From Candidatus Nealsonbacteria bacterium (GTDB lineage Bacteria > Patescibacteriota > Minisyncoccia > Minisyncoccales > JAGGXC01): a stretch of DNA of 64,000 nt. Below the pieces are notes generated by a model. That model had not been told where the DNA came from. It ran no database searches and saw nothing but the letters and a program-made list of their open reading frames with translations. Below, in pieces: positions 1-64,000 of the stretch. The stretch covers positions 35,006 through 99,005 of the forward strand of contig JAPLXH010000007.1 of NCBI GenBank assembly GCA_026396195.1, in the 5' to 3' direction. Position 1 is the stretch's first letter. Every line of letters begins with the position of its first letter. Both the position numbers and the translations under genes were made by a program.

Positions 1-112
1 TACGATTAATTTTAAATTTCATTTTTTAATTATACCATATGGCAATTATTTCTAATAAAAAAAAATTCCGCCTCTTGGTGGAATTTTTGAAAAATTATTT
101 TGTTTTCATTGT

Positions 113-1153
113 TTATTCCTCGGGCTCTTTCGAAACGAATTTATCGATTATTTCCATTATTCTCTTTTTAATCAGTTCGATGCCAACTTTCAGTAGAAGT
201 AAAAGGCCGGTTAAGCAAATAAGCGAATCCATCGCTCTTAAAACCAAGGAAAAAGCAACTCCAACATTGGCCCCTAATCCGAAGCCTTGGAAAACCAACG
301 CTTGCGCTGCTTCTTGAATGCCCAATTGAGCCGGAATAGGAGACATGTCGGCTAAATTAAAAAAACCGTAGGCAGCGAGTGCCTTTAAAACATTTAATCC
401 TCCTTGAAAGAAAAAAATTAAAAGCCAAGCTCTCATTAAAATAATTGAATATTTTAAAAGTGAATTTCCTATCGCTATCCACATTTCTTTTTTTCTTGGT
501 TTAAAAAATTTAAGCGTTTCTTGTTCTCCGCCAAAAATTAATTTCCCCCCCTTGCCCTCTTTGACTTTTTCAGGATCTTTGCCAAAAATTTTTAACAACC
601 CGGATAAAACACTCTGGCCTTTGAAACTTTTAATATAGAAATTTATAAGCAAAACAACAAAAATAGCGGTTATTATTCCTCCGGCAATTAATACTTTACT
701 GGCGGGGAAGTAACCTGCTGTAATGGGAAAAATTAAAACTCCTAAAATTAAAAATGGAAAAAAGATAGTAGCATCTACGGCTCTAAAAATGAAAACAGCT
801 GCTCCGCTTTTTTCCCAAGGTAAAAAATATTTTTTGGTTAAAGTATAGGTCATGAAAAACTCGCCACCCCAAATGGCGAAAGGAGATAAATAGGAAATAG
901 CAACACCTGGAAGCCAGGTCTGAGCAACTCCCCAATAAGAAATATTATAACCCTGGCTTTTTAAAATAAACTTTAGCTTCCAAATATCGATTAAAGCAAT
1001 AATTAAAGTTAAAAATAAAATAACACAAAATCCTCGAAGGGAAAACAAAGAAAAAGCCTGGGCAATGTCGTTAAACCCGACTTTTGAAGTGACGATGCCA
1101 AAAACAACCACGCCTATTGTTAAAGAAATCAAAAATAATAAAATTTTTTTCAT
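113..1153 (-). CDS. Polytopic membrane protein, flippase-like / lysyl-phosphatidylglycerol-synthase TM-region family (UPF0104-like)
   Basis: 346 aa with about 8 predicted TM helices and Gly-rich loops; architecture resembles the LPG-synthase TM region. The overlapping + ORF 39..317 was rejected. Confidence 0.45.
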   Translation of the reverse strand: MKKILLFLISLTIGVVVFGIVTSKVGFNDIAQAFSLFSLRGFCVILFLTLIIALIDIWKLKFILKSQGYNISYWGVAQTWLPGVAISYLSPFAIWGGEFFMTYTLTKKYFLPWEKSGAAVFIFRAVDATIFFPFLILGVLIFPITAGYFPASKVLIAGGIITAIFVVLLINFYIKSFKGQSVLSGLLKIFGKDPEKVKEGKGGKLIFGGEQETLKFFKPRKKEMWIAIGNSLLKYSIILMRAWLLIFFFQGGLNVLKALAAYGFFNLADMSPIPAQLGIQEAAQALVFQGFGLGANVGVAFSLVLRAMDSLICLTGLLLLLKVGIELIKKRIMEIIDKFVSKEPEE

Positions 1154-1243
1154 AAGCAGATAATCTAATTATAGTCCAGTTGGTTTAAAAAAGTAAAACA
1201 GCGCTTTAAACAAGGTCCCATCAGAGGCGCCCTCTAACGCTGT

Positions 1244-1717
1244 TTATCTTCTGTACTCAATTTTTTTTATTTTGTATTTTGTTTTTACTGCCAAGGGAAC
1301 GATTATTTCCTCTCCTGTTTTATGGCCCAATAAAGCCTGGCCCAAAGGCGACTCGTTGCTGATCTCGCCTTCAAAAGGATTCGTTTCCAAGTGCCCGACT
1401 ATTCTGAATTTATCTATTTGATTGTTTTTGCTCTCAAGCCAAACCTGAGCCCCCAAATTAACAACCTCTCTTTTTGCTTTAGCCGGAGGTTCAATTAATT
1501 GAAAATTTTTTAAAATATATTTAAGCTCCGATATTTTATTTTCTAAAAAATTCAAATCCTCCTGAAAACTTAAATATTCAGGGTTTATTTCTTCGGATTG
1601 TAAAAATTGGGGAATATCATCGGCTGATTTTGCCTTTCTGATTTTCCATAAGTCCTGATATTGTTTCTTTGTTTTTTCCAATCCTTCCTTGGTTAAATAA
1701 ATTTTTCCTTCTTCCAT
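1244..1717 (-). CDS. greA: Transcription elongation factor GreA
   Basis: N-terminal coiled-coil YLTKEGLEKTKKQYQDL and the C-terminal FKBP-like signature ISNESPLGQALLGHKTGEEI. Start trimmed to the internal Met (MEEGKIY), giving a typical 158 aa. Confidence 0.85.
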   Translation of the reverse strand: MEEGKIYLTKEGLEKTKKQYQDLWKIRKAKSADDIPQFLQSEEINPEYLSFQEDLNFLENKISELKYILKNFQLIEPPAKAKREVVNLGAQVWLESKNNQIDKFRIVGHLETNPFEGEISNESPLGQALLGHKTGEEIIVPLAVKTKYKIKKIEYRR

Positions 1718-1817
1718 AAATTTTTTTATTTTTTTCTTCTTTATTTTTATTTTTTGAAGAAAGTTTGTCAAGAACTTGAAAATAATTTAAAATGATGTAT
1801 AACATATTTTTAACTTT

Positions 1818-2846
1818 ATGATAGAAATTGACGGCTCTCATGGCGAAGGCGGGGGCCAAATCTTAAGAACAGCTTTGGCTTTGTCGGCAATAACCAAAAA
1901 AGAATGCCGGATTTTAAATATCAGAAAGGGTCGGGAAAGGCCAGGATTGGCCCATCAGCATCTTTTGGAGGTTCAAACCCTGTCCCTGCTTTGCCAAGGC
2001 AAGTTAGAGGGAGATTTTCTAGGGTCGAAAGAGATTAAATTTTTTCCCGGAAAAATTAAAAACGGCCGGCAATCGTTCAACATCAAGGTGCCTGCTGCCG
2101 AAAGCATAACCTTGCTTTTACAGGGATTGCTGCCTTTTTGTTTATTAAGCGAATCTCCAACAACTCTTATTATTGAAGGAGGAGCAACTGATACTTTTTT
2201 TTCTCCGACCATTGATTATTTTCAATATTGTTTTTTAAGAGTTTTAGAAAAGCTGGGAGGAAAAATAGAAATAGAAATTTTAAAAAAAGGATATTACCCG
2301 GAAGGAAATGCCAATTTAAAAATTAAAATAATTCCTTCAAAATTAAAAAAAATCAACCTTGTGGAAAGAGGAGAATTTAAAAAAATCAGGGTTTTTTCGG
2401 GAGCTTCCGAGTTTTTAAAATCAAAAAAAGTGGCTGAAAGACAATTAGCCGGAATAAGGGAGGTTCTTGGAGAGTTAAACCTAAATGTTGAAGAAAAGGC
2501 AGAATATTATCAGACTCAATGCCCGGGAAGCCAGGTTTGTATAATCTGCGAATTCGAAAATACAATTATCGGAACCGACGGCCTGGGAAAATTTGGAAAA
2601 AGAGCCGAGGATATTGGAAAGGAAACGGCTCTGGAACTTTTAAAAGAGCAAAAAAGCAACGCCTGTCTTGATAAACGCCTAGCTGACCAAATTTTAATTT
2701 ACTTGGCTTTAATTGAAAGAAAAAGCTCGGTAACTGTTTCAGAAGTTACCGAGCATTGTAAAACCAACATTTGGGTAATTGAAAAATTTTTGGAGGGAAA
2801 CTTTGAAATAAAAAATAATCTGATAAAGCGGACTCCATCCCTCTAA
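1818..2846 (+). CDS. rtcA: RNA 3'-terminal phosphate cyclase
   Basis: N-terminus IDGSHGEGGGQILRTALALSAIT, followed by NIRKGRERPGLAHQHL; the length (342 aa) is typical for RtcA. Confidence 0.85.
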   Translation: MIEIDGSHGEGGGQILRTALALSAITKKECRILNIRKGRERPGLAHQHLLEVQTLSLLCQGKLEGDFLGSKEIKFFPGKIKNGRQSFNIKVPAAESITLLLQGLLPFCLLSESPTTLIIEGGATDTFFSPTIDYFQYCFLRVLEKLGGKIEIEILKKGYYPEGNANLKIKIIPSKLKKINLVERGEFKKIRVFSGASEFLKSKKVAERQLAGIREVLGELNLNVEEKAEYYQTQCPGSQVCIICEFENTIIGTDGLGKFGKRAEDIGKETALELLKEQKSNACLDKRLADQILIYLALIERKSSVTVSEVTEHCKTNIWVIEKFLEGNFEIKNNLIKRTPSL

Positions 2847-4097
2847 CTAAAATAAATTGCCTTGCTGAGACAATTTTTTTTGTTCTTCTTTGGAAAAAAT
2901 TTTAATTTTTCCGTAAACTCCGTCGTATCCGGGCTCAATATAAATTTTACCCTCTCTGCTTCTTAAAACCCCTTCTGCGATTTCAGGCCTGGAAACCTTC
3001 TCAAGGTCTTTCAAAGAAGTTTCCAGTAAAACATTGAATTCGTTTCCGAAGTTCTTAATTAAATTTTCATACTCTTTCGTTGTTTTTTTTGTTCCAACCC
3101 CTATTCCCAAGCTTTCGGCGATTATTTCTTGCAGAGGAATCAAACTTTTAAAAGGAATCGCATTTTGAGGTTTAAATCCTTCGGGCCGGTCGGAAAGCTT
3201 TTCTATTCTGTTTAAAACGCCTATTGTCAGACCTTTGCCGCAAACCGGACAAATGTTTCCGCATTTCTTAGATTCTTTGGGAGAAAAATTTACTCCGCAA
3301 TTGCGATGCCCATCATAATGGTATTTTCCTTCTTGAGGATAAAATTCAATCGTATAAAGAAATTTTTTAGGGTTTTTTGATTTTATCGCCTCAACAATAT
3401 TTGAATAACTTAAAAAATCTAAATCAAAAATATTCGCTTCACGGCCGATTTTAGCCGGACTGTGGGCGTCGCTGTTGGAAATAAGGGTAATTTTATCCAA
3501 AGCGGAAATCCGCCAGTTCATTGCCGGGTCAGAAGATAATCCGGTTTCTCCGGCAAAAATATAACAGGAGTATTCTTCAAAACATTCTTCGATAGAATCA
3601 AACCCTGATTTGGAGCCGAACAAAGAAAACCAAGGCGTCCAAATATGGCAGGGAATCAAAACACAATCTTTGGAGATGCTAAAAACAATTTTTGCCAATT
3701 CTTTCGAGTCCAAGCCCAGAATAGGCCGGCCATCGGATTTCAAATTACCGATTAAGCCAAGCTGGGTATTTATTTTTTCAGCTATTTCAAAAGAAGGAGA
3801 AAAAATTAAATTATGAATTTTGCGGACCTTGTTGTTTTTACTGTAAATACCGGAAATTTCTACGGTCAATATGAATCTTATTTTTGAGTCGGATTTTTTC
3901 AATTTAAATAAACCGGGCTCCGCCATTTCCAGTTTTTCTTTCAAACCTTTAAACCATTGAGGGTGGGTAAAATCACCCGTACCTAAAACATCAATTCCTT
4001 TAACTCTTGCCCATTTATCCAAGCTATCCAAATCCATCTGGGGAGAGGTAGCTCTGGAATACTTTGAATGAATATGAAAATCGGCAACTATTTTCAT
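2847..4097 (-). CDS. PHP-domain endonuclease, endonuclease Q (EndoQ)-like
   Basis: Begins ADFHIHSKYSRATS (PHP metal site). Also has GTGD, the NSDAHSP motif and a C4 Zn finger CGNICPVCG; about 416 aa, as in archaeal/Bacillus EndoQ. Confidence 0.55.
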   Translation of the reverse strand: MKIVADFHIHSKYSRATSPQMDLDSLDKWARVKGIDVLGTGDFTHPQWFKGLKEKLEMAEPGLFKLKKSDSKIRFILTVEISGIYSKNNKVRKIHNLIFSPSFEIAEKINTQLGLIGNLKSDGRPILGLDSKELAKIVFSISKDCVLIPCHIWTPWFSLFGSKSGFDSIEECFEEYSCYIFAGETGLSSDPAMNWRISALDKITLISNSDAHSPAKIGREANIFDLDFLSYSNIVEAIKSKNPKKFLYTIEFYPQEGKYHYDGHRNCGVNFSPKESKKCGNICPVCGKGLTIGVLNRIEKLSDRPEGFKPQNAIPFKSLIPLQEIIAESLGIGVGTKKTTKEYENLIKNFGNEFNVLLETSLKDLEKVSRPEIAEGVLRSREGKIYIEPGYDGVYGKIKIFSKEEQKKLSQQGNLF

Positions 4098-4158
4098 TTT
4101 TTAATCTTTTATAAAAAATACATCCCCTTCTCTCCTTTGACAGGGCAACGCCGCATTT

Positions 4159-4632
4159 TTATCTTTTTTTATTTTTATTAATCTTTTTTACCTCTTCTTT
4201 CAAAATTTTATTTTCAAAAAAACCAAAACCGACAAAAATAGCAATCATCAATAAAGTGGTAGCGAAAGAAATAAAATAAAGACCTAGTCCCACGGCCATT
4301 CCCATGGCTGCTGTAACCCATAAACCGGCTGCCGTGGTTATGCCTTCGATTTTAGATTCTTTTTGAAAAATAACTCCTGCCCCGATAAAACCGATTCCCA
4401 TCGCCACTGCCTGGACGATGGTCGAAGACCCCAAATAAAAACCGGACTCCGCGACAGAGGATTTAAATAACGCCATTCCTGTTATGGCGAAAACACAAGA
4501 ACCCAAACTTACCAAGCTGTAGGTTTTCAAGCCCGCTCCCTTTTCTTTAAATTCTCTTTCCAAGCCGATTATAGCTCCAAGACAAACTGCCATTATCAAC
4601 TGAAAAAAAATTTGAAAATTAATAATATTCAT
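4159..4632 (-). CDS. MgtC/SapB family membrane protein
   Basis: 157 aa with four TM helices; N-terminal LIMAVCLGAIIGLEREFKEKGAGLKTY is the MgtC signature. Confidence 0.7.
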   Translation of the reverse strand: MNIINFQIFFQLIMAVCLGAIIGLEREFKEKGAGLKTYSLVSLGSCVFAITGMALFKSSVAESGFYLGSSTIVQAVAMGIGFIGAGVIFQKESKIEGITTAAGLWVTAAMGMAVGLGLYFISFATTLLMIAIFVGFGFFENKILKEEVKKINKNKKR

Positions 4633-4647
4633 TTTAAAAAAATAAAC

Positions 4648-4917
4648 CTAGACTTTATAAACCTTATAATCTTCCCTGGCTTTTTCTTTTATTTTTAACC
4701 CGATGGAAGAACCGGACTTGGCGGTTTTTATTTTTTTGCGGTCAATTTCCATTGAATCAACTTCCTGGGTAAAGTCGGTATTTTCTCCGCCGACAATCCT
4801 GATTGAATCTCCGACTTTCAAGGCTCCGGTTAAATCAATCACAGCTACCCCGATGTTGCTGTAATAATGAGAAATTTTTCCTATTAATTTGTCTTTTTTT
4901 TGTTTTGTTTGAGCCAT
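4648..4917 (-). CDS. Small conserved hypothetical protein (beta-barrel, translation-factor domain-2-like)
   Basis: 89 aa, GKISHYYSNIGVAVIDLTGALKVGDSIRIVG pattern; no clear family assignment. Confidence 0.3.
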   Translation of the reverse strand: MAQTKQKKDKLIGKISHYYSNIGVAVIDLTGALKVGDSIRIVGGENTDFTQEVDSMEIDRKKIKTAKSGSSIGLKIKEKAREDYKVYKV

Positions 4918-4939
4918 ATTTTTTTATTATTTTTTTAAA

Positions 4940-5485
4940 TTATCGACCTTTTTTGTCTTTTATTAATTTAATAACCTCGCTGACTAATTTTTTAGGGTCG
5001 GACTCATAGGCTATTCTTAGCTTTCCCCGAAAAGGCTTTCTTATTAATCCCTTTATCATGTCGGCCGTCCCTCCCGAACCTATTAAAACGCCGATTGGTT
5101 TTTGGTCTTCAAAAGCGATTGTAAACTCATTTAACGTTCCCATTCTTCCGCAAATAACAATTATCGCATCAGCGGCTCTAGTCATCAGAAGATTCCTCCC
5201 CGCATAGTCAAAACCGGTATAAACCATGGTGTCAAAAGCATCAAGAGGAAGGCGATAGGCTTTCTTGTGGGATAGCTCTGAAGCGGCCGGAGAAAAACCG
5301 ATACTTATTCCGCCGGCTTTCTGCGCTCCCTTGGCGGAAAAATAAGGAACTCCGGTGGTTGCCCCGGTAACTATAATGCAATCCTGACGGGCAATTTCTT
5401 TGCCGACCTCTTCAGCCAATTTTTCTACGTTTTCGCAACAATGGACTATCTGAGCAGCTCCTGAAACCGCAATTTTGTATTTCAT
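4940..5485 (-). CDS. LOG-family / TIGR00725 Rossmann-fold nucleotide-binding protein (cytokinin riboside 5'-monophosphate phosphoribohydrolase-like)
   Basis: 181 aa with IAVSGAA...IIVTGATTGVPYFSAKGAQKAGGISIGFSP and GRMGTLNEFT motifs typical of the LOG/SLOG fold. Confidence 0.6.
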   Translation of the reverse strand: MKYKIAVSGAAQIVHCCENVEKLAEEVGKEIARQDCIIVTGATTGVPYFSAKGAQKAGGISIGFSPAASELSHKKAYRLPLDAFDTMVYTGFDYAGRNLLMTRAADAIIVICGRMGTLNEFTIAFEDQKPIGVLIGSGGTADMIKGLIRKPFRGKLRIAYESDPKKLVSEVIKLIKDKKGR

Positions 5486-5804
5486 AATTTTTACTTATAT
5501 GGATTAGTTAATTGATTATATTGTATTTTAACAGATTTAAATAAAAACAAAAAAGAACAGACAGTCGTTATTCACAACCGCCTGTTTGAGAGAAATGAAC
5601 GAAAATTTAATAATTTTAGTGTTCTTAAGCTAGTTGGGCAACAGCTAATTGCGCAAACACTTCCATTACTAAACCTTATTGCCCTATTTGTCCTTCTCTC
5701 AGTTTTGATATTAATGTTTAAAAACTATTCGTCAAGTTTAAAAACTTATTTTTTCCCCCTCTTTTTTTCCACTATTTATTAACAATTTTTACAGACAAGC
5801 TGTG

Positions 5805-5983
5805 TGCCCTCGACAGGAGTCGAACCTATATTTCAAGCTTCGCCTTGAACCGCAATAATGCGCCTGACTGGATTCGAACCAGTAATCTTTGGCTTCGGAG
5901 GCCAACGCTCTATCCGTTGAACTACAGGCGCATAAGGTTATGGGGCAAGAAGGCTCGCGCTCTGTCCATTGAACTACGAGGGC
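5805..5983 (-). tRNA. tRNA-Arg(UCU) gene interrupted in the anticodon loop by a 107-nt insertion (putative intron or insertion)
   Basis: 5' part (5948..5983): GCCCTCG TA GTTC AATGGACA GAGC G CGAGC CTTCT. 3' part (5805..5840): AA GCTTG AAAT ATAGG TTCGACT CCTGT CGAGGGC A. Joined, they fold as a 72-nt tRNA with anticodon loop CTTCTAA, identical to the E. coli argU loop. No CCA is encoded. Confidence 0.55.
5859..5931 (-). tRNA. tRNA-Arg(CCG), nested inside the interrupted tRNA-Arg(UCU) gene
   Basis: GCGCCTG TA GTTC AACGGATA GAGC G TTGGC CTCCGAA GCCAA AGATT ACTGG TTCGAAT CCAGT CAGGCGC A. Clean cloverleaf, 73 nt, anticodon CCG, no encoded CCA. Confidence 0.8.
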
Positions 5984-5999
5984 GTATTACAGACACTAA

Positions 6000-6713
6000 T
6001 TATTTTTCAACTACCAAATAAATATTGGCTTTCTTGTTTTTGCCTCTGGAAAAAAATCCCGAGTCTCTCACGTGAAAACCGGACTTTTTAGCTAAACCTT
6101 CCAGCTCCTTTTTGTCAAAACAATGGAAATAACGCTCAGCTCTCTTTTTTTCTTGAGACCCCTTCCAGAGATAAAGAATATCTTTTTGATCTAATTTTGA
6201 CTTTCCAAAAAATCTTAAAATTGTATACTTTAATAAAAACCAGAAGGTTTCCTTTTTGCTCCAAAGATTCCAAACCGTTAAAATTAAAAGTCCTTTATTT
6301 TTTAAAACTCTTTTTGCTTCCTCTAAAAATTTTAAGCGAAAGTTATCGGACGGAATATGATGTAAAACAGCGATACAATAAATTTTATCAAAAGAATTAT
6401 CGGGAAAAGACAAATTTAAGGCTTCGGCTATCGAAAACCTGGAAGCTTCTTCCGGATATTTTTCCTTGGCAATTTTAATAAGCTCTTCGGAACTGTCCAC
6501 CCCGGCATAGTTTATGTTTTTTTCTCTTAACAATCCGAAAAGCCGGCCATTGCCGCAACCCAAATCCAAAACCTTGTCTCCGGGCTCAATGTATCTTGCC
6601 AAGGGAATCAATTCTTCCCACAAAAAAGCTCGGGAATCGGAAAATTCCTTGGATATAACATCATATCCCTTGCGACCCTCTACTAATAAATATTCCGCAT
6701 ATTTTTCATCCAT
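6000..6713 (-). CDS. Class I SAM-dependent methyltransferase, Trm9/ALKBH8-like (tRNA cm5U34 methyltransferase candidate)
   Basis: Motif I VLDLGCGNGR; SDSRAFLWEEL resembles the Trm9 N-terminal region; the conserved IAVLHH dyad and the LILTVW block match Trm9/ALKBH8 rather than generic methyltransferases. Start trimmed to MDEKYAEY. Confidence 0.55.
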   Translation of the reverse strand: MDEKYAEYLLVEGRKGYDVISKEFSDSRAFLWEELIPLARYIEPGDKVLDLGCGNGRLFGLLREKNINYAGVDSSEELIKIAKEKYPEEASRFSIAEALNLSFPDNSFDKIYCIAVLHHIPSDNFRLKFLEEAKRVLKNKGLLILTVWNLWSKKETFWFLLKYTILRFFGKSKLDQKDILYLWKGSQEKKRAERYFHCFDKKELEGLAKKSGFHVRDSGFFSRGKNKKANIYLVVEK

Positions 6714-8286
6714 GAAAATAGAAAAAATTATAATAAAAGAATTAATAAATAAAAAAGCAAAAACCTCCGAAGAGCTGGCTAAAACTAAAAGGGAAATGGC
6801 TAAAAAATTTAAAATCCCTTGTTTTTCCAATGTCCAGCTTATTCAAGCTTATCATGAATTGTTGAAAGAAAAAAGAATAAAGAGAGATGAAAGTTTGGAA
6901 AAAATTCTCAGAAAAAGGCCTGTTAGGACTCTTTCGGGAGTGGCCGTTGTTTCCGTTCTGACCAAGCCATATTCCTGCCCGGGAAAATGTATTTTCTGCC
7001 CAACTGAAAAAGGATTGCCGAAAAGTTATTTAAAGGGAGAACCGGCGGCAGAAAGAGCTCTAAAATTAAACTTTAACCCCTATTTGCAGGTTCAAAAAAG
7101 GATTGAAAGCTTGAAAAAACAAGGACACCCTACCGATAAAATTGAGTTAAGAGTTATTGGGGCCACTTTTTCTTCGTATCCGAAAAATTATAAAATTTGG
7201 TTCTTTGCTAATTTATTCAGCGCTGCTAATGGAAAAAAAGAAATAAAAAAATCTGATATTAAAATTTTCAAAAAAGAGAAAAAAATAAACGAAAAAACAA
7301 AAAATAGGATTGTGGGAATCTCGATTGAAACCAGGCCCGATTTTATAAACGAAAAAGAAATTCTTTTAATGAGGATGCTGGGAATTACAATGGTGGAATT
7401 GGGGGTTCAAGCGGTTAGCGAAAAAATTCTCAAAAAATCAAACCGGGGCCACGGCTTAAAAAAAATAATTTCAGCCACGAAATTATTAAAAGATGTTGGA
7501 TTTAAAATAATGTACCAAATGATGCCCAATCTCCCCGGCTCCGATTTAAAAAAGGATTTTTTGGCTTTTGAAGAAATTATTAATAATGGCGCTTATAAGC
7601 CCGACTGGTTGAAAATTTATCCTTGCCTAGTTTGCAAGGGCTCGGAGCTATATAAGACTTGGAAACAAGGAAATTACAAATCATATTCTGATAAAGACTT
7701 GATTGAACTTTTAATTAAAGTAAAAACCGTTCTTCCTCGCTGGATAAGATTAGCCCGCCTTTTTCGGGATATACCAGCTCAAAAAATCGAATCAGGTTCA
7801 AAAATTTCCAACTTAAGAGAGGTTGTCCAAAAAGAAATGAAAAAAAGAAACTTGAATTGCAATTGCATAAGATGCCGGGAAATAAAAGAAAACTTTGACC
7901 CTAATGAAAAGATTTTTCTTTTCAGGGAAGATTATCAAGCTTCCGGAGGAAAAGAAACTTTTTTGAGTTTTGAAAATAAAAAAAGAACAAAACTTTTTGC
8001 TTTTTTAAGACTCAGATGGTCTAAAAATAATTTTATTCCTGTTTTGAATAATTCTTCTATTGTCAGAGAACTTCATACTTACGGACAACAAACTCCTTTA
8101 GAAGAAAATTCTTTGGCAGTTCAGCATAAAGGCTTGGGCAAAAAATTGATTAAAGAAGCTGAAAAAATTACTAAAAAAGAATTTCATCTACCAAGAATCG
8201 CAGTGATCTCGGGAATAGGAGTAAGGGAATATTACAAAAAATTAGGTTACAGATTAGATGGCGAGTACATGACAAAAAAGCTATAA
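6712..8286 (+). CDS. elp3: Elongator Elp3-like tRNA uridine(34) carboxymethyl-modifying enzyme (radical-SAM + GNAT)
   Basis: RPVRTLSGVAVVSVLTKPYSCPGKCIFCP radical-SAM CxxxCxxC cluster in the Elp3 context. C-terminal GNAT QHKGLGKKLIKEAEKI...IAVISGIGVREYYKKLGYRLDGEYM closely matches the Elp3 C-terminus. Start trimmed to MKIEKI at 6712; the upstream 66 codons overlap the methyltransferase gene. Confidence 0.8.
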   Translation: MKIEKIIIKELINKKAKTSEELAKTKREMAKKFKIPCFSNVQLIQAYHELLKEKRIKRDESLEKILRKRPVRTLSGVAVVSVLTKPYSCPGKCIFCPTEKGLPKSYLKGEPAAERALKLNFNPYLQVQKRIESLKKQGHPTDKIELRVIGATFSSYPKNYKIWFFANLFSAANGKKEIKKSDIKIFKKEKKINEKTKNRIVGISIETRPDFINEKEILLMRMLGITMVELGVQAVSEKILKKSNRGHGLKKIISATKLLKDVGFKIMYQMMPNLPGSDLKKDFLAFEEIINNGAYKPDWLKIYPCLVCKGSELYKTWKQGNYKSYSDKDLIELLIKVKTVLPRWIRLARLFRDIPAQKIESGSKISNLREVVQKEMKKRNLNCNCIRCREIKENFDPNEKIFLFREDYQASGGKETFLSFENKKRTKLFAFLRLRWSKNNFIPVLNNSSIVRELHTYGQQTPLEENSLAVQHKGLGKKLIKEAEKITKKEFHLPRIAVISGIGVREYYKKLGYRLDGEYMTKKL

Positions 8287-8351
8287 ATAGTATAATTATT
8301 GTAATTGAAAAAAATCAAAGTCGAAAAAATTAATTTATAAATAAAAAATAT

Positions 8352-9113
8352 ATGTTTCCTTTTATATTATTTGGTGCTTTTTTCCTGTTTGTTGTTTTTG
8401 GTTTGGGCGGATTAAGAGTAATTAAACAATATGAAAAAGGAGTGATTCTTACCTTAGGGAAATATACCGGTACTTTTGAGCCTGGACTGCGCTGGATTTT
8501 GGTGGGAATTCAAATAATGACTAAAGTGGACATGAGAATCACCACGGCTGATATTCCCCGGCAAGAAGCGATTACTAAAGACAACGTTCCCGTGGGAATT
8601 AATGCTGTTGTTTATTTTAAAGTTGAAAGGGCCGAAGACGCGGTTTTAAAAATTGAAGATTACCGCTATGCTACTTCTCAATATGCGCTAGCGGCAATGA
8701 GAGATATTGTAGGGGGAGTAGAGCTTGATATTTTGCTTACCGAAAGGGAAAAATTGGCAGCTGAAATTAAAAAAGTAGTGGACGAACAAACTGCTCCCTG
8801 GGGAGTTGATGTTACGGCTATTAAAATGCAAGACATTGAATTACCGGCATCAATGAAGAGAGCGATGGCAGCTCAAGCCGAGGCAGAAAGAGAAAAAAGA
8901 GCCATTATTATTAAAGCTGAAGGAGAAGTAAAGGCCTCGGAAAATATTCAAAAAGCGGCAAATATTTTGGGCTCCATTCCCGGCGGAATGTCTTTAAGAA
9001 CGTTGGGAACTATAGATAAGCTGCAACCTGATCCGTCAAAAACCGTAATTTTTGCTTTGCCAGTAGAAATAATGGAAGGATTCCAGAGTTTACTTTCTTT
9101 AAGAAAAAAATAA
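8352..9113 (+). CDS. SPFH/band-7 (stomatin-like) membrane protein
   Basis: N-terminal TM, then RVIKQYEKGVILTLGKY...GLRWILVGIQ...VPVGINAVVYFKV and a coiled-coil AQAEAEREKRAIIIKAEGE; classic stomatin/HflKC fold. Confidence 0.75.
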   Translation: MFPFILFGAFFLFVVFGLGGLRVIKQYEKGVILTLGKYTGTFEPGLRWILVGIQIMTKVDMRITTADIPRQEAITKDNVPVGINAVVYFKVERAEDAVLKIEDYRYATSQYALAAMRDIVGGVELDILLTEREKLAAEIKKVVDEQTAPWGVDVTAIKMQDIELPASMKRAMAAQAEAEREKRAIIIKAEGEVKASENIQKAANILGSIPGGMSLRTLGTIDKLQPDPSKTVIFALPVEIMEGFQSLLSLRKK

Positions 9114-9136
9114 AAATAATAAAAATTAGCCAATTA

Positions 9137-9170
9137 AAAAAGAGGGTTTCTTAAACCTTCTTTTTATTTT
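9137..9170. terminator. Bidirectional rho-independent terminator between convergent genes
   Basis: AGAGGGTTT-CTT-AAACCTTCT hairpin followed by TTTTTATTTTTT. Confidence 0.5.
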
Positions 9171-9180
9171 TTAAAATTTA

Positions 9181-9972
9181 TTACCTTATTTCTTTCAAAA
9201 AATCCTGCGCTAATTTTGCCGTCTCCCCGGTACTTTTATAAAATGATTTCCAGACAACAACGATATCGGCATCGTTAAACAAAGCTCTTTGAACTTCCGA
9301 AAAAGAATCTCCTCCGGCAATGGCGATTAAAATATCGTATTCGTTTTTTATTCTTTGAATTTCATGGAAAGGAATTTCTTTTTCGGGATTTAAAGCTTCT
9401 TCGTCAACTCCTCGATGCAAAATAACAGCTTTTGGCGGTTTTTCCAATTGGCGCATTACGTTTAAAGGGAATTCAACGTTCATCATGTCGATCATTGAAT
9501 CTAGATTATGTCTTTCGCAATTTTCAATAAAAGCATCTAAGGTTTCTATTGGAGCGTGTCCCAATGCCGTCAAAGCATTGGCTCCGGCTTGTTTAGCAAT
9601 TTCTACTTCTCTTTCTCCCCTATCCATGCATTTTAAGTCGGCGACAATATAGGGAAAAAATTTTTCTTTATTTTCCCTTGGGTTTTTTATTATTTGTGAC
9701 TCTCTTTTTTGCTCTATGGACTTATTGATTAAATCAATCAGCGGAAATCTGATGGTAACGTTCTGATAAGGATTTAATTCGTAACCGAATATCCTTCCCT
9801 CCCACCAATATCTTATATTTCTTATGGCTTCTGCTCCGTATTCTTTTATCAAGGGAGTGCCAGCCTCAATTATAATTCTTCTATCTAAAGGAAGCTGATA
9901 AATAATTTCTTTCGCCTCCCTTAAACTGCTGTTAAGTGCTATTTGTAAATATTTTTGTTTTCTATCTAACAT
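9181..9972 (-). CDS. Orotidine-5'-phosphate decarboxylase-fold protein, 3-hexulose-6-phosphate synthase (HPS/KGPDC)-like
   Basis: YLQIALNSS...IIIEAGTPLIKEYG and DADIVVVW resemble the HPS/KGPDC barrel (QVALD...ELGTPLI). Confidence 0.5.
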   Translation of the reverse strand: MLDRKQKYLQIALNSSLREAKEIIYQLPLDRRIIIEAGTPLIKEYGAEAIRNIRYWWEGRIFGYELNPYQNVTIRFPLIDLINKSIEQKRESQIIKNPRENKEKFFPYIVADLKCMDRGEREVEIAKQAGANALTALGHAPIETLDAFIENCERHNLDSMIDMMNVEFPLNVMRQLEKPPKAVILHRGVDEEALNPEKEIPFHEIQRIKNEYDILIAIAGGDSFSEVQRALFNDADIVVVWKSFYKSTGETAKLAQDFLKEIR

Positions 9973-9988
9973 ATGTTTATTTAATCTA

Positions 9989-10046
9989 TTCTACCTTGTC
10001 CGTCCTTAGCTCTCAAGAACGAAGGAAAACTTATCCGTCCGTAGCC
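9989..10046. promoter_or_regulatory. Conserved intergenic motif, copies A and B (TTCTACCTTGTCCGTCC(T/G)TAGC; also found at 13449..13471)
   Basis: 9989-10010 TTCTACCTTGTCCGTCCTTAGC; 10030-10046 CTTATCCGTCCGTAGCC. Read on the minus strand it is GCTA(A/C)GGACGGACAAGGTAGAATA, 15-30 nt upstream of the ATG of gene 9181..9972. Confidence 0.4.
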
Positions 10047-10115
10047 TTAACAAAAAGGAGGAACAAAAAATGCTAAAACTTTTTTATTAATAAAAAAGTG
10101 GAAAACTAAGGCCTT

Positions 10116-10143
10116 GACAAAGATGGCTGGTCGAATACAATAG
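10116..10143 (+). promoter_or_regulatory. Sigma-70-like promoter for the AsnA-like gene
   Basis: TTGACA-N16-TACAAT located 55-80 nt upstream of the start codon. Confidence 0.4.
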
Positions 10144-10227
10144 AAAAAATGCGTAAAAAAAAGTGGAAATTAAAAAACAATAAAGGTCGAAGCTTAATTG
10201 CCCATTAGGGCGATTTTTTTTAAATTT

Positions 10228-11232
10228 ATGGAAGATAAAATTGCCACGGCTAAATTAGAAAACCAAGTAATAAAATCAATGAGAAACTGGCTGGAAGAAG
10301 CCAATTTTTTTGAGATTTTTCCGCCAAAAATAGTCAGAGCTTCCGGCGCCTGCGAAAACGTTGACACCTTATTTGAAATAGGAGTAAATGGAAACTTTTA
10401 TTGGTTTAATCCCAACTCTCCCCACCGAACTTACCTTTCCCAAACTGCTCAGTTATACCTTGAAGCTTTTGTCCCTTATCTTAAAAAAGTTTATTCAGTA
10501 GGTCCAAGTTTTCGGGCAGAAGAAGGAGTTGATAACCGCCATTTAACTGAGTTTTCAATGATGGAAATTGAATTTGCCGGAAATTTTAACGAGCTCTTGT
10601 CTTATATTGAAAAGGTTATTTATCAAGTCATTGAAGATGTCTTAAATCTACCGGAAAAAACAAAGGAAGAAATGAATTTTAAGAAAGAAGATACGGAAAG
10701 ATTGGAAAAGGTGAAACCTATTTTTCCAAAAATTACTTACGACGATGCAACCAGAATTCTTGAGCTTCCTTTTGGCAGCGACATTTCCTCGAAAAATGAA
10801 CAAAAATTAGCTGCCCAGTTCGGAGAACAGCCCTTTTTTATCACTCATTTCCCGAATCCTTTATATGACCATGGAAAAGAAATTGAAGTTGAAAAATTTT
10901 TTAACATGATACCTGACCCTCAAAAACCGGAAAGAGTTCTTTCTGCTGATTTAATCATACCCTTTGGAGGAGAATGTGTCGGAGCGGCCCAAAGAGTCCA
11001 CAAGCCGGAAGAATTAAGATGGAGGCTTGAACATTCAAGGATGTTCAAAAGATTGGAGAAAAAAGGCGGAGGACTGGAAGACTTTAATTGGTATTTCCAA
11101 AAAATAAAAGAAAAAAGCGTTCCTCATGCCGGTTGCGGATTCGGAATAGGAAGAATTCTCAAATTTTTAAAAGGAGAGGAAGATATCAAAAAAGCGATTA
11201 CTTTTCCCTCAAACCAAAAAAGTGTAATTTAA
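10228..11232 (+). CDS. Class II aminoacyl-tRNA-synthetase catalytic-core protein lacking an anticodon-binding domain (AsnA-like asparagine synthetase / truncated AsnRS-AspRS paralog)
   Basis: Motif 1 FFEIFPPKIV, motif 2 FRAEEGVDNRHLTEFSMMEIEFA, motif 3 GCGFGIGRILKFL; there is no N-terminal OB-fold. Confidence 0.5.
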   Translation: MEDKIATAKLENQVIKSMRNWLEEANFFEIFPPKIVRASGACENVDTLFEIGVNGNFYWFNPNSPHRTYLSQTAQLYLEAFVPYLKKVYSVGPSFRAEEGVDNRHLTEFSMMEIEFAGNFNELLSYIEKVIYQVIEDVLNLPEKTKEEMNFKKEDTERLEKVKPIFPKITYDDATRILELPFGSDISSKNEQKLAAQFGEQPFFITHFPNPLYDHGKEIEVEKFFNMIPDPQKPERVLSADLIIPFGGECVGAAQRVHKPEELRWRLEHSRMFKRLEKKGGGLEDFNWYFQKIKEKSVPHAGCGFGIGRILKFLKGEEDIKKAITFPSNQKSVI

Positions 11233-11266
11233 AAATATAAAATATGAAGAATTTAGAGCTTATTTA

Positions 11267-11968
11267 TTAGGTATATACTCTGAAAGACCTGTAAATCTTC
11301 ATGCTCGCGACTAAATAACCAATGCCAAAAGGAAATTCATAAGATAAAATATCTGTTTTCCGAGTTACGCTTATGCTATTATCTACGCCGCAAGCATTCA
11401 AAATGCCCAAAAGAAAACAAATAGGCCTTAAACCGCATTCACCGGATTCAGGATATTTTTCGTTCAATTTAAAAATATTTTTCAGATCTTTTTTCTTTAA
11501 ATATTTTATTAAAGCCTCGTCAAATTTTGGACCGTCCGGATGAAAACCGTAAGGACCGTCTTTTTTTAAACAATGAGATAAATCGCTCGAAGCAATTAAA
11601 GCAATATTGGGTTTCGAATCCTTAATTTGCGTTTTATACATTTTTTCTCCTTCTTCAAAATAAAACTGCGGTGATTTTTCTTCGGTTAAATAAGTTTTAA
11701 TATAATTTTTTTGCTCGCTGCTAAATCCCACTTCTATTGCGGGCGTTTTATTTTTTTCTCCCACCAAAAAATACAAAGGAACGTCAAAACCCCAATTTTT
11801 ATGAGGAGAGGAAATTATTATTAGCTCTGGCTTTAGTTTTGTGAGCGTATTTCTTAATTTCTCCAAAGCATTTATCGTATTTTTAAATTTTTCCCTGTCT
11901 TCTTTCGACCCCACTGAAGGCAGAAGCAATGGCGAGTGGGGAACAATACAAGCAAAATTTATGGGCAT
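11267..11968 (-). CDS. LigB/DODA (class III extradiol dioxygenase) or MEMO1-like family protein
   Basis: IVPHSPLL near the N-terminus and the SSDLSH motif; the assignment is tentative. Confidence 0.35.
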   Translation of the reverse strand: MPINFACIVPHSPLLLPSVGSKEDREKFKNTINALEKLRNTLTKLKPELIIISSPHKNWGFDVPLYFLVGEKNKTPAIEVGFSSEQKNYIKTYLTEEKSPQFYFEEGEKMYKTQIKDSKPNIALIASSDLSHCLKKDGPYGFHPDGPKFDEALIKYLKKKDLKNIFKLNEKYPESGECGLRPICFLLGILNACGVDNSISVTRKTDILSYEFPFGIGYLVASMKIYRSFRVYT

Positions 11969-12013
11969 GCTGTTTTTTAATTATTTATTATTTTATTCTA
12001 CCACTATTTTTAC

Positions 12014-12802
12014 TTATTCCTCTCTTGAAGGAGCTTTTAATCTTAATTGGTCTTTTAGTTTTGTGTTTTCCTCCATAAGCAAACCAACCTTCCCCTGCTC
12101 TTGACCAACCGAAACCATTATTTGGTTTATTTTAATCTCTCTCTCTTTTAATTCTTTTTTTTGTTCTCTAATAATTCCGTCTTTAATCTCTATCTCCTTT
12201 TTAAAAACCGCTTCCTTACCTTCATGCTTTACGTTCTGGAATTTTAAAGCATTTCTCAATAACCTAATCCAACGCTTCTTTTGTCCTACCTTCGTTGTCC
12301 CAGGCTCAATCTTCTTTAGGGTAGCTTTTTGAAGGGCTTCAAAGTTTGAAGGGGGTTCAAATTGAAGGGCTTCATTTTGAAGGGGGTTCAATTGAAGGGG
12401 TTCAAAATTTGAAGGGGGTTCACTTCTTTTTTGAAGGGCTTCAATTCTATCTCTTACATTGTCTTTTAATTTCTGAAAGTAACTTCTTTTATTCTTAACA
12501 AAACCTTTAAACCCTTGAGTATAAATCCATTCAAAATCTTTCCTGCCTTCCTCTTCACTTGCGGCTTTTTTCCTTAAAATTGAACCTGCTTCAATAAACT
12601 TTGAAGGGGAATCGTTCCAATTAAGCCCTTCTGTCTTCAGAGCTTCACGCACCCTTCTTTCTAGGGTGCTTTTAGATATTTGAAGGGCTTCAATTATTTG
12701 AAGGGCTTCAAAATTTGAAGGGGGTTCAATTGAAGGGGGTTCAACTTGAAGGGCTTCATTTTGAAGGGGGTTCAATTGAAGGGGTTCATTTTTCTTTGTC
12801 AT
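12014..12802 (-). CDS. Hypothetical protein with an excisionase/MerR-like HTH core; its coding sequence spans two palindromic tandem-repeat arrays
   Basis: Central region ISKSTLERRVREALKTEG resembles an HTH; the C-terminus is a K/E-rich coiled-coil; the N-terminal and mid segments (EPPSNFEALQ / NPLQNEALQ) are translations of the DNA repeat arrays. Confidence 0.35.
   Translation of the reverse strand: MTKKNEPLQLNPLQNEALQVEPPSIEPPSNFEALQIIEALQISKSTLERRVREALKTEGLNWNDSPSKFIEAGSILRKKAASEEEGRKDFEWIYTQGFKGFVKNKRSYFQKLKDNVRDRIEALQKRSEPPSNFEPLQLNPLQNEALQFEPPSNFEALQKATLKKIEPGTTKVGQKKRWIRLLRNALKFQNVKHEGKEAVFKKEIEIKDGIIREQKKELKEREIKINQIMVSVGQEQGKVGLLMEENTKLKDQLRLKAPSREE
12329..12444. repeat. Tandem array of 7 palindromic units TTGAAG-G(G/C)(G)-CTTCAA (13-16 nt period), array 1
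   Basis: Read directly from sequence. Each unit is itself an inverted repeat (TTGAAG / CTTCAA). Confidence 0.8.
12680..12789. repeat. Tandem array of 7 palindromic units TTGAAG-G(G/C)(G)-CTTCAA, array 2
   Basis: Read directly from sequence. Same unit as array 1, 235 bp away. Confidence 0.8.
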
Positions 12803-12886
12803 ACAAATTAATTATACAACACAATAGGACATATTCTAAAATAAACCTGTGGATAGTCCTACTAATATCTTTGCGGAGAATTAAAT

Positions 12887-12910
12887 AATCCATGGATATA
12901 GCCATGGATT
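12887..12910. promoter_or_regulatory. Imperfect 13-nt inverted repeat AATCCATGGATAT / ATAGCCATGGATT (operator-like)
   Basis: Located in the 200-bp intergenic region upstream of the repeat-containing gene. Confidence 0.3.
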
Positions 12911-13006
12911 TAATATTCTTAAAACATCGTCCCCAAATAGAACACTTACCCGTCAGGAGGGAGGAGGGATATAAGGCCTATTTTTAAATTTAATTTAAAA
13001 AAATTA

Positions 13007-13420
13007 TTAATCTATTATTTCATCAATAGGGGTTCCAGTTGCTCTTTGACATATTGTCCTTAAGGCGGACTCATTATCTATTTTTCCGCATAAGTCGGGG
13101 GTTTGATTTTTAACGGCATAACAGTATAAACATAGACTTTTATTTATCGACTTATCAAATCCTGGACAATCGGAGTCAGGGTTACCACTTAAATCTCCCT
13201 TAAGAAAATCGGCGCAAGTTAATTTAAGGCTTTCAATTGTTGATTTTATTGATTCGTCTAAAGCGGCTGAATCAATTTCTTCATTTTTTTGCTGAACAGG
13301 TTCGTTTGTTTCTTGTTTTTTAGAACTGGGCTTTAAAAAAGAAGTTGTAATAATAACCGCTATAATTACTACTGCTACGATTACTACTGCTATTATTCCT
13401 ATTAATATTTTTTTATTCAT
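13007..13420 (-). CDS. Small membrane-anchored cysteine-rich secreted protein (hypothetical)
   Basis: N-terminal TM (IGIIAVVIVAVVIIAVII), then 7 Cys in 100 aa. Confidence 0.4.
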   Translation of the reverse strand: MNKKILIGIIAVVIVAVVIIAVIITTSFLKPSSKKQETNEPVQQKNEEIDSAALDESIKSTIESLKLTCADFLKGDLSGNPDSDCPGFDKSINKSLCLYCYAVKNQTPDLCGKIDNESALRTICQRATGTPIDEIID

Positions 13421-13448
13421 AATTTTAAATTATTTAATTATTGTTTTA

Positions 13449-13471
13449 TTCTACCTTGTCCGTCCGTAGCC
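13449..13471. promoter_or_regulatory. Conserved intergenic motif, copy C (TTCTACCTTGTCCGTCCGTAGCC)
   Basis: Near-identical to 9989-10010; on the minus strand it lies 29-51 nt upstream of the ATG of gene 13007..13420. Confidence 0.4.
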
Positions 13472-13583
13472 TGTAAAGGTGGAGGAGAGATGCGAAGTCC
13501 TGAATTCATTGAAGAATTAGAACCTGTTTGACAAAATTTTCTTAAAAGTTAAAGATAATTTCAGAACTTTAAAAAGTGATCTT

Positions 13584-13805
13584 ATGAAAAAAGAAAGGTT
13601 TATTGAAATAATGAAAGAGGAAGGAAACTATACTGACGAAGAAATAGAGACGATATGGAGTGGTGCACCTCCAGATATAGACGAAGAAAAATTAAGACAA
13701 ATAGCCAAAAAGTTTGCAAAAACAGAACTTCAAGACATAAGACTCAAGAAAGAAATAAATCGTCAAATAAAAAAATTCCAACTTGAAAAATTAGAAAAGA
13801 TATAA
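13584..13805 (+). CDS. Small acidic hypothetical protein
   Basis: 73 aa ORF followed by a strong terminator. Confidence 0.35.
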   Translation: MKKERFIEIMKEEGNYTDEEIETIWSGAPPDIDEEKLRQIAKKFAKTELQDIRLKKEINRQIKKFQLEKLEKI

Positions 13806-13823
13806 TTCAAAAATTAATATTTT

Positions 13824-13857
13824 AACTCTTGTGTATTTTTTAACAAGAGTTTTTTAT
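13824..13857 (+). terminator. Rho-independent terminator
   Basis: AACTCTTGT-(loop)-ACAAGAGTT followed by TTTTTATT. Confidence 0.6.
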
Positions 13858-13971
13858 TATCAAAAAAACCGCCCCAATCGCTATCAAGACGATTTTTCCG
13901 TTAATTCAAATTTCTGAAAATAAAAAGACTCAAGTAAAATTTTATTTTCTACAAGAGTCTAGGGTTATTTT

Positions 13972-14511
13972 TTAGGATTTAAGTTCCCATTTGAATTCCC
14001 ATTTTCCTTCTAAAAATGGGAATATTTTTTCTTGCCAAAAAGAAATTAATAGATCTTCTGGGCAACTATATCCCGTGTTCAGCATAACCGTTGAAAACGC
14101 TTTAACTGCCTCTTTTTTCGCTTCTGGCAAATAGGGTGACTGAAATCTTGAAAGAACATCCGCGGCTGCCAAAGCTGCGCCTTTCAAATCTTCTTCGCTT
14201 AAAAGATGAAAGGCTCTCCAAACTGTCCAGACAATAAAAGCTGTTTGATTTTTAAAAACCTTTGGCATCTTTTTTTCTGGATCGAACAAGAATCCAAATG
14301 GTCTTAGATGCTGATATTTCTTCCACACACGGTCTAATTGCGTTATTTCGTTTAACGTAAGAAAATCAGAGCTTTCTTCTTCGACATAAGCTTTCGCTTT
14401 TTTATCCATCTTTTTAATGAATGTCTTTTCTTGGTTGTCTAAGGAATTTAATGCATATTTTTTAAGATTTTCCAATTCTTCCGGTCCTTGTAAACAAGAT
14501 ATATCTCTCAT
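13972..14511 (-). CDS. Hypothetical protein
   Basis: 179 aa ORF, no recognisable motif. Confidence 0.4.
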   Translation of the reverse strand: MRDISCLQGPEELENLKKYALNSLDNQEKTFIKKMDKKAKAYVEEESSDFLTLNEITQLDRVWKKYQHLRPFGFLFDPEKKMPKVFKNQTAFIVWTVWRAFHLLSEEDLKGAALAAADVLSRFQSPYLPEAKKEAVKAFSTVMLNTGYSCPEDLLISFWQEKIFPFLEGKWEFKWELKS

Positions 14512-14613
14512 ATTATTTCACCTACTTTTTGTTAATGATACTAAAAATACTCTATAAAGTTTTAATAAAAAAAGCAAGCTCGATAAATCGAGTAATATTG
14601 AACAAAAATAAAC

Positions 14614-15495
14614 CTATAAAAATAAACTGATTAAATACCCCAAAATTGAGAACAAGGCAATTGGCGGTAAAGCTGGAATTGCTTTTCTTTCTTTTTGAAG
14701 AGTAAAGATAAAAAAGCTGAAAAGAAGTCCGATTATGGAAAATATGCCAACTATCAAAGAAGAAAAAACATTTCTTGAAATTAAAGAAGAGCAAAGCATT
14801 AAAGGAAAGGCAATATCCCCTCCGCCTAAAATTAAAAATTTGCCACCAGCTTTTACTTCTTTGATATTTCCTTTAAAGTCCGATATTTTTGGCGGAACAA
14901 TCAATGCTAAAATCGCCCGATGCTCCACCATTTCTTTTGCCATGGTTACCATGTGCTTGGTTTTATAAACCGCAATAAAATCGTATATCGAAAAAATTAT
15001 CAAAAGCAAAATCATGGTTTCCGGAGCAATTCTTAACCCCAAAATCGCTCCCACTCCGGCTACCCCCAAGATAATACAAATATTGTGAATTAAAACCGAA
15101 GGTCTCTTCAATAGCAAAAAAATTAAAAAAATTGATAAAAAAATAGCAAAAACAGCTCCTGAAAAAGAAAATAGGCTTTCCAGCCAAACATCTAATGTCA
15201 ATAAAATTCCCCAAAAAAGAACAAAAACAAAAAGGCTCTTAAAAATTATCCCTTTCTTTGTTTTAGATTTAATAAAAAAAATAACTGATAAAATCAGCAA
15301 GGTACCCAAGGCGAAAGAAAAAATAAACTGCCAAGGATTAATAGGGGAGACGGAAGCCTGCTGAACACCCATAAATCTGGATATCTGAAAAGAAGTGGCA
15401 ATCCCTAAAAACAAAGTTAAAGAAAATAAAACAATTTCCCAAAAAATAAAACTTATCTGAGTTTTTTTACTCTGTTCTTTAATGTTTTCAGACAT
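14614..15495 (-). CDS. Presenilin / signal-peptide-peptidase-like intramembrane aspartyl protease (A22 family)
   Basis: Polytopic membrane protein with the YD motif (IFSIYDFIAVY), the GxGD motif (LILGGGDIAFP) and a C-terminal PAL motif (KAIPALPP), in the canonical order and spacing. Confidence 0.6.
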   Translation of the reverse strand: MSENIKEQSKKTQISFIFWEIVLFSLTLFLGIATSFQISRFMGVQQASVSPINPWQFIFSFALGTLLILSVIFFIKSKTKKGIIFKSLFVFVLFWGILLTLDVWLESLFSFSGAVFAIFLSIFLIFLLLKRPSVLIHNICIILGVAGVGAILGLRIAPETMILLLIIFSIYDFIAVYKTKHMVTMAKEMVEHRAILALIVPPKISDFKGNIKEVKAGGKFLILGGGDIAFPLMLCSSLISRNVFSSLIVGIFSIIGLLFSFFIFTLQKERKAIPALPPIALFSILGYLISLFL

Positions 15496-15574
15496 TTTCT
15501 ATATATAAATTGGTCGGGAGTTCGATAGGTTGTTTTCCCTTTTTTAGCTTGCTTAGAGGAATGACTCTTCATTT

Positions 15575-16720
15575 TTAAGCTAGCTTTTTTAGTTCTTCTA
15601 TTTTATCAGTTCTTTCCCAGGTAAATTCCGGCTCAGTTCTGCCGAAATGACCATAACTGGCGGTTTTCAAATAAATCGGCCTTAACAAATCCAAGCCAGT
15701 GATGATTCCGCCCGGTGACATGTCAAAAACCTTAGGAATAATTTCTACTATTTTCTCTTCCGGAATTTTGGCTGTCCCGAAAGTATCCACGCTTATTTCA
15801 AGAGGCTGGGTGCCTCCGATTACATAAGAAAACCTTACCAAGCATTTTTCAGCTAAGTCAGCGGCAACAATATTTTTCGCAACATAACGGGCCATATAAG
15901 CAGCGGACCTGTCCACTTTTGTCGGGTCTTTGCCTGACATCGCTCCTCCGCCAACCGGTACCCAGGCGCCGTAAGTATCAACCATTATTTTTCTACCGGT
16001 CATTCCGGTGTCTGACGCCGGACCGCCGATTACAAAACGTCCGGTATTGTTAATAAAAAATTTCGTATCTTTAGTTAGATAATCTCCGCAAATCGGTTTT
16101 ATTACTTCATTAATCACGCCTTCTTTGACCTTCTCCAAAGAAATATCGTCATGCTGGGCGGCAATCACAACCGAATTTACTCTTCTTGGAATATTATTTT
16201 CATATTCAATTGTAACTTGGCTTTTGCCGTCAGGCCTTAAATAAGGTAAAATCTTATCTTTCCTGACTTGAGATAGTTTTTTAACTAATTTATGGGCCAG
16301 CATTATGGGAAGAGGCATTAATTCCGGAGTTTCATTACAGGCGAACCCTATCATCATCCCTTGGTCTCCGGCTCCCTGCTCTTTGCTAGCGGTTTTCTTA
16401 ACGCCCATGGCAATATCAGGAGACTGCTCGTGGATGCTGTTAAAAATAGCAACTGAATTGCCGTCAAACCCGTATTCCGGCTTATTATACCCTATATTTT
16501 TTATTACATTTCTTGCTAAATTGGCAACATCAAGCCAAGCGGAAGTGGTAACCTCTCCTCCGATAACCGCGTATCCCATTCCGACTAAAACTTCGCAAGC
16601 CACCCGGCTGTTTTTATCTTGTTTTAAAGCGTCGTCTAAAATAACGTCTGAAATTTGATCCGCTACTTTATCGGGATGCCCTTCCGTCACTGATTCTGAA
16701 GTAAAGAAAAAATTTTTCAT
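15575..16720 (-). CDS. metK: S-adenosylmethionine synthetase
   Basis: FTSESVTEGHPDKVADQISD and GGGAMSGKDPTKVDRSAAY motifs. Confidence 0.9.
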   Translation of the reverse strand: MKNFFFTSESVTEGHPDKVADQISDVILDDALKQDKNSRVACEVLVGMGYAVIGGEVTTSAWLDVANLARNVIKNIGYNKPEYGFDGNSVAIFNSIHEQSPDIAMGVKKTASKEQGAGDQGMMIGFACNETPELMPLPIMLAHKLVKKLSQVRKDKILPYLRPDGKSQVTIEYENNIPRRVNSVVIAAQHDDISLEKVKEGVINEVIKPICGDYLTKDTKFFINNTGRFVIGGPASDTGMTGRKIMVDTYGAWVPVGGGAMSGKDPTKVDRSAAYMARYVAKNIVAADLAEKCLVRFSYVIGGTQPLEISVDTFGTAKIPEEKIVEIIPKVFDMSPGGIITGLDLLRPIYLKTASYGHFGRTEPEFTWERTDKIEELKKLA

Positions 16721-16739
16721 ATTTTTTTCGATTTAATTT

Positions 16740-17681
16740 TTATCTTTTAATTCTAATTAAGCCCGAATAAGGAACAATTTCAATTCCTTTTTTTTCAAGC
16801 TCGTCTAAAAATAAATTCACTCCCAAAGAATCGGAGGAAATGTGACCGGCAATAACAACATTGATATTGGCTGTTTCCGCTTCTTTTTTATGTTCTTCGG
16901 AAATATGCATGCCCACGATTGTTCCTATTCCGGCTTGCGCCATTTTTTCATAAAGTTTCGGGGAACCCTCTGTTCCGCCTGTAATTTCGGTCAAAGCGAT
17001 TTTTCCGCACCTTCTTTCCGGGTCGCCGACAAAAATTTTTGGACCTACTCCAATTTTCATTGCTTCTTTATACTCGGGAATTTCTTTTAACAAATCTATT
17101 AAATCGCCAACTCTTTCCAGTTTTTTTTCGTCAACCAAATCTTTCAATTTTTTAGCGGCTAAATTGTCGCAAACAGTATGCAAACACATTAAGTTAAACT
17201 TTAAAATATTTGCCGTATCCACTGTTCTTTGATGGTTCAGTGCATTGATTCCTCTGGCAACTTCGGAAATTTTTTCCCTCATCAACCCCTCGGCAACGTT
17301 GATGGGAACCCCGTATTGATTTAAAATGTCGCACTGTAGACTCATTACTTCTGACAGGCTGGATAATCCTTTTCCCCGAGGATGATGAGAAATAATCAGG
17401 TCTATCCCGCCGATTTCTTTTGCCAACAAAATCTCCGACGGGTCTATGTCTATTCCCACTAAAACTTTTTTTATTTCTTTGTCTTGAGCTATATTCAAAA
17501 TCCTGGAATCTAAATAAGGATTTTCCAGGCTTTCCAGGTCAAAATCAATTTTTTCCGCTTCGGATAATTTTTCAAATTTTTCTTTTTTTCTGTTTAAAAT
17601 ATCGTTTACCTCCTTTTCTCCCCGAAAATCGCTTTCTTTGCCCATTTTTATCGCTAAATCGTAAATTTCTTTAATTTTCAT
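16740..17681 (-). CDS. Nif3-family dinuclear-metal-centre protein
   Basis: LIISHHP motif and the C-terminal AGHISSDSLG region. Confidence 0.6.
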   Translation of the reverse strand: MKIKEIYDLAIKMGKESDFRGEKEVNDILNRKKEKFEKLSEAEKIDFDLESLENPYLDSRILNIAQDKEIKKVLVGIDIDPSEILLAKEIGGIDLIISHHPRGKGLSSLSEVMSLQCDILNQYGVPINVAEGLMREKISEVARGINALNHQRTVDTANILKFNLMCLHTVCDNLAAKKLKDLVDEKKLERVGDLIDLLKEIPEYKEAMKIGVGPKIFVGDPERRCGKIALTEITGGTEGSPKLYEKMAQAGIGTIVGMHISEEHKKEAETANINVVIAGHISSDSLGVNLFLDELEKKGIEIVPYSGLIRIKR

Positions 17682-17691
17682 ATTTAAAATT

Positions 17692-17868
17692 TTATTTTAT
17701 TTCCGGATTTTTTACAATTTTTTCTTCTTTAATCTTAACAAACTTTTTATAAAGCTCTTCAATCGCTTTTTTTTGTTTTTCCAAATCAAAAAATTCCCTA
17801 TAAATACGGCTTTTTTCCTTGCGAATAAATTTACGAATGCTTCTGGATAGTTTTTCTTTACGCTTCAT
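17692..17868 (-). CDS. Unannotated small basic ORF (58 aa), possibly a real small protein
   Basis: MKRKEKLSRSIRKFIRKEKSRIYREFFDLEKQKKAIEELYKKFVKIKEEKIVKNPEIK; ends 10 nt upstream of the Nif3 start; absent from the ORF track because it is under 60 aa. Confidence 0.25.
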   Translation of the reverse strand: MKRKEKLSRSIRKFIRKEKSRIYREFFDLEKQKKAIEELYKKFVKIKEEKIVKNPEIK

Positions 17869-18017
17869 AATTTTTAATTAAAAAATAACCCATGATGATT
17901 CTTTTTGATTTTAAACTTTTAATTGTTTCTTGTCCAGAAATATTTCTTGTCTCAGTGTTGCGAGGCAATTATATTATATATATTTTCAAAACAATTGTAA
18001 CGAATATTTTGAAACTT

Positions 18018-18042
18018 AAAACCCCGAAAAAATCGGGGTTTT
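18018..18042. terminator. Rho-independent terminator (perfect hairpin AAAACCCCGA-AAAAA-TCGGGGTTTT)
   Basis: Lies immediately downstream of the murE stop. Confidence 0.6.
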
Positions 18043-18108
18043 AATAAAAATAAAAAATTGTTTTTTATAAACCCAGCACTTCGATAATCTCAGCATTAAC
18101 CTTTGGGT

Positions 18109-19392
18109 TTAACGAAGGGTTAATTTTTTAAACTCTTCCCTGGCAATTTCTCTGTCATCCCAAGGTATTTTTTTTGCTCCAGCCACGCACATCCAAGGTT
18201 CCGAGCCCTTGCCGGTGATTATTACTGTGTCTCCCTTTTTCGCCAGCGCTAGGGCCTGTTTTATCGCTTCCCGACGGTCCAAAATCTCCGTAAGGCCGAT
18301 TGATTGGTTTTGAATACCAGAAGCAATTTCTTTAATAATCTGGACTGGGTTATCATCGTAAGGATCTTCGTTGGTTAAAATAATTTGATTGCAAAATTGG
18401 GAAGCAATTTCTCCCATTTTAGGTCTTTTCCATTTATCCCTGCCGCCACCGCAAGAACCCAAAACGCAAATTTTTAAAGAATCCTTGGGCAAGGCTGAAT
18501 AAGCCTTAGAAAGCGCGTCCGGGGTGTGAGCATAATCAACAAACACCTTGAAGGGAGAGCTGATCACTTCCTCCATTCGGCCGGAAACAACTTCTATTTT
18601 TTCTAAAGCCCTCTTGCAGGTTTTCAAATCAATTCCTTGAGACAAAGCCGAAGCAATTGCCGAGAGGGAATTATAAATATTAAAAACACCCCTTAGTTTT
18701 AAATTAAAAGTTGTGTCAGCCAATACGAATTTAAGCCCTTGGTCTGTTGCCTCTGTTTTTATCGCTTTCAAAAAATTAGAAACTTTATCGGTTGGCTCAC
18801 TATTTAATCCGTATCCTATTTTTCTGTCCGCTTCAAACTTTAAAAAATAATCGGCGTTAGGGTCGTCCAGATTAATAATTGATGTTGTTTTTGACTTTTT
18901 GCTTCCCCTTAATGATTTAAATAATTTTCCCTTGGCTTCTCTGTATTTTTCAAAGGAACCGTGGGTTTCAATGTGCTCGGGAGTTAAATTGGTAAAAATA
19001 GCAGCATCAAAATCTATAAATTTGTGACGGGACTGTAAAAGCCCCTCTGAGCTAACCTCTACCACGACATATTGGCAACCCTGATTTAAGGCCTGCCTTA
19101 AAAATTTTTGCAACTTAAAACGACCGGGCATTGTCATTTTAAGAGTATTAAGCCATTCCCTATCTTTTATTTTAAATTTAATAGTGGAAACCGATCCCAC
19201 GCTAAAACCGGCTTCTTCTAAAATTTTACTTATTAAATAAACCACGGTAGACTTGCCATTGGTGCCGGTCACGCCAATTATTTTCATTTTTCGGGAAGGG
19301 AAAAAATATAAAACAGCTCCCAAAAACGCCAACCCGAAATGATAAAAGTTTATTAAAAAGTTAGGGGCTATTTTTCTTATTATTTTTTTCAT
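18109..19392 (-). CDS. murE: Mur ligase (UDP-N-acetylmuramoyl-tripeptide synthetase MurE-like)
   Basis: IGVTGTNGKST P-loop; DYAHTPDAL motif. Confidence 0.8.
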   Translation of the reverse strand: MKKIIRKIAPNFLINFYHFGLAFLGAVLYFFPSRKMKIIGVTGTNGKSTVVYLISKILEEAGFSVGSVSTIKFKIKDREWLNTLKMTMPGRFKLQKFLRQALNQGCQYVVVEVSSEGLLQSRHKFIDFDAAIFTNLTPEHIETHGSFEKYREAKGKLFKSLRGSKKSKTTSIINLDDPNADYFLKFEADRKIGYGLNSEPTDKVSNFLKAIKTEATDQGLKFVLADTTFNLKLRGVFNIYNSLSAIASALSQGIDLKTCKRALEKIEVVSGRMEEVISSPFKVFVDYAHTPDALSKAYSALPKDSLKICVLGSCGGGRDKWKRPKMGEIASQFCNQIILTNEDPYDDNPVQIIKEIASGIQNQSIGLTEILDRREAIKQALALAKKGDTVIITGKGSEPWMCVAGAKKIPWDDREIAREEFKKLTLR

Positions 19393-19437
19393 ATAAAATT
19401 CATAAACAAAGCCTTTTTCGCTTTAAATTATATTAAC

Positions 19438-21384
19438 ATGTTTAAATTAGTTTCAAAATTCAAGCCTACCGGAGATCAACCCAAGGCAATAAAAAGCTTG
19501 GTTAAAAATTTAAAAAAAGGAGAAAAGCATCAAATCTTATTAGGAGTTACCGGAAGCGGTAAAACCTTTACTTTGGCTAACTTAATTGAAAAAATCCAAA
19601 AGCCAACCTTGATTATCAGCCATAACAAAACCTTGGCCGCCCAGCTTTACCAAGAATTTAAAGATTTTTTCCCGGAAGCCGGGGTGCATTATTTTGTTTC
19701 TTATTACGACTATTATCAACCGGAGGCTTATCTGCCCCAAACCGACACTTATATTGAGAAAGACGCAAAAATCAACGAAGAGCTTGACAGATTAAGGCAT
19801 GCCGCCACCCAGGATTTGCTGATCAGAAAAGACATAATCATAGTGGCTTCGGTTTCTTGTATTTATAACATCGGCTCTCCGGAAAATTACCAAAAAATAT
19901 CTTTGGAAATAAAGCCCGGCCAAAAAATAAGCCGAAAAGAATTTATCCGCCATTTAACTTCCCTGCAATACCAGAGAAACGATATTGATTTTAAGCCCGG
20001 AAGTTTCAGAGCGAGAGGGGATATGGTTGATATTTCTTTGGTTACCGGAAAAGAAATTTTAAGAATTGAATTTTTAAATGATAAGATTCGCAAGATTTAC
20101 TTGTCTAAAAACTCCTTATCGCCTCAATTTAAGCCTTGCGGCCAAAAAATCAAAATTTTCCCGGCTCATTTTTGGTTGGGGCCTCAAAATAAGTTAAAAA
20201 TATCTTTGGAAAACATAAAGCTGGAACTTCAAGAACAATTAAAAAAATTCAAAAGACAAAAAAAACCGACGGAAGCCCGGAGATTAGAAAGTAAAACAAA
20301 TTATGACTTGGAAATGCTCGAAGAAACGGGTTTTTGCCATGGAATAGAAAACTACTCCAGGCATTTGGAGTTTAGAAAGCCAAAAGAACCGCCTTACGCC
20401 CTGATTGATTATTTCCCCAAGGATTTTTTAATTTTCATTGATGAATCCCATATGACCCTGCCTCAAATTCAAGCAATGGCCAACCAAGACAAGGCTCGTA
20501 AAAAAACGCTTATTAATTACGGTTTCAGATTGCCTTCGGCTCTGGACAACCGGCCATTGACTTTTGAAGAATTTGAAAAGAAAATCAACCAAGTTGTTTA
20601 TGTTTCAGCGACTCCCGGTCACTTTGAAAAAAACAAAACAAATAAAAAAAACATTATTAAGCAGTTGATAAGGCCCACGGGGCTTTTAGAACCATCGATT
20701 GAGATAAGGCCGACTAAAAATCAAGTCAAGGATTTAATCGGAGAAATCAGAAAAAAAATTGAAAAAAAACAAAGAGTTTTAGTTTTAACTTTGACTAAAA
20801 GGTTAGCGGAGGCCTTGTCCGACCATTTAACTGAGGAAAAAATTAAAACTCAGTGGCTCCACGCTGAAATAAAAACTTTGGAAAGGCCCCAGATTTTAAA
20901 AGACTTCAGGGAAGGAAAATACGACGTTTTGGTGGGCATTAATCTTTTAAGGGAGGGCCTGGACCTGCCGGAAGTGGCGATGGTTGCAATTTTAGACGCC
21001 GACAAGGAGGGTTTCTTAAGGACGGAAACAACCTTAATCCAAACCATGGGCCGGGCGGCCCGGCATCCGGAAGGCCATGTAATTTTATATGCCGATAAAA
21101 TTACCCTATCAATGAAAAACGCCATAAAAGAAATAAACAAAAGAAGAAAAATTCAAGAAAAATATAACAAAGTAAATAATATTTCCCCCAAGGCAATTAT
21201 AAAGGAAATAAAAAATTGGCCATTTGCCGCAAAAAAAGATGTTTTTAAGCTGGAATTTGGCGCGATAAAAGACATTAAATTTCTGGGAAAAGAAATGGAT
21301 AGGGCGGCAAAAGAATTAGACTTTGAAAAAGCGGTTCAAATAAGAGATTTAATAAATAAAATCAAAAAACAGGGCTTTAATTAA
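19438..21384 (+). CDS. uvrB: Excinuclease ABC subunit B
   Basis: LLGVTGSGKTF, the beta-hairpin region, helicase motifs and the C-terminal UVR domain. Confidence 0.95.
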   Translation: MFKLVSKFKPTGDQPKAIKSLVKNLKKGEKHQILLGVTGSGKTFTLANLIEKIQKPTLIISHNKTLAAQLYQEFKDFFPEAGVHYFVSYYDYYQPEAYLPQTDTYIEKDAKINEELDRLRHAATQDLLIRKDIIIVASVSCIYNIGSPENYQKISLEIKPGQKISRKEFIRHLTSLQYQRNDIDFKPGSFRARGDMVDISLVTGKEILRIEFLNDKIRKIYLSKNSLSPQFKPCGQKIKIFPAHFWLGPQNKLKISLENIKLELQEQLKKFKRQKKPTEARRLESKTNYDLEMLEETGFCHGIENYSRHLEFRKPKEPPYALIDYFPKDFLIFIDESHMTLPQIQAMANQDKARKKTLINYGFRLPSALDNRPLTFEEFEKKINQVVYVSATPGHFEKNKTNKKNIIKQLIRPTGLLEPSIEIRPTKNQVKDLIGEIRKKIEKKQRVLVLTLTKRLAEALSDHLTEEKIKTQWLHAEIKTLERPQILKDFREGKYDVLVGINLLREGLDLPEVAMVAILDADKEGFLRTETTLIQTMGRAARHPEGHVILYADKITLSMKNAIKEINKRRKIQEKYNKVNNISPKAIIKEIKNWPFAAKKDVFKLEFGAIKDIKFLGKEMDRAAKELDFEKAVQIRDLINKIKKQGFN

Positions 21385-21442
21385 AAGCTATTGCAAAAAT
21401 TTTAAAATTTGCTATCCTGATTAGAGTTTAAAAAATAAAAAT

Positions 21443-21718
21443 ATGCCAATAACCAATTCGGCAAAAAAAGCCTTAAGGCAGAACTTAAAAAGGAGAAAAA
21501 TAAATTCGGTAAAAAAAAGAAAAATAAAAGACTTTATTAAAGAGGCGAGAACTTTAGTTTCTCAAAATAAAACCGATGAAGCTAAGAAGCTTTTGCCTAA
21601 AATTTACAAAATCTTAGATAAAACGGCAAAATCCGGTTTAATTAAAAAAAATGCGGCTTCCCGAAAAAAATCAAGGATTACCGCCTTGATCAACAGAAAA
21701 CAAACTAAGCAAAATTAA
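21443..21718 (+). CDS. rpsT: 30S ribosomal protein S20
   Basis: PITNSAKKALRQNLKRRKINSVKKRKIKDFIK...; upstream TTGCAA-N16-TATCCT promoter-like sequence. Confidence 0.85.
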   Translation: MPITNSAKKALRQNLKRRKINSVKKRKIKDFIKEARTLVSQNKTDEAKKLLPKIYKILDKTAKSGLIKKNAASRKKSRITALINRKQTKQN

Positions 21719-22653
21719 ATTTCACCGATTAAAATGTCTATCGCCAAAACCGGTCCAATCTTGCCGGTTTTTATTTTAAGGTCTAATTGAAAAATTTTCC
21801 TGTAAATCTTTTTTAATTGTTCCAAATTAAACCGCTCGGACAATTGACAGCTTTTTTTCAGAACAAAAGGATGCATTTTTAACCGGGAAAACCCCATTCT
21901 TCTTTCAACTAAATCCTTAACCATCAAAAGATTGGAAAATTGAAATTTAATCATTGAAAAAATATAAAAAGGAGAGTCTCCTTTTTCCAAATGATAATGC
22001 AGGAGAGCTAATGCTCTTTTTTTGTTTTTATAAGAGATAGCGTCGATGGTTTCAAAAATAACCGGTTCAATTTTGGACGTCACCAAAAGGTCGAAGTCTT
22101 TTTTGGTGACTCTTTTTTCCGATTTTTTAATTTCAAAAAGGGCAAGTTTTTTGATTTCATTGGAAAGTTGCCACAGATTGTTGCCGATAAAGACAACCAA
22201 GCTTTCCAAGACGTCAGAATCAACCTCTGTTTTGTATTTTTTAAACTCTTCTTTTATCCAACCCCTGAGCTCTTGACCAACCAATAAATTAAACTCCTGA
22301 AAATCGCCGTATTTTTTTAAAAAATTGAATAAAGACTTTTTTGTTTTATTTTTTTCTTCTTCGCAAAATAAAATTAAATCTTCTTTTTGCTGTAAATCTT
22401 TTTTGTTTTTTAAAAAACTTAAAATTTCTTCTTCAATCCCGGAATCAGAAAAAAAATTTGTTAAAACCGCTATTTTCTTGTCTCTAAACATTGAAACCAT
22501 ATTAAATTCATCCTTAAATTTTTCAAAATCTGAACAGCAATCAAAATAATTCAAAATTACCCTGTTTTTGTGGAGCTTTTTATATTCTTCAATTATGTCT
22601 TTTAATTTTTGACCGGACCTGTAAGTGTCTTTTCCGTAAAGAAATTTAATCAT
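21715..22653 (-). CDS. holA: DNA polymerase III delta subunit
   Basis: MIKFLYGKDTYRSGQ (YLLYGED-like) start and the C-terminal LDLKIKTGKIGPVLAIDILI. The ATG overlaps the mutM stop in an ATGA arrangement. Confidence 0.65.
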   Translation of the reverse strand: MIKFLYGKDTYRSGQKLKDIIEEYKKLHKNRVILNYFDCCSDFEKFKDEFNMVSMFRDKKIAVLTNFFSDSGIEEEILSFLKNKKDLQQKEDLILFCEEEKNKTKKSLFNFLKKYGDFQEFNLLVGQELRGWIKEEFKKYKTEVDSDVLESLVVFIGNNLWQLSNEIKKLALFEIKKSEKRVTKKDFDLLVTSKIEPVIFETIDAISYKNKKRALALLHYHLEKGDSPFYIFSMIKFQFSNLLMVKDLVERRMGFSRLKMHPFVLKKSCQLSERFNLEQLKKIYRKIFQLDLKIKTGKIGPVLAIDILIGEI

Positions 22654-23555
22654 AATTTTTGACAATTGGGGCAAAAATGAGCCGACCTTCCTCCTATTTT
22701 TTTTCTTAAAATTAACGACTTGCAACAAGAACATTTTTCTCCTTCCCTTTGATAAACCCTGCGATAATCATCGAAAAAACCTTTTTTTCCTTCAATTGTC
22801 CGCCAATCGCTGAAACTTTCTCCCTTCAATTCAATCCCTTTTTCTAAAATTTTAATGATATTTTGGTAAATTCTTTCAAGCTCTTTTTCTTTCAAGCTTG
22901 GAATTAACCTAAAAGGGTGGATTTTCGCCTGGAATAAAATTTCATCCGAATAAATATTGCCTATGCCGGCAATGACATTGGGGTCCATCAAAACTTGCTT
23001 AACCTTGCCCCGCCTTTGGCGAGGCTCGCCTTTGGCGGTTTTTTTATTTTTTAAAATTTCTTTAAATTTTTCAAAGGTAAAGCTTTTTTCTAAAGGTTCC
23101 GGCCCTAAGCTTTTGAATTCTTGTAAATTGAAAAGCTCGTCGGCCCCCCATAACTCTATTCTGGCAAATTTTCTCAGATCAGACAAAGCCAGCATTTCTC
23201 CATTATCTAATTTAAACAATAAATGGATATAGCTATTTATTTTTTCTGAAAGAAAATCTTTTTTAAAGCTCTTCCAGCCGGTTTTTTGTTTCTGCCACTT
23301 GCCCAACAAAAGATGGCCGGTAAGTTTTTGATGAATTAATAAAATTTTATCATCGGAAAGCTCAAAAAGAATGAATTTTGCCCTCCTTTTTACATTTAAT
23401 ATTTTTTTATTAATTATTTCTTTTTTAAATTCCGGGAAGCTCTTGGGGTTTTTTATCATCTTTTCAAAATCCGTCCAAACATCAATAAAGGTCCTGGATA
23501 GGACCTTTTTTCTTAAATCTCTTACTGTTGTTTCTACTTCCGGAAGTTCGGGCAT
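22650..23555 (-). CDS. mutM: Formamidopyrimidine-DNA glycosylase
   Basis: MPELPEVETT N-terminus, H2TH region, C-terminal CPNCQ zinc finger. Confidence 0.9.
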   Translation of the reverse strand: MPELPEVETTVRDLRKKVLSRTFIDVWTDFEKMIKNPKSFPEFKKEIINKKILNVKRRAKFILFELSDDKILLIHQKLTGHLLLGKWQKQKTGWKSFKKDFLSEKINSYIHLLFKLDNGEMLALSDLRKFARIELWGADELFNLQEFKSLGPEPLEKSFTFEKFKEILKNKKTAKGEPRQRRGKVKQVLMDPNVIAGIGNIYSDEILFQAKIHPFRLIPSLKEKELERIYQNIIKILEKGIELKGESFSDWRTIEGKKGFFDDYRRVYQREGEKCSCCKSLILRKKIGGRSAHFCPNCQKL

Positions 23556-23557
23556 TT

Positions 23558-23935
23558 TTATCCTAAAATATTTTTGATTTTTTCTATAACTTCACCGGGA
23601 GTAAAGTGAGCTTTAATTAAATAATCTTTAGCCCCTAATTGCAATCCTCTTTCAATATCGTCTTTCTGGCCCAAATTAGACAAAACAATAATCGGAATCC
23701 CAGACAAAGTCGGGTCTTCTTTTACTTTAGTCAAAACTTCAAAACCGTCTATCCCGGGCAAAATAAGATCCAGTAAAACTAAATCTGGTTTTACTTCTTT
23801 TATTTTTATAATTCCTTCTTCGCCGTCAACGGCTTCTGCAGTATCAAATCCTTCTCTTATAAGTTTTTGGTTCATCAAGTCTCTTAAAAACTTGTCGTCT
23901 TCTACTATTAAAATTGTTTTTTTGCTTTCGGCCAT
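23558..23935 (-). CDS. Stand-alone response-regulator receiver domain (CheY-like)
   Basis: ILIVEDD, LVLLDLILPGIDGFEVL, conserved Lys; no output domain. Confidence 0.8.
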   Translation of the reverse strand: MAESKKTILIVEDDKFLRDLMNQKLIREGFDTAEAVDGEEGIIKIKEVKPDLVLLDLILPGIDGFEVLTKVKEDPTLSGIPIIVLSNLGQKDDIERGLQLGAKDYLIKAHFTPGEVIEKIKNILG

Positions 23936-23959
23936 ATTTTAAAAATTTTATTTTTAAAA

Positions 23960-24325
23960 CTAACCAATTATTTTTTTAACCTTTTTTATTACTTCTTGGG
24001 GGTCAAATTCGGTTTTTATCAACCAGTCTTTAGCTCCCAGGTATTTGGCGCGGTCAATCTCAACCGGTTGGCCGGAATTTGAAACAACAATCACCGGAAT
24101 TGATTTTAATTTTTTATCCTTATTTTTTTCCTCCATAACCCTGAAACCATCCATTTTAGGCATCACGATATCCAATAAAATAAGGTCGGGAACGACTTCT
24201 TTTATTTTACTTACTCCTTCTTTTCCGTCTTTAGCGATATAAACCTCATATCCTTCTTTTTCCAGTTTTTTTTGCAGTAAATTAAGGATTATTTCTTCGT
24301 CCTCTATGATTAAAATTTTTTTCAT
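23960..24325 (-). CDS. Stand-alone response-regulator receiver domain (CheY-like)
   Basis: ILIIEDEE...LILLDIVMPKMDGF; no output domain. Confidence 0.8.
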   Translation of the reverse strand: MKKILIIEDEEIILNLLQKKLEKEGYEVYIAKDGKEGVSKIKEVVPDLILLDIVMPKMDGFRVMEEKNKDKKLKSIPVIVVSNSGQPVEIDRAKYLGAKDWLIKTEFDPQEVIKKVKKIIG

Positions 24326-24402
24326 TGCTTTTTATTGTTTGTTCCTTTTATTTTACTCTCATCGGGAAAGATTGCAATATTATTTTCCACATTGTTTCAC
24401 AA

Positions 24403-25611
24403 TCAAACTGATTCCTCTTTATGGTCGGACGGCTCCTCGGAAACAGGGAGGGTAAAATAAAAAGTTGAGCCTTTTCCGACCTCAGATTCAAACCAAGCTC
24501 GCCCCCCATGAGCTTCTATGATATTTTTGGTGATAAAAAGACCCAGGCCGGAACCGTCGGTTTCCATCCTGACTGCGTTTTCTGACCTGAAAAATTTTGT
24601 AAATAATCGCTTTTTGTCTCTATCCGGAATCCCAATACCCGAGTCTTTTATGGAAAATTCTATTTCTTTGTTTTTGCTTATAAAATTTAAACAAATTTTT
24701 ACCTCGCCCTTGGAAGGAGTATATTTTACGGCATTGTCTAAAAAATTCGTAATCACTAAATTTATTTTTTCAACGTCAATTTTAACCTTCGGCAATAATT
24801 TTTCTGATTTTTCGAAAACAAGCTTAATTTTTCTTCGCTCAAGCTCACTTTTATAAGAGTTAATGACCGACTGAGTTAAATCATCCAATTGCACAAAAGC
24901 AGGGCGATAAAGATACTTTCCCTCCTCAATCCTGCTGACGTTCAACAGGTCATTGATAAGATGAATCATTCTTTCATTGGAAACATAAGTTTTTTGCAAA
25001 TATTCTTTTTGGTCTTTGCTAATTTTTCCCAAATCTCCATCCAATATCATCTTTAATGTCCATTTAATGGCCGAAAGCGGCGTTCTTAATTGATGAGCAG
25101 TTAAAGAAACGAATTCGCTTTTTATCCTTTCTATTTCTTTTTCCCTTGTAATGTCGTGCAAAATCACCAAATTGCCAAAAATTTCTTTGCCTCTTTTTAT
25201 GTGGATAATTGAAACTTCCAAAATCAGAATTTCTTTCACCTTAAGCTCCTTTCTAAAAATCTCTTTGGCTTCCGGAATAAAAAAATCAATCAAACCCTTA
25301 AGTCTCGGGAACTCCGCAAGCCGTAAAAGTGATTTTCCAATTACCTCGGGGGCTTTCACTTCAAAAAAATCCTCAGCACTCGGATTAATTAAAATTAAAT
25401 CTTGCTGTTCGTCGAAAGCCAAAAGACCATCGGAAAAATTGGTAATAATGGCCAAGGTCTTATTTTTTTCTTCCACCGCTCTAATGCGGGCATCTTCAAC
25501 ATCTTCCAAGATGTTCAATAAGGCTTCGTGGACCATTTTTTCGTCCAAGATCTGGCTTTCCTTTAAATCAACCTCTCCTGTTTTTATTTTTTTATCGTTT
25601 TCCATTATCAT
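24403..25611 (-). CDS. PAS-domain sensor histidine kinase
   Basis: H-box LTAHQLRTPLSAIKW; N, G1 (IKDSGIGIP) and G2 (GSGLGL) boxes. Confidence 0.8.
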   Translation of the reverse strand: MIMENDKKIKTGEVDLKESQILDEKMVHEALLNILEDVEDARIRAVEEKNKTLAIITNFSDGLLAFDEQQDLILINPSAEDFFEVKAPEVIGKSLLRLAEFPRLKGLIDFFIPEAKEIFRKELKVKEILILEVSIIHIKRGKEIFGNLVILHDITREKEIERIKSEFVSLTAHQLRTPLSAIKWTLKMILDGDLGKISKDQKEYLQKTYVSNERMIHLINDLLNVSRIEEGKYLYRPAFVQLDDLTQSVINSYKSELERRKIKLVFEKSEKLLPKVKIDVEKINLVITNFLDNAVKYTPSKGEVKICLNFISKNKEIEFSIKDSGIGIPDRDKKRLFTKFFRSENAVRMETDGSGLGLFITKNIIEAHGGRAWFESEVGKGSTFYFTLPVSEEPSDHKEESV

Positions 25612-25657
25612 TGCCTTATTTTAATAATTGTTTTTTATTCATTAATTTTAACATATT

Positions 25658-26578
25658 CTATCTTTCTTCAAAAACCTTAAACTCGCCGAGCCTGTCTATT
25701 AAACTATAGAATTCCATTTCCTGAAAAATTTTTATTATTTTTTCTTTTTCGTACTTGCCGAAACGACAAACATCCAAGTCGAATTCGATGGGAACATCGC
25801 ATTTCGCCTGAATTAACTTTTTACTCAGGAAAGCGTCTTCTTTGTGTTTGAATAAAGCTTCTTTTGTTTTAGAAGAAATTAATTTTGATTTTTCGGTGCT
25901 TAATTCTAGTTCTCCGTAAAGATTGTCCAAGCTATCGAATTCTTTTATTAATTTAATGCCGTTTTTTTCTCCTATTCCCCTGACTCCCGGGATGTTGTCG
26001 GAAGGGTCTCCTCTTAATCCTTTAAAATCGGGCAATTGTTCCGGAGTTAATCCGCCGTATTTTTCTTTAACTTTTTCGAAATCATATAAAATCGTATTTT
26101 TAATGCCTTTTTTTAAGCTGTAAACTTTCGTGTTTTCATTGACTAATTGAAAAATATCGGCATCTCCGCTTAAAATAATGGTTTCGATCTCGGGAATTAC
26201 TTGTTTCTTGGGAGCTAATTTGGCTATAGTGGCAATTATATCGTCCGCTTCAAATCCTTGTTTTTCAAAAATAACTATATTAAAAGCTTTAAGAATCTCT
26301 TTAATCCTGGGAATTTGGCCGGAAAGTTCATCCGGCATTTTAGGTCTTTTTGCTTTGTAGGGCTTAAATTCCAGGTGGCGGAAAGTAACGCCGGGCAAAT
26401 CAAAAGTGGCTGCTACAAAATCCGGCTGAAATTCTTTTAATGCTTTTAAAAAAACCAGTAAAAACCCGTAAACCGCCCCCAACGGCTCTCCTTTTTTATT
26501 GGTTAGGGGAGGCAGGGCATGAAAAGCCCTGTGAATTACAGAGTTGCTATCAATAATAATTAAACGTTTTTTATCCAT
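25658..26578 (-). CDS. 5'-3' exonuclease / flap endonuclease (Pol I N-terminal-domain family)
   Basis: LIIIDSNSVIHRAFHALPPL, GIGEKNGIKLI helix-hairpin-helix. Confidence 0.8.
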   Translation of the reverse strand: MDKKRLIIIDSNSVIHRAFHALPPLTNKKGEPLGAVYGFLLVFLKALKEFQPDFVAATFDLPGVTFRHLEFKPYKAKRPKMPDELSGQIPRIKEILKAFNIVIFEKQGFEADDIIATIAKLAPKKQVIPEIETIILSGDADIFQLVNENTKVYSLKKGIKNTILYDFEKVKEKYGGLTPEQLPDFKGLRGDPSDNIPGVRGIGEKNGIKLIKEFDSLDNLYGELELSTEKSKLISSKTKEALFKHKEDAFLSKKLIQAKCDVPIEFDLDVCRFGKYEKEKIIKIFQEMEFYSLIDRLGEFKVFEER

Positions 26579-27009
26579 ATTTTTCTGTTTTTTTTGTTTA
26601 AAAAATTAAATTTTAATAAGGTTTTGTTGGTTGGCAAAATCCCTCTGATTCTTTCCGCCCATTCAATGGCTATAATATTTTGGGGGTCGGAAACAATTTC
26701 GTTGAATCCGAGCTCTGATATTTCTTTCGGGCCTTTTATCCGATAGCAATCAAAATGATAAAAATTTTTAAATTTTTTATTTTTAGGAATTTCAAATTTT
26801 TTCATCAAAACAAAGGTTGGGCTTAAAATTTTATCTTTTATTCCCAGTCCCTTGGCAAAGCCCTGCAAAAAAGTGGTCTTGCCTCCGCCCAAATCTCCCT
26901 CTAATGCTAAAACCTTGGCTTTTTTATCATTTTTGTCCTTTAAAATTTTTTTAGCCAAGTTTTTTCCTTTTTCTTTTGTTTCAAGCGGGCTATGACTTTT
27001 TATTTCCAT
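26560..27009 (-). CDS. tsaE: tRNA threonylcarbamoyladenosine biosynthesis protein TsaE
   Basis: VLALEGDLGGGKTTFLQGFAKGLG. Confidence 0.8.
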   Translation of the reverse strand: MEIKSHSPLETKEKGKNLAKKILKDKNDKKAKVLALEGDLGGGKTTFLQGFAKGLGIKDKILSPTFVLMKKFEIPKNKKFKNFYHFDCYRIKGPKEISELGFNEIVSDPQNIIAIEWAERIRGILPTNKTLLKFNFLNKKNRKIWIKNV

Positions 27010-27075
27010 GTTTCCACAATTGACTATTTCCTTTAATTGATATAAATTAAATTAATTTTATTTATTCATTTTACA

Positions 27076-28374
27076 ATGAATCAAGAAATTACCAAACAAA
27101 TAGAAATACCCGAACAGTTTTTTTTAAAAATTCAAAAGGAGATTAACAATATTTCGGATTTCCAAAAAAGCATTGAAAAAAACCTGAATGAAAAAATTAC
27201 CGACCTTATTTCAATAGTTCTGGGAGGATCAATGAGTCTCAAGGCTTCCGACGTCCACATTGAACCTCAGGAAAAAGATTCGAGGTTAAGAGTAAGGATT
27301 GACGGAATTTTACATGAAGTGGCATCCATTCCTATTGAAATTTCTAATAAAATTGTTTCTCGCTTAAAACTCTTGTCTGAGCTTAAATTAAACGTCGCTG
27401 AACGACCCCAAGATGGTCGTTTTTCTATTTTAGTTCAAAATAACCCCATTGAAATCAGGTCTTCTACTTTGCCCTCCCAATACGGAGAATCAATTGTGTT
27501 AAGAATATTAAATCCAAAAGACTTGGTTAGCATAGAAGACTTGGGATTAAGAGAAGATTTATTTAATCTTTTTAAAAATGAAATTAAAAAACCCAACGGA
27601 ATGATTATCGTAACCGGTCCCACCGGCTCCGGAAAAACAACCACGCTTTATACTTTTTTAAAAGACATTCAAAACCCAAAAATTAAAATAATCACCATTG
27701 AAGACCCGATAGAATATCATTTAAAGGGAATTTCTCAAACTCAGGTCGTAGCAAAAAAGGGTTATGATTTTGCTTCCGGACTGAAATCAATTATGCGCCA
27801 AGACCCAGACGTAATATTAGTAGGGGAAATCAGGGACTTGGAAACCGTAGAAATAGCCCTTCAGGCTGCCCTAACCGGACACTTGGTTCTTTCTACTTTG
27901 CATGCTAATGACGCCGCGGGGACGATAACCAGGCTGATTTCCTTGGGAGCAAACCCGGTTAATATCGCTCCGGCCCTAAGCATGGCGGTAGCCCAAAGAT
28001 TAGTGAGAAAAGTTTGCAAAAAATGCGGAAAACGAAGAACCGCTTCAGCAGAAGAAGCGGAAAAAATTAAAGCCGGACTGAGAGACGTAGAAATAAAAAC
28101 AAAAAATTTAGTCCCCTTAATAGATAAAATAAAAATTATTGAAGCTAAGGGATGCAAGGAATGCAATTTCACCGGATATTCGGGAAGAGTCGGAATTTTT
28201 GAAGTTTTTTTGGTGGACCCGGAAATCGAAAAATTTATTTTAACCTCGCCTTCAATTTCTGCTTTAAGGGAAATGATAGTAAAGAAAGGAATGATTACCA
28301 TGCGTCAAGACGGATTAATTAAGGTTTTAGAGGGCACAACTACAATAGAAGAGGTGGAAAGGGTGGTTGAATAA
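27076..28374 (+). CDS. pilB: Type IV pilus / type II secretion assembly ATPase (PilB/GspE family)
   Basis: VTGPTGSGKTTTLY Walker A, Asp/His boxes, C-terminal tetracysteine CKKCGK...CKECNFTG. Confidence 0.85.
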   Translation: MNQEITKQIEIPEQFFLKIQKEINNISDFQKSIEKNLNEKITDLISIVLGGSMSLKASDVHIEPQEKDSRLRVRIDGILHEVASIPIEISNKIVSRLKLLSELKLNVAERPQDGRFSILVQNNPIEIRSSTLPSQYGESIVLRILNPKDLVSIEDLGLREDLFNLFKNEIKKPNGMIIVTGPTGSGKTTTLYTFLKDIQNPKIKIITIEDPIEYHLKGISQTQVVAKKGYDFASGLKSIMRQDPDVILVGEIRDLETVEIALQAALTGHLVLSTLHANDAAGTITRLISLGANPVNIAPALSMAVAQRLVRKVCKKCGKRRTASAEEAEKIKAGLRDVEIKTKNLVPLIDKIKIIEAKGCKECNFTGYSGRVGIFEVFLVDPEIEKFILTSPSISALREMIVKKGMITMRQDGLIKVLEGTTTIEEVERVVE

Positions 28375-28381
28375 AAAAACG

Positions 28382-28501
28382 GCTCCTAGTCTGGGGGAAA
28401 ATTAGGTCGTTAGACCTAAAGACAAAATCTCTCTGAGGAATAGTCTCGAGAAACTCCAGACTACCCGTCAAGAGAAACTCCTGCCCCCAGACTAGGAGCC
28501 A
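28382..28501. repeat. 120-nt structured element closed by a perfect 17-bp inverted repeat (GGCTCCTAGTCTGGGGG ... CCCCCAGACTAGGAGCC)
   Basis: Read directly; internal hairpins TAGGTC-GTTA-GACCTA and AGTCT...AGACT; a duplicated GAGAAACTCC block. Confidence 0.5.
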
Positions 28502-28642
28502 CTTTCTTAATAGCTAATTATATAATACTTTTAATTTTTTGTCAATACCTCTATTCCCTAGAGGTTTATTTTTGGAAAAAAGAATATAATCATATTCTTC
28601 GCTTTAATTTTAAGAAAATATCCTGTTTTAATTTTTAAAATA

Positions 28643-29863
28643 ATGGAAAAAATATTCGTTTTGATATTTTTTTTATCGTTCTGCCTTTTAAAACCGTTGA
28701 GCGCTATTGCCCTTCAACCGTTAGACCTGATAATTAACGAGATTGCCTGGATGGGAACTGAAAAATCTTATAACGATGAATGGCTGGAGCTTTATAATAA
28801 TTCTTCTTTAGAATTAGATCTTGCCGGCTGGAAGATTAAATCGGAAAACAGCAAATTTAATATAGAGCTTGTCGGAAAAATAGCGCCAAAAGGATTTTTT
28901 ATATTAGAAAGAACCGACGACCAAAGCTTGCCTGAAGTTTCGGCTGATTTAATCTACAAAGGAGCGCTGAACAACTCCGGAGAACATATTAAATTGACAG
29001 ACAATGAAAATCAAATAATTGACGAAATAAACTGTGAAAACGGCTGGTTCGCCGGAAACAACGAAACGAAGCAAACCATGGAAAGAAAAAGTCCTTTAGG
29101 GCCGGGCAGTGATAATAATAATTGGTTGTCCTCTGGAAATCCCGGAGGAACCCCCAAAAAAGAGAGCTCAATGGGGGCAAATGAAGTAAAAAGCAAAACA
29201 AACGACGAAAATGGAAGAGTGATGGATAAGGAAATTCAATCCTTTGCTTCGTCCGCTTTTTCGTTTAGCTCTCCTTCCCAAATCTACATAAACGAATTAT
29301 TGCCGTCTCCGGATGGCCCTGACAAAGGAAATGAATGGATAGAAATTTTTAATGGAGGCGACGCCCTTAATCTTTCCGGCTGGCAGATAACGGATGTTTT
29401 AGGAAAAACACAGGTATATTCTTTTCCCCAAGAAACTATTATAAAAAATAATGGCTTTTTAGTTCTTCCCGATTCTTTGACTAAAATTACTTTAAATAAC
29501 GACGGCGATTCGGTTTTATTGATTAATCCTGCCGGCGAAACAATAGACAACATTTCTTTTAAAAAGTCCCCTCAGGGCAAGTCTTATAGCAGAATAAACA
29601 ACGAATGGACTTGGAATTCTTTGCCAACGCCGGGAAAACAAAATATTCTGCCCGACTCAAAAAACAATAGCCACAATACAAGCTCAAGCATTGATTATCA
29701 AAAAATAGAAAAATTAACAAACCCTATTAAAACAAAAGGAATGGCCTCTATCTATCAAACCATTCCTAAGTTTAATTTCTCTTTTATTTTATTGGTCGCC
29801 TTTTCTTTATCTTTTTTGTCCGGAATGTTTTTTATATTATTTAAAAAAAGGTTTTCTGTTTAA
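28643..29863 (+). CDS. Lamin-tail-domain (LTD) repeat surface protein with C-terminal TM anchor
   Basis: Two LTD-like modules (LIINEIAWMGTEKSYNDEWLELYN; IYINELLPSPDGPDKGNEWIEIFN), signal peptide, C-terminal hydrophobic anchor. Confidence 0.55.
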   Translation: MEKIFVLIFFLSFCLLKPLSAIALQPLDLIINEIAWMGTEKSYNDEWLELYNNSSLELDLAGWKIKSENSKFNIELVGKIAPKGFFILERTDDQSLPEVSADLIYKGALNNSGEHIKLTDNENQIIDEINCENGWFAGNNETKQTMERKSPLGPGSDNNNWLSSGNPGGTPKKESSMGANEVKSKTNDENGRVMDKEIQSFASSAFSFSSPSQIYINELLPSPDGPDKGNEWIEIFNGGDALNLSGWQITDVLGKTQVYSFPQETIIKNNGFLVLPDSLTKITLNNDGDSVLLINPAGETIDNISFKKSPQGKSYSRINNEWTWNSLPTPGKQNILPDSKNNSHNTSSSIDYQKIEKLTNPIKTKGMASIYQTIPKFNFSFILLVAFSLSFLSGMFFILFKKRFSV

Positions 29864-29915
29864 TTCTTTCTAAAAAGCTTGATTTAGAAGGGAAACTGAG
29901 ATAAGTTGATAATAT

Positions 29916-30647
29916 ATGAGCGGTCATTCTCATTGGCATTCAATCAAATATCAGAAAGGAATCGCCGATCAAAAACGAGGCAAGGTTTTTTCTAAAATGT
30001 CTCGGGAAATTTCCATTGCGGCAAAAGATAAAGGCAAAGACCCTGACAGCAATCCTTCTTTAAGAATAGCCGTCGAAAAAGCTAAAAAATTTAACATGCC
30101 CAAGGACAATATAGAAAGGGCGATTAAAAGGGGGACGGGCGAGCTCAAGGAAGCGGAATTGGAATCTTTTGTTTTTGAGGCTTACGGTCCGGGAAATGTA
30201 GCTCTAATTATTGAAGGAATCACTGATAATAATAAACGAACATTCCAAGATATAAAGCAAATCCTAAGCCAGAACAACGGAAAAATTGCTAATGAAGGGT
30301 CAGTCAAGTGGATGTTTGAAAAAAAAGGAGTAATAACATTAAGCTTAGAATCCCAGGAGCCGAAAATCAGCAAAGAAGACTTGGAATTAAAAATTATTGA
30401 ATCGGGAGCTGAAGATTTTTTTTGGCACGAAAATTTATTGGAAATTTATTCAAAAGTTGAAAATTTAGAGAAGATAAAAAACAACCTTGAAAATCAAAAA
30501 ATAAAAACAGAAGGGAGTTCCGTAGATTGGGTTGCTAAAAACAAAGTTCAGGTTGAAAAAAAGGAGCTTGATTCTTGTGAAAAACTTTTTGAGGCCCTGG
30601 ATGAAAGCGATGACGTACAAGAAACTTATTCAAACTTACAAGATTAA
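29916..30647 (+). CDS. yebC: YebC/PmpR family transcriptional regulator
   Basis: MSGHSHWHSIKYQKGIADQKRGKVFSK... near-canonical N-terminus. Confidence 0.9.
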   Translation: MSGHSHWHSIKYQKGIADQKRGKVFSKMSREISIAAKDKGKDPDSNPSLRIAVEKAKKFNMPKDNIERAIKRGTGELKEAELESFVFEAYGPGNVALIIEGITDNNKRTFQDIKQILSQNNGKIANEGSVKWMFEKKGVITLSLESQEPKISKEDLELKIIESGAEDFFWHENLLEIYSKVENLEKIKNNLENQKIKTEGSSVDWVAKNKVQVEKKELDSCEKLFEALDESDDVQETYSNLQD

Positions 30648-30668
30648 TTAAGTTTAAAAATAAATTTT

Positions 30669-31166
30669 ATGATTATTTTGGGGATAGACCCGGGAACGGC
30701 GACTACCGGCTATGGAGTTATAGAAGTAAAAAAAAATAAAAATCTCCGAGCCGTTGAATATGGCTGCATCAAAACCAGTCCCGAATCTAAAACCGGAGAA
30801 AGATTAAAAAAAATAAACAGCGAGATATCTGGTTTAATAAAAAAACACCAACCGAAAATTTTAGCTATTGAATCCCTTTTCTTTTTTAGAAACTTAAAAA
30901 CCGCCATCCCGGTCAGCCAGGCAAAAGGAGTAATTCTGCTGGCAGCCGCCAGAAAAAAAGTTCCTGTTATTGAATTTGCTCCCTTGCAGGTAAAATTAAC
31001 TATTACCGGATATGGCTGGGCAGAAAAAGAAAAAGTTCAAAAGAAAGTTAAAAAAATGCTTAATTTAAAAAAAATTCCAAAGCCCGATGATATTTCCGAT
31101 GCTTTAGGAATTGCCATTTGCGGCGCCCTAACAACTAAAATATTATTTAAAAAACAAAAAGCTTGA
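30669..31166 (+). CDS. ruvC: Holliday junction resolvase RuvC
   Basis: MIILGIDPGTATTGYGVIE and catalytic acidic residues. Confidence 0.9.
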   Translation: MIILGIDPGTATTGYGVIEVKKNKNLRAVEYGCIKTSPESKTGERLKKINSEISGLIKKHQPKILAIESLFFFRNLKTAIPVSQAKGVILLAAARKKVPVIEFAPLQVKLTITGYGWAEKEKVQKKVKKMLNLKKIPKPDDISDALGIAICGALTTKILFKKQKA

Positions 31167-31384
31167 CAATAAGTCTCCAAAAAATATAATTGAAGTATGT
31201 TTTAAAAAGGTCGCAAGTCTTAAAAATTTAATTATTAAAAAATGTTTCAAGAAAAAACCGCTTTTTATTTTGACGAAGAAGAAGGAACAAGCACAGGAGA
31301 TGAAGAAATAAAAGAGGGCGAAGAGACAGAGGAGGAGGAAGAGGAAGAAGAAACAGAGGAATAATATTTTTTGCAATATCATAC

Positions 31385-31411
31385 AAAAAACCCGGCTTTC
31401 GCCGGGTTTTT
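31385..31411. terminator. Bidirectional rho-independent terminator (AAAACCCGGC-TTTC-GCCGGGTTTT)
   Basis: Lies between convergent ruvC and tyrS. Confidence 0.6.
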
Positions 31412-31423
31412 GATTTAAAGCGT

Positions 31424-32614
31424 TTATTTTATCTTAACAAATTTTCTTTTGCCTGCCCTCAAAACATCCCCTTTTTTAACCTCTATTGTTTTCTGCCAGT
31501 CTTTTTGGGTTTCGTTATTAATTTTTACCCCTCCCTGCAAGACTAATCTCTTGGCTTCTGATTTAGAAGGAACAAGGCTGGCCATTACCAACAAATCAAG
31601 AATGTTTATTTTTTTCTCTTTAATCAACATTTCGGGAACATCGGAAGGATTTTTTTTGTCTCTAAAAATTCTGTTGAATTCTTTTTCCGCTTCTTGGGCC
31701 TTTTTTTCTCCGTGATAAATTTTTACAATTTCTTTAGCTAGTCTTGCTTTTTGATCACGCAAAGAAACTTTTCTTATTTCTCCAATTTCTTTGCTACCTA
31801 AAAGGGTGCATAGCTTAAAAATAGAAACAATGACTTCATCGGGCAGAGACATTGTTTTGCCGTACATTTCGTTGGAAGAATCATTTAAAGCAATGACTTC
31901 TCCTTCGCTTTTTGACATTTTCTTTCCTCCTTTTTCAGCCGAAATAAGCGGCCAAGTTATAACTATTTTTTCTTTATTTTTATAAGCTTTCATCATCTCT
32001 CTCCCGACCAGCATATTAAAGGTCTGGTCGTTGCCCCCAGCTTCAGCGTCAACGTCCATGGCCACCGAATCGTATCCTTGCAGGACAGGGTAAATAAATT
32101 CATTCAACCAAATTGGCTTTTTTTCTTCTTGTCTTTTTCGAAACATGTCTCTTTCCAACATTCTTTGAACGGTAAAAAAAGATAAAATTTTTAAAAAATC
32201 TTTGGAATTAATTTTCTCCCACCATTCGCTGTTAAACCTTAAAATAGCTGGGTTTTTTCCTTGAAAATCTATTATTTTACCGGCCTGTTCTTGATATTTT
32301 TGACAATTTTTTAAAACCTCTTCTTTGGTTAAGATTTTTCTTTTTTTATCCTTTCCGGTAGGGTCCCCAACTTGAGCGGTAAAATCTCCAATCAATAAAA
32401 TTATTTTATGCCCCAATTCCTGGAATCTTTTTAAAATAAAAAGGTTTACGGAGTGTCCCAGGTGTAAAAAGGGAGCGGTAGGGTCTATGCCGTTATAAAT
32501 CGTAAGCTTCTTCTCTGACTTTAAAACCCTTTTTAGTTCTTCTTTGGAAGGATAAACGTTTTCCAGTCTTTCCAGAATTTCTTCTATTTTTTGTGTTTCA
32601 TTTTCTTTTATCAT
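31424..32614 (-). CDS. tyrS: Tyrosyl-tRNA synthetase
   Basis: HLGH (PTAPFLHLGHSVN) and KMSKS motifs; C-terminal S4 domain. Confidence 0.9.
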   Translation of the reverse strand: MIKENETQKIEEILERLENVYPSKEELKRVLKSEKKLTIYNGIDPTAPFLHLGHSVNLFILKRFQELGHKIILLIGDFTAQVGDPTGKDKKRKILTKEEVLKNCQKYQEQAGKIIDFQGKNPAILRFNSEWWEKINSKDFLKILSFFTVQRMLERDMFRKRQEEKKPIWLNEFIYPVLQGYDSVAMDVDAEAGGNDQTFNMLVGREMMKAYKNKEKIVITWPLISAEKGGKKMSKSEGEVIALNDSSNEMYGKTMSLPDEVIVSIFKLCTLLGSKEIGEIRKVSLRDQKARLAKEIVKIYHGEKKAQEAEKEFNRIFRDKKNPSDVPEMLIKEKKINILDLLVMASLVPSKSEAKRLVLQGGVKINNETQKDWQKTIEVKKGDVLRAGKRKFVKIK

Positions 32615-32695
32615 ATTTTTATATCATACAAAAAAAATAATAAAATTGCCAATTTCCATTAATTTAATTAGAATAATGATAAATATTCCAATTTT

Positions 32696-34870
32696 ATGGC
32701 AATAAGAAAAAAACCCTTAAAAGTGTACCAGGAAAATAAAAAGAAAAAAAGCGTTTTTTTTGTTTTTAAGTTTTTTTTAGCTTGTCTTTTCTTGCTGTTT
32801 TCCGCCTTAATAATAATTTTTATTTATTACGCCAAAGATATTCCTCGCCCTGAAAATTTTTTGGAAAGAAAAATTTTTCAGTCTACTAAAATTTACGATC
32901 GAACCGGCAAGGTTCTTTTGTACGACATCCACGGAGAAGAAAAAAGAGAAATAGTGCCCTTAGACCAAATCTCGGATTATTTAAAAAAGGCCGTGATAGC
33001 AACTGAAGACGCAAACTTCTATCAACATTATGGCATTGACCTCAGGGGAATTGGCCGTTCTGTCTTGATTAATTTAAAACTTAAAAAACAGTCTGATTGG
33101 GTTGGGGGATCGACAATAACCCAACAATTAATCCGTTCTTCTTTATTAAGCCAAGAAAAAACAGCTGAAAGAAAAATAAGAGAAATTGTTTTGAGTTTAG
33201 AGCTAGACAGAAAATATTCCAAAGAACAAATCTTAGAATGGTATTTGAATCAGGTTCCTTTCGGCTCGAACGCTTACGGCGCGGAAGCCGCCAGCCAAAC
33301 CTTCTTTAAAAAGCCTGCAAAAGACCTTTCTTTGGGCCAGGCTGCTATTTTAGCGGCTTTAATCCAAGCTCCGACAAGATTATCTCCTTACGGAGAAGAT
33401 AAAGAAGCTTTGTTAAAAAGAAAAAATTATGTTTTAGATCAAATGGAAAAATTGGGGTTTGTGACAAAGGAAGAAAAAGAAATGGCCCAAAAAGAAGAAA
33501 TAATTTTTTCTGAATTTTCTGAATCAATTAAAGCTCCTCACTTTACCCTTTTTGTTAAAAATTATTTAATCGAAAAATATGGAATTGATTTTTTAGAAGA
33601 AAACGGACTGAAGGTTTATACCAGCTTAGATTGGGAGGCCCAGGAATTAGCAGAAAAACTGGTAAAAGATGGCGTTGAAAATAATAAGAGCTATAACGCT
33701 TATAATGCCGCTTTAGTGGCAATAAATCCAAATAACGGAGAAATTTTAGCAATGGTAGGTTCCGCAGATTGGTTTGGGACTCAATATCCTGTAAATTGCG
33801 TTTCCGGAAAAAATTGCCTGTTTGATCCCAAATTCAACGTGGCCGTTGGAACAAAAAACAGTCCGGGCCGGCAACCGGGGTCAGCTTTTAAGCCCTTTGC
33901 TTATGCCGCTGCTTTTCAAAAAGGATTTACCCCGGAAACAATTTTATGGGACGTTAAAACTGAATTTAACCCTAACTGCAGCCCTGACGGAAACCAACTC
34001 AAAGACCAGTACGGATTAGACTGTTATCATCCCTTTAACTATACCGGCAAGTTTAAGGGACCTCTTAGCTTGCGTAATTCTCTTGCCCAATCCATTAACG
34101 TAACTTCAGTTAAAACCCTTTATTTAGTAGGAGTAGAGAATGCTATAAAAACGGCCCATAGTCTGGGAATTACAACTTTAAACGAAGGGCCTTCTCGTTA
34201 CGGACTGGCTTTGGTTTTGGGGGGAGGGGAAGTAAAGCTAATAGACATGACTTCGGCTTACGGTGTTTTTGCCACAGAAGGATTAGTTGTCCCTCCGGTA
34301 AGTATTTTAAAAATTGAAGATAGTCAGGGTAATCTGATTGAAGAAAATAAAAAAACCCTAAAAAGAGTTTTGGACATTCAAACTTGCAGAAAAATTAATG
34401 ATATTTTATCGGACAACGAAGCAAGAGCTCCAATTTTTGGGTTAAACTCTCCTTTGCATTTTCCGGAATCACAAGTCGCGGTAAAAACCGGAACAACCCA
34501 AGAATACAGAGATGGCTGGGCTATTGGGTACACTCCCTCTATCACGGTGGGAGTATGGGCGGGAAACAATAATAACTCTCCAATGAATAAAGAGCCCGGA
34601 GTGGTCTCCGCTGCTCCTATTTTCCATAAATTTATGGAAAAAATGCTATTAAAATATCCAAAGCAAGAATTTACAAAGCCGGAAAAAACAACGAGTTCAA
34701 TCTCTATTTTAAATGGTGAAATTGACAAACAAAATCCCCACTCTATTCTTTATTATATTGACAAAAATAATTTATCGGAGGCTACGCCTACCGACCCTTA
34801 TCAAGATTATCAATATAAAAACTGGGAAGAAGGGGTTAAATTTTGGGTAAAACAAAATCCGATTTTTTAA
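32696..34870 (+). CDS. Bifunctional penicillin-binding protein 1A (GT51 transglycosylase + transpeptidase)
   Basis: EDANFYQHYGIDLRG transglycosylase motif; SAFKPF (SxxK), SxN and KTG motifs. Confidence 0.85.
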   Translation: MAIRKKPLKVYQENKKKKSVFFVFKFFLACLFLLFSALIIIFIYYAKDIPRPENFLERKIFQSTKIYDRTGKVLLYDIHGEEKREIVPLDQISDYLKKAVIATEDANFYQHYGIDLRGIGRSVLINLKLKKQSDWVGGSTITQQLIRSSLLSQEKTAERKIREIVLSLELDRKYSKEQILEWYLNQVPFGSNAYGAEAASQTFFKKPAKDLSLGQAAILAALIQAPTRLSPYGEDKEALLKRKNYVLDQMEKLGFVTKEEKEMAQKEEIIFSEFSESIKAPHFTLFVKNYLIEKYGIDFLEENGLKVYTSLDWEAQELAEKLVKDGVENNKSYNAYNAALVAINPNNGEILAMVGSADWFGTQYPVNCVSGKNCLFDPKFNVAVGTKNSPGRQPGSAFKPFAYAAAFQKGFTPETILWDVKTEFNPNCSPDGNQLKDQYGLDCYHPFNYTGKFKGPLSLRNSLAQSINVTSVKTLYLVGVENAIKTAHSLGITTLNEGPSRYGLALVLGGGEVKLIDMTSAYGVFATEGLVVPPVSILKIEDSQGNLIEENKKTLKRVLDIQTCRKINDILSDNEARAPIFGLNSPLHFPESQVAVKTGTTQEYRDGWAIGYTPSITVGVWAGNNNNSPMNKEPGVVSAAPIFHKFMEKMLLKYPKQEFTKPEKTTSSISILNGEIDKQNPHSILYYIDKNNLSEATPTDPYQDYQYKNWEEGVKFWVKQNPIF

Positions 34871-35997
34871 GTGCTTTTAATCGGCATTACAACATAAATA
34901 AAATTTTTGTCGTCAACGGGCCTTAACACTCCGGGGCCGTCTTCTCCGTTAAGCTCAAATATTATTTCTTTGCTTTTAATATTATTTAACCCGTCAACAA
35001 GGAAGCGATAATTAAAAGAAATTTCTGTTTTTTCTCCTTTAATTTTTCCCTTCATTTGAGAGCTGCTTTGTCCTAAGTCCGGGTTTTGAGCAAAAACCTC
35101 AATGATCTCTTGACTGGGAGTTGCTTTGATTTTAACTTCATTAATTTTTCCGCTAAACAAACTGGCGGCTTTTATTTGATTAAAAAACTCTTGCCTAGAC
35201 AGAGTTGCGGTAGTTTTAAAATCTTTTGGAATTATTTCTTTATAATTCGGGTATTCTCCTTCAATCAACCGAGATGTAATTTGGACTTCGGGGTGAGGGG
35301 TTTCTTTCATTTTTGACTCAAACATGATTTGATTTGGAGAAAAGAATATTTTTATTTTTTCATAATTTTCTCCAAAAATATTAATTACTTCCCTGATGGT
35401 TTTTTGAAGAACAATTAAAGAAATTTTATCGGGCAAAGACGGTGACTTGGGGATGTTTATTTTTTTTTCGGCCAACCTAAAACTGTCCGTGGCCGCCATT
35501 TCTATGGAGTCTCCGCCCAAACAAAGATAAATTCCTGATATTTCCGGCCTTGTTTGAGAGGAAGAGGCCATGTCCACTATTTGCGTTAAGCCCTGAACCA
35601 GGTCCTGACTGTCTATTTGTAAATTTAGCTCGCTTTTTACTTCCGGAATAATAGGAAAGTCTTCGGGGCCCAATCCTTTTATTTGATTTTTATAATTTTT
35701 CCCCTCCAGGTGCAAAGTATTGTTTTTAACCTCTATGTTTATTTTTTCTTCCGCAATAAAACCAATTAAACTGATTAAAAATTTAGCCGGCACCACAATA
35801 GCCCCCTCTTTTTCGATTTTAGCCAGCGCCCAATATTTAATGCTTAGTTCCAGGTCAGTTCCTGATATTTTTAAAAAATTTTTTTCCGTAGAAAGCAAAA
35901 CATTGTTTAAAACTGGCAAGGTAAAAGATTTTGAAGTGGCCTTGCTAACAATATTTAATCCCCTAAGGAAGTTTTCTTTTAAAATTGAAATCTTCAT
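34867..35997 (-). CDS. dnaN: DNA polymerase III beta sliding clamp
   Basis: MKISILKENFLRGLNIVSKAT...LELSI; three-domain length; sits downstream of dnaA. Confidence 0.85.
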   Translation of the reverse strand: MKISILKENFLRGLNIVSKATSKSFTLPVLNNVLLSTEKNFLKISGTDLELSIKYWALAKIEKEGAIVVPAKFLISLIGFIAEEKINIEVKNNTLHLEGKNYKNQIKGLGPEDFPIIPEVKSELNLQIDSQDLVQGLTQIVDMASSSQTRPEISGIYLCLGGDSIEMAATDSFRLAEKKINIPKSPSLPDKISLIVLQKTIREVINIFGENYEKIKIFFSPNQIMFESKMKETPHPEVQITSRLIEGEYPNYKEIIPKDFKTTATLSRQEFFNQIKAASLFSGKINEVKIKATPSQEIIEVFAQNPDLGQSSSQMKGKIKGEKTEISFNYRFLVDGLNNIKSKEIIFELNGEDGPGVLRPVDDKNFIYVVMPIKST

Positions 35998-36196
35998 AAT
36001 TTTAATAATATTTAATTTTTTATTATTATTGTTGTTATAGAAATTTTTTTAAGGGGTTTTTTAGGCTTTTAGTTGGTGTTGTGCGGAAGTCGTTGTTGAA
36101 AAAATGTTTATAAAATAAGTATTGGGTTGTTTATGTTTTTGGTAAAAAAACAATAGAGGTTTTTTATAAGTTGGTTTTGTTTTTTTTCCACAACAG
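35998..36196. other. Candidate oriC (dnaA-dnaN intergenic region) with DnaA-box-like sites
   Basis: TTTTCCACA and TTATCCACT (each 8/9 to the TTATCCACA consensus) at about 36166-36188, plus an AT-rich tract; conserved dnaA-dnaN / rpmH-rnpA-yidD-yidC-jag neighbourhood. Confidence 0.4.
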
Positions 36197-37552
36197 TTAT
36201 CCACTACATATCTTCTGTTTTATCAACTTGATTTCTTCAACCAAAACTTCGTTTTTTTCAGACTCTTTCGCTATTTTTTCACAACCGTAAATAATAGTGG
36301 TGTGGTCTTTCCCTCCCAGCTTTCTTCCTATGGTAGGAAAGGAACATTTTAATTCTTCCCTTAAAAGATACATAACAACTTGCCTTGGTCTTACTATTTC
36401 TTTTCTTCTGGAGTTGTTTAAAATATCCTCTTCTTTTAAATTATAAAAATCAGCAACGGCCTTAATTAATTGATCGGAGCTTATGACTCTGGGCGGGGCT
36501 TTAATGATGTTTTTTAAAAGATTTTTTGCCGTTTCCAGGTCAGGGATTTTTCCATTTAATCTTTGGCAGGCGATGAGTCGGTTTAGAGCTCCTTCTATTT
36601 CTCTAATATTGGTTTGGACGTTTGAAGCGATAAATTCCAAAACTTTGTCGGAAAATTCCACCTCTTTCTGCTTACTTTTTATTTTTAAAATAGCCAAACG
36701 AGTTTCATAATCCGGATGCCCGATGTCGGCAATCATTCCTCCTTCAAATCTTGACCTCAGTCTTTCTTCAAGCGCCGGAATTGCTTTTGGGAATCGGTCC
36801 GAAGATAAAACGATTTGTTTATTTTTTTCATAAAGAGCATTAAATAAATGGAAAAACTCTTCCTGAGTTTTTTCTTTTCCGGCTAAAAATTGAATGTCAT
36901 CGATAATTAAAACGTCAATTTTTTGATTCTCTTGTTTAAAGCTTTCTATGCTGCCGTTTTTAATGGCGCCTACAATTCCGGTAATAAATTTTTCCGAAGA
37001 AGCATATTTTATTTTTTTATCAGGAAAATTTTCAGAAATTTTATTTCCGATTGCCTGGATAAGATGGGTTTTTCCTAACCCTACTCCTCCGTAAACAAAA
37101 AGGGGATTATAAATAGCCCCTGGGTTTTCAGAAATAGCCCAGCCTGCCGCTTGAGCCATTTCATTGAAGGGTCCGACTATAAAATTTTCAAAAGTATACT
37201 TAGGATTTAAGTTGGTTTCTTTGCTTACTTTTAATTCTTCAAATTCTAACTGAGGAACGCTTTGAGGAGTTGAAAAATATTTTTTTTGTTTTTCTACTTG
37301 GCCTCCGGTTCTATTAATAATGTATTCAACCTCTTTGATTCCTTCATTTAAATCATGCAGGGTTTTTAAAACAAATTTATTGTATTTTTGCTCCAGCCAT
37401 TCTTTAGAAAAAGCATTAGGGACCGAGACCAAAAGCTTTCCTTCTTTTTCTTCTAAAATTTCCGTGTTTCTAAACCATGTTGCAAAATTAGCTTTGGAAA
37501 TGTTAAATTGGATTTGAGCTAAAACAGCTTGCCAAAGTTCTTCTTTGGTCAT
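36197..37552 (-). CDS. dnaA: Chromosomal replication initiator DnaA
   Basis: GGVGLGKTHLIQAIGN Walker A, sensor motifs, C-terminal DNA-binding helix (GGKDHTTIIYGCEKI). Confidence 0.95.
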   Translation of the reverse strand: MTKEELWQAVLAQIQFNISKANFATWFRNTEILEEKEGKLLVSVPNAFSKEWLEQKYNKFVLKTLHDLNEGIKEVEYIINRTGGQVEKQKKYFSTPQSVPQLEFEELKVSKETNLNPKYTFENFIVGPFNEMAQAAGWAISENPGAIYNPLFVYGGVGLGKTHLIQAIGNKISENFPDKKIKYASSEKFITGIVGAIKNGSIESFKQENQKIDVLIIDDIQFLAGKEKTQEEFFHLFNALYEKNKQIVLSSDRFPKAIPALEERLRSRFEGGMIADIGHPDYETRLAILKIKSKQKEVEFSDKVLEFIASNVQTNIREIEGALNRLIACQRLNGKIPDLETAKNLLKNIIKAPPRVISSDQLIKAVADFYNLKEEDILNNSRRKEIVRPRQVVMYLLREELKCSFPTIGRKLGGKDHTTIIYGCEKIAKESEKNEVLVEEIKLIKQKICSG

Positions 37553-37689
37553 AATTTTTTAAAACTTTAAAATTATAGTTCTAAGGTTATATTATAGGGA
37601 TTATATCTCCTGTCAAATGACCTTACTGTTGTAAGGGAAAAGCAAGGAGTTGTTTAAAAGCTGGGGACAAGTTGTGAAAATTTTTAGAA

Positions 37690-37718
37690 TTGACTAACTT
37701 TAAAATCGAGGATATACT
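37690..37718 (+). promoter_or_regulatory. Sigma-70-type promoter for the rpmH-rnpA operon
   Basis: TTGACT-N17-TATACT about 55 nt upstream of rpmH. Confidence 0.5.
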
Positions 37719-37774
37719 GATTTTAGATTTAAAATTAAAATCAAATTTTAATTTTTTAAATTTAAATTAAAATT

Positions 37775-37909
37775 ATGAGTTTTACTTATAATCCCAAAAA
37801 GAAAAAAAGAAAAAGAACCCATGGGTTCAGAAAAAGAATGAAAAAATTTGGCGGCAGGAGGGTTCTTTCCAAACGGAGAAAAAAACACAGAAAAAGATTA
37901 GCTGTTTAA
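37775..37909 (+). CDS. rpmH: 50S ribosomal protein L34
   Basis: 44-aa [44 protein letters not shown]; absent from the ORF track because it is short. Confidence 0.85.
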
Positions 37910-37913
37910 TTTA

Positions 37914-38255
37914 ATGTTGCCTTTAAAAAATAGACTAAAAAAGAAAAAAGACTTTGACGAAGTTTTTAAAAAAGGGAAAGGAATCGAAGGATTTTTTTTG
38001 TTTTTAAAAATAAAAAACAACGACTTAAAAGAAAGCAGATTTGGTTTTATAGTGTCTCAAAAGGTCAGCAAGAAAGCCGTTATTAGAAACAAAACCAAAA
38101 GAAGAATGAGGGCGGCAGTAACGAACAGGAAAAATTTTATTAAAAAAGGATTAGACATTGTTGTTATGGCCAAAAAAGGAGCTGAGCGGAAAAATTTTTT
38201 GGAAATCGAAGAAGAGCTGGTTAATCTTTTGAAAAAAATAAAAGTATTGGAATGA
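37914..38255 (+). CDS. rnpA: Ribonuclease P protein component
   Basis: Basic 113 aa, [24 protein letters not shown]; position after rpmH. Confidence 0.8.
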
Positions 38256-38461
38256 TTAAAAAAGTTTTTTTAAAAACAATTTGTTTTTATCAAAAATATT
38301 TTTCTCCGTTATTTCCAAAAGTTTGCCGTTTCTATCCGAGCTGTTCTGAATACTCGTTTTTAGCGATTAAAAAATACGGAGCAATAAAGGGAACTTTTTT
38401 AGGAATAAAAAGAATTTTAAAGTGCCATCGTTTTAATCCGGGAGGAGTAGACCTTCCTTAA
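38252..38461 (+). CDS. yidD: Membrane protein insertion efficiency factor YidD
   Basis: [11 protein letters not shown] motif. Confidence 0.8.
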
Positions 38462-38472
38462 ATTATAAAAAA

Positions 38473-39165
38473 ATGAACATAGGATTAATTTTCAATATTA
38501 TTTTTTACAAACCATTATTTGGTGCTTTGCTTTGGCTTTCTCAAAATTTGCCCGGGAATGATTTAGGAATAGCGATTATTGTTTTGACCTGTGCTATCCG
38601 CCTTTTGATTTATCCTTTAAATACAAAATCAATTCAATCCCAAAAAGCCCTCCAAAAGCTTCAGCCGAAAATTCAAGAAATCCAATCCAGATTTAAAGAC
38701 GATAAAGAAAAACAAGGGAAAGCTATAATGGACCTTTACCGTCAAGAGAAAATCAATCCTTTTTCGGGCTGCCTTCCAATGTTGATTCAACTGCCTATTC
38801 TAATGGCTTTGTTTTTGGTTTTTAAAGACTTTGCAAATAATTTAGACGTTCGGCCAATGTTTTTAGGATTAATTCCTTTAACAGAGCCTTCTAAAATTCT
38901 GGCTGTTTTGTCGGGGATTGCCCAGTTTTTTCAAGTAAAAATGGTAAGTCCTAAAAACAAGCCCGGTAAAGATAAATCAGATTTTTCACAGATAATGCAG
39001 AAAGAAATGTTGTATTTGTTTCCTTTAATCACCGTTGTTTTCTTGTGGAAACTTCCCTCAGCCATTGGCATTTATTGGTTAACTACCAGTTTGTTTTCAA
39101 TAATTCAACAATACTTAATTTTTAAGCCGAAAAATGATTATCAATCAGGAGATTCAAAAAATTAA
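38473..39165 (+). CDS. yidC: YidC/Oxa1 membrane insertase (short form)
   Basis: 5-TM core, QKLQPKIQEIQSRFKDD, PFSGCLPMLIQLPI. Confidence 0.8.
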   Translation: MNIGLIFNIIFYKPLFGALLWLSQNLPGNDLGIAIIVLTCAIRLLIYPLNTKSIQSQKALQKLQPKIQEIQSRFKDDKEKQGKAIMDLYRQEKINPFSGCLPMLIQLPILMALFLVFKDFANNLDVRPMFLGLIPLTEPSKILAVLSGIAQFFQVKMVSPKNKPGKDKSDFSQIMQKEMLYLFPLITVVFLWKLPSAIGIYWLTTSLFSIIQQYLIFKPKNDYQSGDSKN

Positions 39166-39595
39166 AAATATTATCCAGGGTTTTTTTGAAAAAATGACAA
39201 TTCCTGTTGAGGTTGAAATAAGCCCCCGAAAAGACAAAACCATTCCTATTGATATTAAAACGGAAAACCCGCAAATTTTAATTGGAGAAAGAGGGCAAAC
39301 CTTAATTGAGATTCAGCGGATTTTAAAAATTATCATTAAAAGAATAATCAAAGAAGATATTTTTATTGACTTAGATATTAATGATTATAAAAAGAAAAAA
39401 GTTGAGTATCTTAAAGAACTGGCAAGGGCTGCTGCTGACGAAGTTGTTTCTAGTAAAAAAGAAAAAATTCTGACCCCAATGCCAGCTTACGAAAGGAGAA
39501 TAGTTCACTTAGAGTTAGCTGAAATAAAAAATATTACCACCGAAAGCATCGGCGAGGAGCCGGAAAGAAAAATAGTAATCAGGCCCTATCCTTAA
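39134..39595 (+). CDS. jag: Jag-like KH/R3H RNA-binding protein
   Basis: C-terminal R3H (YERRIVHLELAE); position after yidC. Confidence 0.7.
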   Translation: MIINQEIQKIKNIIQGFFEKMTIPVEVEISPRKDKTIPIDIKTENPQILIGERGQTLIEIQRILKIIIKRIIKEDIFIDLDINDYKKKKVEYLKELARAAADEVVSSKKEKILTPMPAYERRIVHLELAEIKNITTESIGEEPERKIVIRPYP

Positions 39596-39606
39596 AATTA
39601 TTTTTT

Positions 39607-41415
39607 TTATTCTTCTTGTTCTTCAGCCAGGGATTCCTTGGCTTTTTTTATTTTCGTCAATTCTTCGGGAGAGGTAGTAATAAATTGGTCTTCAGCATAA
39701 GAAGCAATCACTTTTATTGCTACATGTTTTGGGCCGGCGAAAAATAACCCTTCTCCCACAGCCGACTCTAATAAAAGATATTTTTCTTCTTCGGTCAGGC
39801 CAAACGTTTTTTGAACTACTTCTATAGTAGCCGTAGATTGTTTCATTATGAATTGCATAGCGGAATTGGTGATAATCGGCTGGCCGTAGGTTGATTTCAT
39901 AAAATCAGCCACATCTTGGGTGACAGTAGTAACCCCCAACCAATATTTTCTCGCTCTTTTAACTAATCCAAACAAGAAAGAAGCGCCATCTTCTTTTTGC
40001 ATTATCCACCAAGCCTCATCAACCACTAAAATTCTTTTTTTAAGCTCAGACCTGACTTTATTCCAAATATAACGCATTACAATAAACATGGCTATCGGCC
40101 GCAGCTCTTCTTCTATGTCTCTAATTCCAAAAACAACCAGATTTCCTTCCATGGAAATATTGGTACGGTTGTTGAAAAAGTCAGCATAGGTTCCCTTGGT
40201 GAATTTTCTTATTCTTCTAACTAAAGATTCGGCTCCTTCCATGCCCTCCAAAACTGCTTCCAAATCTTGCATCAAAGGAATTGCTTCTTGCCATGTCCTG
40301 TGGTCGGTTTCCGGAGTAATATCTTTTGCGGCATAGGTTTCAGCAAGAGCCTGGTCTATAATCGCATCTTCTTCAGGAGTTAAACCACCGAGCATAATTC
40401 TCAAAAGTCCGACCAAATTGATGATGTTTGACCTTAAAACATCATCCGGGTTGTCATCGGCTTGCAATAACGGGAGATCAAAAGGATTTATATGATTATC
40501 AGAAGACAAGGAAATGTTAAAAAAGCGGCCTCCAACAGCTTCAGCCAAGGACCTATATTCATTTTCCGGGTCAATAATAATAACATCAACTCCCTGCATT
40601 AAAGACCTCAAAACTTCTAATTTAATTGTATAAGATTTTCCTCCGCCGGACGTTCCAAAAATTACTTCGTTCCCGTTGGCCAAAGAAAAACGGTCAAACA
40701 AGATAAGGGAATTGTTGTGTTTATTTATTCCATAAAGTACGCCGTCGTTTGAGCTTAAATCAAAAGAAATAAAAGGAAAAACACTGGACAAGGGTCCCGT
40801 GTTCATGGGAGTGTAAATTTGCATTTTATCTAAACCGTATGGTGCGCAAGTTAAAAAACCTTCTTTTTGTTGATAGTTAGCCGGTTTAATGTAAATTAAT
40901 CTTGACTCTAAAATAGAACGCAACGTAGTTTCTATTCTTTTTAATTCTTCTTCGTTTTCGCCATAAATTGTAATATAAACTCCAAGCTTCGCCATCCTTT
41001 CTTGGGCAGTTTGAAGCCTTTCTCTTAAGGATTCCAAGTCCTGATAAGCAATTTCCAGGGCAGGGTCTTTTATATACCCTTTTTCTTCTTTTTCAGAAAT
41101 TTCTGCCTGAACTTCAGTTACTTTTTTTCTTAATTTTCTTAATTCAGGGCCTGTTTCTATCGGATGGATGAAAATAGCAACATCTAGCCGGTCGCTTAAA
41201 TTAATAATAGGAGATAGCCATCCAGTGTTGATATACCTTGGATATGAAAATATAAAAAAAGACTTGGACAGCCTTTTCCCAAAATTGATGGAATCGTAAT
41301 TTATGGCTATTGAAGCCGGAGAAACAATATCTTTTAAGTCTATCCTGGAATGCTCGACGATTTTTTCCCGTTCGCTTGGCTCTATGTTTTGCTTTGTTTT
41401 TTTAAAAAAAGACAT
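39607..41415 (-). CDS. VirB4/TraC(TrbE)-like type IV secretion ATPase, C-terminal ATPase portion
   Basis: Walker A VIFGTSGGGKSYT at about residue 250, Walker B ILVVDEAWW, size and layout of Gram-positive VirB4 (PrgJ/TcpF-like). Confidence 0.55.
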   Translation of the reverse strand: MSFFKKTKQNIEPSEREKIVEHSRIDLKDIVSPASIAINYDSINFGKRLSKSFFIFSYPRYINTGWLSPIINLSDRLDVAIFIHPIETGPELRKLRKKVTEVQAEISEKEEKGYIKDPALEIAYQDLESLRERLQTAQERMAKLGVYITIYGENEEELKRIETTLRSILESRLIYIKPANYQQKEGFLTCAPYGLDKMQIYTPMNTGPLSSVFPFISFDLSSNDGVLYGINKHNNSLILFDRFSLANGNEVIFGTSGGGKSYTIKLEVLRSLMQGVDVIIIDPENEYRSLAEAVGGRFFNISLSSDNHINPFDLPLLQADDNPDDVLRSNIINLVGLLRIMLGGLTPEEDAIIDQALAETYAAKDITPETDHRTWQEAIPLMQDLEAVLEGMEGAESLVRRIRKFTKGTYADFFNNRTNISMEGNLVVFGIRDIEEELRPIAMFIVMRYIWNKVRSELKKRILVVDEAWWIMQKEDGASFLFGLVKRARKYWLGVTTVTQDVADFMKSTYGQPIITNSAMQFIMKQSTATIEVVQKTFGLTEEEKYLLLESAVGEGLFFAGPKHVAIKVIASYAEDQFITTSPEELTKIKKAKESLAEEQEE

Positions 41416-41439
41416 TTTGATTTTTATTTATTGACCGGC

Positions 41440-42084
41440 TTATTTAATTATTTCTGGCGGAATTTCCGGATAATAACCAAGTTCGGCCTCTTCCGGATGA
41501 TGCAACCCCCATAATAATTCAATTAGTTCGGCGCTGTTTAAAGGAGAAGATTGCAGTCCGCACCTTCTTAATCCTAAAGAAATAAATTCCATTCTTTGCC
41601 AAAGCTGAACTTTGGTTCTTTGAAAAACGTCTTCCGTGAGGGTTAGAGTCGGTGTTTTTGAAAGAAAGCCGGTTTTTTTAGAACTTTGAGTCTCGACAAG
41701 AGAGAAAGGCACAACGACAAAAAAATTTTTACTCATTATGGAGCTCCTTAATATTAAATCTTCAATGAACTTTCGATATTCGGCAGTTTGGATTTTTAAT
41801 AATTCGTTTTTTTGTTTTATTTCCAGGTCTTTCATTTTTTCCAAGTAACCGGTGATGTTTAACTTTCTGGATTGGACGATAATTTGTAAAGAAAAATCCA
41901 GCGAATTCAAAAAATCCTGAAATTGATAAATCGTAGCATTTTGTTCCTCTTCTTCTTTTAAAGCGAAGTTTAAAGAAGAAACCATTAAAACACCCCTCAT
42001 GGCCTTGCTCTTTAGAATCATTATTCCTTCTTTGATTTCATCTACTTCTAAAAATTGTTGCGTGGAAATATTTTTTTTATCCAT
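41440..42084 (-). CDS. VirB4-like N-terminal domain (separate ORF: split gene or frameshift)
   Basis: GIMILKSKAMRGVLMVSSLNFALKEEEEQ resembles the conserved PINFxLxSxxEQ N-terminal block of Gram-positive VirB4 proteins; 214 + 602 aa gives a full-length VirB4. Confidence 0.45.
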   Translation of the reverse strand: MDKKNISTQQFLEVDEIKEGIMILKSKAMRGVLMVSSLNFALKEEEEQNATIYQFQDFLNSLDFSLQIIVQSRKLNITGYLEKMKDLEIKQKNELLKIQTAEYRKFIEDLILRSSIMSKNFFVVVPFSLVETQSSKKTGFLSKTPTLTLTEDVFQRTKVQLWQRMEFISLGLRRCGLQSSPLNSAELIELLWGLHHPEEAELGYYPEIPPEIIK

Positions 42085-42085
42085 G

Positions 42086-42490
42086 TTAATTTTTTGTTTC
42101 TACTTGAGTGGCTAATTCTTTTAACCTGCTTTTTTTAATAATTTTAGGAGTAGTATCCTCCTCTTTTTTTTCTTTTATTCTTTCTTGCCTGATAACTATT
42201 TTGGGAGCCATTATCTTTTTTTGCCAGATATAAACTTTAGGAGATAAGTTAAAAAAGAAAAAATTTTTCAGAACAGATAAAGGATGAAGCCCGCCAATTT
42301 TTAAAAAAACCAGAGCCATAGAACCCCCTCCGACAAAAATTATAACCGGTACGTAAATATAAAAAGGTGTTTTTAAAACAGCGGCAAAACAAACAATGCC
42401 GGCTATGGCCACGACAATGAATTGCTTGAAACTGAAAGGGCCGATTACTTTAGCTTCGTATTCAATAAATTGGGGGACAGTGAATTCCAT
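42086..42490 (-). CDS. PrgI-like small two-TM membrane protein (T4SS accessory)
   Basis: 134 aa with two hydrophobic helices then a charged tail, immediately upstream of the VirB4-like ORFs, as in prgI-prgJ. Confidence 0.35.
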   Translation of the reverse strand: MEFTVPQFIEYEAKVIGPFSFKQFIVVAIAGIVCFAAVLKTPFYIYVPVIIFVGGGSMALVFLKIGGLHPLSVLKNFFFFNLSPKVYIWQKKIMAPKIVIRQERIKEKKEEDTTPKIIKKSRLKELATQVETKN

Positions 42491-42509
42491 TTATTTATTT
42501 TAGATTTTT

Positions 42510-43058
42510 TTATTCTTCTTCTTCGATTGATTCTCTATAACCGTCTTTTTTTTTACTCGTGCCAGCCGATTTTTTTTCGGTCGCGTTAACGAGTTCTACC
42601 TCTTTTTTTTCTGTTGAAGAACGAACTCCAGTCTCGGTTGGTTTTTCTTTCGGAGCGGTTTTTTCGTATAAATTGGATAAACTTAATTCGAGAGGATATA
42701 AAATAAATCTTTCAATTTCTTTGCTGACTTTTTCAGCTTTTTCTTTTTCGAAACCGAACTCTTGTTGCAAGGTTTCCGGCAGTTTTTCCGGCTCTGAAAC
42801 TCCAAGTAAAACCCGACCGACAATTTTTGCCAGTTTGGAAACTTCTTCTATGTCGTTATGCTCACAAATTTCATAAACATCATCAGCGGTTTTTTCGGAA
42901 AAAACAGCATCTTGAAGGTCAGACGGAAGATTTTCAAAAAGTTTCCAAAACTGGTTGGGAGTATAGTCTTTGGGCATAAATTTAAAAAAATTACTTTTAT
43001 TTATTTTACCACACAGACTAAAGAAGAGTAAAGAATATTGACAAATAATAATTTTCAT
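42510..43058 (-). CDS. Hypothetical cytoplasmic acidic protein (likely starts at MPKDYTPNQFW, about 42974)
   Basis: ORF only. Confidence 0.3.
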   Translation of the reverse strand: MKIIICQYSLLFFSLCGKINKSNFFKFMPKDYTPNQFWKLFENLPSDLQDAVFSEKTADDVYEICEHNDIEEVSKLAKIVGRVLLGVSEPEKLPETLQQEFGFEKEKAEKVSKEIERFILYPLELSLSNLYEKTAPKEKPTETGVRSSTEKKEVELVNATEKKSAGTSKKKDGYRESIEEEE

Positions 43059-43140
43059 GCATAATCATAGAAGAGCTAAGAGGATTAAAATGTTCTTAGC
43101 GCCTGAATAATTTCAGGTTGATTTAAAATAAAATAAAGGA

Positions 43141-44403
43141 GTGATGCGAATGGATGAAAATGATAAATCAGAAGAAGCAAAAAAAGAAGCTGAAACGGAA
43201 ATAACCGACGAAGACATTGAAGAAGACATTAAAGAGGAAAAACAGCGGAGAACATTAACTGAAATAGGTTTAAGTGCTGCGATTATTCTTTGGTGGATAT
43301 TATTTCCGACAATAGGATATCTGGCAATAAACGCAATAACCGCGATTTTGCCAACTTCAGCATATATATTATTTATCGATTTTCCGCTTAGAGACTTAGC
43401 TTTTCTTGTTCTGATTATCGTATTAATAGCGCTTGAAATCAGATATATCTACAAGTCTTGGGGATTTATTTCTTACAGGCCCCCTTATGTTGGACTAGGA
43501 GTAATCTGGGGAAAAAGGAAGGTTAAAATAGTAAAAAAAGAAGGATGGATATTGATTGCCGATTACTTTCCCTTTAACTACACAGTTACTTTAATAAAAG
43601 TTCAAAAAATCGACAAAGATTTTACTTTCTCGGACATAAGGACCAAGGCGAAAGAAGAAGAAAAGGACTCTAAATTGCCGTCTAGGTCAGGAGCATTGGT
43701 TGAAGTAGATGTTTCTTTAACTTTTATTCCGGACTACAAAGGCAAGGATGCCGGGGAAAGGCTTAAATCTTATTTGAATAGTGGAGAAGCAGAGGGCGTT
43801 ATAAACATTATCCAAGACCAAATTGCAGAAGAGTTAAGAATTTTAGGCGGGAAACACGATTGGGAAGAATATACTTTCAGTGCGACAGAAATAAAAAGGG
43901 TGCTATTGGAGAAGCTTACAGGAGCTGATATTAACGGGGCAAAAGATGAAAAAGAAAAAGCTAAAAGACAAAGAAAGATTGAACGGGAAATTCGAATTTC
44001 AGGAGCCAGAGATGTGTCAGACTTAGGCATAAGAATATGCAGATTAAACATAGGACAAATAGATTTGCCGAAAAATAGTTCTATGAAAAAGGAAGCTGAC
44101 AGTCTGGAAAGAGAAAGGCAAAAAAGGCAGGGAGACACCATTCAAATGAATTTTCTAGAGGAGCAGGTAAGAAAGTTTATAGCCCTCGGTTTAAGTCCTG
44201 GAGAAGCGTCAGACGTTGTCCAAACCCAACTTAAAATGGCCGGTAAAAATATCAATACCTTCCGGGGATTAGAAGGAAGCAAAGGCAAAGACGGTCAAAG
44301 TCAGGGAATAACGCCCAATATCATAGCTATCGTAGAAGACAAAGTCAGAACCAGTAAAGAAAAAACCAAAAAGAAAGACGAAGACGAAGAAGAAAACGAA
44401 TAA
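43141..44403 (+). CDS. Membrane protein with SPFH/band-7-like domain and K/E-rich tail
   Basis: Acidic N-terminus, 3 TM, then GLGVIWGKRKVKIVKKEGWILIADYFPFNYTVTLIKV...; coiled-coil C-terminus; an upstream TTGACA-N17-ATAATC. Confidence 0.4.
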   Translation: MMRMDENDKSEEAKKEAETEITDEDIEEDIKEEKQRRTLTEIGLSAAIILWWILFPTIGYLAINAITAILPTSAYILFIDFPLRDLAFLVLIIVLIALEIRYIYKSWGFISYRPPYVGLGVIWGKRKVKIVKKEGWILIADYFPFNYTVTLIKVQKIDKDFTFSDIRTKAKEEEKDSKLPSRSGALVEVDVSLTFIPDYKGKDAGERLKSYLNSGEAEGVINIIQDQIAEELRILGGKHDWEEYTFSATEIKRVLLEKLTGADINGAKDEKEKAKRQRKIEREIRISGARDVSDLGIRICRLNIGQIDLPKNSSMKKEADSLERERQKRQGDTIQMNFLEEQVRKFIALGLSPGEASDVVQTQLKMAGKNINTFRGLEGSKGKDGQSQGITPNIIAIVEDKVRTSKEKTKKKDEDEEENE

Positions 44404-44415
44404 ATCGACAGTAAA

Positions 44416-44462
44416 CAAAAAAGGGATTAATTTCTAATATTAAATTAATCCCTCTTTTTTAT
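44416..44462. terminator. Bidirectional terminator (perfect 12-bp stem AGGGATTAATTT / AAATTAATCCCT)
   Basis: Lies between the convergent SPFH-like gene and the VirB6-like gene. Confidence 0.6.
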
Positions 44463-44499
44463 TTTTAGTTTGTTTTATTTTCCATTTATTTCACTTTTT

Positions 44500-46938
44500 T
44501 TATTTTCTTCCTTGTTTTTTTATCCAATTTTCGTCTTCTTTTCTTTTTTTCCTTGCCGCTGCTTCTTCTTCTCTTCTTTTTTTAATTACCATATTTTCTT
44601 CTTCTCTTCTTTTTTTCCTTATTATTTCCTCTTCTTCTCTCATTCTTTTTTGATGTTCCCTGATGCTTTCAGGCTTACCAGTTGTCCAACCGACGTCTTC
44701 CTCGTGTTGCATTCCTGCTATCGGCGGTACCGGCGGCGGCGTTTGTCTTTCTCGCAGAACTTGTCTAATAGACCTAGGTTCTGTTTCAGTAGCTTCAGGG
44801 GAAGACTTTGTGGCACCAGACATGTTTTGTGGAGTGCTTTTCGAGTTTTTCCATTTTTCTTGGTCTTTTCTCATTTTATCATTTCTTTTTTTAATCTTGT
44901 CCTTAATATTTAATCCTTCAATTGGAGTGAAACCTGCTTCTTGAGCAGTGTTGCTGGCTAAATAGCCAGGCAATCGAGAGTTTCTTGGTTGCCCGGTTTT
45001 TTCATCAATTTCATAATACCAATCTGAATTGCCATTGTGAACTGCATCGTGTTTTCCCGCCTCAAAGTCAGATACAAATCCTTGGCCGAATTTTTTAGCT
45101 GCCTCTGAAATTTGAGGCCCGGCCCAGAACTTGTGGGCAGCCTCCATAAGGTCTTTATCTGAATGCCAGCCTTTTTGAAGGGATTTGATTTCATTATCGT
45201 CTTTAGCTTCTTTGATAATTTTTTCTCCATAAGACTTAAATCCATCTTTTTCCATTTGTTCTTTTGTATAAGTTCCTCTTCTTCCCTGAATAACTCCGAA
45301 TTCTTCAGGCATATCTTTTGTAAAAGCCCTTTCCATATTTTTCTGTTCTTCTTTTTTACCCATAAGCCCTAATTGGTCATAAGCTTTTGTCAGTTCCAGC
45401 TTGCCCTGGGCTGTTACATTTCCGTCCTTGTCTTTAACCAGTTTATCTATGCCACCTGTTTGTTTTTGTTCCATCATGCTCTGTAAAATAGCACTCCTTT
45501 TAGCCGCATCAACAGGATTAGTTTTCAGATATGCTTCAACGTTTTTATCAGAGTCTTGTTCTTTGGAGGCTTGTTGGTAAGCTTCGTTATAAGCTCCTTT
45601 ATCCATCTCTTTAGTGCTATTTAGGTAAGCTCTTCCCATCTTGCTTTTCCAGCTTTTATTTACCAGACCGCCGCTTTTGGCACCTCCTTTTTGCGTAGAC
45701 CATTGTTGCATTCTTGATTGCATTTTTTCGCCGGTTTTAGTATGACCAGCCGCCCTAGTGACCTTACCTCCCGCCTTTTTAGCTTTTTTCATTATTCCAG
45801 CAAAACCTCCCATTCCCTTGTAGGCGCCTTCCAATTTTGAAATTGCGACATCAGCGCCGGCAGGAACGTATTTTTTGGTAATGTGAAAAGCAACAGCCAG
45901 GAAGCAAAGTAAAAATAAATAATCAAAAGTGGAGTCAGGCAGCCTGAAAGAAGGAAGTCCGCTGGCAGCCGAAAGATCTATGTTTCCCGGCCTGACTACA
46001 AAAGATTGAGTATATAAAGTTGTTATTAATCCGGTTAAAAATAAAGCCACCACGCCTAAAAAAGCCCATTGTACGACAAAAGTAAGCCATTTTTTAAAAT
46101 ATTTTTCAGTTTGAGGAAAAATTAAGCAGAAAAAAGCCAAAGGAGCAAAAATAGACAAAAGCCAAAGCGCGGCGATTCTTATTAAGAAAAGAATAAAATA
46201 GATAAAATAAATAGCTCCTAAGACCAAATTCATTGCGATCAGTACGACCATAGAAAAAATATCGCCCAACAAACTTCCCATAAAAGTTTGGGTAAGAAGA
46301 ATGGCAAGAGAGAAGATGCTTCCAAAAGCTGTAAAAGCGCTGGCAACATAGGCAGTAACGGTTACCAGCATAACATTTATTATTGCGCTAAAGCTTGATT
46401 GTAAGGGACGGAGAGCCGCGCTGACAAAGTCGGTTCCGAAAGCTTGAATAAAAGTGTTCATAAAGAACTGGGCAATGTCAGTAAAAATTCCCACTATAAG
46501 CAAGCTAAAATTAACCAACAAAATAACAATAACTAATCTGACAAAAGATTTTTTAGACTGCAGGCTTTCAATTTTTAAAATATAACCCAAGGCAATGAAG
46601 ATAATAGACAAAACAAAAAAGATGTTAACCAGTCCCGAGACGAAAGTCCATCCTGCCCAAACCGTGGGATTGCTTATATTAACAGGAATACTGATTGCCC
46701 ATTGAAAAAGATGAGCGGACAAAACGACAAAACCTGAAGATGCAAAAGCGAGCAAAATGAGTTTTACCAACAAGCCCAGAATCTGTTGGTCTATAAAATC
46801 AAGGGCATTCAAAACCGTGTCAACATAATCAAAAATTCCGGTTCCAATTATTGCCTTGGCTTGATTAGAAAAAATAAAGAATCCCGTAAAAACAAGACAA
46901 ACAAGTAAGATTATTTTATATTTTTTAATTTTAGCCAT
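44500..46938 (-). CDS. VirB6/TrbL-like polytopic membrane protein with long hydrophilic C-terminal tail
   Basis: Signal peptide, about 8 TM helices in the first 400 aa, then a 400-aa charged tail; assignment rests on topology and operon context only. Confidence 0.4.
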   Translation of the reverse strand: MAKIKKYKIILLVCLVFTGFFIFSNQAKAIIGTGIFDYVDTVLNALDFIDQQILGLLVKLILLAFASSGFVVLSAHLFQWAISIPVNISNPTVWAGWTFVSGLVNIFFVLSIIFIALGYILKIESLQSKKSFVRLVIVILLVNFSLLIVGIFTDIAQFFMNTFIQAFGTDFVSAALRPLQSSFSAIINVMLVTVTAYVASAFTAFGSIFSLAILLTQTFMGSLLGDIFSMVVLIAMNLVLGAIYFIYFILFLIRIAALWLLSIFAPLAFFCLIFPQTEKYFKKWLTFVVQWAFLGVVALFLTGLITTLYTQSFVVRPGNIDLSAASGLPSFRLPDSTFDYLFLLCFLAVAFHITKKYVPAGADVAISKLEGAYKGMGGFAGIMKKAKKAGGKVTRAAGHTKTGEKMQSRMQQWSTQKGGAKSGGLVNKSWKSKMGRAYLNSTKEMDKGAYNEAYQQASKEQDSDKNVEAYLKTNPVDAAKRSAILQSMMEQKQTGGIDKLVKDKDGNVTAQGKLELTKAYDQLGLMGKKEEQKNMERAFTKDMPEEFGVIQGRRGTYTKEQMEKDGFKSYGEKIIKEAKDDNEIKSLQKGWHSDKDLMEAAHKFWAGPQISEAAKKFGQGFVSDFEAGKHDAVHNGNSDWYYEIDEKTGQPRNSRLPGYLASNTAQEAGFTPIEGLNIKDKIKKRNDKMRKDQEKWKNSKSTPQNMSGATKSSPEATETEPRSIRQVLRERQTPPPVPPIAGMQHEEDVGWTTGKPESIREHQKRMREEEEIIRKKRREEENMVIKKRREEEAAARKKRKEDENWIKKQGRK

Positions 46939-46941
46939 TTT

Positions 46942-48081
46942 TTAAAAAATTGGGCCGGGAATTAAGTTGCAGTTTAAATCAAGCGTAAAGGTTGCCAAAG
47001 GAGAAGCAAAGCCAAGGGCTCCTCCGAAAGCAGCGGCTCGATAATAATAAAGAGATGAAGTGGCAAGACTGCTGGTGGCAATACTGAAAGGAACGGGGTT
47101 CGCGTTGTCGATAAATTTTTGTTCTCTTGGGGCGGGAGGCCGGGGAAGTTGTTGGTCAAGATATATTGGGTCTTTTCCGTATTCAAAAAAAACATCAACC
47201 TTATCATTTCTTTTCATATCAGTGACCTCTCCGTTGAAAACAACATTGCAGGTTTGGTCTGTGTTTTGTTGGGGAGCTCCTGCTGTTGGGGTTACATTTT
47301 TAACCAAGGGAGTTCCTGGGGGAGAAAAATCAGTAATCCTAACTGAGTGCACGTGGTCTAAAGACATCCAACCAAGGGTTGATTGGCTCTTTGATATGGC
47401 AGTGAATTCTCCTGCACAGCCAGGGTCTTTATAAAGATTTAATTGGCATGCTCCTTCTATTTGAATTGACTTTGGCGGCGTCAACGCTCCCCAGCCGAAC
47501 AATCCCCAGACCGAAACTCCAAAATCTTTACAAGGGTCCGACGGATCTATATCTCCGGGAGCAAAGAAATCAAGCGAAGGATTAAGCAAATCCTCTTGAT
47601 AGTTTGCAAAATGATAAAGCCTTACCCATACGCAAGGCTTTTCATAATTAGGAGCTGACCACAAAGAAGTGTTGAGAAAAGGAACAGTTGTTGTGGGAAG
47701 GGTTATGGTTGTTAACTCCGGATTTAAGGTGTTTAAGATGATAAAGGACGACAAAAGTAAGACAAGGCCGATAAGAGCGTCTCTTATTCTGTCTTGGCCC
47801 TCTTTCATTTTTATCGGGTCGCCTACTGAAGTTAAATATTTGAATCCTCCAAAAATTAAAGCAAAAAAAGCAGCCAGTCCTCCCAATAAGATTGCCCATC
47901 TGTACACGTATTCGGTAAAATCAACTAAATTGCTGGTTGTTGTCAGTGTTTTTCCTCCGGGCGCTTCCGGCCAGTCAGTTTCTAATGCTTGCGTTGTTTC
48001 AAAAAAAGCGCCGGATAAAATAATGGCAACTAAAAAAGATATCAGTAAAATCTTTTTATTTTTTTTCAAAAAATTTTTCAT
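46942..48081 (-). CDS. TrbC/VirB2-like pilin-domain protein with C-terminal extension
   Basis: Signal peptide, then two hydrophobic segments (YVYRWAILLGGLAAFFALIFGGF ... IGLVLLLSSFIILNTLNP), then a 250-aa Cys-containing domain. Confidence 0.4.
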   Translation of the reverse strand: MKNFLKKNKKILLISFLVAIILSGAFFETTQALETDWPEAPGGKTLTTTSNLVDFTEYVYRWAILLGGLAAFFALIFGGFKYLTSVGDPIKMKEGQDRIRDALIGLVLLLSSFIILNTLNPELTTITLPTTTVPFLNTSLWSAPNYEKPCVWVRLYHFANYQEDLLNPSLDFFAPGDIDPSDPCKDFGVSVWGLFGWGALTPPKSIQIEGACQLNLYKDPGCAGEFTAISKSQSTLGWMSLDHVHSVRITDFSPPGTPLVKNVTPTAGAPQQNTDQTCNVVFNGEVTDMKRNDKVDVFFEYGKDPIYLDQQLPRPPAPREQKFIDNANPVPFSIATSSLATSSLYYYRAAAFGGALGFASPLATFTLDLNCNLIPGPIF

Positions 48082-48099
48082 TATTTTATTATAACTTAT

Positions 48100-48774
48100 T
48101 TATTTAATCAATTGAATAGACTCCAATATTTCATTAATTTCTTTTTCTATTTTTTCATTTTTATTTTCCCTTGAAAAAACAAAAGAAATAAAATAAGCTT
48201 TTTTATTGTTTTGGTCGTAGTCAACCAACAATATTTTTTCTTTTGAGTAAAAAATATTATTAGGAGAACTTTTTTTTGCATAAAGGGCCCTGAAAAAAGC
48301 CTCCTTTTCCTTAGTTTCGATTTCAATAATTTCCGTTGTAATCCCTTCTTTGTCGTTTATTTCTTTCATTATATCAATTATTTCTTGGGGCGTATTTTTT
48401 AAATCAAAAAACCCCTCGGTTACCGTTAAGCCGTAAAAAATATCATTTTTAATTCTTGAAGCTAAAAATAAGTTTTTAAATTTATATTTTTCTCGGGCTT
48501 CTTTTGGAATTCCTTCTTGGAAGTTTTTTGTATCTGTCGCCTCTACCCAGTTTGAAGGGTAAACAAATTTTAATTTTTCATCGGGGGTGATAAATTCTTT
48601 TTTCGGAAAATCTTTTTCTTCGGAAACTAAAGATTCTATTTGTTGGATGTTTTTTTGGGAAAAAAAATCTTTGGGAAACAAAGTTTCTTTTAGGAAGAAA
48701 AAAGTAAGCAAAAAAATAAATCCGACGGCTAATAAAATAAGCAATATATTTTTAAGAAAACTTTTCATTTTCAA
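48100..48774 (-). CDS. N-terminally anchored periplasmic protein (VirB8-like topology, hypothetical)
   Basis: Single N-terminal TM plus a roughly 190-aa soluble domain. Confidence 0.3.
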   Translation of the reverse strand: MKMKSFLKNILLILLAVGFIFLLTFFFLKETLFPKDFFSQKNIQQIESLVSEEKDFPKKEFITPDEKLKFVYPSNWVEATDTKNFQEGIPKEAREKYKFKNLFLASRIKNDIFYGLTVTEGFFDLKNTPQEIIDIMKEINDKEGITTEIIEIETKEKEAFFRALYAKKSSPNNIFYSKEKILLVDYDQNNKKAYFISFVFSRENKNEKIEKEINEILESIQLIK

Positions 48775-48780
48775 TTTTTA

Positions 48781-51222
48781 TCATAAGGGGATATCCCACC
48801 ATTGACCAAAAAATTCGAATTTATATCCCACGAATGCCAAAAGAAGATTTATTAAAAGCCAAGCTCCGAAAATAACGGCATATCCTATCAGAGTAGCTTT
48901 AAATACTGATTTTACCTGAGACATAATCGTGGTTTCTCCTTTTGAAATAAAGAATAACCCGGCGACGGCCAGAAGTATCAAAATGATAAAAATCGTTGCT
49001 ATTTTCCAAAGAGCAAAATCTAAAATATTTCTAAGAAGCAAGAAAATATGTATTATTTGGCAGGACTCCCTTTCGTTAAAAGGAGTATCGGGGTTGTCAT
49101 ATTTTTTACCGCAAGGCACTAAACCGCCCTTAGCTTCGGGAGGAGTAGTCAGGCTTAAAACAAAATTTTCCTCCGCGCTCCAGCCTCCGCTTGCATTACA
49201 ATTTACATCTAAGCAGGCCTCCACTTTCCAGGAATAAGTTCCGTTTTCAGAAAAGTCCCACGAAGCATAAGAGGCGTAATTAGAAGAAACTATTTGGTTA
49301 AAAAGTTCCTCTCCGTTGAAAGTTATTATATAATGATATTTTTTTGCTCCGATTACTGAGTTCCAGGAAAAATTTATATTTCCGGATGTTTCGACTAATT
49401 GGCCGCCAACAGGATAAGTAAGGGTCGGGGTGCTGATATTAAAGGTTTTAAAATTTCGAAGTTTAGGGTCAAGAAGAGCCTGGTTAGGAAGTCCGCACCT
49501 TCCATTATTGGCGCAAGTTCTGACTCTCCACCAATACCAAGTCGAGGTTCCCAGGGCGGGATAATCTAAAATAAGGTCAGAAGCCGAAGTGGTTCCGGTC
49601 CAGACTATACTGCCCATAACAAAAGGGGCTATGGTTAATTCTATTTTATAAAAACCAGCCCCGGCGATATCTTCCCAATCAAGCCTAACCGGCAAAACAA
49701 TATCAGTCATTGCATTATCCGGTTTTTTTAATTCCGGAGTTCTTCCGGTTGTTCTGAATTGCCAAGGGGCTAGCCAACCCGTGCAGGCTTGGCATTTATT
49801 GTCTGTGCAGGGGTTGACTGTCCAGCTATATACTTGGTTTAAGTTTAAATCTAAAACAGCTCCAGCTCCCGAGGTTGTTCCTTGGATTACGCTTCCGTCG
49901 CTTAATTTTGTTGTTTTATAAAAAAAAGAGTTAAACCCCATTGCTCTTGTCCATATAAGATTAACAGGAACATTTATTGAACTGCTTGGCAATGAATTAT
50001 TGGGAGGAGAGACTAAGGTAACTACGCCAGGCGTAGCAGGGCTGGTTTTAAATCCCCATTTTTGGCTGGTAGTGCACACTCCAAGTCCTTCTTTTTCCCA
50101 ACAAGTAGAAACCTCCCATCTGTAGGTTTTATCAACATTAAAAAAAGCGTCGAGGTCTTCATAAAAAGAAATTGCGTATATATAAGGATTGGAAGGTTCA
50201 ATTTCAATAGGATCTCCATGGAGAGTTTCTACTCCACCCTCTAAGATGTATGGTTGGACCTCATAGTAATCAGCTTCTTTGACATTGCACCATTCAAGGG
50301 TAACTGGCACCAAAGCATCTAAAAACATTTCAGTTGTGTTGTTCCAATCCGGGTCCGGCGGCGATACGGGTTGGGGAGCTAAGCTTAATTCGAAAGAAGA
50401 GGTTGAGACAGCGTCCCACGTTTTGCATTCAGTTCCATCGGCGTTACAACAAGGCATGATTTTCCATCTGGTTGAAGTGGACTGAGTAAAAGTAGTATTG
50501 ACGGGCAGCTTTAAAAAACAGGGAGTTGTGTTTCCGCTTGCGGGAATTACCCAGGTTTGATTTGCCAGAACGCCGGAGTTTGTGGCTAAAGGGCCGTTAT
50601 TGCTAATAAATCCGGAACTGGTAGCTTGAGACAGTATCCAAGAAGTAGTTGTGGGCGGGTCTGCTTTCCAGGCTCTGTGCCAGTAAGAGTTGGCTCCCGG
50701 AACCTTATTCCAGGCAAGTTTTATAGGAAGACGAACATTTGTATTGGGGACAATTCCAGTTCCTGACTCTAAATGAGGGCTTGTTGGATCTGACAAGCAT
50801 TCGCCCTTGCATTCACAATAATCATCGTCAGGAGCTTGCCAACTGGTATTTCCTATACAAATTTGATAATCCGCACAATCTTTCCATATATTGGTTAACG
50901 AGCTTCCTCCTCCGCAGCCACTCCAACCGCCGCATACCCATATGAAATTTCCTCCTCCGACATCTACACAATCTACGCTACGAGTTTTTTGATAACCTGA
51001 ATTAGTTTGCCTTTCAACGTTATTGCTGGTATCAGTGCAATCATTATTTGATTGGCATCGATAATAAGTGCTATTGTCACATCCTGAAGAAGTAGTGTCG
51101 TCTGGCTTTGGAAGAGTAGTGCATGGGTCTCCGCAGCCAGCCCTAACCTTTGGGATTAAAACAAGCAATCCTGCTAAAAAAACAAAAATAATTAATAGTT
51201 TAAAAAATAAATTTTTATTCAT
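48781..51222 (-). CDS. Large Cys-rich repetitive surface protein fused to a C-terminal TrbC/VirB2-like pilin domain
   Basis: Signal peptide; Cys-rich head; about 6 roughly 100-aa Trp/Cys modules (e.g. YSWTVNPCTD, TSTWYWWRVRTCANNGRCG); C-terminal two-helix domain (IATIFIILILLAVAGLFFISKG...IGYAVIFGAWLLINLLLAF) paralogous to 46942..48081 and 60335..60946. Confidence 0.45.
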   Translation of the reverse strand: MNKNLFFKLLIIFVFLAGLLVLIPKVRAGCGDPCTTLPKPDDTTSSGCDNSTYYRCQSNNDCTDTSNNVERQTNSGYQKTRSVDCVDVGGGNFIWVCGGWSGCGGGSSLTNIWKDCADYQICIGNTSWQAPDDDYCECKGECLSDPTSPHLESGTGIVPNTNVRLPIKLAWNKVPGANSYWHRAWKADPPTTTSWILSQATSSGFISNNGPLATNSGVLANQTWVIPASGNTTPCFLKLPVNTTFTQSTSTRWKIMPCCNADGTECKTWDAVSTSSFELSLAPQPVSPPDPDWNNTTEMFLDALVPVTLEWCNVKEADYYEVQPYILEGGVETLHGDPIEIEPSNPYIYAISFYEDLDAFFNVDKTYRWEVSTCWEKEGLGVCTTSQKWGFKTSPATPGVVTLVSPPNNSLPSSSINVPVNLIWTRAMGFNSFFYKTTKLSDGSVIQGTTSGAGAVLDLNLNQVYSWTVNPCTDNKCQACTGWLAPWQFRTTGRTPELKKPDNAMTDIVLPVRLDWEDIAGAGFYKIELTIAPFVMGSIVWTGTTSASDLILDYPALGTSTWYWWRVRTCANNGRCGLPNQALLDPKLRNFKTFNISTPTLTYPVGGQLVETSGNINFSWNSVIGAKKYHYIITFNGEELFNQIVSSNYASYASWDFSENGTYSWKVEACLDVNCNASGGWSAEENFVLSLTTPPEAKGGLVPCGKKYDNPDTPFNERESCQIIHIFLLLRNILDFALWKIATIFIILILLAVAGLFFISKGETTIMSQVKSVFKATLIGYAVIFGAWLLINLLLAFVGYKFEFFGQWWDIPL

Positions 51223-51357
51223 ATTTTCATTAATTTTAACTTTTTTGCTTAATAAATACTATTTTTGAAGATGTGGATATCTTGGTTTTAAAGTTGTGCA
51301 ATTTCTGTGGAAAAAATACTTGACGGAAATGGCTAAATCAGATATTTTAAAAAGCAG

Positions 51358-52395
51358 ATGCACAGAAAGCTTAAAAAAGCCCCCTTCTTGGGGGTCATAG
51401 CGCTTATAGCGATTATTTTGGGAGTCGGAATGTTTTATGTCTCATTTTCTAAATCCTTTAAAAAAGACAAAGGGTTAGTTTCCGGTTTTGATAACAGATT
51501 ATTTTTGGAAAAATCGACCAAGACCATTGAGTCGCCTAATTTATCTTTAGTTCAGGAAAATAGTATTTTCGGAGTCTCCTGTTCCCAGATTATTTCTTCA
51601 AAAGCCCTTGGAGTTTTAGTTGGAGAGGAAAGTACGGAAGACAAGAAAGAAATTACAGAATATATCGTTCAATCGGGGGACACAATCGGGTCAATTGCCG
51701 AAGATTTTAATATTACCGTAAATACTATTCTTTGGGCCAACGGCTTAAACAAAAGTTCAACCTTGAAATCGGGCCAAAAATTAATAATTTTGCCGGTTTC
51801 CGGAATTTTTCATAATGTAAAAAAGGGGGATACCATAGACCAAATAATCAAAACTTATAAAGGAAATAAAGAAGAAATAATTGCTTTTAACGAGTTAACC
51901 CCTGAAGGAGAAATTTATGTCGGTGATATTTTGATTATTCCCAATGGCACAAAACCGGCGCCAGTTTCAATTCCAAAACCAATTCAGTCGGCCTCGCCCT
52001 TAGCTGCCAGTTATTTTATACCTCCAATTCTTTCTCCTTATAGAATCACCCAAGGCCTTCATTGGTTTAATGCTGTTGATTTTGCTTACCATTCGGAAAG
52101 TTGCGGCAAGCCGGTTTTAGCGGCAGCCGAAGGAACAATTTTGAAAATTAAGTATGGTTACAATGGAGGAGCGGGCAATTATATAAAAATTATTCATCCC
52201 AACGGCTTAATTACCCATTACGGGCATTTGCAAGTTATTTTAGTAAAACAAGGAGATAAGGTTTCTCAAGGAGATATAATCGGTTCCATTGGTTATAGCG
52301 GGAAAACCATTCCTGCGGGACCCGGCGGTTGTCATCTTCATTTCGGCCTAGACTCAGAAGTCGGCATTTCTCCTAGCAATCCTTTTACAAAGTAA
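51358..52395 (+). CDS. LysM-domain M23 peptidoglycan endopeptidase
   Basis: Two LysM repeats (GDTIGSIAEDFNITVNTILWANGL; GDTIDQIIKTYKG), M23 motifs (HYGHLQVILVKQGDKVSQGDIIGSIGYSG; HLHF). Confidence 0.8.
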   Translation: MHRKLKKAPFLGVIALIAIILGVGMFYVSFSKSFKKDKGLVSGFDNRLFLEKSTKTIESPNLSLVQENSIFGVSCSQIISSKALGVLVGEESTEDKKEITEYIVQSGDTIGSIAEDFNITVNTILWANGLNKSSTLKSGQKLIILPVSGIFHNVKKGDTIDQIIKTYKGNKEEIIAFNELTPEGEIYVGDILIIPNGTKPAPVSIPKPIQSASPLAASYFIPPILSPYRITQGLHWFNAVDFAYHSESCGKPVLAAAEGTILKIKYGYNGGAGNYIKIIHPNGLITHYGHLQVILVKQGDKVSQGDIIGSIGYSGKTIPAGPGGCHLHFGLDSEVGISPSNPFTK

Positions 52396-52417
52396 AAAAA
52401 TATTTACCAATGAAATC

Positions 52418-52441
52418 AAAAAACACTTTTTAAGTGTTTTT
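52418..52441. terminator. Bidirectional terminator (AAAAAACACTT-TTT-AAGTGTTTTTT)
   Basis: Lies between the convergent M23 gene and comM. Confidence 0.55.
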
Positions 52442-53977
52442 TTAATTTTCTTCTTTTAATCTATACATTAAGGCCTCCATTAAATTATCAAAAGATATTT
52501 TTTCTTTTTCTTCCAAGTCAGCTATGGTTCTCGCCATTTTTAAAACCCGATGATAACCTCGGGCCGAAATCTGGCCGGAGTTGACATATTTTTTTAAGAT
52601 AGATTGGGACTTATTGTCTGTTTCGCAATATTTTTTAATTTGGGGAAGGGGCATTTCGTTATTAGTCATAATATTTTCCTTTTCTGATTTAAATCTTTGT
52701 TTTTGGATTTGCCGGGCAATTTCAACTCTTTTTTTGGTTTGTTCAACAAAGTTTTCATCGTCAACTTCGGTCAGTTTTTCATATTTTACGGCGGGTACCT
52801 CTACGAAAACGTCAATTCTGTCCATAAGAGGGCCTGACATTTTTCTTTTGTATTTTTGGATTTGAGAAGAAGTGCAGGTGCAGATTTTTTCAGGATTATT
52901 TAAATTACCGCAAGGACAGGGGTTGGAAGCCGCCACTAAGGTAAAGTTAGCCGGAAAAGTTAAACGGTTTTTAGCCCTCAATACCGTAATGATTTTTTCT
53001 TCAATGGGTTGGCGCAAGCTTTCCAATACGTCGCGATGGAATTCGGGGAATTCATCCAGAAAAAGAATTCCGCGATGAGAAAGAGTTATTTCTCCGGGCA
53101 AGGGCGGATTTCCGCCGCCCAACAAAGCAACCTCGGAAGAAGTATGATGGGGGGAGCGGAAGGGCCTTTTTTGGATTAATGATTTTCCTTCCGGCAACAA
53201 TCCGGCGATGCTGTAAATTTTAGTAACCTCCAGGGACTCTTCAAAGCTTAAGGCCGGTAAAATTTCAGGCAGGGCTTTAGCCAGCAAGGTTTTACCAGTA
53301 CCCGGAGGTCCTACCATAAAAAGATTATGGTTGCCGGCAGCGGCAATTTCCAATCCTCGTTTTGCATTTTCCTGGCCTTTTATGAAAATTAAATTAGAAA
53401 AAGAATCATTTTGTTGATTGAGAATTTTTTCAAAATTTTCAGAAGCAGGGGAAATATTCTTTTTCCCTTCCAGATAATCAATTGTTTCTTTTAAACTTTC
53501 AACTCCGATTACTTTAATGTTTTTTATCAGTCCCGCTTCTTTTGCATTTTGTTTTGGTAAAATAATTTCATCAAAGTTTATTTTTTTAGCGAGCATCGCC
53601 AGAGAAAGAACTCCCTTGAGCGGCCTTAATTTTCCGTCCAAAGACAATTCTCCGACAAAAATTTTATTCTGAGGGTTAAATTTTATTTGTTTTGAAATTA
53701 ATAAATATCCCAAAGCAATTGGAAGGTCGTAGAAAGAGCCCTCTTTTTTAAGGTCAGCGGGAGCCAGATTAACTAAAACCCTATGGGGTTGTTGATGAGG
53801 CGATTTTAAATAAGAGCTTTTTATGGCAGCTCCCACTCTTTCTTTTGATTCCTCCACCGCTTTATCGGGAAGGCCGACAATATCAAAACACCGGAGTCCG
53901 TAAGAAACATCGGTTTCCACTTCTATAATTTGAGCTTCTAGCCCTATAATAGCTGCTGAATAAACTTTCGATGACAT
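52442..53977 (-). CDS. comM: Mg-chelatase-like AAA+ ATPase YifB/ComM
   Basis: N-terminal Lon-like domain, GPPGTGKT Walker A, ChlI-type AAA+ core. Confidence 0.85.
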   Translation of the reverse strand: MSSKVYSAAIIGLEAQIIEVETDVSYGLRCFDIVGLPDKAVEESKERVGAAIKSSYLKSPHQQPHRVLVNLAPADLKKEGSFYDLPIALGYLLISKQIKFNPQNKIFVGELSLDGKLRPLKGVLSLAMLAKKINFDEIILPKQNAKEAGLIKNIKVIGVESLKETIDYLEGKKNISPASENFEKILNQQNDSFSNLIFIKGQENAKRGLEIAAAGNHNLFMVGPPGTGKTLLAKALPEILPALSFEESLEVTKIYSIAGLLPEGKSLIQKRPFRSPHHTSSEVALLGGGNPPLPGEITLSHRGILFLDEFPEFHRDVLESLRQPIEEKIITVLRAKNRLTFPANFTLVAASNPCPCGNLNNPEKICTCTSSQIQKYKRKMSGPLMDRIDVFVEVPAVKYEKLTEVDDENFVEQTKKRVEIARQIQKQRFKSEKENIMTNNEMPLPQIKKYCETDNKSQSILKKYVNSGQISARGYHRVLKMARTIADLEEKEKISFDNLMEALMYRLKEEN

Positions 53978-54062
53978 ATTTGTCTATTATATATAATGTA
54001 AGAATAAAACAAACCCCATTTTTCTTTTAAAAAAGGGGGTTCGTAAGTTTTAATTTTTAAAA

Positions 54063-54428
54063 TTATTTGCACTTTTCGCAGCTTTTAGCCGATGGAAAAG
54101 CTTTTAATCTTTCGATAGAAATTGATTTTTTGCAATTTTCACAAATTCCGTACTTTCCTTTTTTAATTTTTTCTAAGGCCGAATTAATGTCTTGAAGCTT
54201 TTTTTCAAGACTGAATTCTATCGGCAATAATCTTCCGTATTCCTCGACTTCATCAGCAGCTCTTTCCATGCTTGAGCCCCCGGTTTCTTCACTAAAACGC
54301 GGGAAGCGGGTATCCCAGTCGCCCCTTAGGTTAGTGTCTTTATTGGCAAAACTTTGAAGCTGTTTTTCTATCGTTTCTTTTTCTTTTTCTAAAATTTCTT
54401 TTATTTGTTTCGTGAAGATTTTGTTCAT
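54063..54428 (-). CDS. DksA/TraR-family C4 zinc-finger protein
   Basis: Coiled-coil followed by CENCKKSISIERLKAFPSAKSCEKC. Confidence 0.7.
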   Translation of the reverse strand: MNKIFTKQIKEILEKEKETIEKQLQSFANKDTNLRGDWDTRFPRFSEETGGSSMERAADEVEEYGRLLPIEFSLEKKLQDINSALEKIKKGKYGICENCKKSISIERLKAFPSAKSCEKCK

Positions 54429-54445
54429 ATTTTTTTAATAATAAT

Positions 54446-57247
54446 TTAATCTTTTATTTTGTCAATCGTTTTAAAAAGAGTTTCTCCGGAGCTGGTTAAG
54501 ATAAAAAAATCCTTGGAAACCAAATAGCAAAGGCCGAGATTTTCCTTGGTAAAATCTTGATATCTGAAGCTTAAATTTTTATAGGAAGATTCTTTGAAAA
54601 CAAGAGAGATTGCTTTTTCTTTTTTTCCCATTAAAGCAAAAAAAGAATCAAAGTCAATTTCCATTGTTTTTTCCCAGTTTTTTAGAAAAATTTTTAAACC
54701 TTCTTCATCTTTCGTTTTAACCGCAAAACCGATTCTTGGCTCTTTTTTTTCATTGATAAAAATAAAAAGAGTGAAGTTTTCTTCTACTTCCTGATAAAAA
54801 GATTCAATGTTTTTAATCTGGAAAGCTTCCAAAAAATCTTTTAAAGAGATTATTTGATTTTTTTCTTTATTCTCTATTAAAATCCTGACGAAAGAATTAA
54901 TTTTCCATTCTGCTCCAAGAGAATCAGCCAAATATTCTCTAATTTCTTCTTTTGTTGTCACTTCAAATATTTGTTTTTCTTCAATGGGAAAAAGGGAATC
55001 GGGAATTTCCAAAGTTATTTTTTCAGTTATTTCTTCGCTGTCGGTTGCCGGTTGCGTTTTTTCGGTTGTTTCTTCATTTGTTGTAGGTTGTATTTTTTCT
55101 TCAGTCAATATTTTAATTTGTGATAGGTTAGAGAAAAAAGGAATAAGTTTTTCTTTCAGGCCCCAGTACCAGAACAGGACAAACATAATTAAACTCAGGA
55201 TAAGCAAAATTATAAAGACCCTAATCATAATTTTATATAACAAGGAATGTTTTCTAGGCAAGTCTTTTCTTTTTAAGACTTCCTTTTTTTCTATTTTTTC
55301 CTTCGGTTTTTCCTTAATTTGGGGTTCGGGAATTCTTTCTTGTTCCTCCATTTCTTTTTTGATTCTTTCAATTTCCGCTCCTTTTTTGAAAATTTCCGAT
55401 TCATAAGACGGTTGTTTTAACAGGTCCAACTCTTCCTGAAGTCTTTTTTCTTTTTGTTTTATTTTTTCTCTTTCTCCGATGATTTTTAATTCTTCGTCCC
55501 TCTCTTCTTCGAAGCTTTTTACTTCTTCTTGTTCGGTTTGTTTTTTAAGCTGTTCTTCTTGTTTTCTTTTTAATTCTTCTTGCTTTTTGTTTTCTTCTTC
55601 TTGACTTCTTCTTTCGTCTTCTGCTTTTATTTTTTCCAATTCTTTTTTTTCATCCTCTTTGGGCCCTTCAGGCTCCTTTCCTAATAAATCGTAAGTTTCT
55701 TTCAGCTCTTTTTTTAATTTTTCTAATTTTTTCAATAATTCCTGATAAAGCAGGGCAATTTCTTTTTCTTCTTTTTCTATTTTTTGTTTTCCTTCGTTTA
55801 AATGCCATTTATTTTTTTCAATTTTTTCTCTTTCATCTTCCACTTTCCATCTTTCTTTTTCAATTTTTCTTTTTTCGTCAAAAAGTACGGCGCTTTCTTC
55901 GTCTATTCCCAACTCGTTTATTTTATTTTCAATCTCTTCTTCTTTTGTCGTTAACTCCTTTAAATAGGCAATAATTTTATCTTTTGTCTTTTTTATTTCC
56001 GATAATTTTTCTTCCAAAGGAATTTTTTCCCTCGTTGTTTCTTCAAGCTTTTTTTCTAATTTTTTTAATTTGTCTCCCAAGTTTAAAAATTCTTCTTGCC
56101 TTATAATTTCATTTTTTCTTTCTTGGAGGTCTTTTTCTAATTTTAAAATTTTAACAGATTCTCTTTCGCAATTGTTTATTTGGTCTTCTGTGTTTTGCAT
56201 TTTGTCTTCCGTTTCCCATCTTTTTTCTTCGATTTTTCTTCTTTCTTTATCAAATTGCCATCTTTGGACGGCTATTTGCTGTTTTTCTTCAATGGAAATG
56301 GCTTCCTTTCCTTTTTTGTCCAATTCTTTTACATCCTTTTCTGTTTTGGCTTCTTTGCTTGAAACTTGCTTCAGTCTTTTTTTAATTTCTTCAAATTGAT
56401 TTAAGAAATTATTCTTTGCTATTTCTAATTTTTGTTTTTGCAAAGCCAAAAAAACGAGTTTTTCTTCGATTTGAACCCTTTCTTTTTTGAGTTCTTCTCT
56501 TTTAAATATTTTTGATTTTCTTTTTTCTCCTTCTTCCTGTTTTTTTCTTAATTCTTCAGCTTCTTTTCTTTTTATTTCTTCTTCCTGTTTCTTTCTTTCT
56601 TCATTTCTTTTTATCAATTCTTCCTGTCTTTTTCTTTCTTTTTCTCTCCAAGCCTCTTCTTCTCTTTTCCTTTGTTCTTCTATTTTTATTCTTTCTTCAT
56701 TAAATCTCTTGTTTAGAACCTCTTCTTGTTTTTTTATTTCTTCCTCGGGTTTTTTAAATTCCTCGATTTTTTTTCTTTCCTCGGCTTGTTTTTTCAAAAA
56801 TTCTTGTTGTTTTTTTTCGTTTTCCAGCCTAATAAGCTCTTCTTTATTTCTTTGTTCTTCTATCCTTCTTTCTTCTTCTTTTTTTCTTAATTCTTCCTGG
56901 GTTTTTATCGCTCCTTGTTTTTTTAGTTCCTCTTTTTGTCTTTTTTCATTCTCAATTTTTCCTAGTTCTTCCCGTCTTTTTATTATTTCTTTTTGTTTTT
57001 TTTCTAATTCCTCTTTCCGTCTTTCTTCTTCCATCTCTATTTTTTTTCTTTTTTCATCTTTGATGGCGGTTTTTTTAAGGTCTTCATCTCTTCTTTTAGT
57101 AGTGCCCAAGTCAGCCATTCTTTTTAATTCTTCTTGGGATTGTTCAATCTTAATCTTTTCGATGTCTTTCTTCATCGTCACAATGTCCTTCATCTTTATA
57201 AAATCAATATCTTCGCTATTTTCTTCTTGAAAATCTTCTTTTAGCAT
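54446..57247 (-). CDS. Giant K/E-rich coiled-coil protein (about 640 aa) with one TM helix and a C-terminal roughly 260-aa extracytoplasmic domain
   Basis: Low-complexity EEKRKQEEL-type heptads; TM LLYKIMIRVFIILLILSLIMFVLFWYWGL; unique C-terminal domain. The antisense + ORFs are low-complexity artefacts. Confidence 0.5.
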   Translation of the reverse strand: MLKEDFQEENSEDIDFIKMKDIVTMKKDIEKIKIEQSQEELKRMADLGTTKRRDEDLKKTAIKDEKRKKIEMEEERRKEELEKKQKEIIKRREELGKIENEKRQKEELKKQGAIKTQEELRKKEEERRIEEQRNKEELIRLENEKKQQEFLKKQAEERKKIEEFKKPEEEIKKQEEVLNKRFNEERIKIEEQRKREEEAWREKERKRQEELIKRNEERKKQEEEIKRKEAEELRKKQEEGEKRKSKIFKREELKKERVQIEEKLVFLALQKQKLEIAKNNFLNQFEEIKKRLKQVSSKEAKTEKDVKELDKKGKEAISIEEKQQIAVQRWQFDKERRKIEEKRWETEDKMQNTEDQINNCERESVKILKLEKDLQERKNEIIRQEEFLNLGDKLKKLEKKLEETTREKIPLEEKLSEIKKTKDKIIAYLKELTTKEEEIENKINELGIDEESAVLFDEKRKIEKERWKVEDEREKIEKNKWHLNEGKQKIEKEEKEIALLYQELLKKLEKLKKELKETYDLLGKEPEGPKEDEKKELEKIKAEDERRSQEEENKKQEELKRKQEEQLKKQTEQEEVKSFEEERDEELKIIGEREKIKQKEKRLQEELDLLKQPSYESEIFKKGAEIERIKKEMEEQERIPEPQIKEKPKEKIEKKEVLKRKDLPRKHSLLYKIMIRVFIILLILSLIMFVLFWYWGLKEKLIPFFSNLSQIKILTEEKIQPTTNEETTEKTQPATDSEEITEKITLEIPDSLFPIEEKQIFEVTTKEEIREYLADSLGAEWKINSFVRILIENKEKNQIISLKDFLEAFQIKNIESFYQEVEENFTLFIFINEKKEPRIGFAVKTKDEEGLKIFLKNWEKTMEIDFDSFFALMGKKEKAISLVFKESSYKNLSFRYQDFTKENLGLCYLVSKDFFILTSSGETLFKTIDKIKD

Positions 57248-57282
57248 TATTAAAAGAATTTTTTAAAATAAAATTTTAATTA

Positions 57283-59361
57283 TTATTTTAACGGCTTGAA
57301 CAAAGATAAATCAACTCTTCCTTGGTCATCAACATTGGTTACTTTTACCCAAACTGAATCCCCGGCTTTTAGAATTTTTGTCCTGAGTTTGGAAATATGG
57401 ATTAGTCCTTCTTGGCCCGGGAAAATTTCTACAAAAGCCCCGAAATCCATTATTTTTTTGACTCTTCCCTCAAAGGTTTCTCCTATTTTTACTTCTCGGG
57501 TCATGTTTTTTATTAGAGCTGTTGCTTTTTTGCCGTTTTCTTCTTTCTCGGCTGTTATAAAAATTTTTCCGTCTTCTTCAATATCAATATTTACTTCATA
57601 TTCCTCGGTGATTTTTCTTATTATTTTTCCGCCCGGGCCTATAACGTCCCCAATTTTTTCAGGATTTATTTGCAAAACATAAACTCTTGGGGCCCAAGAG
57701 GAAAGACTTTCTCTGGGAGCAGGGAGAATTTCCTGAATTTTTTTTAAAATTTCCAATCTTGCTAACTTTCCCCTGACTAAAGCCTCGGCTAAAATTTGTT
57801 TATTTATTCCTGTAATTTTTACGTCCATCTGAATCGCAGTAATTCCTTCTTTTGTCCCGGCTACTTTTAGGTCCATATCGCCGTAATGGTCTTCGGGCCC
57901 TTGGATATCGGTTAATATTTTGTAGTTACCCTTTCCGTCGCTCATTAATCCCAGCGCGATTCCTGCAGCGGGTTTTTTTATCGGAACTCCCGCATCCATT
58001 AAAGCCAAGGAAGAAGAACAAACCGAAGCCATCGAGGAGGAACCGTTGGAAGAAAGAATTTCAGAGACTATTCTTATTGTATAAGGAAAATCATCAAAAC
58101 TTGGGATAAGAGGGAAAAGGGCTTTTTCAGCCAACATGCCGTGTCCTATTTCTCTCCGGCCGGGACTTCTTATCGGTTTTACTTCGCCTGAGCAATAAGG
58201 GGGAAAATTATAATGATGCATGAATTTTTTTTTGCCCACGATTTCCATCCCTTCAATCAATTGTTGGTCTCCCGGACTTCCCAAGGTTAAAATAGAGAGA
58301 GCTTTCGTTTGTCCTCGGACAAAAAGACCGCAGCCGTGGCTTCTAGGCACCAATCCGACTTCAGCATCAATGAACCTTAATTCGTCTAATTTTCGGCCAT
58401 CGACTCTTTTTTCTTTTTCAAGTATGTTTTTATGGACTAAATTTTCAATTTCTTTATAAAATATTTCACTTGCAAGCCTGATTTTTTCCGGTTCTTCGTG
58501 TTTCTCCTTTACAAAATTAATCAGTTCTTCTTTAAGGTCGCTCATCCTACCTTCTTGTGAGGAATTGGGCGATGAATATAGATTTTTTTCTAATTTATCA
58601 GAAAGCCAATGTCCGACTTCTTTTTCCAGTTTTTCATCTTTAAAGCTTTCAATTAAAACTTTTTCTTTGCCCGATTGCGTCGAAATTTCTTTTTGGAAAT
58701 CTATTAATTTTTTAAGATAATCTTCTCCGAATTCGGTTGCTTTTAAAATTGTTTCTTCGTCAGACTCGTCAGCCCGGCACTCAATCATGTTAATTAAAAC
58801 TCGATTATCTTTTTTGGTGCCGGCTAAAACTAATTCAATTTTTGATTCTTCTTTTTGTCCACAGGTCGGGTTTAAAACAAAGCCATCGTTTATTTTTCCT
58901 ATTCTGATGGCGCCAATAGGGCCTGACCAGGGGATATCGGAAATTGAAAGGGCTATGGAGGCGGCAATCAAGCTGACCATATCGGGATTATTCTCTCCGT
59001 CCCAGGCTAGGCAGGTGGTAATAACTTGAATTTCTCGATAAAGATTGTTGGGGAACAAAGGCCTGATGACACGGTCAATCAATCTGGAAGATAAAATTGC
59101 CTCATCGGACGGTTTTCCTTCTCTTTTCATATATCTCGACCCCTTTATTTTTCCGGACGCATAATATCTTTCTTCGTAATTTACGCTTAGCGGGAAAAAA
59201 TCGATTTGGTCGCTTTTTGATTTTGCCATAACGCAGGTTGCCAAAACCAAAGTATCGCCGTATCTTACTAAAACTTCACCGTTGGCTTTTTCAGCTAAAT
59301 TTCTAATTTGAACGATTAAATCTCGTCCCCCTAATTCTAATTTGTAATTTTTAGTTTCCAT
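57283..59361 (-). CDS. pnp: Polynucleotide phosphorylase
   Basis: Two RNase PH domains, KH and C-terminal S1 (GETFEGRVKKIMDFGAFVEI). Confidence 0.95.
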   Translation of the reverse strand: METKNYKLELGGRDLIVQIRNLAEKANGEVLVRYGDTLVLATCVMAKSKSDQIDFFPLSVNYEERYYASGKIKGSRYMKREGKPSDEAILSSRLIDRVIRPLFPNNLYREIQVITTCLAWDGENNPDMVSLIAASIALSISDIPWSGPIGAIRIGKINDGFVLNPTCGQKEESKIELVLAGTKKDNRVLINMIECRADESDEETILKATEFGEDYLKKLIDFQKEISTQSGKEKVLIESFKDEKLEKEVGHWLSDKLEKNLYSSPNSSQEGRMSDLKEELINFVKEKHEEPEKIRLASEIFYKEIENLVHKNILEKEKRVDGRKLDELRFIDAEVGLVPRSHGCGLFVRGQTKALSILTLGSPGDQQLIEGMEIVGKKKFMHHYNFPPYCSGEVKPIRSPGRREIGHGMLAEKALFPLIPSFDDFPYTIRIVSEILSSNGSSSMASVCSSSLALMDAGVPIKKPAAGIALGLMSDGKGNYKILTDIQGPEDHYGDMDLKVAGTKEGITAIQMDVKITGINKQILAEALVRGKLARLEILKKIQEILPAPRESLSSWAPRVYVLQINPEKIGDVIGPGGKIIRKITEEYEVNIDIEEDGKIFITAEKEENGKKATALIKNMTREVKIGETFEGRVKKIMDFGAFVEIFPGQEGLIHISKLRTKILKAGDSVWVKVTNVDDQGRVDLSLFKPLK

Positions 59362-59373
59362 TTTTTATTTTTT

Positions 59374-59877
59374 TTAATCTTTTAATAAGTATTTACTGGG
59401 AGTTTTATCCAGGTCTATAAATTCATCGGCTGCTTCTTTTAATTTAGAGGAAGTGGTTTTACCGAAAGCTAAAACCTCAACTCTTTTGCCCTGATTTTTT
59501 AAATATTCGACTAAAGGAAAAAAATCCCCGTCTCCCGAGCAGAGCACAATTACATCCAAGCTTTGGGCGGTTCTTACGGCGTCAATAACTATCCCGACGT
59601 CCCAATCGGCTTTTTTCATTCCGTCGTAAAATTCTTGTAAATCTTTTACTCTCATTTCAATTCCCAACTTGGTTAAGGCTTCAAAAAAAGGTTTTTCTTC
59701 GCCTGTTTTTGTTTTTACCACATAAGCGAAAGCCCTGATAAACTTCCGGCCGGCTATCGCTGTTTTGAGAATTTCCCTGAAATTAACCTTGGATTTGTAA
59801 AGATTTTTAGCCGAATGATAAAGGTTTTGAACATCAATGAGTGCTTCCACTCTTTGTTCAATCGGTTTTATTGCCAT
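59374..59877 (-). CDS. NYN-domain (LabA/DUF88-like) protein
   Basis: ALIDVQNLYHSAKNL...VLCSGDGDF. Confidence 0.65.
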   Translation of the reverse strand: MAIKPIEQRVEALIDVQNLYHSAKNLYKSKVNFREILKTAIAGRKFIRAFAYVVKTKTGEEKPFFEALTKLGIEMRVKDLQEFYDGMKKADWDVGIVIDAVRTAQSLDVIVLCSGDGDFFPLVEYLKNQGKRVEVLAFGKTTSSKLKEAADEFIDLDKTPSKYLLKD

Positions 59878-59907
59878 ATATTTTTATTTCCGTTTTTAGC
59901 GGAAAAA

Positions 59908-60174
59908 TTATTTCTTTAATCCTATTTTTTTAATTAAAGAATTGTATTTTTTTTCATCAGCCTTTTTTAAGTAGCCCAAAAGGCTTTTTCTTTTGGATAC
60001 CATTTTCAGAAGCCCTTTTTTTGAATGAAAATCTTTTGGATTTTTTTTCAAATGAAGCAACAGCTCGCTTATCTCTTCGCTAAGCAAAGCTATCTGGACT
60101 TCCGAAGAACCGGTATCTTTTTCGTGCTGCTGATGTTTTTTAATCAGTTTTTCTTTGTCTTCTTTTTTTAACAT
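59908..60174 (-). CDS. rpsO: 30S ribosomal protein S15
   Basis: HLKKNPKDFHSKKGLLKMVSKRKSLLGYLKK; position upstream of pnp. Confidence 0.85.
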   Translation of the reverse strand: MLKKEDKEKLIKKHQQHEKDTGSSEVQIALLSEEISELLLHLKKNPKDFHSKKGLLKMVSKRKSLLGYLKKADEKKYNSLIKKIGLKK

Positions 60175-60259
60175 ATTTTTTTATTTAATTTATTTTTTTA
60201 TTTTACCTCAAAAATTAAAAACAAAAAAGGTGTCTTACCTTTCTTTTGATTTTAATTTA

Positions 60260-60332
60260 TGCCCCCAGCAGGACTCGAACCTGCAACTCACTGCTTAAGA
60301 GGCAGTTACTCTACCGGTTGAGTTATGAGGGC
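60260..60332 (-). tRNA. tRNA-Lys(CUU)
   Basis: GCCCTCA TA ACTC AACCGGTA GAGT A ACTGC CTCTTAA GCAGT GAGTT GCAGG TTCGAGT CCTGC TGGGGGC A; no CCA. Confidence 0.8.
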
Positions 60333-60334
60333 GG

Positions 60335-60946
60335 TTAAAATCTTCTTATGTCGCATTTAACTTGAAACCATCCTTCTTTTTCTGGTGTTGCGGGATTGTC
60401 TACCAGCCCGGTCCATTCGCTTACTTTAATAGAAACAAGAATAGTGTTTATAATCAGCCATGATCCATAAATCAATACAAGGCCTATTGTCGCCGATGTA
60501 AGAATTTTTTTTGCGAAACTGGTTTTTTGAGGATTTTGTCCTGCTTGATACAAAGAAAACCCTCCAATCGTAAATATTAAAACAGCAATCGCAGGAACAA
60601 TTTTAATTAAAATTAAATCAAGTATGCCATCCGCCATAACAAAGAAATGACAAATAGTACAAGGAATCCATTTGCGAGAAATTAGAGTCCCTATTGGCAC
60701 TGGATCTCCGCCCGCTGTTTTTTGGTTACACTCTCCAACCACGGAAGCAGCCCACAGGATGTTTGTAGCGCAACATTTTCCGCAAGGGTTCAGCCCGTCA
60801 TAGGTGATTTTATAAACTTTAGCAGGATCTACGGAACGATCTGTAATTGTATAACTATTAGTTGCTGAAATAATAGAAGGAACAAAGAGCCAGCTTATGA
60901 AAAAAAATAAAATAAACAAATTTGAAATTTTAAATAAATTTTTCAT
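60335..60946 (-). CDS. Cys-rich secreted protein with C-terminal TrbC/VirB2-like pilin domain (third paralog)
   Basis: Start trimmed to MKNLFKIS (the longer ORF runs into the tRNA); C-terminal IVPAIAVLIFTIGGFSLYQAG...IGLVLIYGSWLIINTILV. Confidence 0.4.
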   Translation of the reverse strand: MKNLFKISNLFILFFFISWLFVPSIISATNSYTITDRSVDPAKVYKITYDGLNPCGKCCATNILWAASVVGECNQKTAGGDPVPIGTLISRKWIPCTICHFFVMADGILDLILIKIVPAIAVLIFTIGGFSLYQAGQNPQKTSFAKKILTSATIGLVLIYGSWLIINTILVSIKVSEWTGLVDNPATPEKEGWFQVKCDIRRF

Positions 60947-60954
60947 ATTTTTAA

Positions 60955-61026
60955 TGCCCTCGAGAGGATTCGAACCCCTATCTTTTGTTCCGAAGACAAA
61001 GATGTTGTCCGTTACACCACGAGGGC
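60955..61026 (-). tRNA. tRNA-Arg(UCG)
   Basis: GCCCTCG TG GTGT AACGGACA ACAT C TTTGT CTTCGGA ACAAA AGAT AGGGG TTCGAAT CCTCT CGAGGGC A; no CCA. Confidence 0.7.
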
Positions 61027-61122
61027 TTAATCTCAATAATATTGTACCAGATGTGTTGATTTTCGGCAAGATTCAGAAAAAAGATTGAAAAAAATAAATT
61101 TCTAGATTAAGATGAAAACGAA

Positions 61123-62621
61123 ATGGAAATTCCTAAAGAAGTCCAATCTATCATAAAAGAATTGGAAAATAAAGAGTTTGAAGCCTATATTGTTGGAGGC
61201 TGCGTTCGCGATTTTTTGCTTGCCCGTCGAAGCGAAAGCGAAGGAGGGAGAAAAATAAAGCCCCGAGATTGGGACATAGCTACCAATGCGAAACCCGAAG
61301 AAATTAAAAAAATATTTTTAAAAAGTTATTCCGACAATAAATTCGGCACGGTGATTGTTTTGACCGGTTCCAAAGATGAAAGCTTGGCAGAAGTTGAAAT
61401 TACCCCTTATCGCATTGATGAAAAATATAGCGACAAGCGTCATCCCGATAAAGTTATTTGGGCGCAAAGAATTGAACAGGATTTGTCCAGGAGAGATTTT
61501 ACCATAAATGCCATCGCAATGGGGGTTGGCGGAGAAAATAAAAAATCAGAAACAAAAATTATTGACCCTTTTGACGGAGAAAAAGATTTAAAAAATAAAA
61601 TTATCCGGGCAGTGGGCAGTCCCCAAGACCGATTTTCTGAAGATGCTTTAAGAATGATGAGGGCTGTAAGATTTGCAACGACTTTAGGTTTTGAGATAGA
61701 GTCCGAGACCGCAAAAGCCATAAATAATAATTCTCATTTATTAAAAGCCATATCCAAAGAAAGAATAAGGGATGAATTTATGAAAATTATTATGTCGGAA
61801 AATGCGGACCAAGGAGTTGAATTGTTGAGAGAATTAAATCTTTTAAAATATATTATTCCGGAACTTGAAGAAGGACACGGGGTTTCTCAAAACAAACACC
61901 ATGTTTATGAAGTTTATAAACATTCTTTGCTTTCTTTGAGATACGCGGCCAAGAAAAATTTTAATAAATATGTAAGAATGGCAACTTTGCTTCATGATAT
62001 TGGAAAGCCCCGGGTTAAAAAAGGAGAAGGGCAAAATTCTACTTTTTATAACCATGAAATAGTAGGCGCTAAAATGACTTGTCAGATATTAGATTGCCTT
62101 AAGTTTTCCAAAAAGATATTGAAAAAATCGTAAAACTGGTAAGATATCATTTGTTTTATTATCATCCGGACGAAGTCGGTGAAAGCTCGGTCAGAAGATT
62201 GGTCAGACAAGTTGGGCCGGAAAATATGGAAGAATTATTGCAAGTCAGATTGTCCGATAGAATCGGCTCCGGTTGTCCGAAAGCGGAACCTTATAAATTA
62301 CGTTATTTAAAATATGTTATTGAGAAAACTGCCCAGGATTCGATTTCGGTCAAGAATTTAAAAATTTCGGGCAACGATATAATGGAAATTTTAAAAATCG
62401 AACCGGGTCCCAAAATCGGAATGATTCTTGATGTTTTGTTGGGCGAAGTTTTGGAGAATCCGGATAAAAATAAAAAAGAAATTTTAAAAAAAGAAACTGA
62501 AAAATTAGGAAAATTATCGGAAAAAGAATTAAAAAACTTGACCGAAAAAGCCAGAGAAGAAAGAGAAAAAATAGAAATGAAAAGAGATGAGATGACAAAG
62601 AAGAAATATTGGGTGACGTAG
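61123..62621 (+). CDS. cca: CCA-adding tRNA nucleotidyltransferase (head + HD domain), interrupted by a -1 frame change at an A5 run (62110-62114)
   Basis: Pol-beta head GGCVRDFLL...DWD. The two ORFs (61123..62133, 62151..62621) join into a continuous KDIEKIVKLVRYHLFYYHPDE sequence if one A is added. Confidence 0.7.
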
Positions 62622-62770
62622 TTCAGGAAATAATTTTAGAGACACGCTCTGCATCCCAGCGGGATGCAAGCTTAGTTCCTCGACAAATTCAAGCACATAA
62701 AAATTTATGTGCTTGACCATGCAATTTGCCTGCGGATAGTCACTAAAATTATTTTCTTCACTTTTAAATT

Positions 62771-62841
62771 TTAAAAATCGGGGTGTAGTATAACGGCAGT
62801 ATGCAGGGTTCGGGACTCTGCGGTCTGGGTTCAATTCCCAG
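62771..62841 (+). tRNA. tRNA-Pro(CGG)
   Basis: C1-G72 acceptor (CGGGGTG/CACCCCG), anticodon loop TTCGGGA, T-loop TTCAATT. Confidence 0.7.
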
Positions 62842-62848
62842 CACCCCG

Positions 62849-62919
62849 ACAAGAACGGGCCTGTAGTTTAACGGCAGAACACTACATTCGCATTGTAGGA
62901 ATGCGGGTTCAATTCCCGC
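62849..62919 (+). tRNA. tRNA-Ala(CGC)
   Basis: GGGCCTG acceptor with G3-U70 identity pair, anticodon loop TTCGCAT. Confidence 0.8.
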
Positions 62920-62934
62920 CGGGTCCATAATATC

Positions 62935-63369
62935 ATGTCTTCAAAAGAAATCGGAATTCTGGGAGAAAAAATTGCGGAAAATTATTTAAGGAAAAAAGGT
63001 TATAAAATTTTGGAGAAAAATTATTCTCCAAGTTTTGTTACAGGTTTAAATATTGGAGAAATCGACCTTATAACCAAAAAAGAAGATGTAATTATTTTTG
63101 TTGAAGTAAAGACCCTTCGACTTCGCTCCCTTCAATTCGATTCAGGACAAGCAGGGCAAGCCTTTCGAAAAAATCAGGGCGAGTATTTTAATCCCGAGGA
63201 TAAAGTTAATTATCAAAAACAAAGAAAAATAATAAAAACAGCCCAAAGTTATATTTTAGAGAAAAAACTTTTTTCTGAAATTAAATGGCAGGTTGATGTT
63301 TTGTCTATTGTCATTAATTTTGAAACAAGAAAGGCAAAAATTAAACACTTTAAGAATGCAGTTGTTTGA
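62935..63369 (+). CDS. YraN/UPF0102-family endonuclease-like protein
   Basis: LGEKIAENYLRKKGYKILEKNY...GEIDLI...IIFVEVKT. Confidence 0.65.
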   Translation: MSSKEIGILGEKIAENYLRKKGYKILEKNYSPSFVTGLNIGEIDLITKKEDVIIFVEVKTLRLRSLQFDSGQAGQAFRKNQGEYFNPEDKVNYQKQRKIIKTAQSYILEKKLFSEIKWQVDVLSIVINFETRKAKIKHFKNAVV

Positions 63370-63521
63370 TCCTCCTTCGTCCCGACCGTGTCGGGACTAC
63401 GGATAGATAAACACTCTTCGATTTTCATGTAATATTTATTAAGAAGTTGACCAGTATGTTTTATTTTGCTAAACTAATATAAATTTAAAGGTTGTCCGCG
63501 AAAGGGGACCTTTTTTAAAAT

Positions 63522-64000
63522 ATGGATATTAAAATTTTTGCTTCCGCCATTGCTCAAATTGCCGAAGAAAAAGGCATTGCTGAAGAAAAAGTATTTGAGA
63601 TTATCGAGCAGGCAATAGCTGCGGCTTATAAAAAAGATTACGGACAGAAGGGACAAAAAATTGAAGCCAAGCTTAATCAAAAAACCGGCGAGGTTAAATT
63701 TTGGCAGGTTAAATTGGTTGTTGACCAAGGAATGCTTCTTACTGACGAAGAGCTGGAAAAAATGAAGGCCGAAAATAAAGAAGAATTTGAAGAAAAAGAA
63801 GGAGAGCCGAAAGAAAAGAAAGTAAAATTTAATCCGGAACGTCATATTATGATAGAGGAAGCCGAGAAAACGGATTCTAAAATTAAAGTTGGCGAAGAAT
63901 TAAAAATTCTTTTAAAAACCCAGGAAGATTACGGCAGAATTGCCGCCCAGACTGCCAAACAAGTGATTTTACAAAGAATAAAAGAGGCGGAAAGAGACAC
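63522..64000 (+). CDS. nusA: Transcription termination/antitermination factor NusA (N-terminal part; continues beyond the window)
   Basis: N-terminal domain ...AIAAAYKKDYGQ...EAKLNQKTGEVKFWQ; preceded by TTGACC-N17-TAAACT and a leader hairpin. Confidence 0.8.
   Translation, partial: MDIKIFASAIAQIAEEKGIAEEKVFEIIEQAIAAAYKKDYGQKGQKIEAKLNQKTGEVKFWQVKLVVDQGMLLTDEELEKMKAENKEEFEEKEGEPKEKKVKFNPERHIMIEEAEKTDSKIKVGEELKILLKTQEDYGRIAAQTAKQVILQRIKEAERD

What the first reader, a model, noticed from the sequence alone, without database searches (positions are those of the whole stretch)
5805..5983. tRNA-Arg(UCU) gene split by an insert that itself encodes a complete tRNA-Arg(CCG)
On the minus strand the segments 5948..5983 and 5805..5840 are two halves of one tRNA. 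The acceptor stem is GCCCTCG/CGAGGGC, the anticodon stem CGAGC/GCTTG, and the reconstituted anticodon loop CTTCTAA is the argU-type loop. Between nucleotides 36 and 37 lie 107 nt: TGCCCCATAACCTTAT, then a flawless 73-nt tRNA-Arg(CCG) at 5859..5931, then TTATTGCGGTTCAAGGCG. The insert is far too short for a group I intron, although it does obey the U-before / G-at-end splice rule. Bacteria normally lack a tRNA splicing endonuclease. RNase P/Z processing of the inner tRNA would cut the outer precursor into halves, which could then be either a dead gene or a trans-assembled split tRNA. This may be the only tRNA in the window able to read AGA/AGG. A nested tRNA-within-tRNA arrangement is not something I know from bacteria.
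Basis: partly seen in the sequence, partly recalled or inferred. Interest (0 to 1): 0.8.

Follow-up and report, generated by a model that had tools for sequence, protein, structure and literature searches.

The report
One tRNA gene inserted inside another
A complete arginine tRNA gene sits inside the anticodon of an older arginine tRNA gene in a Nealsonbacteria genome; this is most likely a gene replacement caught half-way, not a new kind of bacterial tRNA intron.

Summary
The anatomy is real. On the minus strand, 5983..5948 and 5840..5805 join into a cloverleaf with all 21 stem pairs intact. They enclose 107 nt that hold a high-scoring tRNA-Arg(CCG) at 5859..5931. An independent Logan assembly has the identical sequence.

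The "argU/UCU intron" reading is not supported. The genome is bacterial (Candidatus Nealsonbacteria). In ten related contigs, the same slot between a Trm9-like methyltransferase gene and a SLOG gene holds one uninterrupted tRNA-Arg(CCG).
- In relative L177 that tRNA is the positional and sequence counterpart of the window's outer halves (type A).
- In L004, L178 and L182 it is the counterpart of the inner tRNA (type B).

So the window has B inserted within the anticodon of A, probably after C35. "UCU" probably arises from reading across the junction.

No group I core, proper bulge-helix-bulge motif, splicing endonuclease or RtcB was found. Best explanation (about 0.7): the inner gene works and the outer halves are a young relic. 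The relic shows no decay, the insertion mechanism is unknown, and the rest of the genome could not be checked for a true tRNA-Arg(UCU). That tRNA must exist somewhere, because AGA and AGG make up 77% of Arg codons. Interest is moderate.

The parts
5949..5983 (-). Outer tRNA, 5' piece: nt 1-35 of a type-A tRNA-Arg gene (GCCCTCG...GCGAGCCTTC). It ends within the anticodon.
   Evidence: It aligns with the intact L177 tRNA through C35.
5932..5948 (-). Left flank of the insert (TTGCCCCATAACCTTAT). It ends in TTAT, which is repeated directly after the inner tRNA.
   Evidence: No counterpart in any relative's slot. No other copy in the window.
5859..5931 (-). Inner, complete tRNA-Arg(CCG), type B (acceptor GCGCCTG/CAGGCGC, anticodon loop CTCCGAA).
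   Evidence: Rfam 71.4 bits; ARAGORN. It is 93% identical to the lone tRNA of L178 and 90% identical to that of L004.
5843..5858 (-). Right flank of the insert (TTATTGCGGTTCAAGG). GGC and GGTT can pair with GCC and AACC of the left flank.
   Evidence: cofold.
5805..5842 (-). Outer tRNA, 3' piece: C35-G36 of the old anticodon, then A37 to A73 (CGAAGCTTG...CGAGGGCA).
   Evidence: Its 3' end abuts the flank ...TCTGTAAAAATTGTTAATAAATAGTGG, which follows the lone tRNA in L177, with close variants after those of L178 and L004.
5987..5995 (-). TGTCTGTAA, upstream copy of a 9-nt direct repeat that brackets the whole composite.
   Evidence: Read. The second copy is at 5789..5797. Significance unknown.
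5789..5797 (-). TGTCTGTAA, downstream copy. It lies in the ancestral flank, which is also present in L177 as TCTGTAA.
6000..6713 (-). Trm9-like SAM methyltransferase gene. It ends 16 nt upstream of the composite and serves as a synteny anchor.
   Evidence: Pfam Methyltransf_11 and related families. 100% identical to NCBI MCX6764581.1, Candidatus Nealsonbacteria.
4940..5485 (-). SLOG/LOG-family gene downstream, the second synteny anchor.
   Evidence: Pfam LDcluster4. Synteny shown.

Best explanation
This is a DNA-level event, not an RNA-splicing system.

The slot between the Trm9-like methyltransferase gene and the SLOG gene normally holds one tRNA-Arg(CCG) gene. In this Nealsonbacteria lineage, the resident copy (type A, as in relative L177) was split within its anticodon, most simply after C35. 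The splitting insert is about 106-107 bp and carries a second, complete tRNA-Arg(CCG) gene (type B). Type B is the sole occupant of the slot in relatives L004, L178 and L182.

The inner gene supplies the CCG-anticodon tRNA-Arg. RNase P and a 3' endonuclease would release it from the transcript, which cuts the outer transcript in two. The outer halves are then a young, still undecayed relic. The apparent anticodon UCU comes from reading across the junction.

Shown:
- positional and sequence correspondence of both layers to lone tRNAs in relatives;
- the insert boundaries, to within 2 nt;
- the absence of intron hallmarks.

Inferred:
- that the outer halves have no function;
- the processing route.

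Unknown: how the insert got there. Candidates are illegitimate recombination, a site-specific recombinase, or a small hairpin-ended element.
For: 1. The slot holds a single uninterrupted tRNA-Arg(CCG) in ten related contigs. These are L004, L005, L006, L008, L010/L011, L013/L014, L177, L178/L179 and L182. An eleventh relative has the short gap expected for a lone tRNA.
2. The L177 tRNA matches the outer gene. It has the same acceptor stem (GCCCTCG), anticodon stem CAAGC/GCTTG against CGAGC/GCTTG, the same downstream flank, and 82% identity.
3. The tRNAs of L178 and L004 are 93% and 90% identical to the inner gene, and the partial tRNA of L182 has the same type-B 5' end.
4. The 3' piece is preceded by CG, matching C35-G36 of the ancestral CCG anticodon. 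The rebuilt outer segment GCCTTCGAAGC then matches the inner gene's GCCTCCGAAGC at 10 of 11 positions, including the unusual A37.
5. There is no Rfam family hit other than tRNA, even at E<=10. At 107 nt the insert is below the 184-894 nt range of bacterial tRNA group I introns (PMC13011429).
6. About 50 window proteins were scanned. They are bacterial (GreA, Mur ligase, UvrB, DnaA, DnaN, RnpA, PBP) and include no EndA, RtcB or integrase.
7. There is an analogue elsewhere. L052 has a complete tRNA-Arg(UCU) with 16- and 17-nt flanks inside the anticodon loop of another tRNA-Arg(UCU), and that outer copy also has a hairpin inserted in its T arm. L022, L046, L015, L037 and L021 show orphan tRNA-Arg pieces next to intact genes. 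This suggests that relic pieces around working tRNA-Arg genes recur in similar, probably candidate-phyla-radiation (CPR), bacterial contigs.
Against: - The outer gene shows no decay. All 21 pairs are kept, and conserved bases appear to be in place. Every stem difference from L177 preserves pairing. This fits a very recent event, but it also fits continuing selection.
- The outer T stem (ATAGG/CCTGT) looks more like UCU-type tRNAs. The UCU-spliced sequence is 82% identical to L052's tRNA-Arg(UCU), about as close as to L177. A pre-insertion UCU or UCG anticodon is therefore not excluded.
- AGA and AGG are 455 of 590 Arg codons in the window, and no other tRNA-Arg(UCU) is visible in these 64 kb. 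The rest of the genome could not be read.
- A 4-bp helix (CCTT/AAGG) with a 3-nt bulge at the proposed 5' cut resembles the centre of a BHB motif. In the minimum-free-energy fold the two proposed cut sites would leave a 2-nt 3' overhang (hand analysis).
- The insertion mechanism is unexplained.
Confidence: 0.7

Rival explanations
1. The outer gene is a working tRNA-Arg (UCU or UCG) whose 107-nt insert is removed at the RNA level by an undescribed bacterial route. One version is cleavage at a relaxed BHB-like or RNase III-like helix followed by ligation. Another is RNase P/Z release of the inner tRNA, followed by trimming and joining of the halves.
For: - The cloverleaf is intact, with no broken pair.
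- A 4-bp CCTT/AAGG helix and a 3-nt bulge lie at the 5' cut, and the two cuts are staggered by 2 nt in the predicted fold.
- RtcA lies 3 kb away, and Elp3 plus a Trm9-like gene are adjacent. From general knowledge, these make mcm5U34 on tRNA-Arg(UCU) in eukaryotes.
- AGA/AGG dominate Arg codons, and no other UCU gene is in the window.
Against: - RtcA, Elp3 and the Trm9-like gene are in the same synteny in relatives that have only a lone CCG tRNA, so they are not tied to the nesting.
- The helices that should flank a BHB are absent, and the motif is not reproduced in the L052 analogue.
- No EndA or RtcB was found in the window.
- BHB introns have not been reported in bacteria (PMC13011429).
- The arrangement is absent from all ten related contigs examined.
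- The positional counterpart has anticodon CCG.
- L052's outer copy is further disrupted.
Confidence: 0.12
2. The insert is a small mobile cassette: a tRNA gene with about 17-nt hairpin-forming ends. A recombinase or transposase supplied in trans places it into the anticodon loop of a cognate tRNA gene. The nesting would then be a product of targeted, like-for-like tRNA gene replacement. This is a mechanism for the best explanation rather than a contradiction of it.
For: - There are two independent nested cases with near-identical architecture. The window has flanks of 16-17 nt, a tRNA, then 17-18 nt, 107 nt in all. L052 has 16 nt, a tRNA, then 17 nt, 105 nt in all. In both, the inner tRNA probably has the same anticodon as the outer one.
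- The insert ends can pair (GCC/GGC and AACC/GGTT; in L052 CTGCC/GGCAG).
- The left end, TTGCCCCAT, resembles the left end of a hairpin element (TTTGCCCCATTAGACA...TGTCTAACGGGG) that encloses a whole tRNA-Arg in L022 and occurs empty in L052's T arm.
- A tyrosine recombinase gene lies about 450 nt upstream of the L052 locus.
- TTAT directly flanks the inner tRNA on both sides.
- The A and B types are intermingled on the methyltransferase tree.
Against: - There is no recombinase or transposase among the window proteins scanned.
- There is no second copy of the insert ends in the 64 kb.
- The end similarity is 9 nt and was noticed after the fact.
- The L052 recombinase has the domain pair typical of XerC/D (my reading), so it may be a housekeeping enzyme.
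- A screen of 1336 tRNAs in all fetched loci found no further clean nested case.
Confidence: 0.15
3. Assembly chimera: reads from co-occurring type-A and type-B strains were merged into an artificial nested contig.
For: Both A-type and B-type alleles exist among close relatives, so mixed populations are plausible.
Against: - Two assemblies, the NCBI MAG contig and the Logan contig L007, give identical sequence.
- The junctions contain 17 and 16 nt that belong to neither allele.
- The inner and outer genes share no run longer than about 10 nt (read from the sequences), too short to mislead a de Bruijn assembler.
- A chimera would give A5'-B3' hybrids, not a nested order.
Confidence: 0.03

Closest known systems
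Group I introns at position 36/37 of bacterial tRNA-Arg genes, and other anticodon-loop group I introns of Patescibacteria (PMC13011429)
   Same: An insert in the anticodon loop of a tRNA-Arg gene in a Patescibacteria genome. The exon ends in U and the insert ends in G. Standard tRNA finders miss the gene.
   Different: The insert is 107 nt against 184-894 nt. There is no ribozyme core (Rfam: nothing at E<=10), and no P1 pairing between the exon end and the start of the insert. Most of the insert is a tRNA gene. The counterpart gene in relatives has anticodon CCG.
Archaeal BHB introns, split tRNAs and intron-borne RNAs, for example the C/D box RNA in the Haloferax tRNA-Trp intron and the Nanoarchaeum split tRNAs (own knowledge; reviews PMC4090602 and PMC3978253 were listed but not read)
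   Same: A functional small RNA lies inside a tRNA anticodon-loop insert, and the insert ends pair next to the anticodon stem.
   Different: The host is a bacterium and no EndA or RtcB was seen. Only the central 4-bp helix of a BHB can be drawn. The arrangement is not conserved in relatives.
tRNA genes as targets of integrating elements, which leave partial tRNA copies (att scars) beside an intact gene
   Same: The anticodon loop is the break point. Tested here: orphan tRNA-Arg pieces beside intact tRNA-Arg genes in L015, L021, L022, L037, L046 and L052, with a recombinase gene beside L052.
   Different: Classic integration duplicates the 3' part and leaves kilobases of element DNA between the att sites. 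Here both halves of one gene bracket only 107 bp, nothing is duplicated beyond 1 nt, and no integrase gene is nearby.
tRNA gene turnover or replacement, and tRNA pseudogenes
   Same: An older gene copy was inactivated while a second copy with the same anticodon takes over. Relatives carry one type or the other at the same locus.
   Different: The replacing gene sits inside the replaced one. I found no description of this in the paper library. The only 'nested tRNA' hit was a tRNA-Sec inside selB (PMC8124441).

Membership tests
Group I intron in a tRNA anticodon loop | Conserved ribozyme core (P3-P9) detectable with the Rfam Intron_gpI model | tested here: not met
   The gathering search and the E<=10 search of 5500..6300 give only tRNA and chance-level hits.
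Group I intron in a tRNA anticodon loop | Length sufficient for the core (184-894 nt in bacterial tRNA introns) | tested here: not met
   The insert is 107 nt, of which 73 are a tRNA. Length range from PMC13011429.
Group I intron in a tRNA anticodon loop | P1 helix between the end of the 5' exon and a guide sequence near the start of the intron, with U.G at the splice site | tested here: not met
   By inspection and the folds, the first 16 nt of the insert have no complement to CCUUCU. The only AAGG lies at the 3' end of the insert.
Archaeal/eukaryal BHB intron | Bulge-helix-bulge: two 3-nt bulges separated by a 4-bp helix, with flanking helices | tested here: not met
   A 4-bp CCUU/AAGG helix and a 3-nt 5' bulge can be drawn by hand. 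The 3' bulge would be 5 nt and the intron-side helix is 1 bp. The minimum-free-energy fold is different. The motif is not reproduced in L052.
Archaeal/eukaryal BHB intron | Splicing endonuclease (EndA) and RtcB ligase encoded in the genome | tested here: inconclusive
   Neither is among about 50 window proteins scanned with Pfam; only RtcA was found. The rest of the genome could not be read.
Split tRNA (Nanoarchaeum type) | Halves encoded at separate loci with their own promoters and long complementary leader/trailer sequences | tested here: not met
   The halves are 107 nt apart on one strand. Pairing between the insert ends is only 3+4 bp.
tRNA gene disrupted by insertion (pseudogene relic) | An uninterrupted counterpart at the same locus in relatives, and the insert absent there | tested here: met
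   L177 has an intact type-A tRNA with the same flanks. All ten related contigs lack the nesting.
tRNA gene disrupted by insertion (pseudogene relic) | The function is covered by another gene copy | tested here: met
   The inner tRNA-Arg(CCG) scores 71.4 bits and has the anticodon that this slot's tRNA carries in every relative.
tRNA gene disrupted by insertion (pseudogene relic) | Signs of decay (broken pairs, lost conserved bases) | tested here: not met
   21 of 21 pairs are kept, three of them G.U against 0-1 in the counterparts. The event is either recent or the halves are still constrained.
Integrase att scar at a tRNA gene | An integrase gene adjacent, and a direct repeat of the tRNA 3' segment at the far end of an element | tested here: not met
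   No Phage_integrase or recombinase hit among the window proteins scanned. No duplicated tRNA segment beyond 1 nt.
Miniature inverted-repeat element | Terminal inverted repeats, a target-site duplication and multiple copies in the genome | tested here: inconclusive
   The inverted ends are imperfect (GCC..AACC / GGTT..GGC). The possible duplications are 1 nt (C35) or TTAT around the inner tRNA. No other copy is in the window. The whole genome was not available.

The most novel reading that the evidence does not exclude
Either of two readings remains open.
(a) tRNA-Arg genes in these CPR-like bacteria are invaded by a small hairpin-ended cassette that carries a replacement tRNA gene and targets the anticodon loop of the cognate gene. 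This would be a 'homing' tRNA gene.
(b) The outer tRNA is still made, which would mean a protein-dependent, non-group-I splicing route for a tRNA-containing insert in bacteria.

The window and L052 would be two members of this class. The short (17-86 nt) anticodon-loop inserts in L030, L041, L048 and L023 might belong to it too.
Probability: 0.2. Interest if true: 0.8.

Novelty: new variant of a known kind. Interest (0 to 1): 0.42.

Why it matters
If the relic reading is right, this is a rare snapshot of how a tRNA gene is replaced at a fixed chromosomal slot. The new copy lands inside the old one, and relatives show the state before (type A alone) and after (type B alone).

It is also a practical warning. 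Reading an anticodon across an insertion junction can create a false isoacceptor, here 'UCU'. tRNA finders report only the inner gene.

If instead the outer tRNA is made, or the cassette is a targeted mobile element, the finding would add a new class of interrupted tRNA genes to bacteria. [quoted passage not shown]

Tried and rejected
- Genome scan (GTDB species representatives) for the outer 5' half followed by a pyrimidine. It gave only two chance hits inside Qipengyuania coding sequence.
- Metagenome scan for the specific 26-mer of the outer 5' half. No hits.
- Generic twin-T-arm scan of viral contigs, followed by a computational screen of 1336 tRNAs for nested outer genes. Every candidate other than the window and L007 was a false join of neighbouring tRNAs in tight arrays.
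- Viral scans for the type-B tRNA and for the right junction. They gave one unrelated phage tRNA-Arg(UCU) and nothing else.
- Group I intron: rejected.
- Self-cleaving ribozymes: no Rfam ribozyme family appeared.
- A canonical BHB: rejected after folding and hand analysis.
- ARAGORN intron mode. It misses the outer gene. It also invents a 'tRNA-Pro with a 672-nt intron' from the Lys and Arg(TCG) genes at 60260..61026.
- Literature searches for EndA in Parcubacteria and for nested tRNA genes. Nothing relevant.
- Which of A and B is ancestral in the close clade could not be decided. The methyltransferase tree is star-like, with the types intermingled.

Full report
**Observation.** The minus strand of 5805..5983 reads as follows:
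- GCCCTCGTAGTTCAATGGACAGAGCGCGAGCCTTCT
- TGCCCCATAACCTTAT
- a 73-nt tRNA
- TTATTGCGGTTCAAGGCG
- AAGCTTGAAATATAGGTTCGACTCCTGTCGAGGGCA

The 73-nt unit is a tRNA-Arg(CCG). ARAGORN calls it and Rfam scores it at 71.4 bits against a gathering score of 29. Joining the two outer pieces in silico gives a sequence that ARAGORN calls tRNA-Arg(tct). All 21 stem pairs are formed. ARAGORN with its intron option does not find it on the native sequence. Shifting the junction by one to three nucleotides on both sides gives TCG or GCG instead of TCT. The inferred anticodon therefore depends on where the cut is placed. An independently assembled Logan contig from run SRR20698647 (L007) carries the identical composite and flanks.

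**Organism and context.** The window has 35% G+C. It encodes GreA, a Mur ligase, UvrB, DNA polymerase III delta and beta, DnaA, RnpA, YidC, a class A PBP and PNPase, so it is bacterial. The methyltransferase gene that ends 16 nt upstream of the composite is 100% identical to NCBI protein MCX6764581.1. That protein comes from a Candidatus Nealsonbacteria MAG, on a contig of 146,687 nt. About 50 window proteins were scanned with Pfam. None is an EndA-type splicing endonuclease, an RtcB ligase or a recombinase. RtcA lies 3 kb away.

**Comparative evidence.** This is the decisive part.
- The gene order Elp3, Trm9-like methyltransferase, tRNA, SLOG, EF-Tu-D2-like, MgtC, PHP/MJ0043_C, RtcA, GreA is conserved, in whole or in part, in related contigs.
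- In every one of ten related contigs, the slot between the methyltransferase and SLOG genes holds a single uninterrupted tRNA-Arg(CCG). These are L004, L005, L006, L008, L010/L011, L013/L014, L177, L178/L179 and L182. For L182 only the first 29 nt of the tRNA are on the contig.
- An eleventh relative has a gap of 380 nt, the size expected for a lone tRNA.
- The intergenic gap in the window is about 130 nt longer than in the closest relatives.

Among the closest relatives (methyltransferase 81-87% identical), two tRNA types occupy the slot.
- **Type A (L177):** GCCCTCGTAGTTTAACGGATAAAACGCAAGCCTCCGGAGCTTGAGATAGGGGTTCGATTCCTCTCGAGGGCA. It has the acceptor stem of the window's outer gene and almost its anticodon stem (CAAGC/GCTTG against CGAGC/GCTTG). 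It is followed by the same flank...TCTGTAAAAATTGTTAATAAATAGTGG.
- **Type B (L004, L178, L182):** acceptor GCGCCTG, and in L178 the anticodon stem TTGGC/GCCAA. The L178 and L004 tRNAs are 93% and 90% identical to the window's inner tRNA.

The window therefore carries B nested inside A.

**Where the insert lies.** Aligned with L177, L005 and L006, the outer 5' piece is homologous through C35 (CT[T/C]C). The outer 3' piece is homologous from C35-G36 (CG[A/G]AGCTTG). The simplest reading is an ancestral loop CTCCGGA (anticodon CCG), as in every relative. The insert would be 106-107 bp, placed after C35, with one C ambiguous or duplicated. Removing it exactly gives the loop CTTCGAA, which reads UCG. 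That rebuilt segment, GCCTTCGAAGC, matches the inner tRNA's GCCTCCGAAGC at 10 of 11 positions, including A37. All relatives have G37 there. 'UCU' arises only if the first T of the insert is counted as nt 36 and the CG before the 3' piece is counted as insert.

I put this reading at about 0.75, not higher, for two reasons.
- The outer T stem (ATAGG/CCTGT) looks more like UCU-type tRNAs.
- The UCU-spliced sequence is 82% identical to the tRNA-Arg(UCU) of the unrelated contig L052. Outside the loop, L177 is still the closest (83% against 80%, my counts).

**Is it an intron?**
- Rfam finds no family other than tRNA in 5500..6300, even at E<=10.
- The insert is 107 nt. Bacterial tRNA group I introns span 184-894 nt (PMC13011429). 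That paper also states that BHB introns have not been reported in bacteria.
- The start of the insert cannot form a P1 helix with the exon end.
- A 4-bp helix (C31-C32-U33-U34 with AAGG near the insert's 3' end) and a 3-nt bulge at the proposed 5' cut can be drawn by hand. The second bulge would then be 5 nt and the intron-side helix a single pair.
- The minimum-free-energy fold is different: anticodon stem, then U33-A38, U34-A37 and C35-G, then GCC/GGC and AACC/GGUU.
- The same motif cannot be drawn in the analogue L052.
- RtcA, Elp3 and the Trm9-like gene are tempting links to RNA repair and to U34 modification of tRNA-Arg(UCU). However, they are in the same synteny in relatives that have only a lone CCG tRNA. 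They say nothing about the nesting.

**Age and state of the outer gene.** The outer gene differs from L177's at 13 of 72 positions. None of the stem differences breaks a pair.
- 13-22 is a compensatory T-A to C-G change.
- 49-63 (my 72-nt numbering) went from G-C to T.G.
- 11-24 and 28-42 became G.U.

The outer gene has three G.U pairs against 0-1 in its counterparts. Its identity to L177 (82%) is lower than that of the adjacent intergenic DNA (89%). It is also lower than the inner tRNA's identity to its counterparts (90-93%). This hints at relaxed constraint, but the numbers are small. The gene was clearly functional for most of its divergence from L177. The disruption is either recent or the halves remain constrained, and I cannot separate these. 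The inner and outer genes share derived states (G24, A37) that neither counterpart has. This suggests gene conversion between the two layers or shared lineage-specific selection.

**Other loci.**
- A specific metagenome scan found nothing.
- A degenerate scan for tRNA-Arg 5' halves ending in CTTCT followed by a non-A base returned 42 loci. They comprise intact tRNAs with G37, group I intron-sized cases (inserts of about 350-870 nt), and short inserts of 17-86 nt (L030, L041, L048, L023/28/55). Several show an orphan tRNA-Arg 5' half followed within 12-142 nt by a complete tRNA-Arg(UCU) (L015, L021, L022/24, L037, L046, L052).
- L052 is a true analogue. It has a 5' half, 16 nt, a complete tRNA-Arg(UCU), 17 nt, then a 3' half. 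The outer acceptor strands match, and the anticodon arm is identical in the inner and outer copies. Its outer T arm carries a further hairpin of about 36 nt. A tyrosine recombinase gene with an intein lies about 450 nt upstream.
- L022's outer copy is much more degraded.
- These contigs are bacterial (PNPase, PilM).

Relic pieces around working tRNA-Arg genes therefore recur. Where the outer copy can be judged, it is decaying. The window is the cleanest case. A screen of all 1336 tRNAs in every fetched locus, looking for a second tRNA formed by the flanks, returned only the window and its Logan twin.

**Mechanism.** I commit to the following.
- Step 1 (shown): the slot's resident tRNA-Arg gene was split in its anticodon by a DNA insert carrying a second tRNA-Arg(CCG).
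- Step 2 (inferred from standard bacterial tRNA processing and the presence of rnpA): the transcript is cut by RNase P at the 5' end and by a 3' endonuclease at the 3' end of the inner tRNA. This yields a normal tRNA-Arg(CCG) and leaves two outer fragments with 16-18-nt tails.
- Step 3 (inferred): these fragments are not joined and have no role. In L004, L178 and L182 either the relics were later deleted, or the B allele was exchanged cleanly by homologous recombination in the 87-89% identical flanks. The A and B types are intermingled on the methyltransferase tree, which favours allele exchange.

How the insert entered is not known. Possible clues are:
- the pairing insert ends;
- TTAT on both sides of the inner tRNA;
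- a 9-nt direct repeat TGTCTGTAA bracketing the whole composite (5987..5995 and 5789..5797);
- resemblance of the insert flanks to an anticodon stem of the L005 type (CATGAACC...GTTCAAG);
- a 9-nt match of the left end to a hairpin element seen in L022 and L052.

None of these is strong, and no further copy of the insert end is present in the window.

**What remains open.** AGA and AGG make up 455 of 590 Arg codons in 39 window genes. A tRNA-Arg(UCU) is therefore indispensable, and none is in these 64 kb unless the outer gene is one. Finding that gene elsewhere would close the case. Failing to find it would overturn my reading.

**Verdict.** The nested anatomy is real and unusual. I found no description of a tRNA gene inside another tRNA gene. 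The 'split argU with an intron' interpretation is not supported. The best explanation is a tRNA gene replacement caught in the act, with the outer halves as a fresh relic (confidence about 0.7). Novelty: a new variant of a known kind, namely tRNA gene disruption and turnover. Interest: moderate.

Noticed in passing
window 5540..5735 (-); also L004 1375-1545, L177 1045-1215, L178 2365-2535, L013 2300-2470, L005 3795-3965, L006 3765-3935: A conserved structured leader lies upstream of the SLOG / EF-Tu-D2-like / MgtC operon. It has a promoter-like TTGACG-16-TAATAT (5735..5708), a multi-stem domain, then an intrinsic terminator (5586..5556). The consensus fold has 41 pairs, 12 with compensatory changes. 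There is no Rfam match. It is a candidate riboswitch or attenuator.
   Followed up: partly
window 6000..6713 (-) and 6514..8286 (+): A Trm9-like methyltransferase gene and an Elp3-like radical-SAM/GNAT gene sit divergently next to each other, and this is conserved across Nealsonbacteria-like relatives. From general knowledge, this pair makes mcm5U34 in eukaryotes, so it is unusual in a bacterium.
   Followed up: partly
window 5859..5931 and 5805..5983 (-): The inner and outer tRNAs share G24 and A37. Their counterparts in relatives (L177, L178, L004) have A24 and G37. This points to gene conversion between the two layers or to parallel lineage-specific change.
   Followed up: partly
L030 (27 nt), L041 (63 nt), L048 (17 nt), L023/L028/L055 (86 nt): Short inserts lie exactly after CTTCT in otherwise intact tRNA-Arg(UCU) genes from metagenomes. 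They are far too short for group I introns. The 86-nt one contains a minihelix that resembles a T arm plus acceptor stem. L017 has the same 5' half with a 748-nt insert. Host organisms and removal mechanism are unknown.
   Followed up: partly
L052 10894..11090; L022 (minus strand, around 800-1000): In L052 a complete tRNA-Arg(UCU) is nested in the anticodon loop of another tRNA-Arg(UCU). A hairpin element (GCCCCRTTAGA...TCTAACGGGGTGAA) encloses a whole tRNA-Arg in L022 and occurs empty inside L052's T arm.
   Followed up: partly
L005 5544..7898; L052 8133..10445: There are inteins with LAGLIDADG domains inside the PHP/MJ0043_C protein of L005 and inside a tyrosine recombinase of L052.
   Followed up: no
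window 60260..61026 (-): ARAGORN in intron mode fuses tRNA-Lys(CTT) and tRNA-Arg(TCG) into a spurious 'tRNA-Pro with a 672-nt intron', because the two share an almost identical acceptor 5' strand (GCCCTCA versus GCCCTCG). The 672 nt between them overlap an open reading frame.
   Followed up: yes
L013 about 2235-2245; L006 about 3705-3715; L005 about 3760-3775: DnaA-box-like sequences (TTATCCACA / TGTGGATA) lie in the spacer just downstream of the slot's tRNA in several relatives. The window keeps only CACAG at that place.
   Followed up: no
window 39607..48081: A type IV secretion-like cluster (TraG/VirB4-like ATPase, PrgI, TrbL/VirB6, T4SS pilin) lies next to the dnaA-dnaN-rnpA-yidC origin region at 34867..39165.
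   Followed up: no
window 1818..4097: RtcA (RNA 3'-phosphate cyclase) lies next to a PHP-domain MJ0043_C protein, a pairing conserved in relatives. No RtcB was seen in the window.
   Followed up: no

Follow-up and report, generated by a model that had tools for sequence, protein, structure and literature searches.

The C5 position of the tRNA wobble uridine U34 is the target of several enzyme systems. MnmE/MnmG give rise to xm5U34, and CmoA/CmoB/CmoM act via cmo5U to yield mcmo5U, CmoM being an enzyme that, like Trm9, methyl-esterifies a carboxylate at U34. Enzymes and chemistry of these routes are, however, unrelated to those of the Elp3/Trm9-type pair described here. In eukaryotes the corresponding steps are carried out by Elongator and by Trm9-Trm112 or ALKBH8-TRMT112, i.e. 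cm5U is formed first and mcm5U second, and Trm112 is required by eukaryotic as well as Haloferax Trm9.

In archaea the cm5U34 reaction of Methanocaldococcus infernus Elp3 has been reconstituted in vitro (PMC7663514), the Elp3 and Trm9 genes of Sulfolobus solfataricus are clustered (PMC2584109), and Trm9-Trm112 of Haloferax volcanii leads to mcm5U (PMC6144793). For bacteria, a review from 2020 confined Elp3 to Dehalococcoides and stated that there was no direct evidence for xcm5U34 derivatives (PMC7663514), and a paper from 2026 refers to bacterial Elp3 only as present in 'numerous bacteria'. Elp3 from Dehalococcoides mccartyi (DmcElp3) is devoid of the N-terminal extension and exhibits weak tRNA binding and activity (PMC6367351, PMC7663514). 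In the literature on tRNA modification in Patescibacteria/CPR we found no description of an Elp3-methyltransferase gene pair.

Here, we analyse a stretch of 64,000 nt (the window) from Candidatus Nealsonbacteria (Patescibacteria; assembly GCA_026396195.1, contig JAPLXH010000007.1). It harbours an Elp3 gene head to head with a methyltransferase gene, and we propose that the two products probably constitute a two-enzyme module that modifies the tRNA wobble U34 in this organism.

Results

Two divergent genes share a CATG start palindrome

The two ORFs and the motifs that the following sections draw on are located as follows:

6000..6713, minus strand: ORF of the predicted Trm9-type class I SAM methyltransferase (ATG 6713-6711, stop 6002-6000, 237 aa)
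6712..8286, plus strand: Elp3 ORF (ATG 6712, stop 8284-8286, 524 aa), complete and with a basic extension at the N-terminus
6711..6714: CATG palindrome shared by both divergent start codons, 2-nt overlap
6543..6572, minus strand: SAM-binding motif I VLDLGCGNGR, D50 invariant
6362-6357, minus strand: HH of IAVLHH in the methyltransferase
6272-6270, minus strand: codon of W148, the last residue of LILTVW in the methyltransferase
6123..6134, minus strand: RYFH motif, R194, Y195, F196 and H197, corresponding to R241-Y242-Y243-H244 of Saccharomyces cerevisiae Trm9 (ScTrm9)
6976..6999, plus strand: radical-SAM [4Fe-4S] motif CPGKCIFC (C89, C93, C96), invariant in 19 homologues
7858..7875, plus strand: linker Zn triad CNCIRC (C383, C385, C388), invariant, archaeal/bacterial Elp3 type
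8122..8139, plus strand: acetyl-CoA motif QHKGLG of the KAT domain, with Q471, H472, G474 and G476 invariant

Translation of the DNA recovered both ORFs, the motifs of both proteins and the CATG start overlap exactly where the initial annotation had placed them. Longer ORFs (6000..6830 and 6514..8286) can be listed mechanically, but the starts that give 237 and 524 aa are those at which homologues and family alignments set in. The same annotation had considered that Elp3 may start at the next Met (6796). This was rejected, as residues 1-28 are conserved, with I8, L22, K26 and R27 being invariant among homologues, and as the family model TIGR01211 aligns from residue 7; judged from these alignments, the Elp3 start is 6712.

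The start spacing of -2 that results from the CATG overlap recurs in at least seven other genomes (loci L001, L004, L006, L009, L010, L011 and L037) and, in addition, in many metagenome loci. Because the start codons of the head-to-head genes overlap, each promoter must be situated within the opposite gene, and expression of Elp3 and the methyltransferase is thus probably coupled by promoter placement. By eye, two -10-like boxes can be spotted: TATAAT, which lies 13 nt before the methyltransferase ATG, and TATTTT, which precedes the Elp3 ATG by 6 nt. These boxes are to be taken as a lead only, since a promoter scan returned no more sites than expected in shuffled sequence (7 versus 6.8).

The ORF at 6712..8286 has the hallmarks of full-length Elp3

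The product of the ORF at 6712..8286 matches the Elp3 model TIGR01211 (NCBIfam) with 587 bits at a cutoff of 350, residues 2-522 of the model aligning with residues 7-524 of the protein. Together with the invariant QHKGLG motif this substantiates the earlier assignment of an Elp3 radical-SAM domain and a C-terminal GNAT domain, and identifies the protein, at the level of family model and motifs, as bona fide full-length Elp3. The Pfam matches comprise Radical_SAM and Radical_SAM_C as well as a weak ELP3_N on residues 5-73 (E 5.5e-4, below cutoff) and a weak GNAT (22.5 bits, just under the cutoff of 23.6). The basic, tRNA-binding N-terminal extension of archaeal/eukaryotic type is present, with residues 8-72 kept in homologues; its role and the Zn cysteine motif have been described previously (PMC6367351). 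Among solved structures in the PDB the best relative is archaeal, i.e. M. infernus Elp3 (461 bits), compared to 351-373 bits for human, mouse and yeast Elp3 and 357 bits for D. mccartyi Elp3. A match to MnmL/YtqA (TIGR01212) was also obtained, but it was rejected as an identity for this ORF, since it covers residues 196-372 with 84 bits at a cutoff of 180.

The name histone acetyltransferase, given to Elp3 in early annotation, survives in PDB entries, and one might see the protein as an enzyme that acetylates proteins (on lysine), or as a radical-SAM enzyme of another kind, instead of a tRNA modifier. We consider this reading, which is already disfavoured, the least probable of all those discussed here: acetyl-CoA hydrolysis by bacterial, archaeal and eukaryotic Elp3 is triggered by tRNA and not by peptides (PMC6367351), all tRNA-related features are conserved in the Elp3 of the window, and it has a tRNA methyltransferase of Trm9 type as its conserved partner.

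Stand-alone bacterial Elp3 had been called rare in the initial annotation. This view does not hold, as Elp3 homologues were retrieved by the thousand and Chloroflexota and other phyla also have the pair. The closest Elp3 homologues are from Patescibacteria wherever the source names them, NCBI and JGI already name them Elp3, and bacterial Elp3 is not rare in Patescibacteria.

Elp3 and the methyltransferase are linked across phyla

A scan of genome contigs with the single methyltransferase protein gave no matches, whereas a rescan based on an alignment succeeded. A divergent Elp3 gene is found in 60 of 80 genome loci centred on the methyltransferase, the distance from start to start being at most 500 bp in 52 and at most 50 bp in 27 of these 60. 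Conversely, the methyltransferase is present in 64 of the 75 informative metagenome loci centred on Elp3 and not nearby in the remaining 11. The pair occurs in many classes of Patescibacteria, in Anaerolineae and other Chloroflexota, in Fermentibacteria and on one Crenarchaeota contig (L046), and the linkage persists at 26-30% protein identity across several phyla. Recurrence of the pair and the TIGR01211 score are far beyond chance. Neither a third conserved gene nor, specifically, a conserved thiolation or amidation gene was found beside the pair, the only further ORFs being antisense shadows inside Elp3.

Trm9 is the closest characterised relative of the methyltransferase

The methyltransferase matches only generic Pfam families (Methyltransf_11 and similar), including Ubie_methyltran with an E value of 2.7e-10. 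All NCBIfam matches are below cutoff, and neither Pfam nor NCBIfam returned a model named after Trm9. More specific information came from profile and structure comparisons. A search of the family profile against the PDB found Yarrowia lipolytica Trm9 (5cm2_Z, 4.3e-21, residues 25-220), and HHalign aligned the methyltransferase with this protein at 99.5% probability, an E value of 1.1e-22 and about 25% identity. The AF2 model of the methyltransferase has a pLDDT of 92.3, and 5cm2_Z is its best characterised match in Foldseek (3.2e-16, target-normalised TM-score 0.83), level with uncharacterised methyltransferases (1ve3, 9.5e-22 in the profile search; 3sm3, 2.6e-16 in Foldseek). In the profile search, in HHalign and in the fold comparison alike, no characterised protein is closer than Trm9, in agreement with the Trm9/ALKBH8 hallmarks proposed from the motifs.

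Mutagenesis has defined residues required for the activity of yeast Trm9, including R29, H116, W145, W168, R241 and N271 (PMC4678810). Explicit alignment with Y. lipolytica Trm9 covers R28, H119 (and H118), W148, W183 and R194 of the methyltransferase, and equivalents of ScTrm9 R29, D72, H115/H116, W145, W168, R241, Y242 and H244 are present, D73 corresponding to D72, the acidic residue that binds SAM. N230 is the probable counterpart of N271, assigned by its place in the last strand and without explicit alignment. Counting this probable N271, seven of the eight residues defined by mutagenesis are kept. The exception is Y243, whose mutation leaves about 10% activity in ScTrm9 (PMC4678810). F196 is found at this position here, and family-wide a large minority of the proteins have Tyr and the others Val, Cys, Ile or other residues.

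The generic Pfam families, the Ubie_methyltran match, the label UbiE that JGI gives to several family members (some others being labelled TRM9 or ALKBH8) and the level scores of the uncharacterised methyltransferases would also be in line with a generic UbiE/COQ5-like enzyme that acts on small molecules or proteins and whose adjacency to Elp3 is merely inherited gene order. UbiE/MenG models of NCBIfam, however, reach at most 55 bits at cutoffs of at least 158 (55 versus 158 for TIGR01934). Moreover, the linkage extends across phyla at 26-30% identity and is also seen when the search starts from Elp3, and the Trm9 residues follow it: nearly every Elp3-linked homologue retains them, with identities as low as about 26%, but they are missing from four generic methyltransferases of the same match list that have no Elp3 nearby. 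A generic enzyme is therefore already disfavoured and highly improbable. Based on the residues and the linkage we assign the ORF at 6713..6000 as a Trm9-type methyltransferase that is predicted to esterify cm5U34 to mcm5U34, with the same good confidence that we have in the two-enzyme module as a whole.

Neither tblastn nor a motif scan, run on the window and 85 related loci, brought up an ORF resembling Trm112; the search was of low sensitivity as the query was approximate.

The adjoining tRNA genes

Downstream of the methyltransferase gene three tRNA segments are located:

5858..5932, minus strand: tRNA-Arg(CCG), directly downstream of the methyltransferase and co-oriented (ARAGORN; Rfam tRNA 71.4 bits)
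5951..5983, minus strand: 5' fragment of a second tRNA-Arg, comprising acceptor, D arm and 5' anticodon stem (ARAGORN intron mode, inner tRNA masked)
5804..5843, minus strand: 3' fragment of the second tRNA-Arg, comprising 3' anticodon stem, T arm and acceptor (ARAGORN intron mode)

The 5' fragment of the outer tRNA starts at 5983, 16 nt past the methyltransferase stop, and this interrupted gene had been read as tRNA-Arg(UCU), an adjoining substrate of the pair. This reading was not sustained: the anticodon of the interrupted tRNA is ambiguous, as the choice of junction decides between UCU, UCG and GCG (ARAGORN picks GCG), and the intact and conserved neighbour is tRNA-Arg(CCG). The latter follows the methyltransferase in 46 of 52 metagenome loci and in 9 of 73 broader genome loci and is thus a clade-level conserved neighbour of the methyltransferase.

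The interrupted outer tRNA is missing from close relatives or reduced to a decayed 3' half (locus L086, for instance, has the decayed 3' fragment without the 5' fragment), and a metagenome scan yielded no further instance of the outer/inner junction. Rfam detects nothing beyond the inner tRNA between 5500 and 6100, and folding of the composite tRNA revealed no motif like a bulge-helix-bulge. The interrupted tRNA looks like a recombination scar, and we rejected it as a sign of substrate choice. As tRNA-Arg(CCG) carries C34, it is predicted not to be a substrate of Elp3. The adjoining tRNA-Arg genes are neighbours by synteny and not evidence for substrates.

Other U34 pathways in the window

No MnmE, MnmG, MnmA or CmoA/CmoB was detected among 20 ORFs of 301-933 aa from the 64-kb window that were scanned with Pfam, nor among further ORFs with assigned Pfam families; the few ORFs of this size outside the scan or without a Pfam match include 43141..44403 (420 aa) and 25658..26578 (306 aa). 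Near dnaA, an rnpA-yidD-yidC-jag block is followed by T4SS-like genes instead of mnmE and mnmG. Coming from 64 kb, these observations count as weak evidence for a genome that lacks mnmE, mnmG and cmoAB.

Discussion

The proposal that Elp3 and the Trm9-type methyltransferase form a (m)cm5U34 route, already put forward in the initial annotation, finds support in the family models, in the comparisons of profile and fold, in the conserved catalytic residues of Trm9 and in very strong synteny across phyla. We suggest that Elp3 would bind tRNA via its basic N-terminal extension and the central cleft, that SAM would be cleaved at the [4Fe-4S] cluster (C89/C93/C96) and that Elp3 would use acetyl-CoA, which the KAT domain binds through QHKGLG, to place a carboxymethyl group on C5 of U34, resulting in cm5U34. 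The Trm9-type methyltransferase would then methyl-esterify the carboxylate with SAM, converting cm5U34 to mcm5U34. We infer the first step because Elp3 belongs to an experimentally characterised family, and the second one because the active-site residues of Trm9 are conserved and the gene linkage appears to be obligate.

The closest described systems are archaeal. Like Elp3 of M. infernus and M. jannaschii, Elp3 of the window is a stand-alone protein without Elp1, 2, 4, 5 and 6 and has the long basic N-terminus and the Zn cysteine triad, and the genes for Elp3 and the Trm9-type enzyme are physically clustered, as they are in S. solfataricus. The host, however, is a bacterium, the genes are divergent with overlapping starts and not co-directional, the cluster motif is CX3CX2C instead of the CX4CX2C of M. 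infernus, and, in contrast to archaeal Trm9-Trm112, no Trm112 gene was detected near the pair in our low-sensitivity search. The two steps predicted here are the same as in the eukaryotic systems, and the methyltransferase shares its fold and the residues defined by mutagenesis (N271 probably) with eukaryotic Trm9, except for Y243 and at low sequence identity, but the accessory subunits of Elongator as well as the AlkB and RRM domains of ALKBH8 are absent. DmcElp3 (PDB 5L7J), also a stand-alone bacterial protein, has the same domains and Zn site, whereas Elp3 of the window is full length and, by bit score, closer to the archaeal enzyme. The tRNA modification protein MnmL/YtqA of Firmicutes, a radical-SAM protein resembling Elp3, has a related radical-SAM core, but Elp3 of the window additionally has the KAT domain and the complete architecture of its family.

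The final product might differ from simple mcm5U, i.e. the pair may act on U34 but yield, for example, mcm5s2U, or another Elp3-derived side chain may be methylated. The Elp3-derived repertoire of archaea is diverse, the position of Y243 is not conserved, which would allow an altered substrate geometry, and trm9 or trm112 deletions in H. volcanii have no detectable cm5U, which was explained by rapid conversion to other forms (PMC6144793). The remaining residues of Trm9 that contact the carboxylate and the uracil are, however, all conserved, genes for thiolation or amidation are not conserved beside the pair, and none of the large ORFs scanned in the window encodes an MnmA-like protein. We therefore regard an elaborated product as rather unlikely, although more probable than either a generic methyltransferase or a protein-acetylating Elp3, and favour mcm5U34.

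The pathway itself is already known from eukaryotes and archaea, but its bacterial member is new. In Patescibacteria, Elp3 of full length and archaeal-like type is common; it is found in Chloroflexota, too, and is almost always located head to head with the Trm9-type methyltransferase, which constitutes genomic evidence for a complete bacterial route from cm5U to mcm5U. The occurrence of the pair across many bacterial lineages predicts that mcm5U would be found in those bacteria. The small stand-alone proteins could serve as models for Elp3 and possibly for a Trm112-independent Trm9, annotation would gain, as the methyltransferase is now labelled generic or UbiE, and the question whether the bacterial pair is a vertical relic or the result of a transfer between archaea and bacteria becomes testable.

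We tentatively put forward a wider scheme, which we hold to be less likely than not as a whole. The Elp3-Trm9 module may be the main xm5U34 pathway of Patescibacteria and Anaerolineae, possibly even the sole one, replacing MnmE/MnmG, with a Trm9 that works without Trm112 and with genes that are co-regulated from face-to-face promoters inside each other's coding sequence, giving near-leaderless mRNAs that meet at the CATG. If so, mcm5U would be a normal tRNA modification across much of the bacterial tree, and an ancient origin of the whole two-gene pathway, or its transfer between domains, would be indicated.

Elp3 and the divergent methyltransferase

The Elp3, methyltransferase, CATG and tRNA-like features listed in the initial annotation were all found in place, the tRNA-like sequence beginning 16 nt past the methyltransferase stop codon.

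Features of the window
6712-8286, + strand: Elp3, with CPGKCIFC at 6976-6999
6713-6000, - strand: methyltransferase, 237 aa, with VLDLGCGNGR, IAVLHH and LILTVW
6711-6714: overlapping ATGs of both genes (CATG)
5983-5951 and 5843-5804, - strand: exons of the outer, interrupted tRNA-Arg (ARAGORN, intron-containing gene)
5858-5932, - strand: inner, intact tRNA-Arg(CCG) (ARAGORN and Rfam)
34867-35997: dnaN
36197-37552: dnaA

The Elp3 identity first read from the sequence is borne out by the curated model TIGR01211, which matches end to end (model positions 2-522 on aa 7-524) and whose cutoff of 350 is exceeded at 587 bits. Compared with solved structures, the protein scores higher against Elp3 from M. 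infernus (461 bits) than against eukaryotic Elp3 subunits (351-373 bits) or D. mccartyi Elp3 (357 bits). All three cluster cysteines, the acetyl-CoA motif QHKGLG and the linker cysteine triad CNCIRC, which is of the type typical of archaeal and bacterial Elp3, are invariant when 19 Patescibacteria homologues are aligned. The same holds for the N-terminal residues I8, L22, K26 and R27. As these lie upstream of Met 6796, which had been put forward as an alternative start, and as ELP3_N (Pfam) weakly matches aa 5-73, translation from 6712 is favoured. The window Elp3 has a basic N-terminal extension that is absent from D. mccartyi Elp3; this extension has been tied to tRNA binding (PMC6367351).

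The methyltransferase matches only generic class I methyltransferase families in Pfam, and no NCBIfam model exceeds its own cutoff; those for UbiE/MenG reach at most 55 bits vs cutoffs of at least 158. A profile of 33 family members matches Y. lipolytica Trm9 (5cm2_Z) at 4.3e-21, practically level with the uncharacterised PH0226 (1ve3), but only Trm9 aligns through the whole methyltransferase, i.e. residues 25-220. HHalign with Y. lipolytica Trm9 yields 99.5% probability (E 1.1e-22, 25% identity). Moreover, a fold search with the AlphaFold model (pLDDT 92.3) places Trm9 at rank 2 (3.2e-16, target-normalised TM-score 0.83), behind an uncharacterised M. mazei methyltransferase.

In ScTrm9, mutation of R29, D72, H116, W145, W168, R241, Y243 or N271 abolishes or strongly lowers activity (Létoquart et al., PMC4678810). 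At the aligned positions the window protein carries R28, D73, H118/H119, W148, W183 and R194-Y195-x-H197, and N230, located in the last strand, is the probable counterpart of N271 by position; Y243, replaced by F196, is the only one of the eight to differ. Across 80 genome loci found with the methyltransferase, these active-site residues are retained in nearly all Elp3-linked homologues, even at 26-30% identity, and are missing from four of the matches that have no Elp3 neighbour (L057, L075, L079 and L080), which are only partial or weak and look like generic methyltransferases.

Linkage of the pair across genomes

When searched from the methyltransferase, a divergent Elp3 gene is found beside it in 60 of the 80 species-representative genome loci, with the start codons at most 500 bp apart in 52 and at most 50 bp apart in 27; seven show the same 2-nt CATG overlap. 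Elp3 is co-directional in two further loci, and in three the upstream sequence is too short to judge. The hosts comprise many Patescibacteria classes, Anaerolineae and other Chloroflexota, Fermentibacteria, a few differently labelled MAGs and one Crenarchaeota contig. When searched from Elp3, the methyltransferase lies immediately upstream and divergent in 64/75 informative metagenome loci. No third gene conserved with the pair was found around it in related loci. As the linkage persists in different phyla and whichever of the two genes the search starts from, gene order provides strong evidence that Elp3 and the methyltransferase share a function.

Without intergenic space, each promoter must sit within the other gene. 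A promoter consensus scan of the pair found promoter-like sites no more commonly than in shuffled sequence, and thus the -10-like boxes seen by eye near the two starts are only a lead.

The nested tRNA genes

The only intact tRNA gene that ARAGORN and Rfam detect at the locus is tRNA-Arg(CCG). It forms a 107-nt insert between the halves of the outer tRNA-Arg, i.e. one tRNA gene is nested in another (5804-5983, - strand), and ARAGORN recognises the outer gene only once the inner one is deleted or scrambled. Both outer halves are intact, complementary and perfectly paired; ARAGORN calls a GCG anticodon, which becomes UCG or UCU with a junction shift of 1-3 bases. The composite tRNA has a 9-nt direct repeat, TTACAGACA, on either side (5789 and 5987), which may be due to chance.

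tRNA-Arg(CCG) directly follows the methyltransferase gene in 46/52 related metagenome loci, on the same strand and as close as 5 nt past the stop codon, which suggests co-transcription in this clade; it is rare there in the broader genome loci (9/73). It also adjoins Elp3 in 7/16 loci without a detected methyltransferase. A tRNA with C34 is not an Elp3 substrate. The initial annotation had argued for a substrate from an adjacent tRNA-Arg(UCU), an argument that falls away, the conserved neighbour being Arg(CCG) and the outer anticodon varying with the junction.

In Patescibacteria, the reported tRNA introns are of group I (PMC13011429); besides these, only group II introns have been reported in bacterial tRNA genes. 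A group I intron would need more than the 107 nt of the insert. Among the retrieved loci, the Elp3 most similar to that of the window (85%) is on contig L086, where the inner tRNA is identical, the outer 3' half survives in decayed form, with a mismatch in the T stem, and the 5' half is missing. L083 and L084 contain the inner tRNA and neither outer half, and in L089 an intact tRNA resembles the outer gene (identical acceptor stem, similar 3' half). Given these states, the outer halves are more likely a scar of recombination or integration than a functional or conserved split gene.

Two genes of RNA-end-processing type lie some 1.7 kb away from the interrupted tRNA, namely RtcA (RNA 3'-phosphate cyclase, 1818-2846, + strand) and, in back-to-back orientation, a PHP-domain protein of 416 aa (2847-4097, - strand), a close homologue of which carries an MJ0043_C domain; RtcB was absent from the window ORFs scanned. 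A candidate conserved structured leader or ncRNA (~5535-5700, - strand) precedes the SLOG/LDcluster4 gene (4940-5485, - strand). After a promoter-like TTGACG-16-TAATAT (5735-5708) come a closing helix of long range, inner helices and an intrinsic terminator; L083-L087 and L089 have homologues. The RNAalifold structure, built from only six sequences, has 50 predicted pairs, of which 12 show compensatory changes, and Rfam has no match at E<=1.

Predicted pathway and significance

Based on family membership and conserved catalytic residues, the best-supported reading is a two-step route, in which Elp3 would carboxymethylate U34 to cm5U34 and the Trm9-type enzyme would methyl-esterify it to mcm5U34. 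Within the 64-kb window, neither the 20 ORFs of 301-933 aa scanned with Pfam nor other Pfam-annotated ones encode MnmE, MnmG or MnmA, a few ORFs of this size being outside the scan or without a Pfam match. An ORF of 933 aa at 54446-57247 (- strand) matches no Pfam family at E<=1e-4. In many bacteria, mnmE and mnmG come after jag. Here, a replication-origin neighbourhood (34867-51222) contains dnaN, dnaA and rnpA-yidD-yidC-jag (to ~39.6 kb), and in place of mnmE and mnmG there follows directly a type IV secretion/conjugation-like cluster (TraG-like ATPase, TraC-like, PrgI-like, TrbL-like and T4SS pilin genes). A search for Trm112-like ORFs, a weak test, gave none in the window or beside the pair. 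Elsewhere, a 344-aa protein (10198-11232, + strand) is made up solely of the catalytic core of a class II aminoacyl-tRNA synthetase (tRNA-synt_2, D/K/N type), has no anticodon-binding domain and may not be a true synthetase but an AsnA- or EpmA-like paralogue.

Bacterial Elp3 is known from D. mccartyi, and a 2020 review confined it to that clade and found evidence for xcm5U34 in bacteria lacking (PMC7663514); a 2026 paper places Elp3 in 'numerous bacteria'. Clustering of the Elp3 and Trm9 genes was noted in S. solfataricus in 2008 (PMC2584109), and Trm9-Trm112 of H. volcanii makes mcm5U (PMC6144793). Patescibacteria proteins are already named Elp3 (NCBI) and some methyltransferase partners TRM9 (JGI), and our literature search found no description of a conserved bacterial Elp3-Trm9 pair. 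Taken together, such a pair in a bacterium is moderately, not highly, surprising, and its prediction as a bacterial representative of an already known pathway is solid and useful.

Follow-up and report, generated by a model that had tools for sequence, protein, structure and literature searches.

A probably resident, type IV secretion-like gene cluster beside the replication origin of Candidatus Nealsonbacteria

A gene cluster of Candidatus Nealsonbacteria (Paceibacteria, Patescibacteria/CPR) is very probably a resident chromosomal type IV secretion system (T4SS), derived from the MPF_FATA class and inherited vertically beside the replication origin. The cluster is rated as ordinary for its lineage. 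The whole picture, including the nearness to dnaA, is already in print: chromosomal, non-conjugative T4SSs of Patescibacteria were described by Wang 2023 (PMC10633639) and Quinonero-Coronel 2025 (PMC12102498). Within MPF_FATA, the VirB4 proteins of Patescibacteria form a monophyletic group; trsD, prgI, virB6 and virB2-like genes are found near virB4, the cluster lies near dnaA, dnaN, rnpA and rpmH, and the group is poor in relaxases (PMC12102498).

The features are sorted by their position in the window, i.e. the whole 64-kb stretch of DNA that was analysed. Strand is given where one applies; the type of evidence is given in brackets.

34867-39595: origin-region flank with dnaN, dnaA, rpmH, rnpA, yidD, yidC and jag (Pfam, rpmH translation)
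39607-41415, minus: VirB4 ATPase, 602 aa (NCBIfam, PDB, Pfam, motifs)
41440-42084, minus: TrsD/TraC-like protein, 214 aa, free-standing and homologous to the N-terminal domain of VirB4 (NCBIfam, Pfam family, Foldseek)
42086-42490, minus: PrgI/VirB3-like small membrane protein, 134 aa, with a hydrophobic hairpin (Pfam, hydropathy)
42510-42977, minus: 'ac', a core-cluster protein without a name of its own; acidic, cytoplasmic and helical, 155 aa when counted from Met28 (family alignment)
42978-43149: intergenic region from which the 'ac' operon and the SPFH gene diverge (promoter-like sites)
43150-44403, plus: SPFH/Band-7 membrane protein, 417 aa, divergent (weak Pfam match, NCBI name, homologues)
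44417-44458: terminator-like hairpin, bidirectional, where the SPFH and virB6 genes converge (inverted repeat)
44500-46938, minus: extended VirB6, 812 aa (Pfam, hydropathy, composition)
46942-48081, minus: VirB2-like pilin-domain protein, 379 aa (Pfam, NCBIfam, topology)
48100-48774, minus: membrane-anchored PsbP-like protein, 224 aa (weak Pfam match, PDB profiles)
48781-51222, minus: surface protein, 813 aa (pilin-domain comparisons)
51358-52395, plus: membrane-anchored LysM(x2)-M23 peptidoglycan endopeptidase, divergent (Pfam)
60335-60946, minus: third VirB2-like pilin, 203 aa (Pfam)

An ORF check of the window found all ten ORFs of an earlier sequence-only reading at the coordinates given there; its gene layout stands, with the starts of the acidic protein (now 42977) and of the SPFH gene (43150 vs 43141) corrected. 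The core order is VirB6 - acidic protein - PrgI - VirB4 N-domain - VirB4, to which pilin-domain proteins and a murein hydrolase are added. The SPFH gene, on the opposite strand, divides the cluster into two operons. The flanks are as previously read (Pfam, rpmH translation): rpmH-rnpA-yidD-yidC-jag on one side (rpmH at 37775-37909, from its translation), with dnaA and dnaN just past this flank, and comM on the other.

Gene order was compared in 80 loci chosen by similarity to the window VirB4, so the synteny claim is limited to Paceibacteria relatives. VirB4 homologues (55-76% identity) are found in at least 149 species genomes; among the matches listed, 79 of the 80 loci have Patescibacteria or unclassified titles, the exception (L002) being deposited as a Pseudomonadota bin. 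Flanks were tested in the 56 loci whose sequence extends 8 kb or more beyond virB4 on its downstream side. yidC lies beside virB4 in 56/56 of these and dnaA within 10 kb of virB4 in 52/56; jag, yidC, rnpA, dnaA and dnaN adjoin the block in all related loci with enough flank, and the gene order of the window flank recurs beside virB4 in related loci. This comparison had been chosen beforehand as a test of the sequence-only reading, and it found the cluster syntenic in related genomes. VirB4 identity follows DnaA identity (Spearman 0.87, n = 56; 0.90 for dnaN vs dnaA). GC3 is 0.26-0.36 in the module and 0.29-0.39 in the flanks.

Assignment to a T4SS-like apparatus of Gram-positive (MPF_FATA) type is supported. 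Profile matches for VirB4, PrgI, TrbL/VirB6 and T4SS_pilin confirm what had been read from the sequence, both for the apparatus and for its VirB4 ATPase, VirB4 N-domain, PrgI-like, VirB6-like and VirB2-like proteins. VirB4 matches NCBIfam NF045971 (CD1110 family) at 5.9e-108 (362 bits, cut-off 325, profile positions 178-733 of 752), the VirB4 structure PDB 4AG5 at 7.6e-42, and Pfam P-loop_TraG (6e-29) and AAA_10 (6.4e-14), both at or above the gathering score. Its Walker A (GTSGGGKS) and Walker B (ILVVDEAW) motifs, read from the translation, are intact. In full-length VirB4 models, the TrsD-like protein aligns only to N-terminal stretches (NF045975 positions 99-233, 4.4e-11; NF045971 positions 2-117, 2.7e-6). 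It matches the TrsD model NF041427 at 0.0072, and its precomputed Pfam assignment is PF26593, 'TraC-like'. When its AlphaFold2 model (pLDDT 74) was compared with PDB by Foldseek, the first 11 hits were all R388 TrwK/VirB4, weak, with E 0.1-0.6. The gene is present in 64/65 related loci, and prgI in 65/65. The PrgI-like protein (residues 15-68 hydrophobic) matches Pfam PrgI at 2.6e-6 (28.3 bits, cut-off 27).

In VirB6, residues ~45-355 form a polytopic membrane domain, after which comes a K/E-rich hydrophilic tail of ~450 aa. The protein matches Pfam TrbL/VirB6 at 2.6e-7 (31.1 bits, cut-off 25.9) and is found in 45/53 related loci. Three VirB2-like pilin-domain proteins are encoded in the window, two of which carry large fused ectodomains, and profiles built here cross-recover all three (1e-15 to 1e-35). 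The 379-aa protein has a signal peptide, a two-helix pilin domain (48-120) and a 258-aa Cys-containing C-terminal ectodomain; it matches Pfam T4SS_pilin at 6.6e-9 (36.2 bits, cut-off 26.6) and, below the cut-off, NCBIfam NF045849 (Mycoplasma ICE pilin-like, 5.2e-6). The 813-aa protein has a signal peptide, a Cys-rich ectodomain of ~690 aa (29 Cys) and, at its C-terminus, a two-helix pilin domain of VirB2-like type (716-803). Its C-terminal 115 aa match T4SS_pilin at 0.014, and its orthologue in locus L001 matches T4SS_pilin at 3.1e-5 and an Ig-like domain at 2.7e-8. It also matches the 203-aa pilin (BLASTP, 6e-10), and a stand-alone 143-aa version of its pilin domain is found at L024:104-535. 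The 203-aa pilin matches T4SS_pilin at 1.5e-6 (28.6 bits, cut-off 26.6); its gene lies 8 kb beyond the cluster as first delimited, directly downstream of a tRNA-Arg, and its start was placed after this tRNA (60955-61026). Most pilin-domain proteins near virB4 in Paceibacteria relatives are fusions of 200-1,400 aa.

The hydrolase matches Pfam Peptidase_M23 (2.5e-21) and LysM (3.1e-20), both at or above the gathering score, and is likely the functional counterpart of VirB1/PrgK; VirB1 candidates with M23/LysM are associated with virB4 in Paceibacteria (PMC12102498). Of the 15 related loci with an M23 homologue, 11 carry it divergently at this place, upstream of the virB6 operon; in L019, L022, L037 and L044 it is placed differently or is encoded on the same strand. 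No VirB8-like subunit was identified in the cluster. The 224-aa anchored protein was considered for this role and rejected by sequence: profile searches against PDB gave no VirB8/NTF2 match, and the best PDB profile matches are PsbP-family proteins (0.011). It matches Pfam PsbP_2 at 3.8e-5, below the cut-off; PsbP or PsbP_2 is weakly matched by 5/6 members of its family, and the gene is found in just 6 loci, the window included.

'ac' most likely starts at Met28 (42977), as both an alignment of its family and the publicly deposited gene call suggest. Its gene is located between virB6 and prgI in 59/65 related loci, and its family comprises 1,351 representatives at 50% identity (E<=1e-3). The protein carries a C-terminal D-x-Y-R-E motif; its AlphaFold2 model shows a six-helix domain (pLDDT about 90 over residues 10-105). 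Pfam gave no match among 47 family members, PDB no sequence match, and Foldseek nothing meaningful for the model (best E 2.3). In the one genome checked in Table S3 of PMC12102498, the gene in the VirB6-VirB3 gap carries no label. Between 'ac' and the SPFH gene, consensus matches point to promoter-like sites at 43038-43065 (plus strand, 11/12 matches) and 43032-43003 (minus strand). The SPFH call is weak in Pfam (Band_7, 3.8e-4, 21 bits, below the 23.6 cut-off) and is upheld by an identical NCBI protein named 'SPFH domain-containing protein' and by homologues with PF01145. An SPFH gene occupies the same position and orientation in about 15 related loci (14/53 counted; Band_7 at 1.3e-16 in L001), and an SPFH profile made from these positional counterparts gave no match to the window protein. 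The SPFH gene and the pilin fusions, previously regarded as non-standard parts, both recur in relatives and are not oddities of this genome.

Nothing fundamental distinguishes the cluster from other Patescibacteria T4SSs (PMC12102498; Southlakia epibionticum SEML1_0006-0019, PMC10633639). VirB4, TrsD, PrgI/VirB3, VirB6 and VirB2-like PF18895 pilins are shared, as is the M23/LysM hydrolase in Paceibacteria; so are the chromosomal location beside dnaA/dnaN/rnpA/rpmH and the lack of a relaxase or coupling protein (T4CP) in the cluster. Added here beyond the main text of PMC12102498 are 'ac' between VirB6 and VirB3, the recurrent opposite-strand SPFH gene, pilin fusions as the majority form and the immediate adjacency of jag/yidC. 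Like monoderm MPF_FATA systems, the cluster encodes a VirB4 that passes the equivalog cut-off of NCBIfam for the CD1110 family (C. difficile CTn2) and a cell-wall hydrolase, and no outer-membrane core. The order VirB3 - TrsD - VirB4 is of the pGO1 type (TrsC-TrsD-TrsE of pGO1/pIP501), and VirB6 is upstream as in PrgH-PrgI-PrgJ-PrgK of pCF10. Unlike them, it is chromosomal and fixed, not mobile, has VirB2-like pilins, has no T4CP, relaxase or oriT, and carries a LysM-M23 rather than an SLT/CHAP hydrolase; neither a PrgB-type adhesin nor a VirB8-like PrgL/TraM could be recognised in it. Mycoplasma ICEs are relatives, not the same family: the Mbov_0397 VirB4 model recovers both VirB4 (2e-85) and the TrsD-like protein (4.4e-11), and the Mbov_0395 pilin-like family is the sole NCBIfam match of the 379-aa pilin and of several short Paceibacteria pilins, all scores being below the family cut-offs. 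The Mycoplasma transfer genes are carried by mobile ICEs with a DDE transposase.

What the apparatus transfers may be considered in two ways. Tentatively, it could import host nucleic acid, either RNA or, in the manner of H. pylori ComB and archaeal Ced, DNA, and so feed a nucleotide auxotroph, as hypothesised in PMC12102498 and PMC11665869. In Southlakia epibionticum, T4SS genes and a pilin array are essential for epibiotic growth and comEC is dispensable (PMC10633639; PMC12857230), these data being from another class (Saccharimonadia) than Paceibacteria. A cultivated member is reported to show tubular structures towards the host, possibly T4SS tubes, and host RNA uptake (preprint 10.64898/2026.06.21.733656). 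In addition, pnp and an NYN RNase gene lie 5-7 kb off, syntenic in several loci, and comM adjoins the cluster. All this support is circumstantial, however: the pnp/comM linkage may stem simply from the origin region being conserved in general, comM adjoins the cluster in just 3 related loci, and no nucleic-acid-binding component was recognised in the cluster, 'ac' having no detectable fold relatives. ComB and crenarchaeal Ced are likewise VirB4-driven and relaxase-free, with import proposed or shown, but ComB requires a diderm VirB7/9/10 core, absent here, and the CedB match is generic (57 bits, cut-off 700).

Just as tentatively, the cluster could deliver proteins into or onto the host, or form only an adhesive fibre. 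Protein export or an alternative role was favoured by Wang 2023 because neither relaxase nor coupling protein was present (PMC10633639). The large, fast-evolving, Ig-like, Cys-rich ectodomains of the pilin-domain proteins are typical of host-recognition proteins. On the other hand, the analysis turned up neither candidate effectors nor recognition signals, and the cluster has no T4CP, although Ptl and Brucella VirB function without one (PMC12102498); as for adhesion, Saccharibacteria already adhere by type IV pili (PMC12857230).

The cluster is probably not a conjugation module, as had been proposed, because no coupling protein (VirD4/T4CP) or relaxase is encoded nearby: none was found among the ORFs of at least 100 aa in the window. 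A working DNA-export system with both encoded elsewhere is very unlikely. The 64 kb are the visible part of the genome, and T4CP homologues are common in Patescibacteria genomes, distant from virB4 in most; but relaxases are found in only 103/3,035 genomes, and in Southlakia the T4SS genes are essential but the distant t4cp homologue is not (PMC12102498). Class-wide fixed synteny is not expected of a conjugation system either.

The former view of an inserted module, i.e. a conjugative or mobilisable element or genomic island between jag and comM, can practically be discarded: its parts do have their origin in conjugation machinery (a VirB4 of the CD1110/CTn2 family; similarity to VirB4 and pilin-like proteins of Mycoplasma ICEs) and its GC is slightly above that of the window (0.375 vs 0.353), but the raised GC is restricted to Cys/Gly/Thr/Pro-rich ectodomain genes, a repeat search found no att-like or flanking direct repeats around the module, no integrase, relaxase, T4CP or adjacent tRNA is present at it, between-class exchange is rare (PMC12102498), and the fixed position, the co-divergence with DnaA and the GC3 refute a recent insertion. 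A single ancient acquisition by the Patescibacteria ancestor, as PMC12102498 proposes, is possible.

For the resident T4SS, the following mechanism is proposed. VirB4 and TrsD, docked on VirB3 and VirB6, would energise an envelope-spanning channel, from which a short VirB2-type tube or fibre made of the putative pilin-domain subunits would be extruded. On these subunits, the Ig-like, Cys-rich ectodomains would face the host cell. Local opening of the peptidoglycan would fall to the M23 enzyme. The SPFH protein may scaffold the membrane complex, as the S. aureus flotillin, also an SPFH protein, supports T7SS assembly (PMC5718613). The apparatus would thus serve contact-dependent transfer of macromolecules between epibiont and host rather than plasmid conjugation, either by import (of host nucleic acid or other molecules) or by effector export.

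The cluster between jag and comM is supported as a type IV secretion system (T4SS); its reading as an inserted element is refuted. The gene layout proposed from the sequence alone is borne out by the ORF map and the translations: four minus-strand genes run from 51222 down to 44500 (surf813, the 224-aa anchored protein, Pilin379, VirB6) and four more from 43058 down to 39607 ('ac', PrgI/VirB3, the 214-aa protein, the 602-aa ATPase). Proteins identical to those of the window are deposited at NCBI in a Candidatus Nealsonbacteria MAG under the locus tags NTU58_*. The features are given below.

Features of the cluster and its flanks (aa, amino acids)
51358-52395 (+): LysM-LysM-M23 endopeptidase (M23)
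48781-51222 (-): surf813, surface protein of 813 aa with a signal peptide
48100-48774 (-): anchored protein of 224 aa with an N-terminal anchor
46942-48081 (-): Pilin379, pilin-domain protein of 379 aa; Pfam T4SS_pilin 6.6e-9, above cut-off
44500-46938 (-): VirB6, 812 aa; Pfam TrbL/VirB6 2.6e-7, 31.1 bits vs cut-off 25.9
44417-44458: terminator-like hairpin, bidirectional
43141-44403 (refined start 43150) (+): SPFH gene; weak Pfam Band_7
42978-43149: divergent promoter-like region
42510-42977 (-): 'ac', acidic protein
directly upstream of TrsD and VirB4 (-): PrgI/VirB3; Pfam PrgI 28.3 bits vs cut-off 27
41440-42084 (-): TrsD, 214 aa
39607-41415 (-): VirB4 ATPase, 602 aa; P-loop_TraG 6e-29, AAA_10
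60335-60946 (-): third VirB2-like pilin gene, 203 aa; PF18895 1.5e-6; 8 kb outside the cluster
flank, one side: pbp1, dnaN, dnaA, rpmH (37775-37909), rnpA, yidD, yidC, jag
flank, other side: comM, DksA-type zinc finger, 933-aa coiled-coil membrane protein (cc933), PNPase, NYN nuclease

Profile searches for VirB4, VirB6, VirB2 and PrgI upheld the T4SS assignments. The ATPase is a VirB4: it passes the equivalog cut-off of NF045971 (NCBIfam CD1110, from C. difficile CTn2; 362 bits vs 325, E 5.9e-108), its Walker A (GTSGGGKS) and Walker B (ILVVDEAW) motifs are intact in translation, and its PDB matches are the C-domain of Thermoanaerobacter VirB4 (4AG5, 7.6e-42) and R388 TrwK (1e-6). An FtsK/HerA-type ATPase is ruled out by these VirB4-family matches, the DUF87 match being secondary. 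The 214-aa protein had been called a VirB4 N-domain, and together with the 602-aa protein it tiles monoderm VirB4 models. The two cover positions 2-117 and 178-733, respectively, of the CD1110 model, and 99-233 and 276-892 of the Mycoplasma ICE model (Mbov_0397); the two ORFs together therefore correspond to one full-length monoderm VirB4. This homology of TrsD to the VirB4 N-terminus rests on the NCBIfam full-length models and not on hhalign, in which the TrsD family and the first 240 residues of the VirB4 family of the same loci did not align significantly (probability 0.1). The 214-aa protein matches the TrsD/TraD family weakly (NCBIfam, 0.0072) and is assigned to PF26593 'TraC-like' in precomputed Pfam data; neither sequence nor profile searches of the PDB gave anything credible. 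The top 11 Foldseek PDB matches of its AlphaFold2 model (pLDDT 74) are TrwK/VirB4, all weak (E 0.1-0.6).

The PrgI-like and VirB6-like proteins also hold, both above their Pfam cut-offs. Hydropathy shows a hydrophobic hairpin in PrgI, as expected for a VirB3-like partner, and in VirB6 several hydrophobic segments at residues 45-355, followed by a K/E-rich tail of ~450 aa ("extended VirB6"). No Pfam or NCBIfam match to the outer-membrane core VirB7/9/10 was found in any window ORF. As had been noted from the sequence, neither a VirD4/TcpA coupling protein nor a relaxase is found among the ORFs of at least 100 aa of the 64-kb window. The only bitopic VirB8 candidate of the cluster is the 224-aa anchored protein. 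It is PsbP-like by Pfam and PDB profile search, is confined to six loci (window included) and is not supported by these searches as the missing VirB8. VirB8 is seldom found in Patescibacteria T4SSs either (PMC12102498).

Pilin379 was confirmed as VirB2-like: a signal peptide and the two expected helices of the pilin domain are seen in hydropathy. From sequence comparison, surf813 is a pilin-domain protein as well. Its C-terminal ~100 residues form a two-helix hairpin, which alone matches T4SS_pilin at 0.014; its orthologue in a related locus (L001) matches at 3.1e-5, and BLASTP pairs surf813 with the third pilin (60335-60946) at 6e-10. Whichever of the three window pilins is used to build a profile, the remaining two are retrieved at 1e-15 to 1e-35. 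Among the 89 pilin-domain ORFs of the 80 related loci, seven are of 200 aa or less and 82 are longer. In 61 of the 89, the domain lies near the N-terminus and is followed by a C-terminal extension of more than 100 aa; the other 21 long ones include six with the layout of the window, i.e. a large N-terminal ectodomain and a C-terminal pilin domain.

Two subtypes of the domain occur: type A, '...GG.kY.ts.GnP...INP.L', and type B, Cys-containing, 'LVPCG...C..hlF...'. The surf813 C-terminus is of type B, and a stand-alone type B protein of 143 aa is encoded in a Wildermuthbacteria locus (L024:104-535). Self-BLAST of surf813 gave no significant internal repeats; pairs of Cys with a periodicity of ~95-100 aa hint at tandem Ig/FN3-like domains. 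tRNA-Arg (60955-61026) directly precedes the third pilin gene and tRNA-Lys follows it; the mechanical ORF call of this pilin gene overruns the tRNA. The only NCBIfam match of Pilin379 and of several short Paceibacteria pilins is the Mycoplasma ICE family Mbov_0395 ('pilin-like conjugal transfer protein'), below threshold (46942-48081, L035:12105-12452 and L020:4793-5176; E 1.6e-6 to 0.08). This hints that VirB2-like proteins also occur in a monoderm ICE lineage and that pilin-like proteins have a place among monoderm T4SSs.

The acidic protein 'ac' most likely starts at Met28 and thus has 155 aa. It is a member of the core operon in 59 of 65 loci, and its family holds 1,351 representatives at 50% identity. 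None of 47 members matched Pfam; the PDB gave no sequence match, and profile searches returned nothing credible. AlphaFold2 confidently predicts a six-helix domain from a model built on three sequences; Foldseek of this model found no meaningful match in the PDB. A C-terminal D-x-Y-R-E motif is nearly invariant. In the one genome checked in Table S3 of PMC12102498, the gene at this position has no label.

The SPFH gene has counterparts in relatives: the window copy is a divergent occupant of a recurrent slot. The protein (43150-44403) reaches 21 bits with Pfam (cut-off 23.6) and does not match the local SPFH profile; PF01145 is present in its homologues at 44% and 25% identity, and its NCBI name is SPFH. 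Its positional equivalents are clear SPFH proteins (Band_7 1.3e-16 in L001). In 15 related loci, a clear Band_7 gene separates VirB6 from ac/PrgI and is encoded on the other strand; 14 of these are among the 53 loci whose upstream flank is 6 kb or longer. A first tblastn impression that the gene is unique to this genome did not survive an iterative profile search and a Pfam scan of the counterpart in L001. The gene, the hairpin (44417-44458) and the promoter-like region (42978-43149) split a gene string that is co-directional in relatives devoid of SPFH. SPFH is mentioned neither in PMC12102498 nor in its accessible supplements. A canonical SPFH/Band-7 protein is encoded elsewhere in the window (8352-9113(+), 9.6e-36), as are a PilB/T2SSE-type ATPase (27076-28374(+), 2e-120; type IV pilus or competence) and, at 28643-29863(+), a product bearing two lamin-tail domains. 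PADLOC defence models gave nothing for SPFH, cc933, the PsbP-like protein, 'ac' or the DksA-like protein.

Insertion between jag and comM had been proposed in the sequence-only reading. A VirB4 search of the genome collection retrieved at least 149 species-level genomes (55-76% identity). The 80 loci listed belong to Patescibacteria (Paceibacteria: Nealsonbacteria, Wildermuthbacteria and others) or are unclassified, except one in a Pseudomonadota bin (L002). Synteny was established on these 80 loci by tblastn and iterative profile searches. The conserved block is VirB6 > ac > PrgI > TrsD > VirB4. Beyond VirB4, some lineages have a small number of pilin and unknown genes; then follow jag < yidC < (yidD <) rnpA < dnaA > dnaN > pbp1 <. 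Where at least 8 kb is available downstream of virB4 (n=56), yidC is present in 56/56 loci and dnaA in 52/56; virB4 directly abuts jag or yidC, as in the window, in 20/71. The left flank pnp > cc933 > dksA > (comM >) M23 < is found in ~11 loci. Identities of VirB4 and DnaA to the window are correlated (Spearman 0.87, n=56; dnaN vs dnaA, 0.90), with means of 62% for VirB4 vs 53% for DnaA. The patchy distribution expected of an ICE is not seen: all related loci carry the cluster in synteny. The module shows no signs of integration: its GC3 (0.26-0.36) overlaps that of the flanks, the search for att-like flanking repeats gave low-complexity matches only, and there is neither an integrase nor an adjacent tRNA at the cluster. 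Synteny being universal in related loci, the inserted-element idea fails; the T4SS assignments stand.

Two loci show local variants. In L045 (DATKWJ010000022.1, 6800-12000), only PrgI-TrsD-VirB4 separates M23 from jag, and neither VirB6 nor 'ac' nor a pilin was detected there; this could be a partial loss or a relocation of the cluster. In L011 (6600-9400), the minus strand carries both genes, dnaN and then dnaA following rnpA, a local inversion of the otherwise constant dnaA > dnaN.

The origin context rests on the dnaA/dnaN/rpmH/rnpA genes. DnaA boxes are not enriched window-wide (17 vs 13.5 expected) and so did not place the origin itself. For the same reason, pairs of one-mismatch DnaA-box-like 9-mers at 51272-51314 (divergent intergenic region of surf813/M23) and 36184-36205 (dnaN-dnaA gap) are probably due to chance. 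The cc933 gene (54446-57247(-)) encodes 933 aa: an E/K-rich coiled coil of ~660 aa, one transmembrane helix and an ectodomain of ~230 aa. Its GC is very low (0.29) and its AT skew strong; it is kept beside the DksA-type zinc-finger and M23 genes in 10 related loci and has no match in Pfam, NCBIfam or PADLOC. The PNPase and NYN-domain RNase genes (57283-59877(-)) lie 5-7 kb away from the T4SS, and several relatives show them in synteny with its left flank; this linkage may simply reflect conservation of the origin region.

In a survey of 3,035 Patescibacteria genomes by Quinonero-Coronel et al. (2025), VirB4 forms a monophyletic clade nested in MPF_FATA; TrsD, PrgI/VirB3, VirB6 and PF18895 VirB2-like genes lie near virB4, itself near dnaA, dnaN, rnpA and rpmH; M23/LysM-containing VirB1 candidates occur in Paceibacteria; relaxases are almost absent and T4CPs mostly far from virB4 (PMC12102498). 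The window agrees in its TrsD, PrgI, VirB6 and VirB2-like genes near virB4, in the proximity of dnaA/dnaN/rnpA/rpmH and in having no relaxase. It resembles MPF_FATA in a TrsD-type homologue of the VirB4 N-terminus upstream of VirB4 and in lacking VirB7/9/10. T4SS genes and a pilin array are essential for growth of Southlakia epibionticum on its host (Wang et al. 2023, PMC10633639), and Patescibacteria systems are unique among monoderm T4SSs according to a 2025 review (PMC12857230). The cluster thus exemplifies a system already described in the literature, and the window adds nothing new in kind.

A mechanism may be built on the observed parts list, operon layout, conservation and lack of conjugation-specific genes in the window. 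The VirB4/TrsD motor, acting on VirB3 and VirB6, would assemble a channel that spans the envelope, together with a VirB2-type fibre. Domains fused to the N- or C-terminus of the pilin module would point outwards, because the topology of VirB2 is N-out/C-out (F- and T-pilus structures). M23 would remodel the cell wall and SPFH would organise the membrane complex; we infer this putative scaffold role by analogy, a precedent being the flotillin-T7SS of S. aureus (PMC5718613). The whole would exchange macromolecules with the host in a contact-dependent manner. Some authors favour import of host nucleic acid (PMC12102498; PMC11665869); this fits the nearby pnp, NYN and comM genes and a recent preprint reporting host-RNA feeding and tubular structures, which proposes feeding via PNPase and possibly a T4SS (10.64898/2026.06.21.733656). 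Effector export or adhesion, favoured by others (PMC10633639), fits the variable ectodomains. The present data do not discriminate between the two.

A joint reading, unlikely to hold in full, may be put forward. Of the 89 pilin-domain ORFs near virB4, 82 exceed 200 aa. In Paceibacteria the VirB2 hairpin would serve generally to anchor large, fast-evolving host-binding ectodomains or to incorporate them into a pilus; the core would include two unrecognised parts ('ac', six-helix with a D-x-Y-R-E tail, and an SPFH scaffold of one subclade); and the decorated conduit would import host nucleic acid, coupled to degradation by PNPase/NYN RNase.

The Patescibacteria T4SS counts among the few machines with a known essential role in the epibiotic life of a huge, mostly uncultured radiation. 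The window is a clean Paceibacteria example of it and provides three concrete leads on mechanism: a large unannotated family ('ac') inside the core operon; an SPFH gene recurring at a fixed position in one subclade; and 'pilins' that are mostly large fusions, which bears on true pilus assembly and on host recognition.
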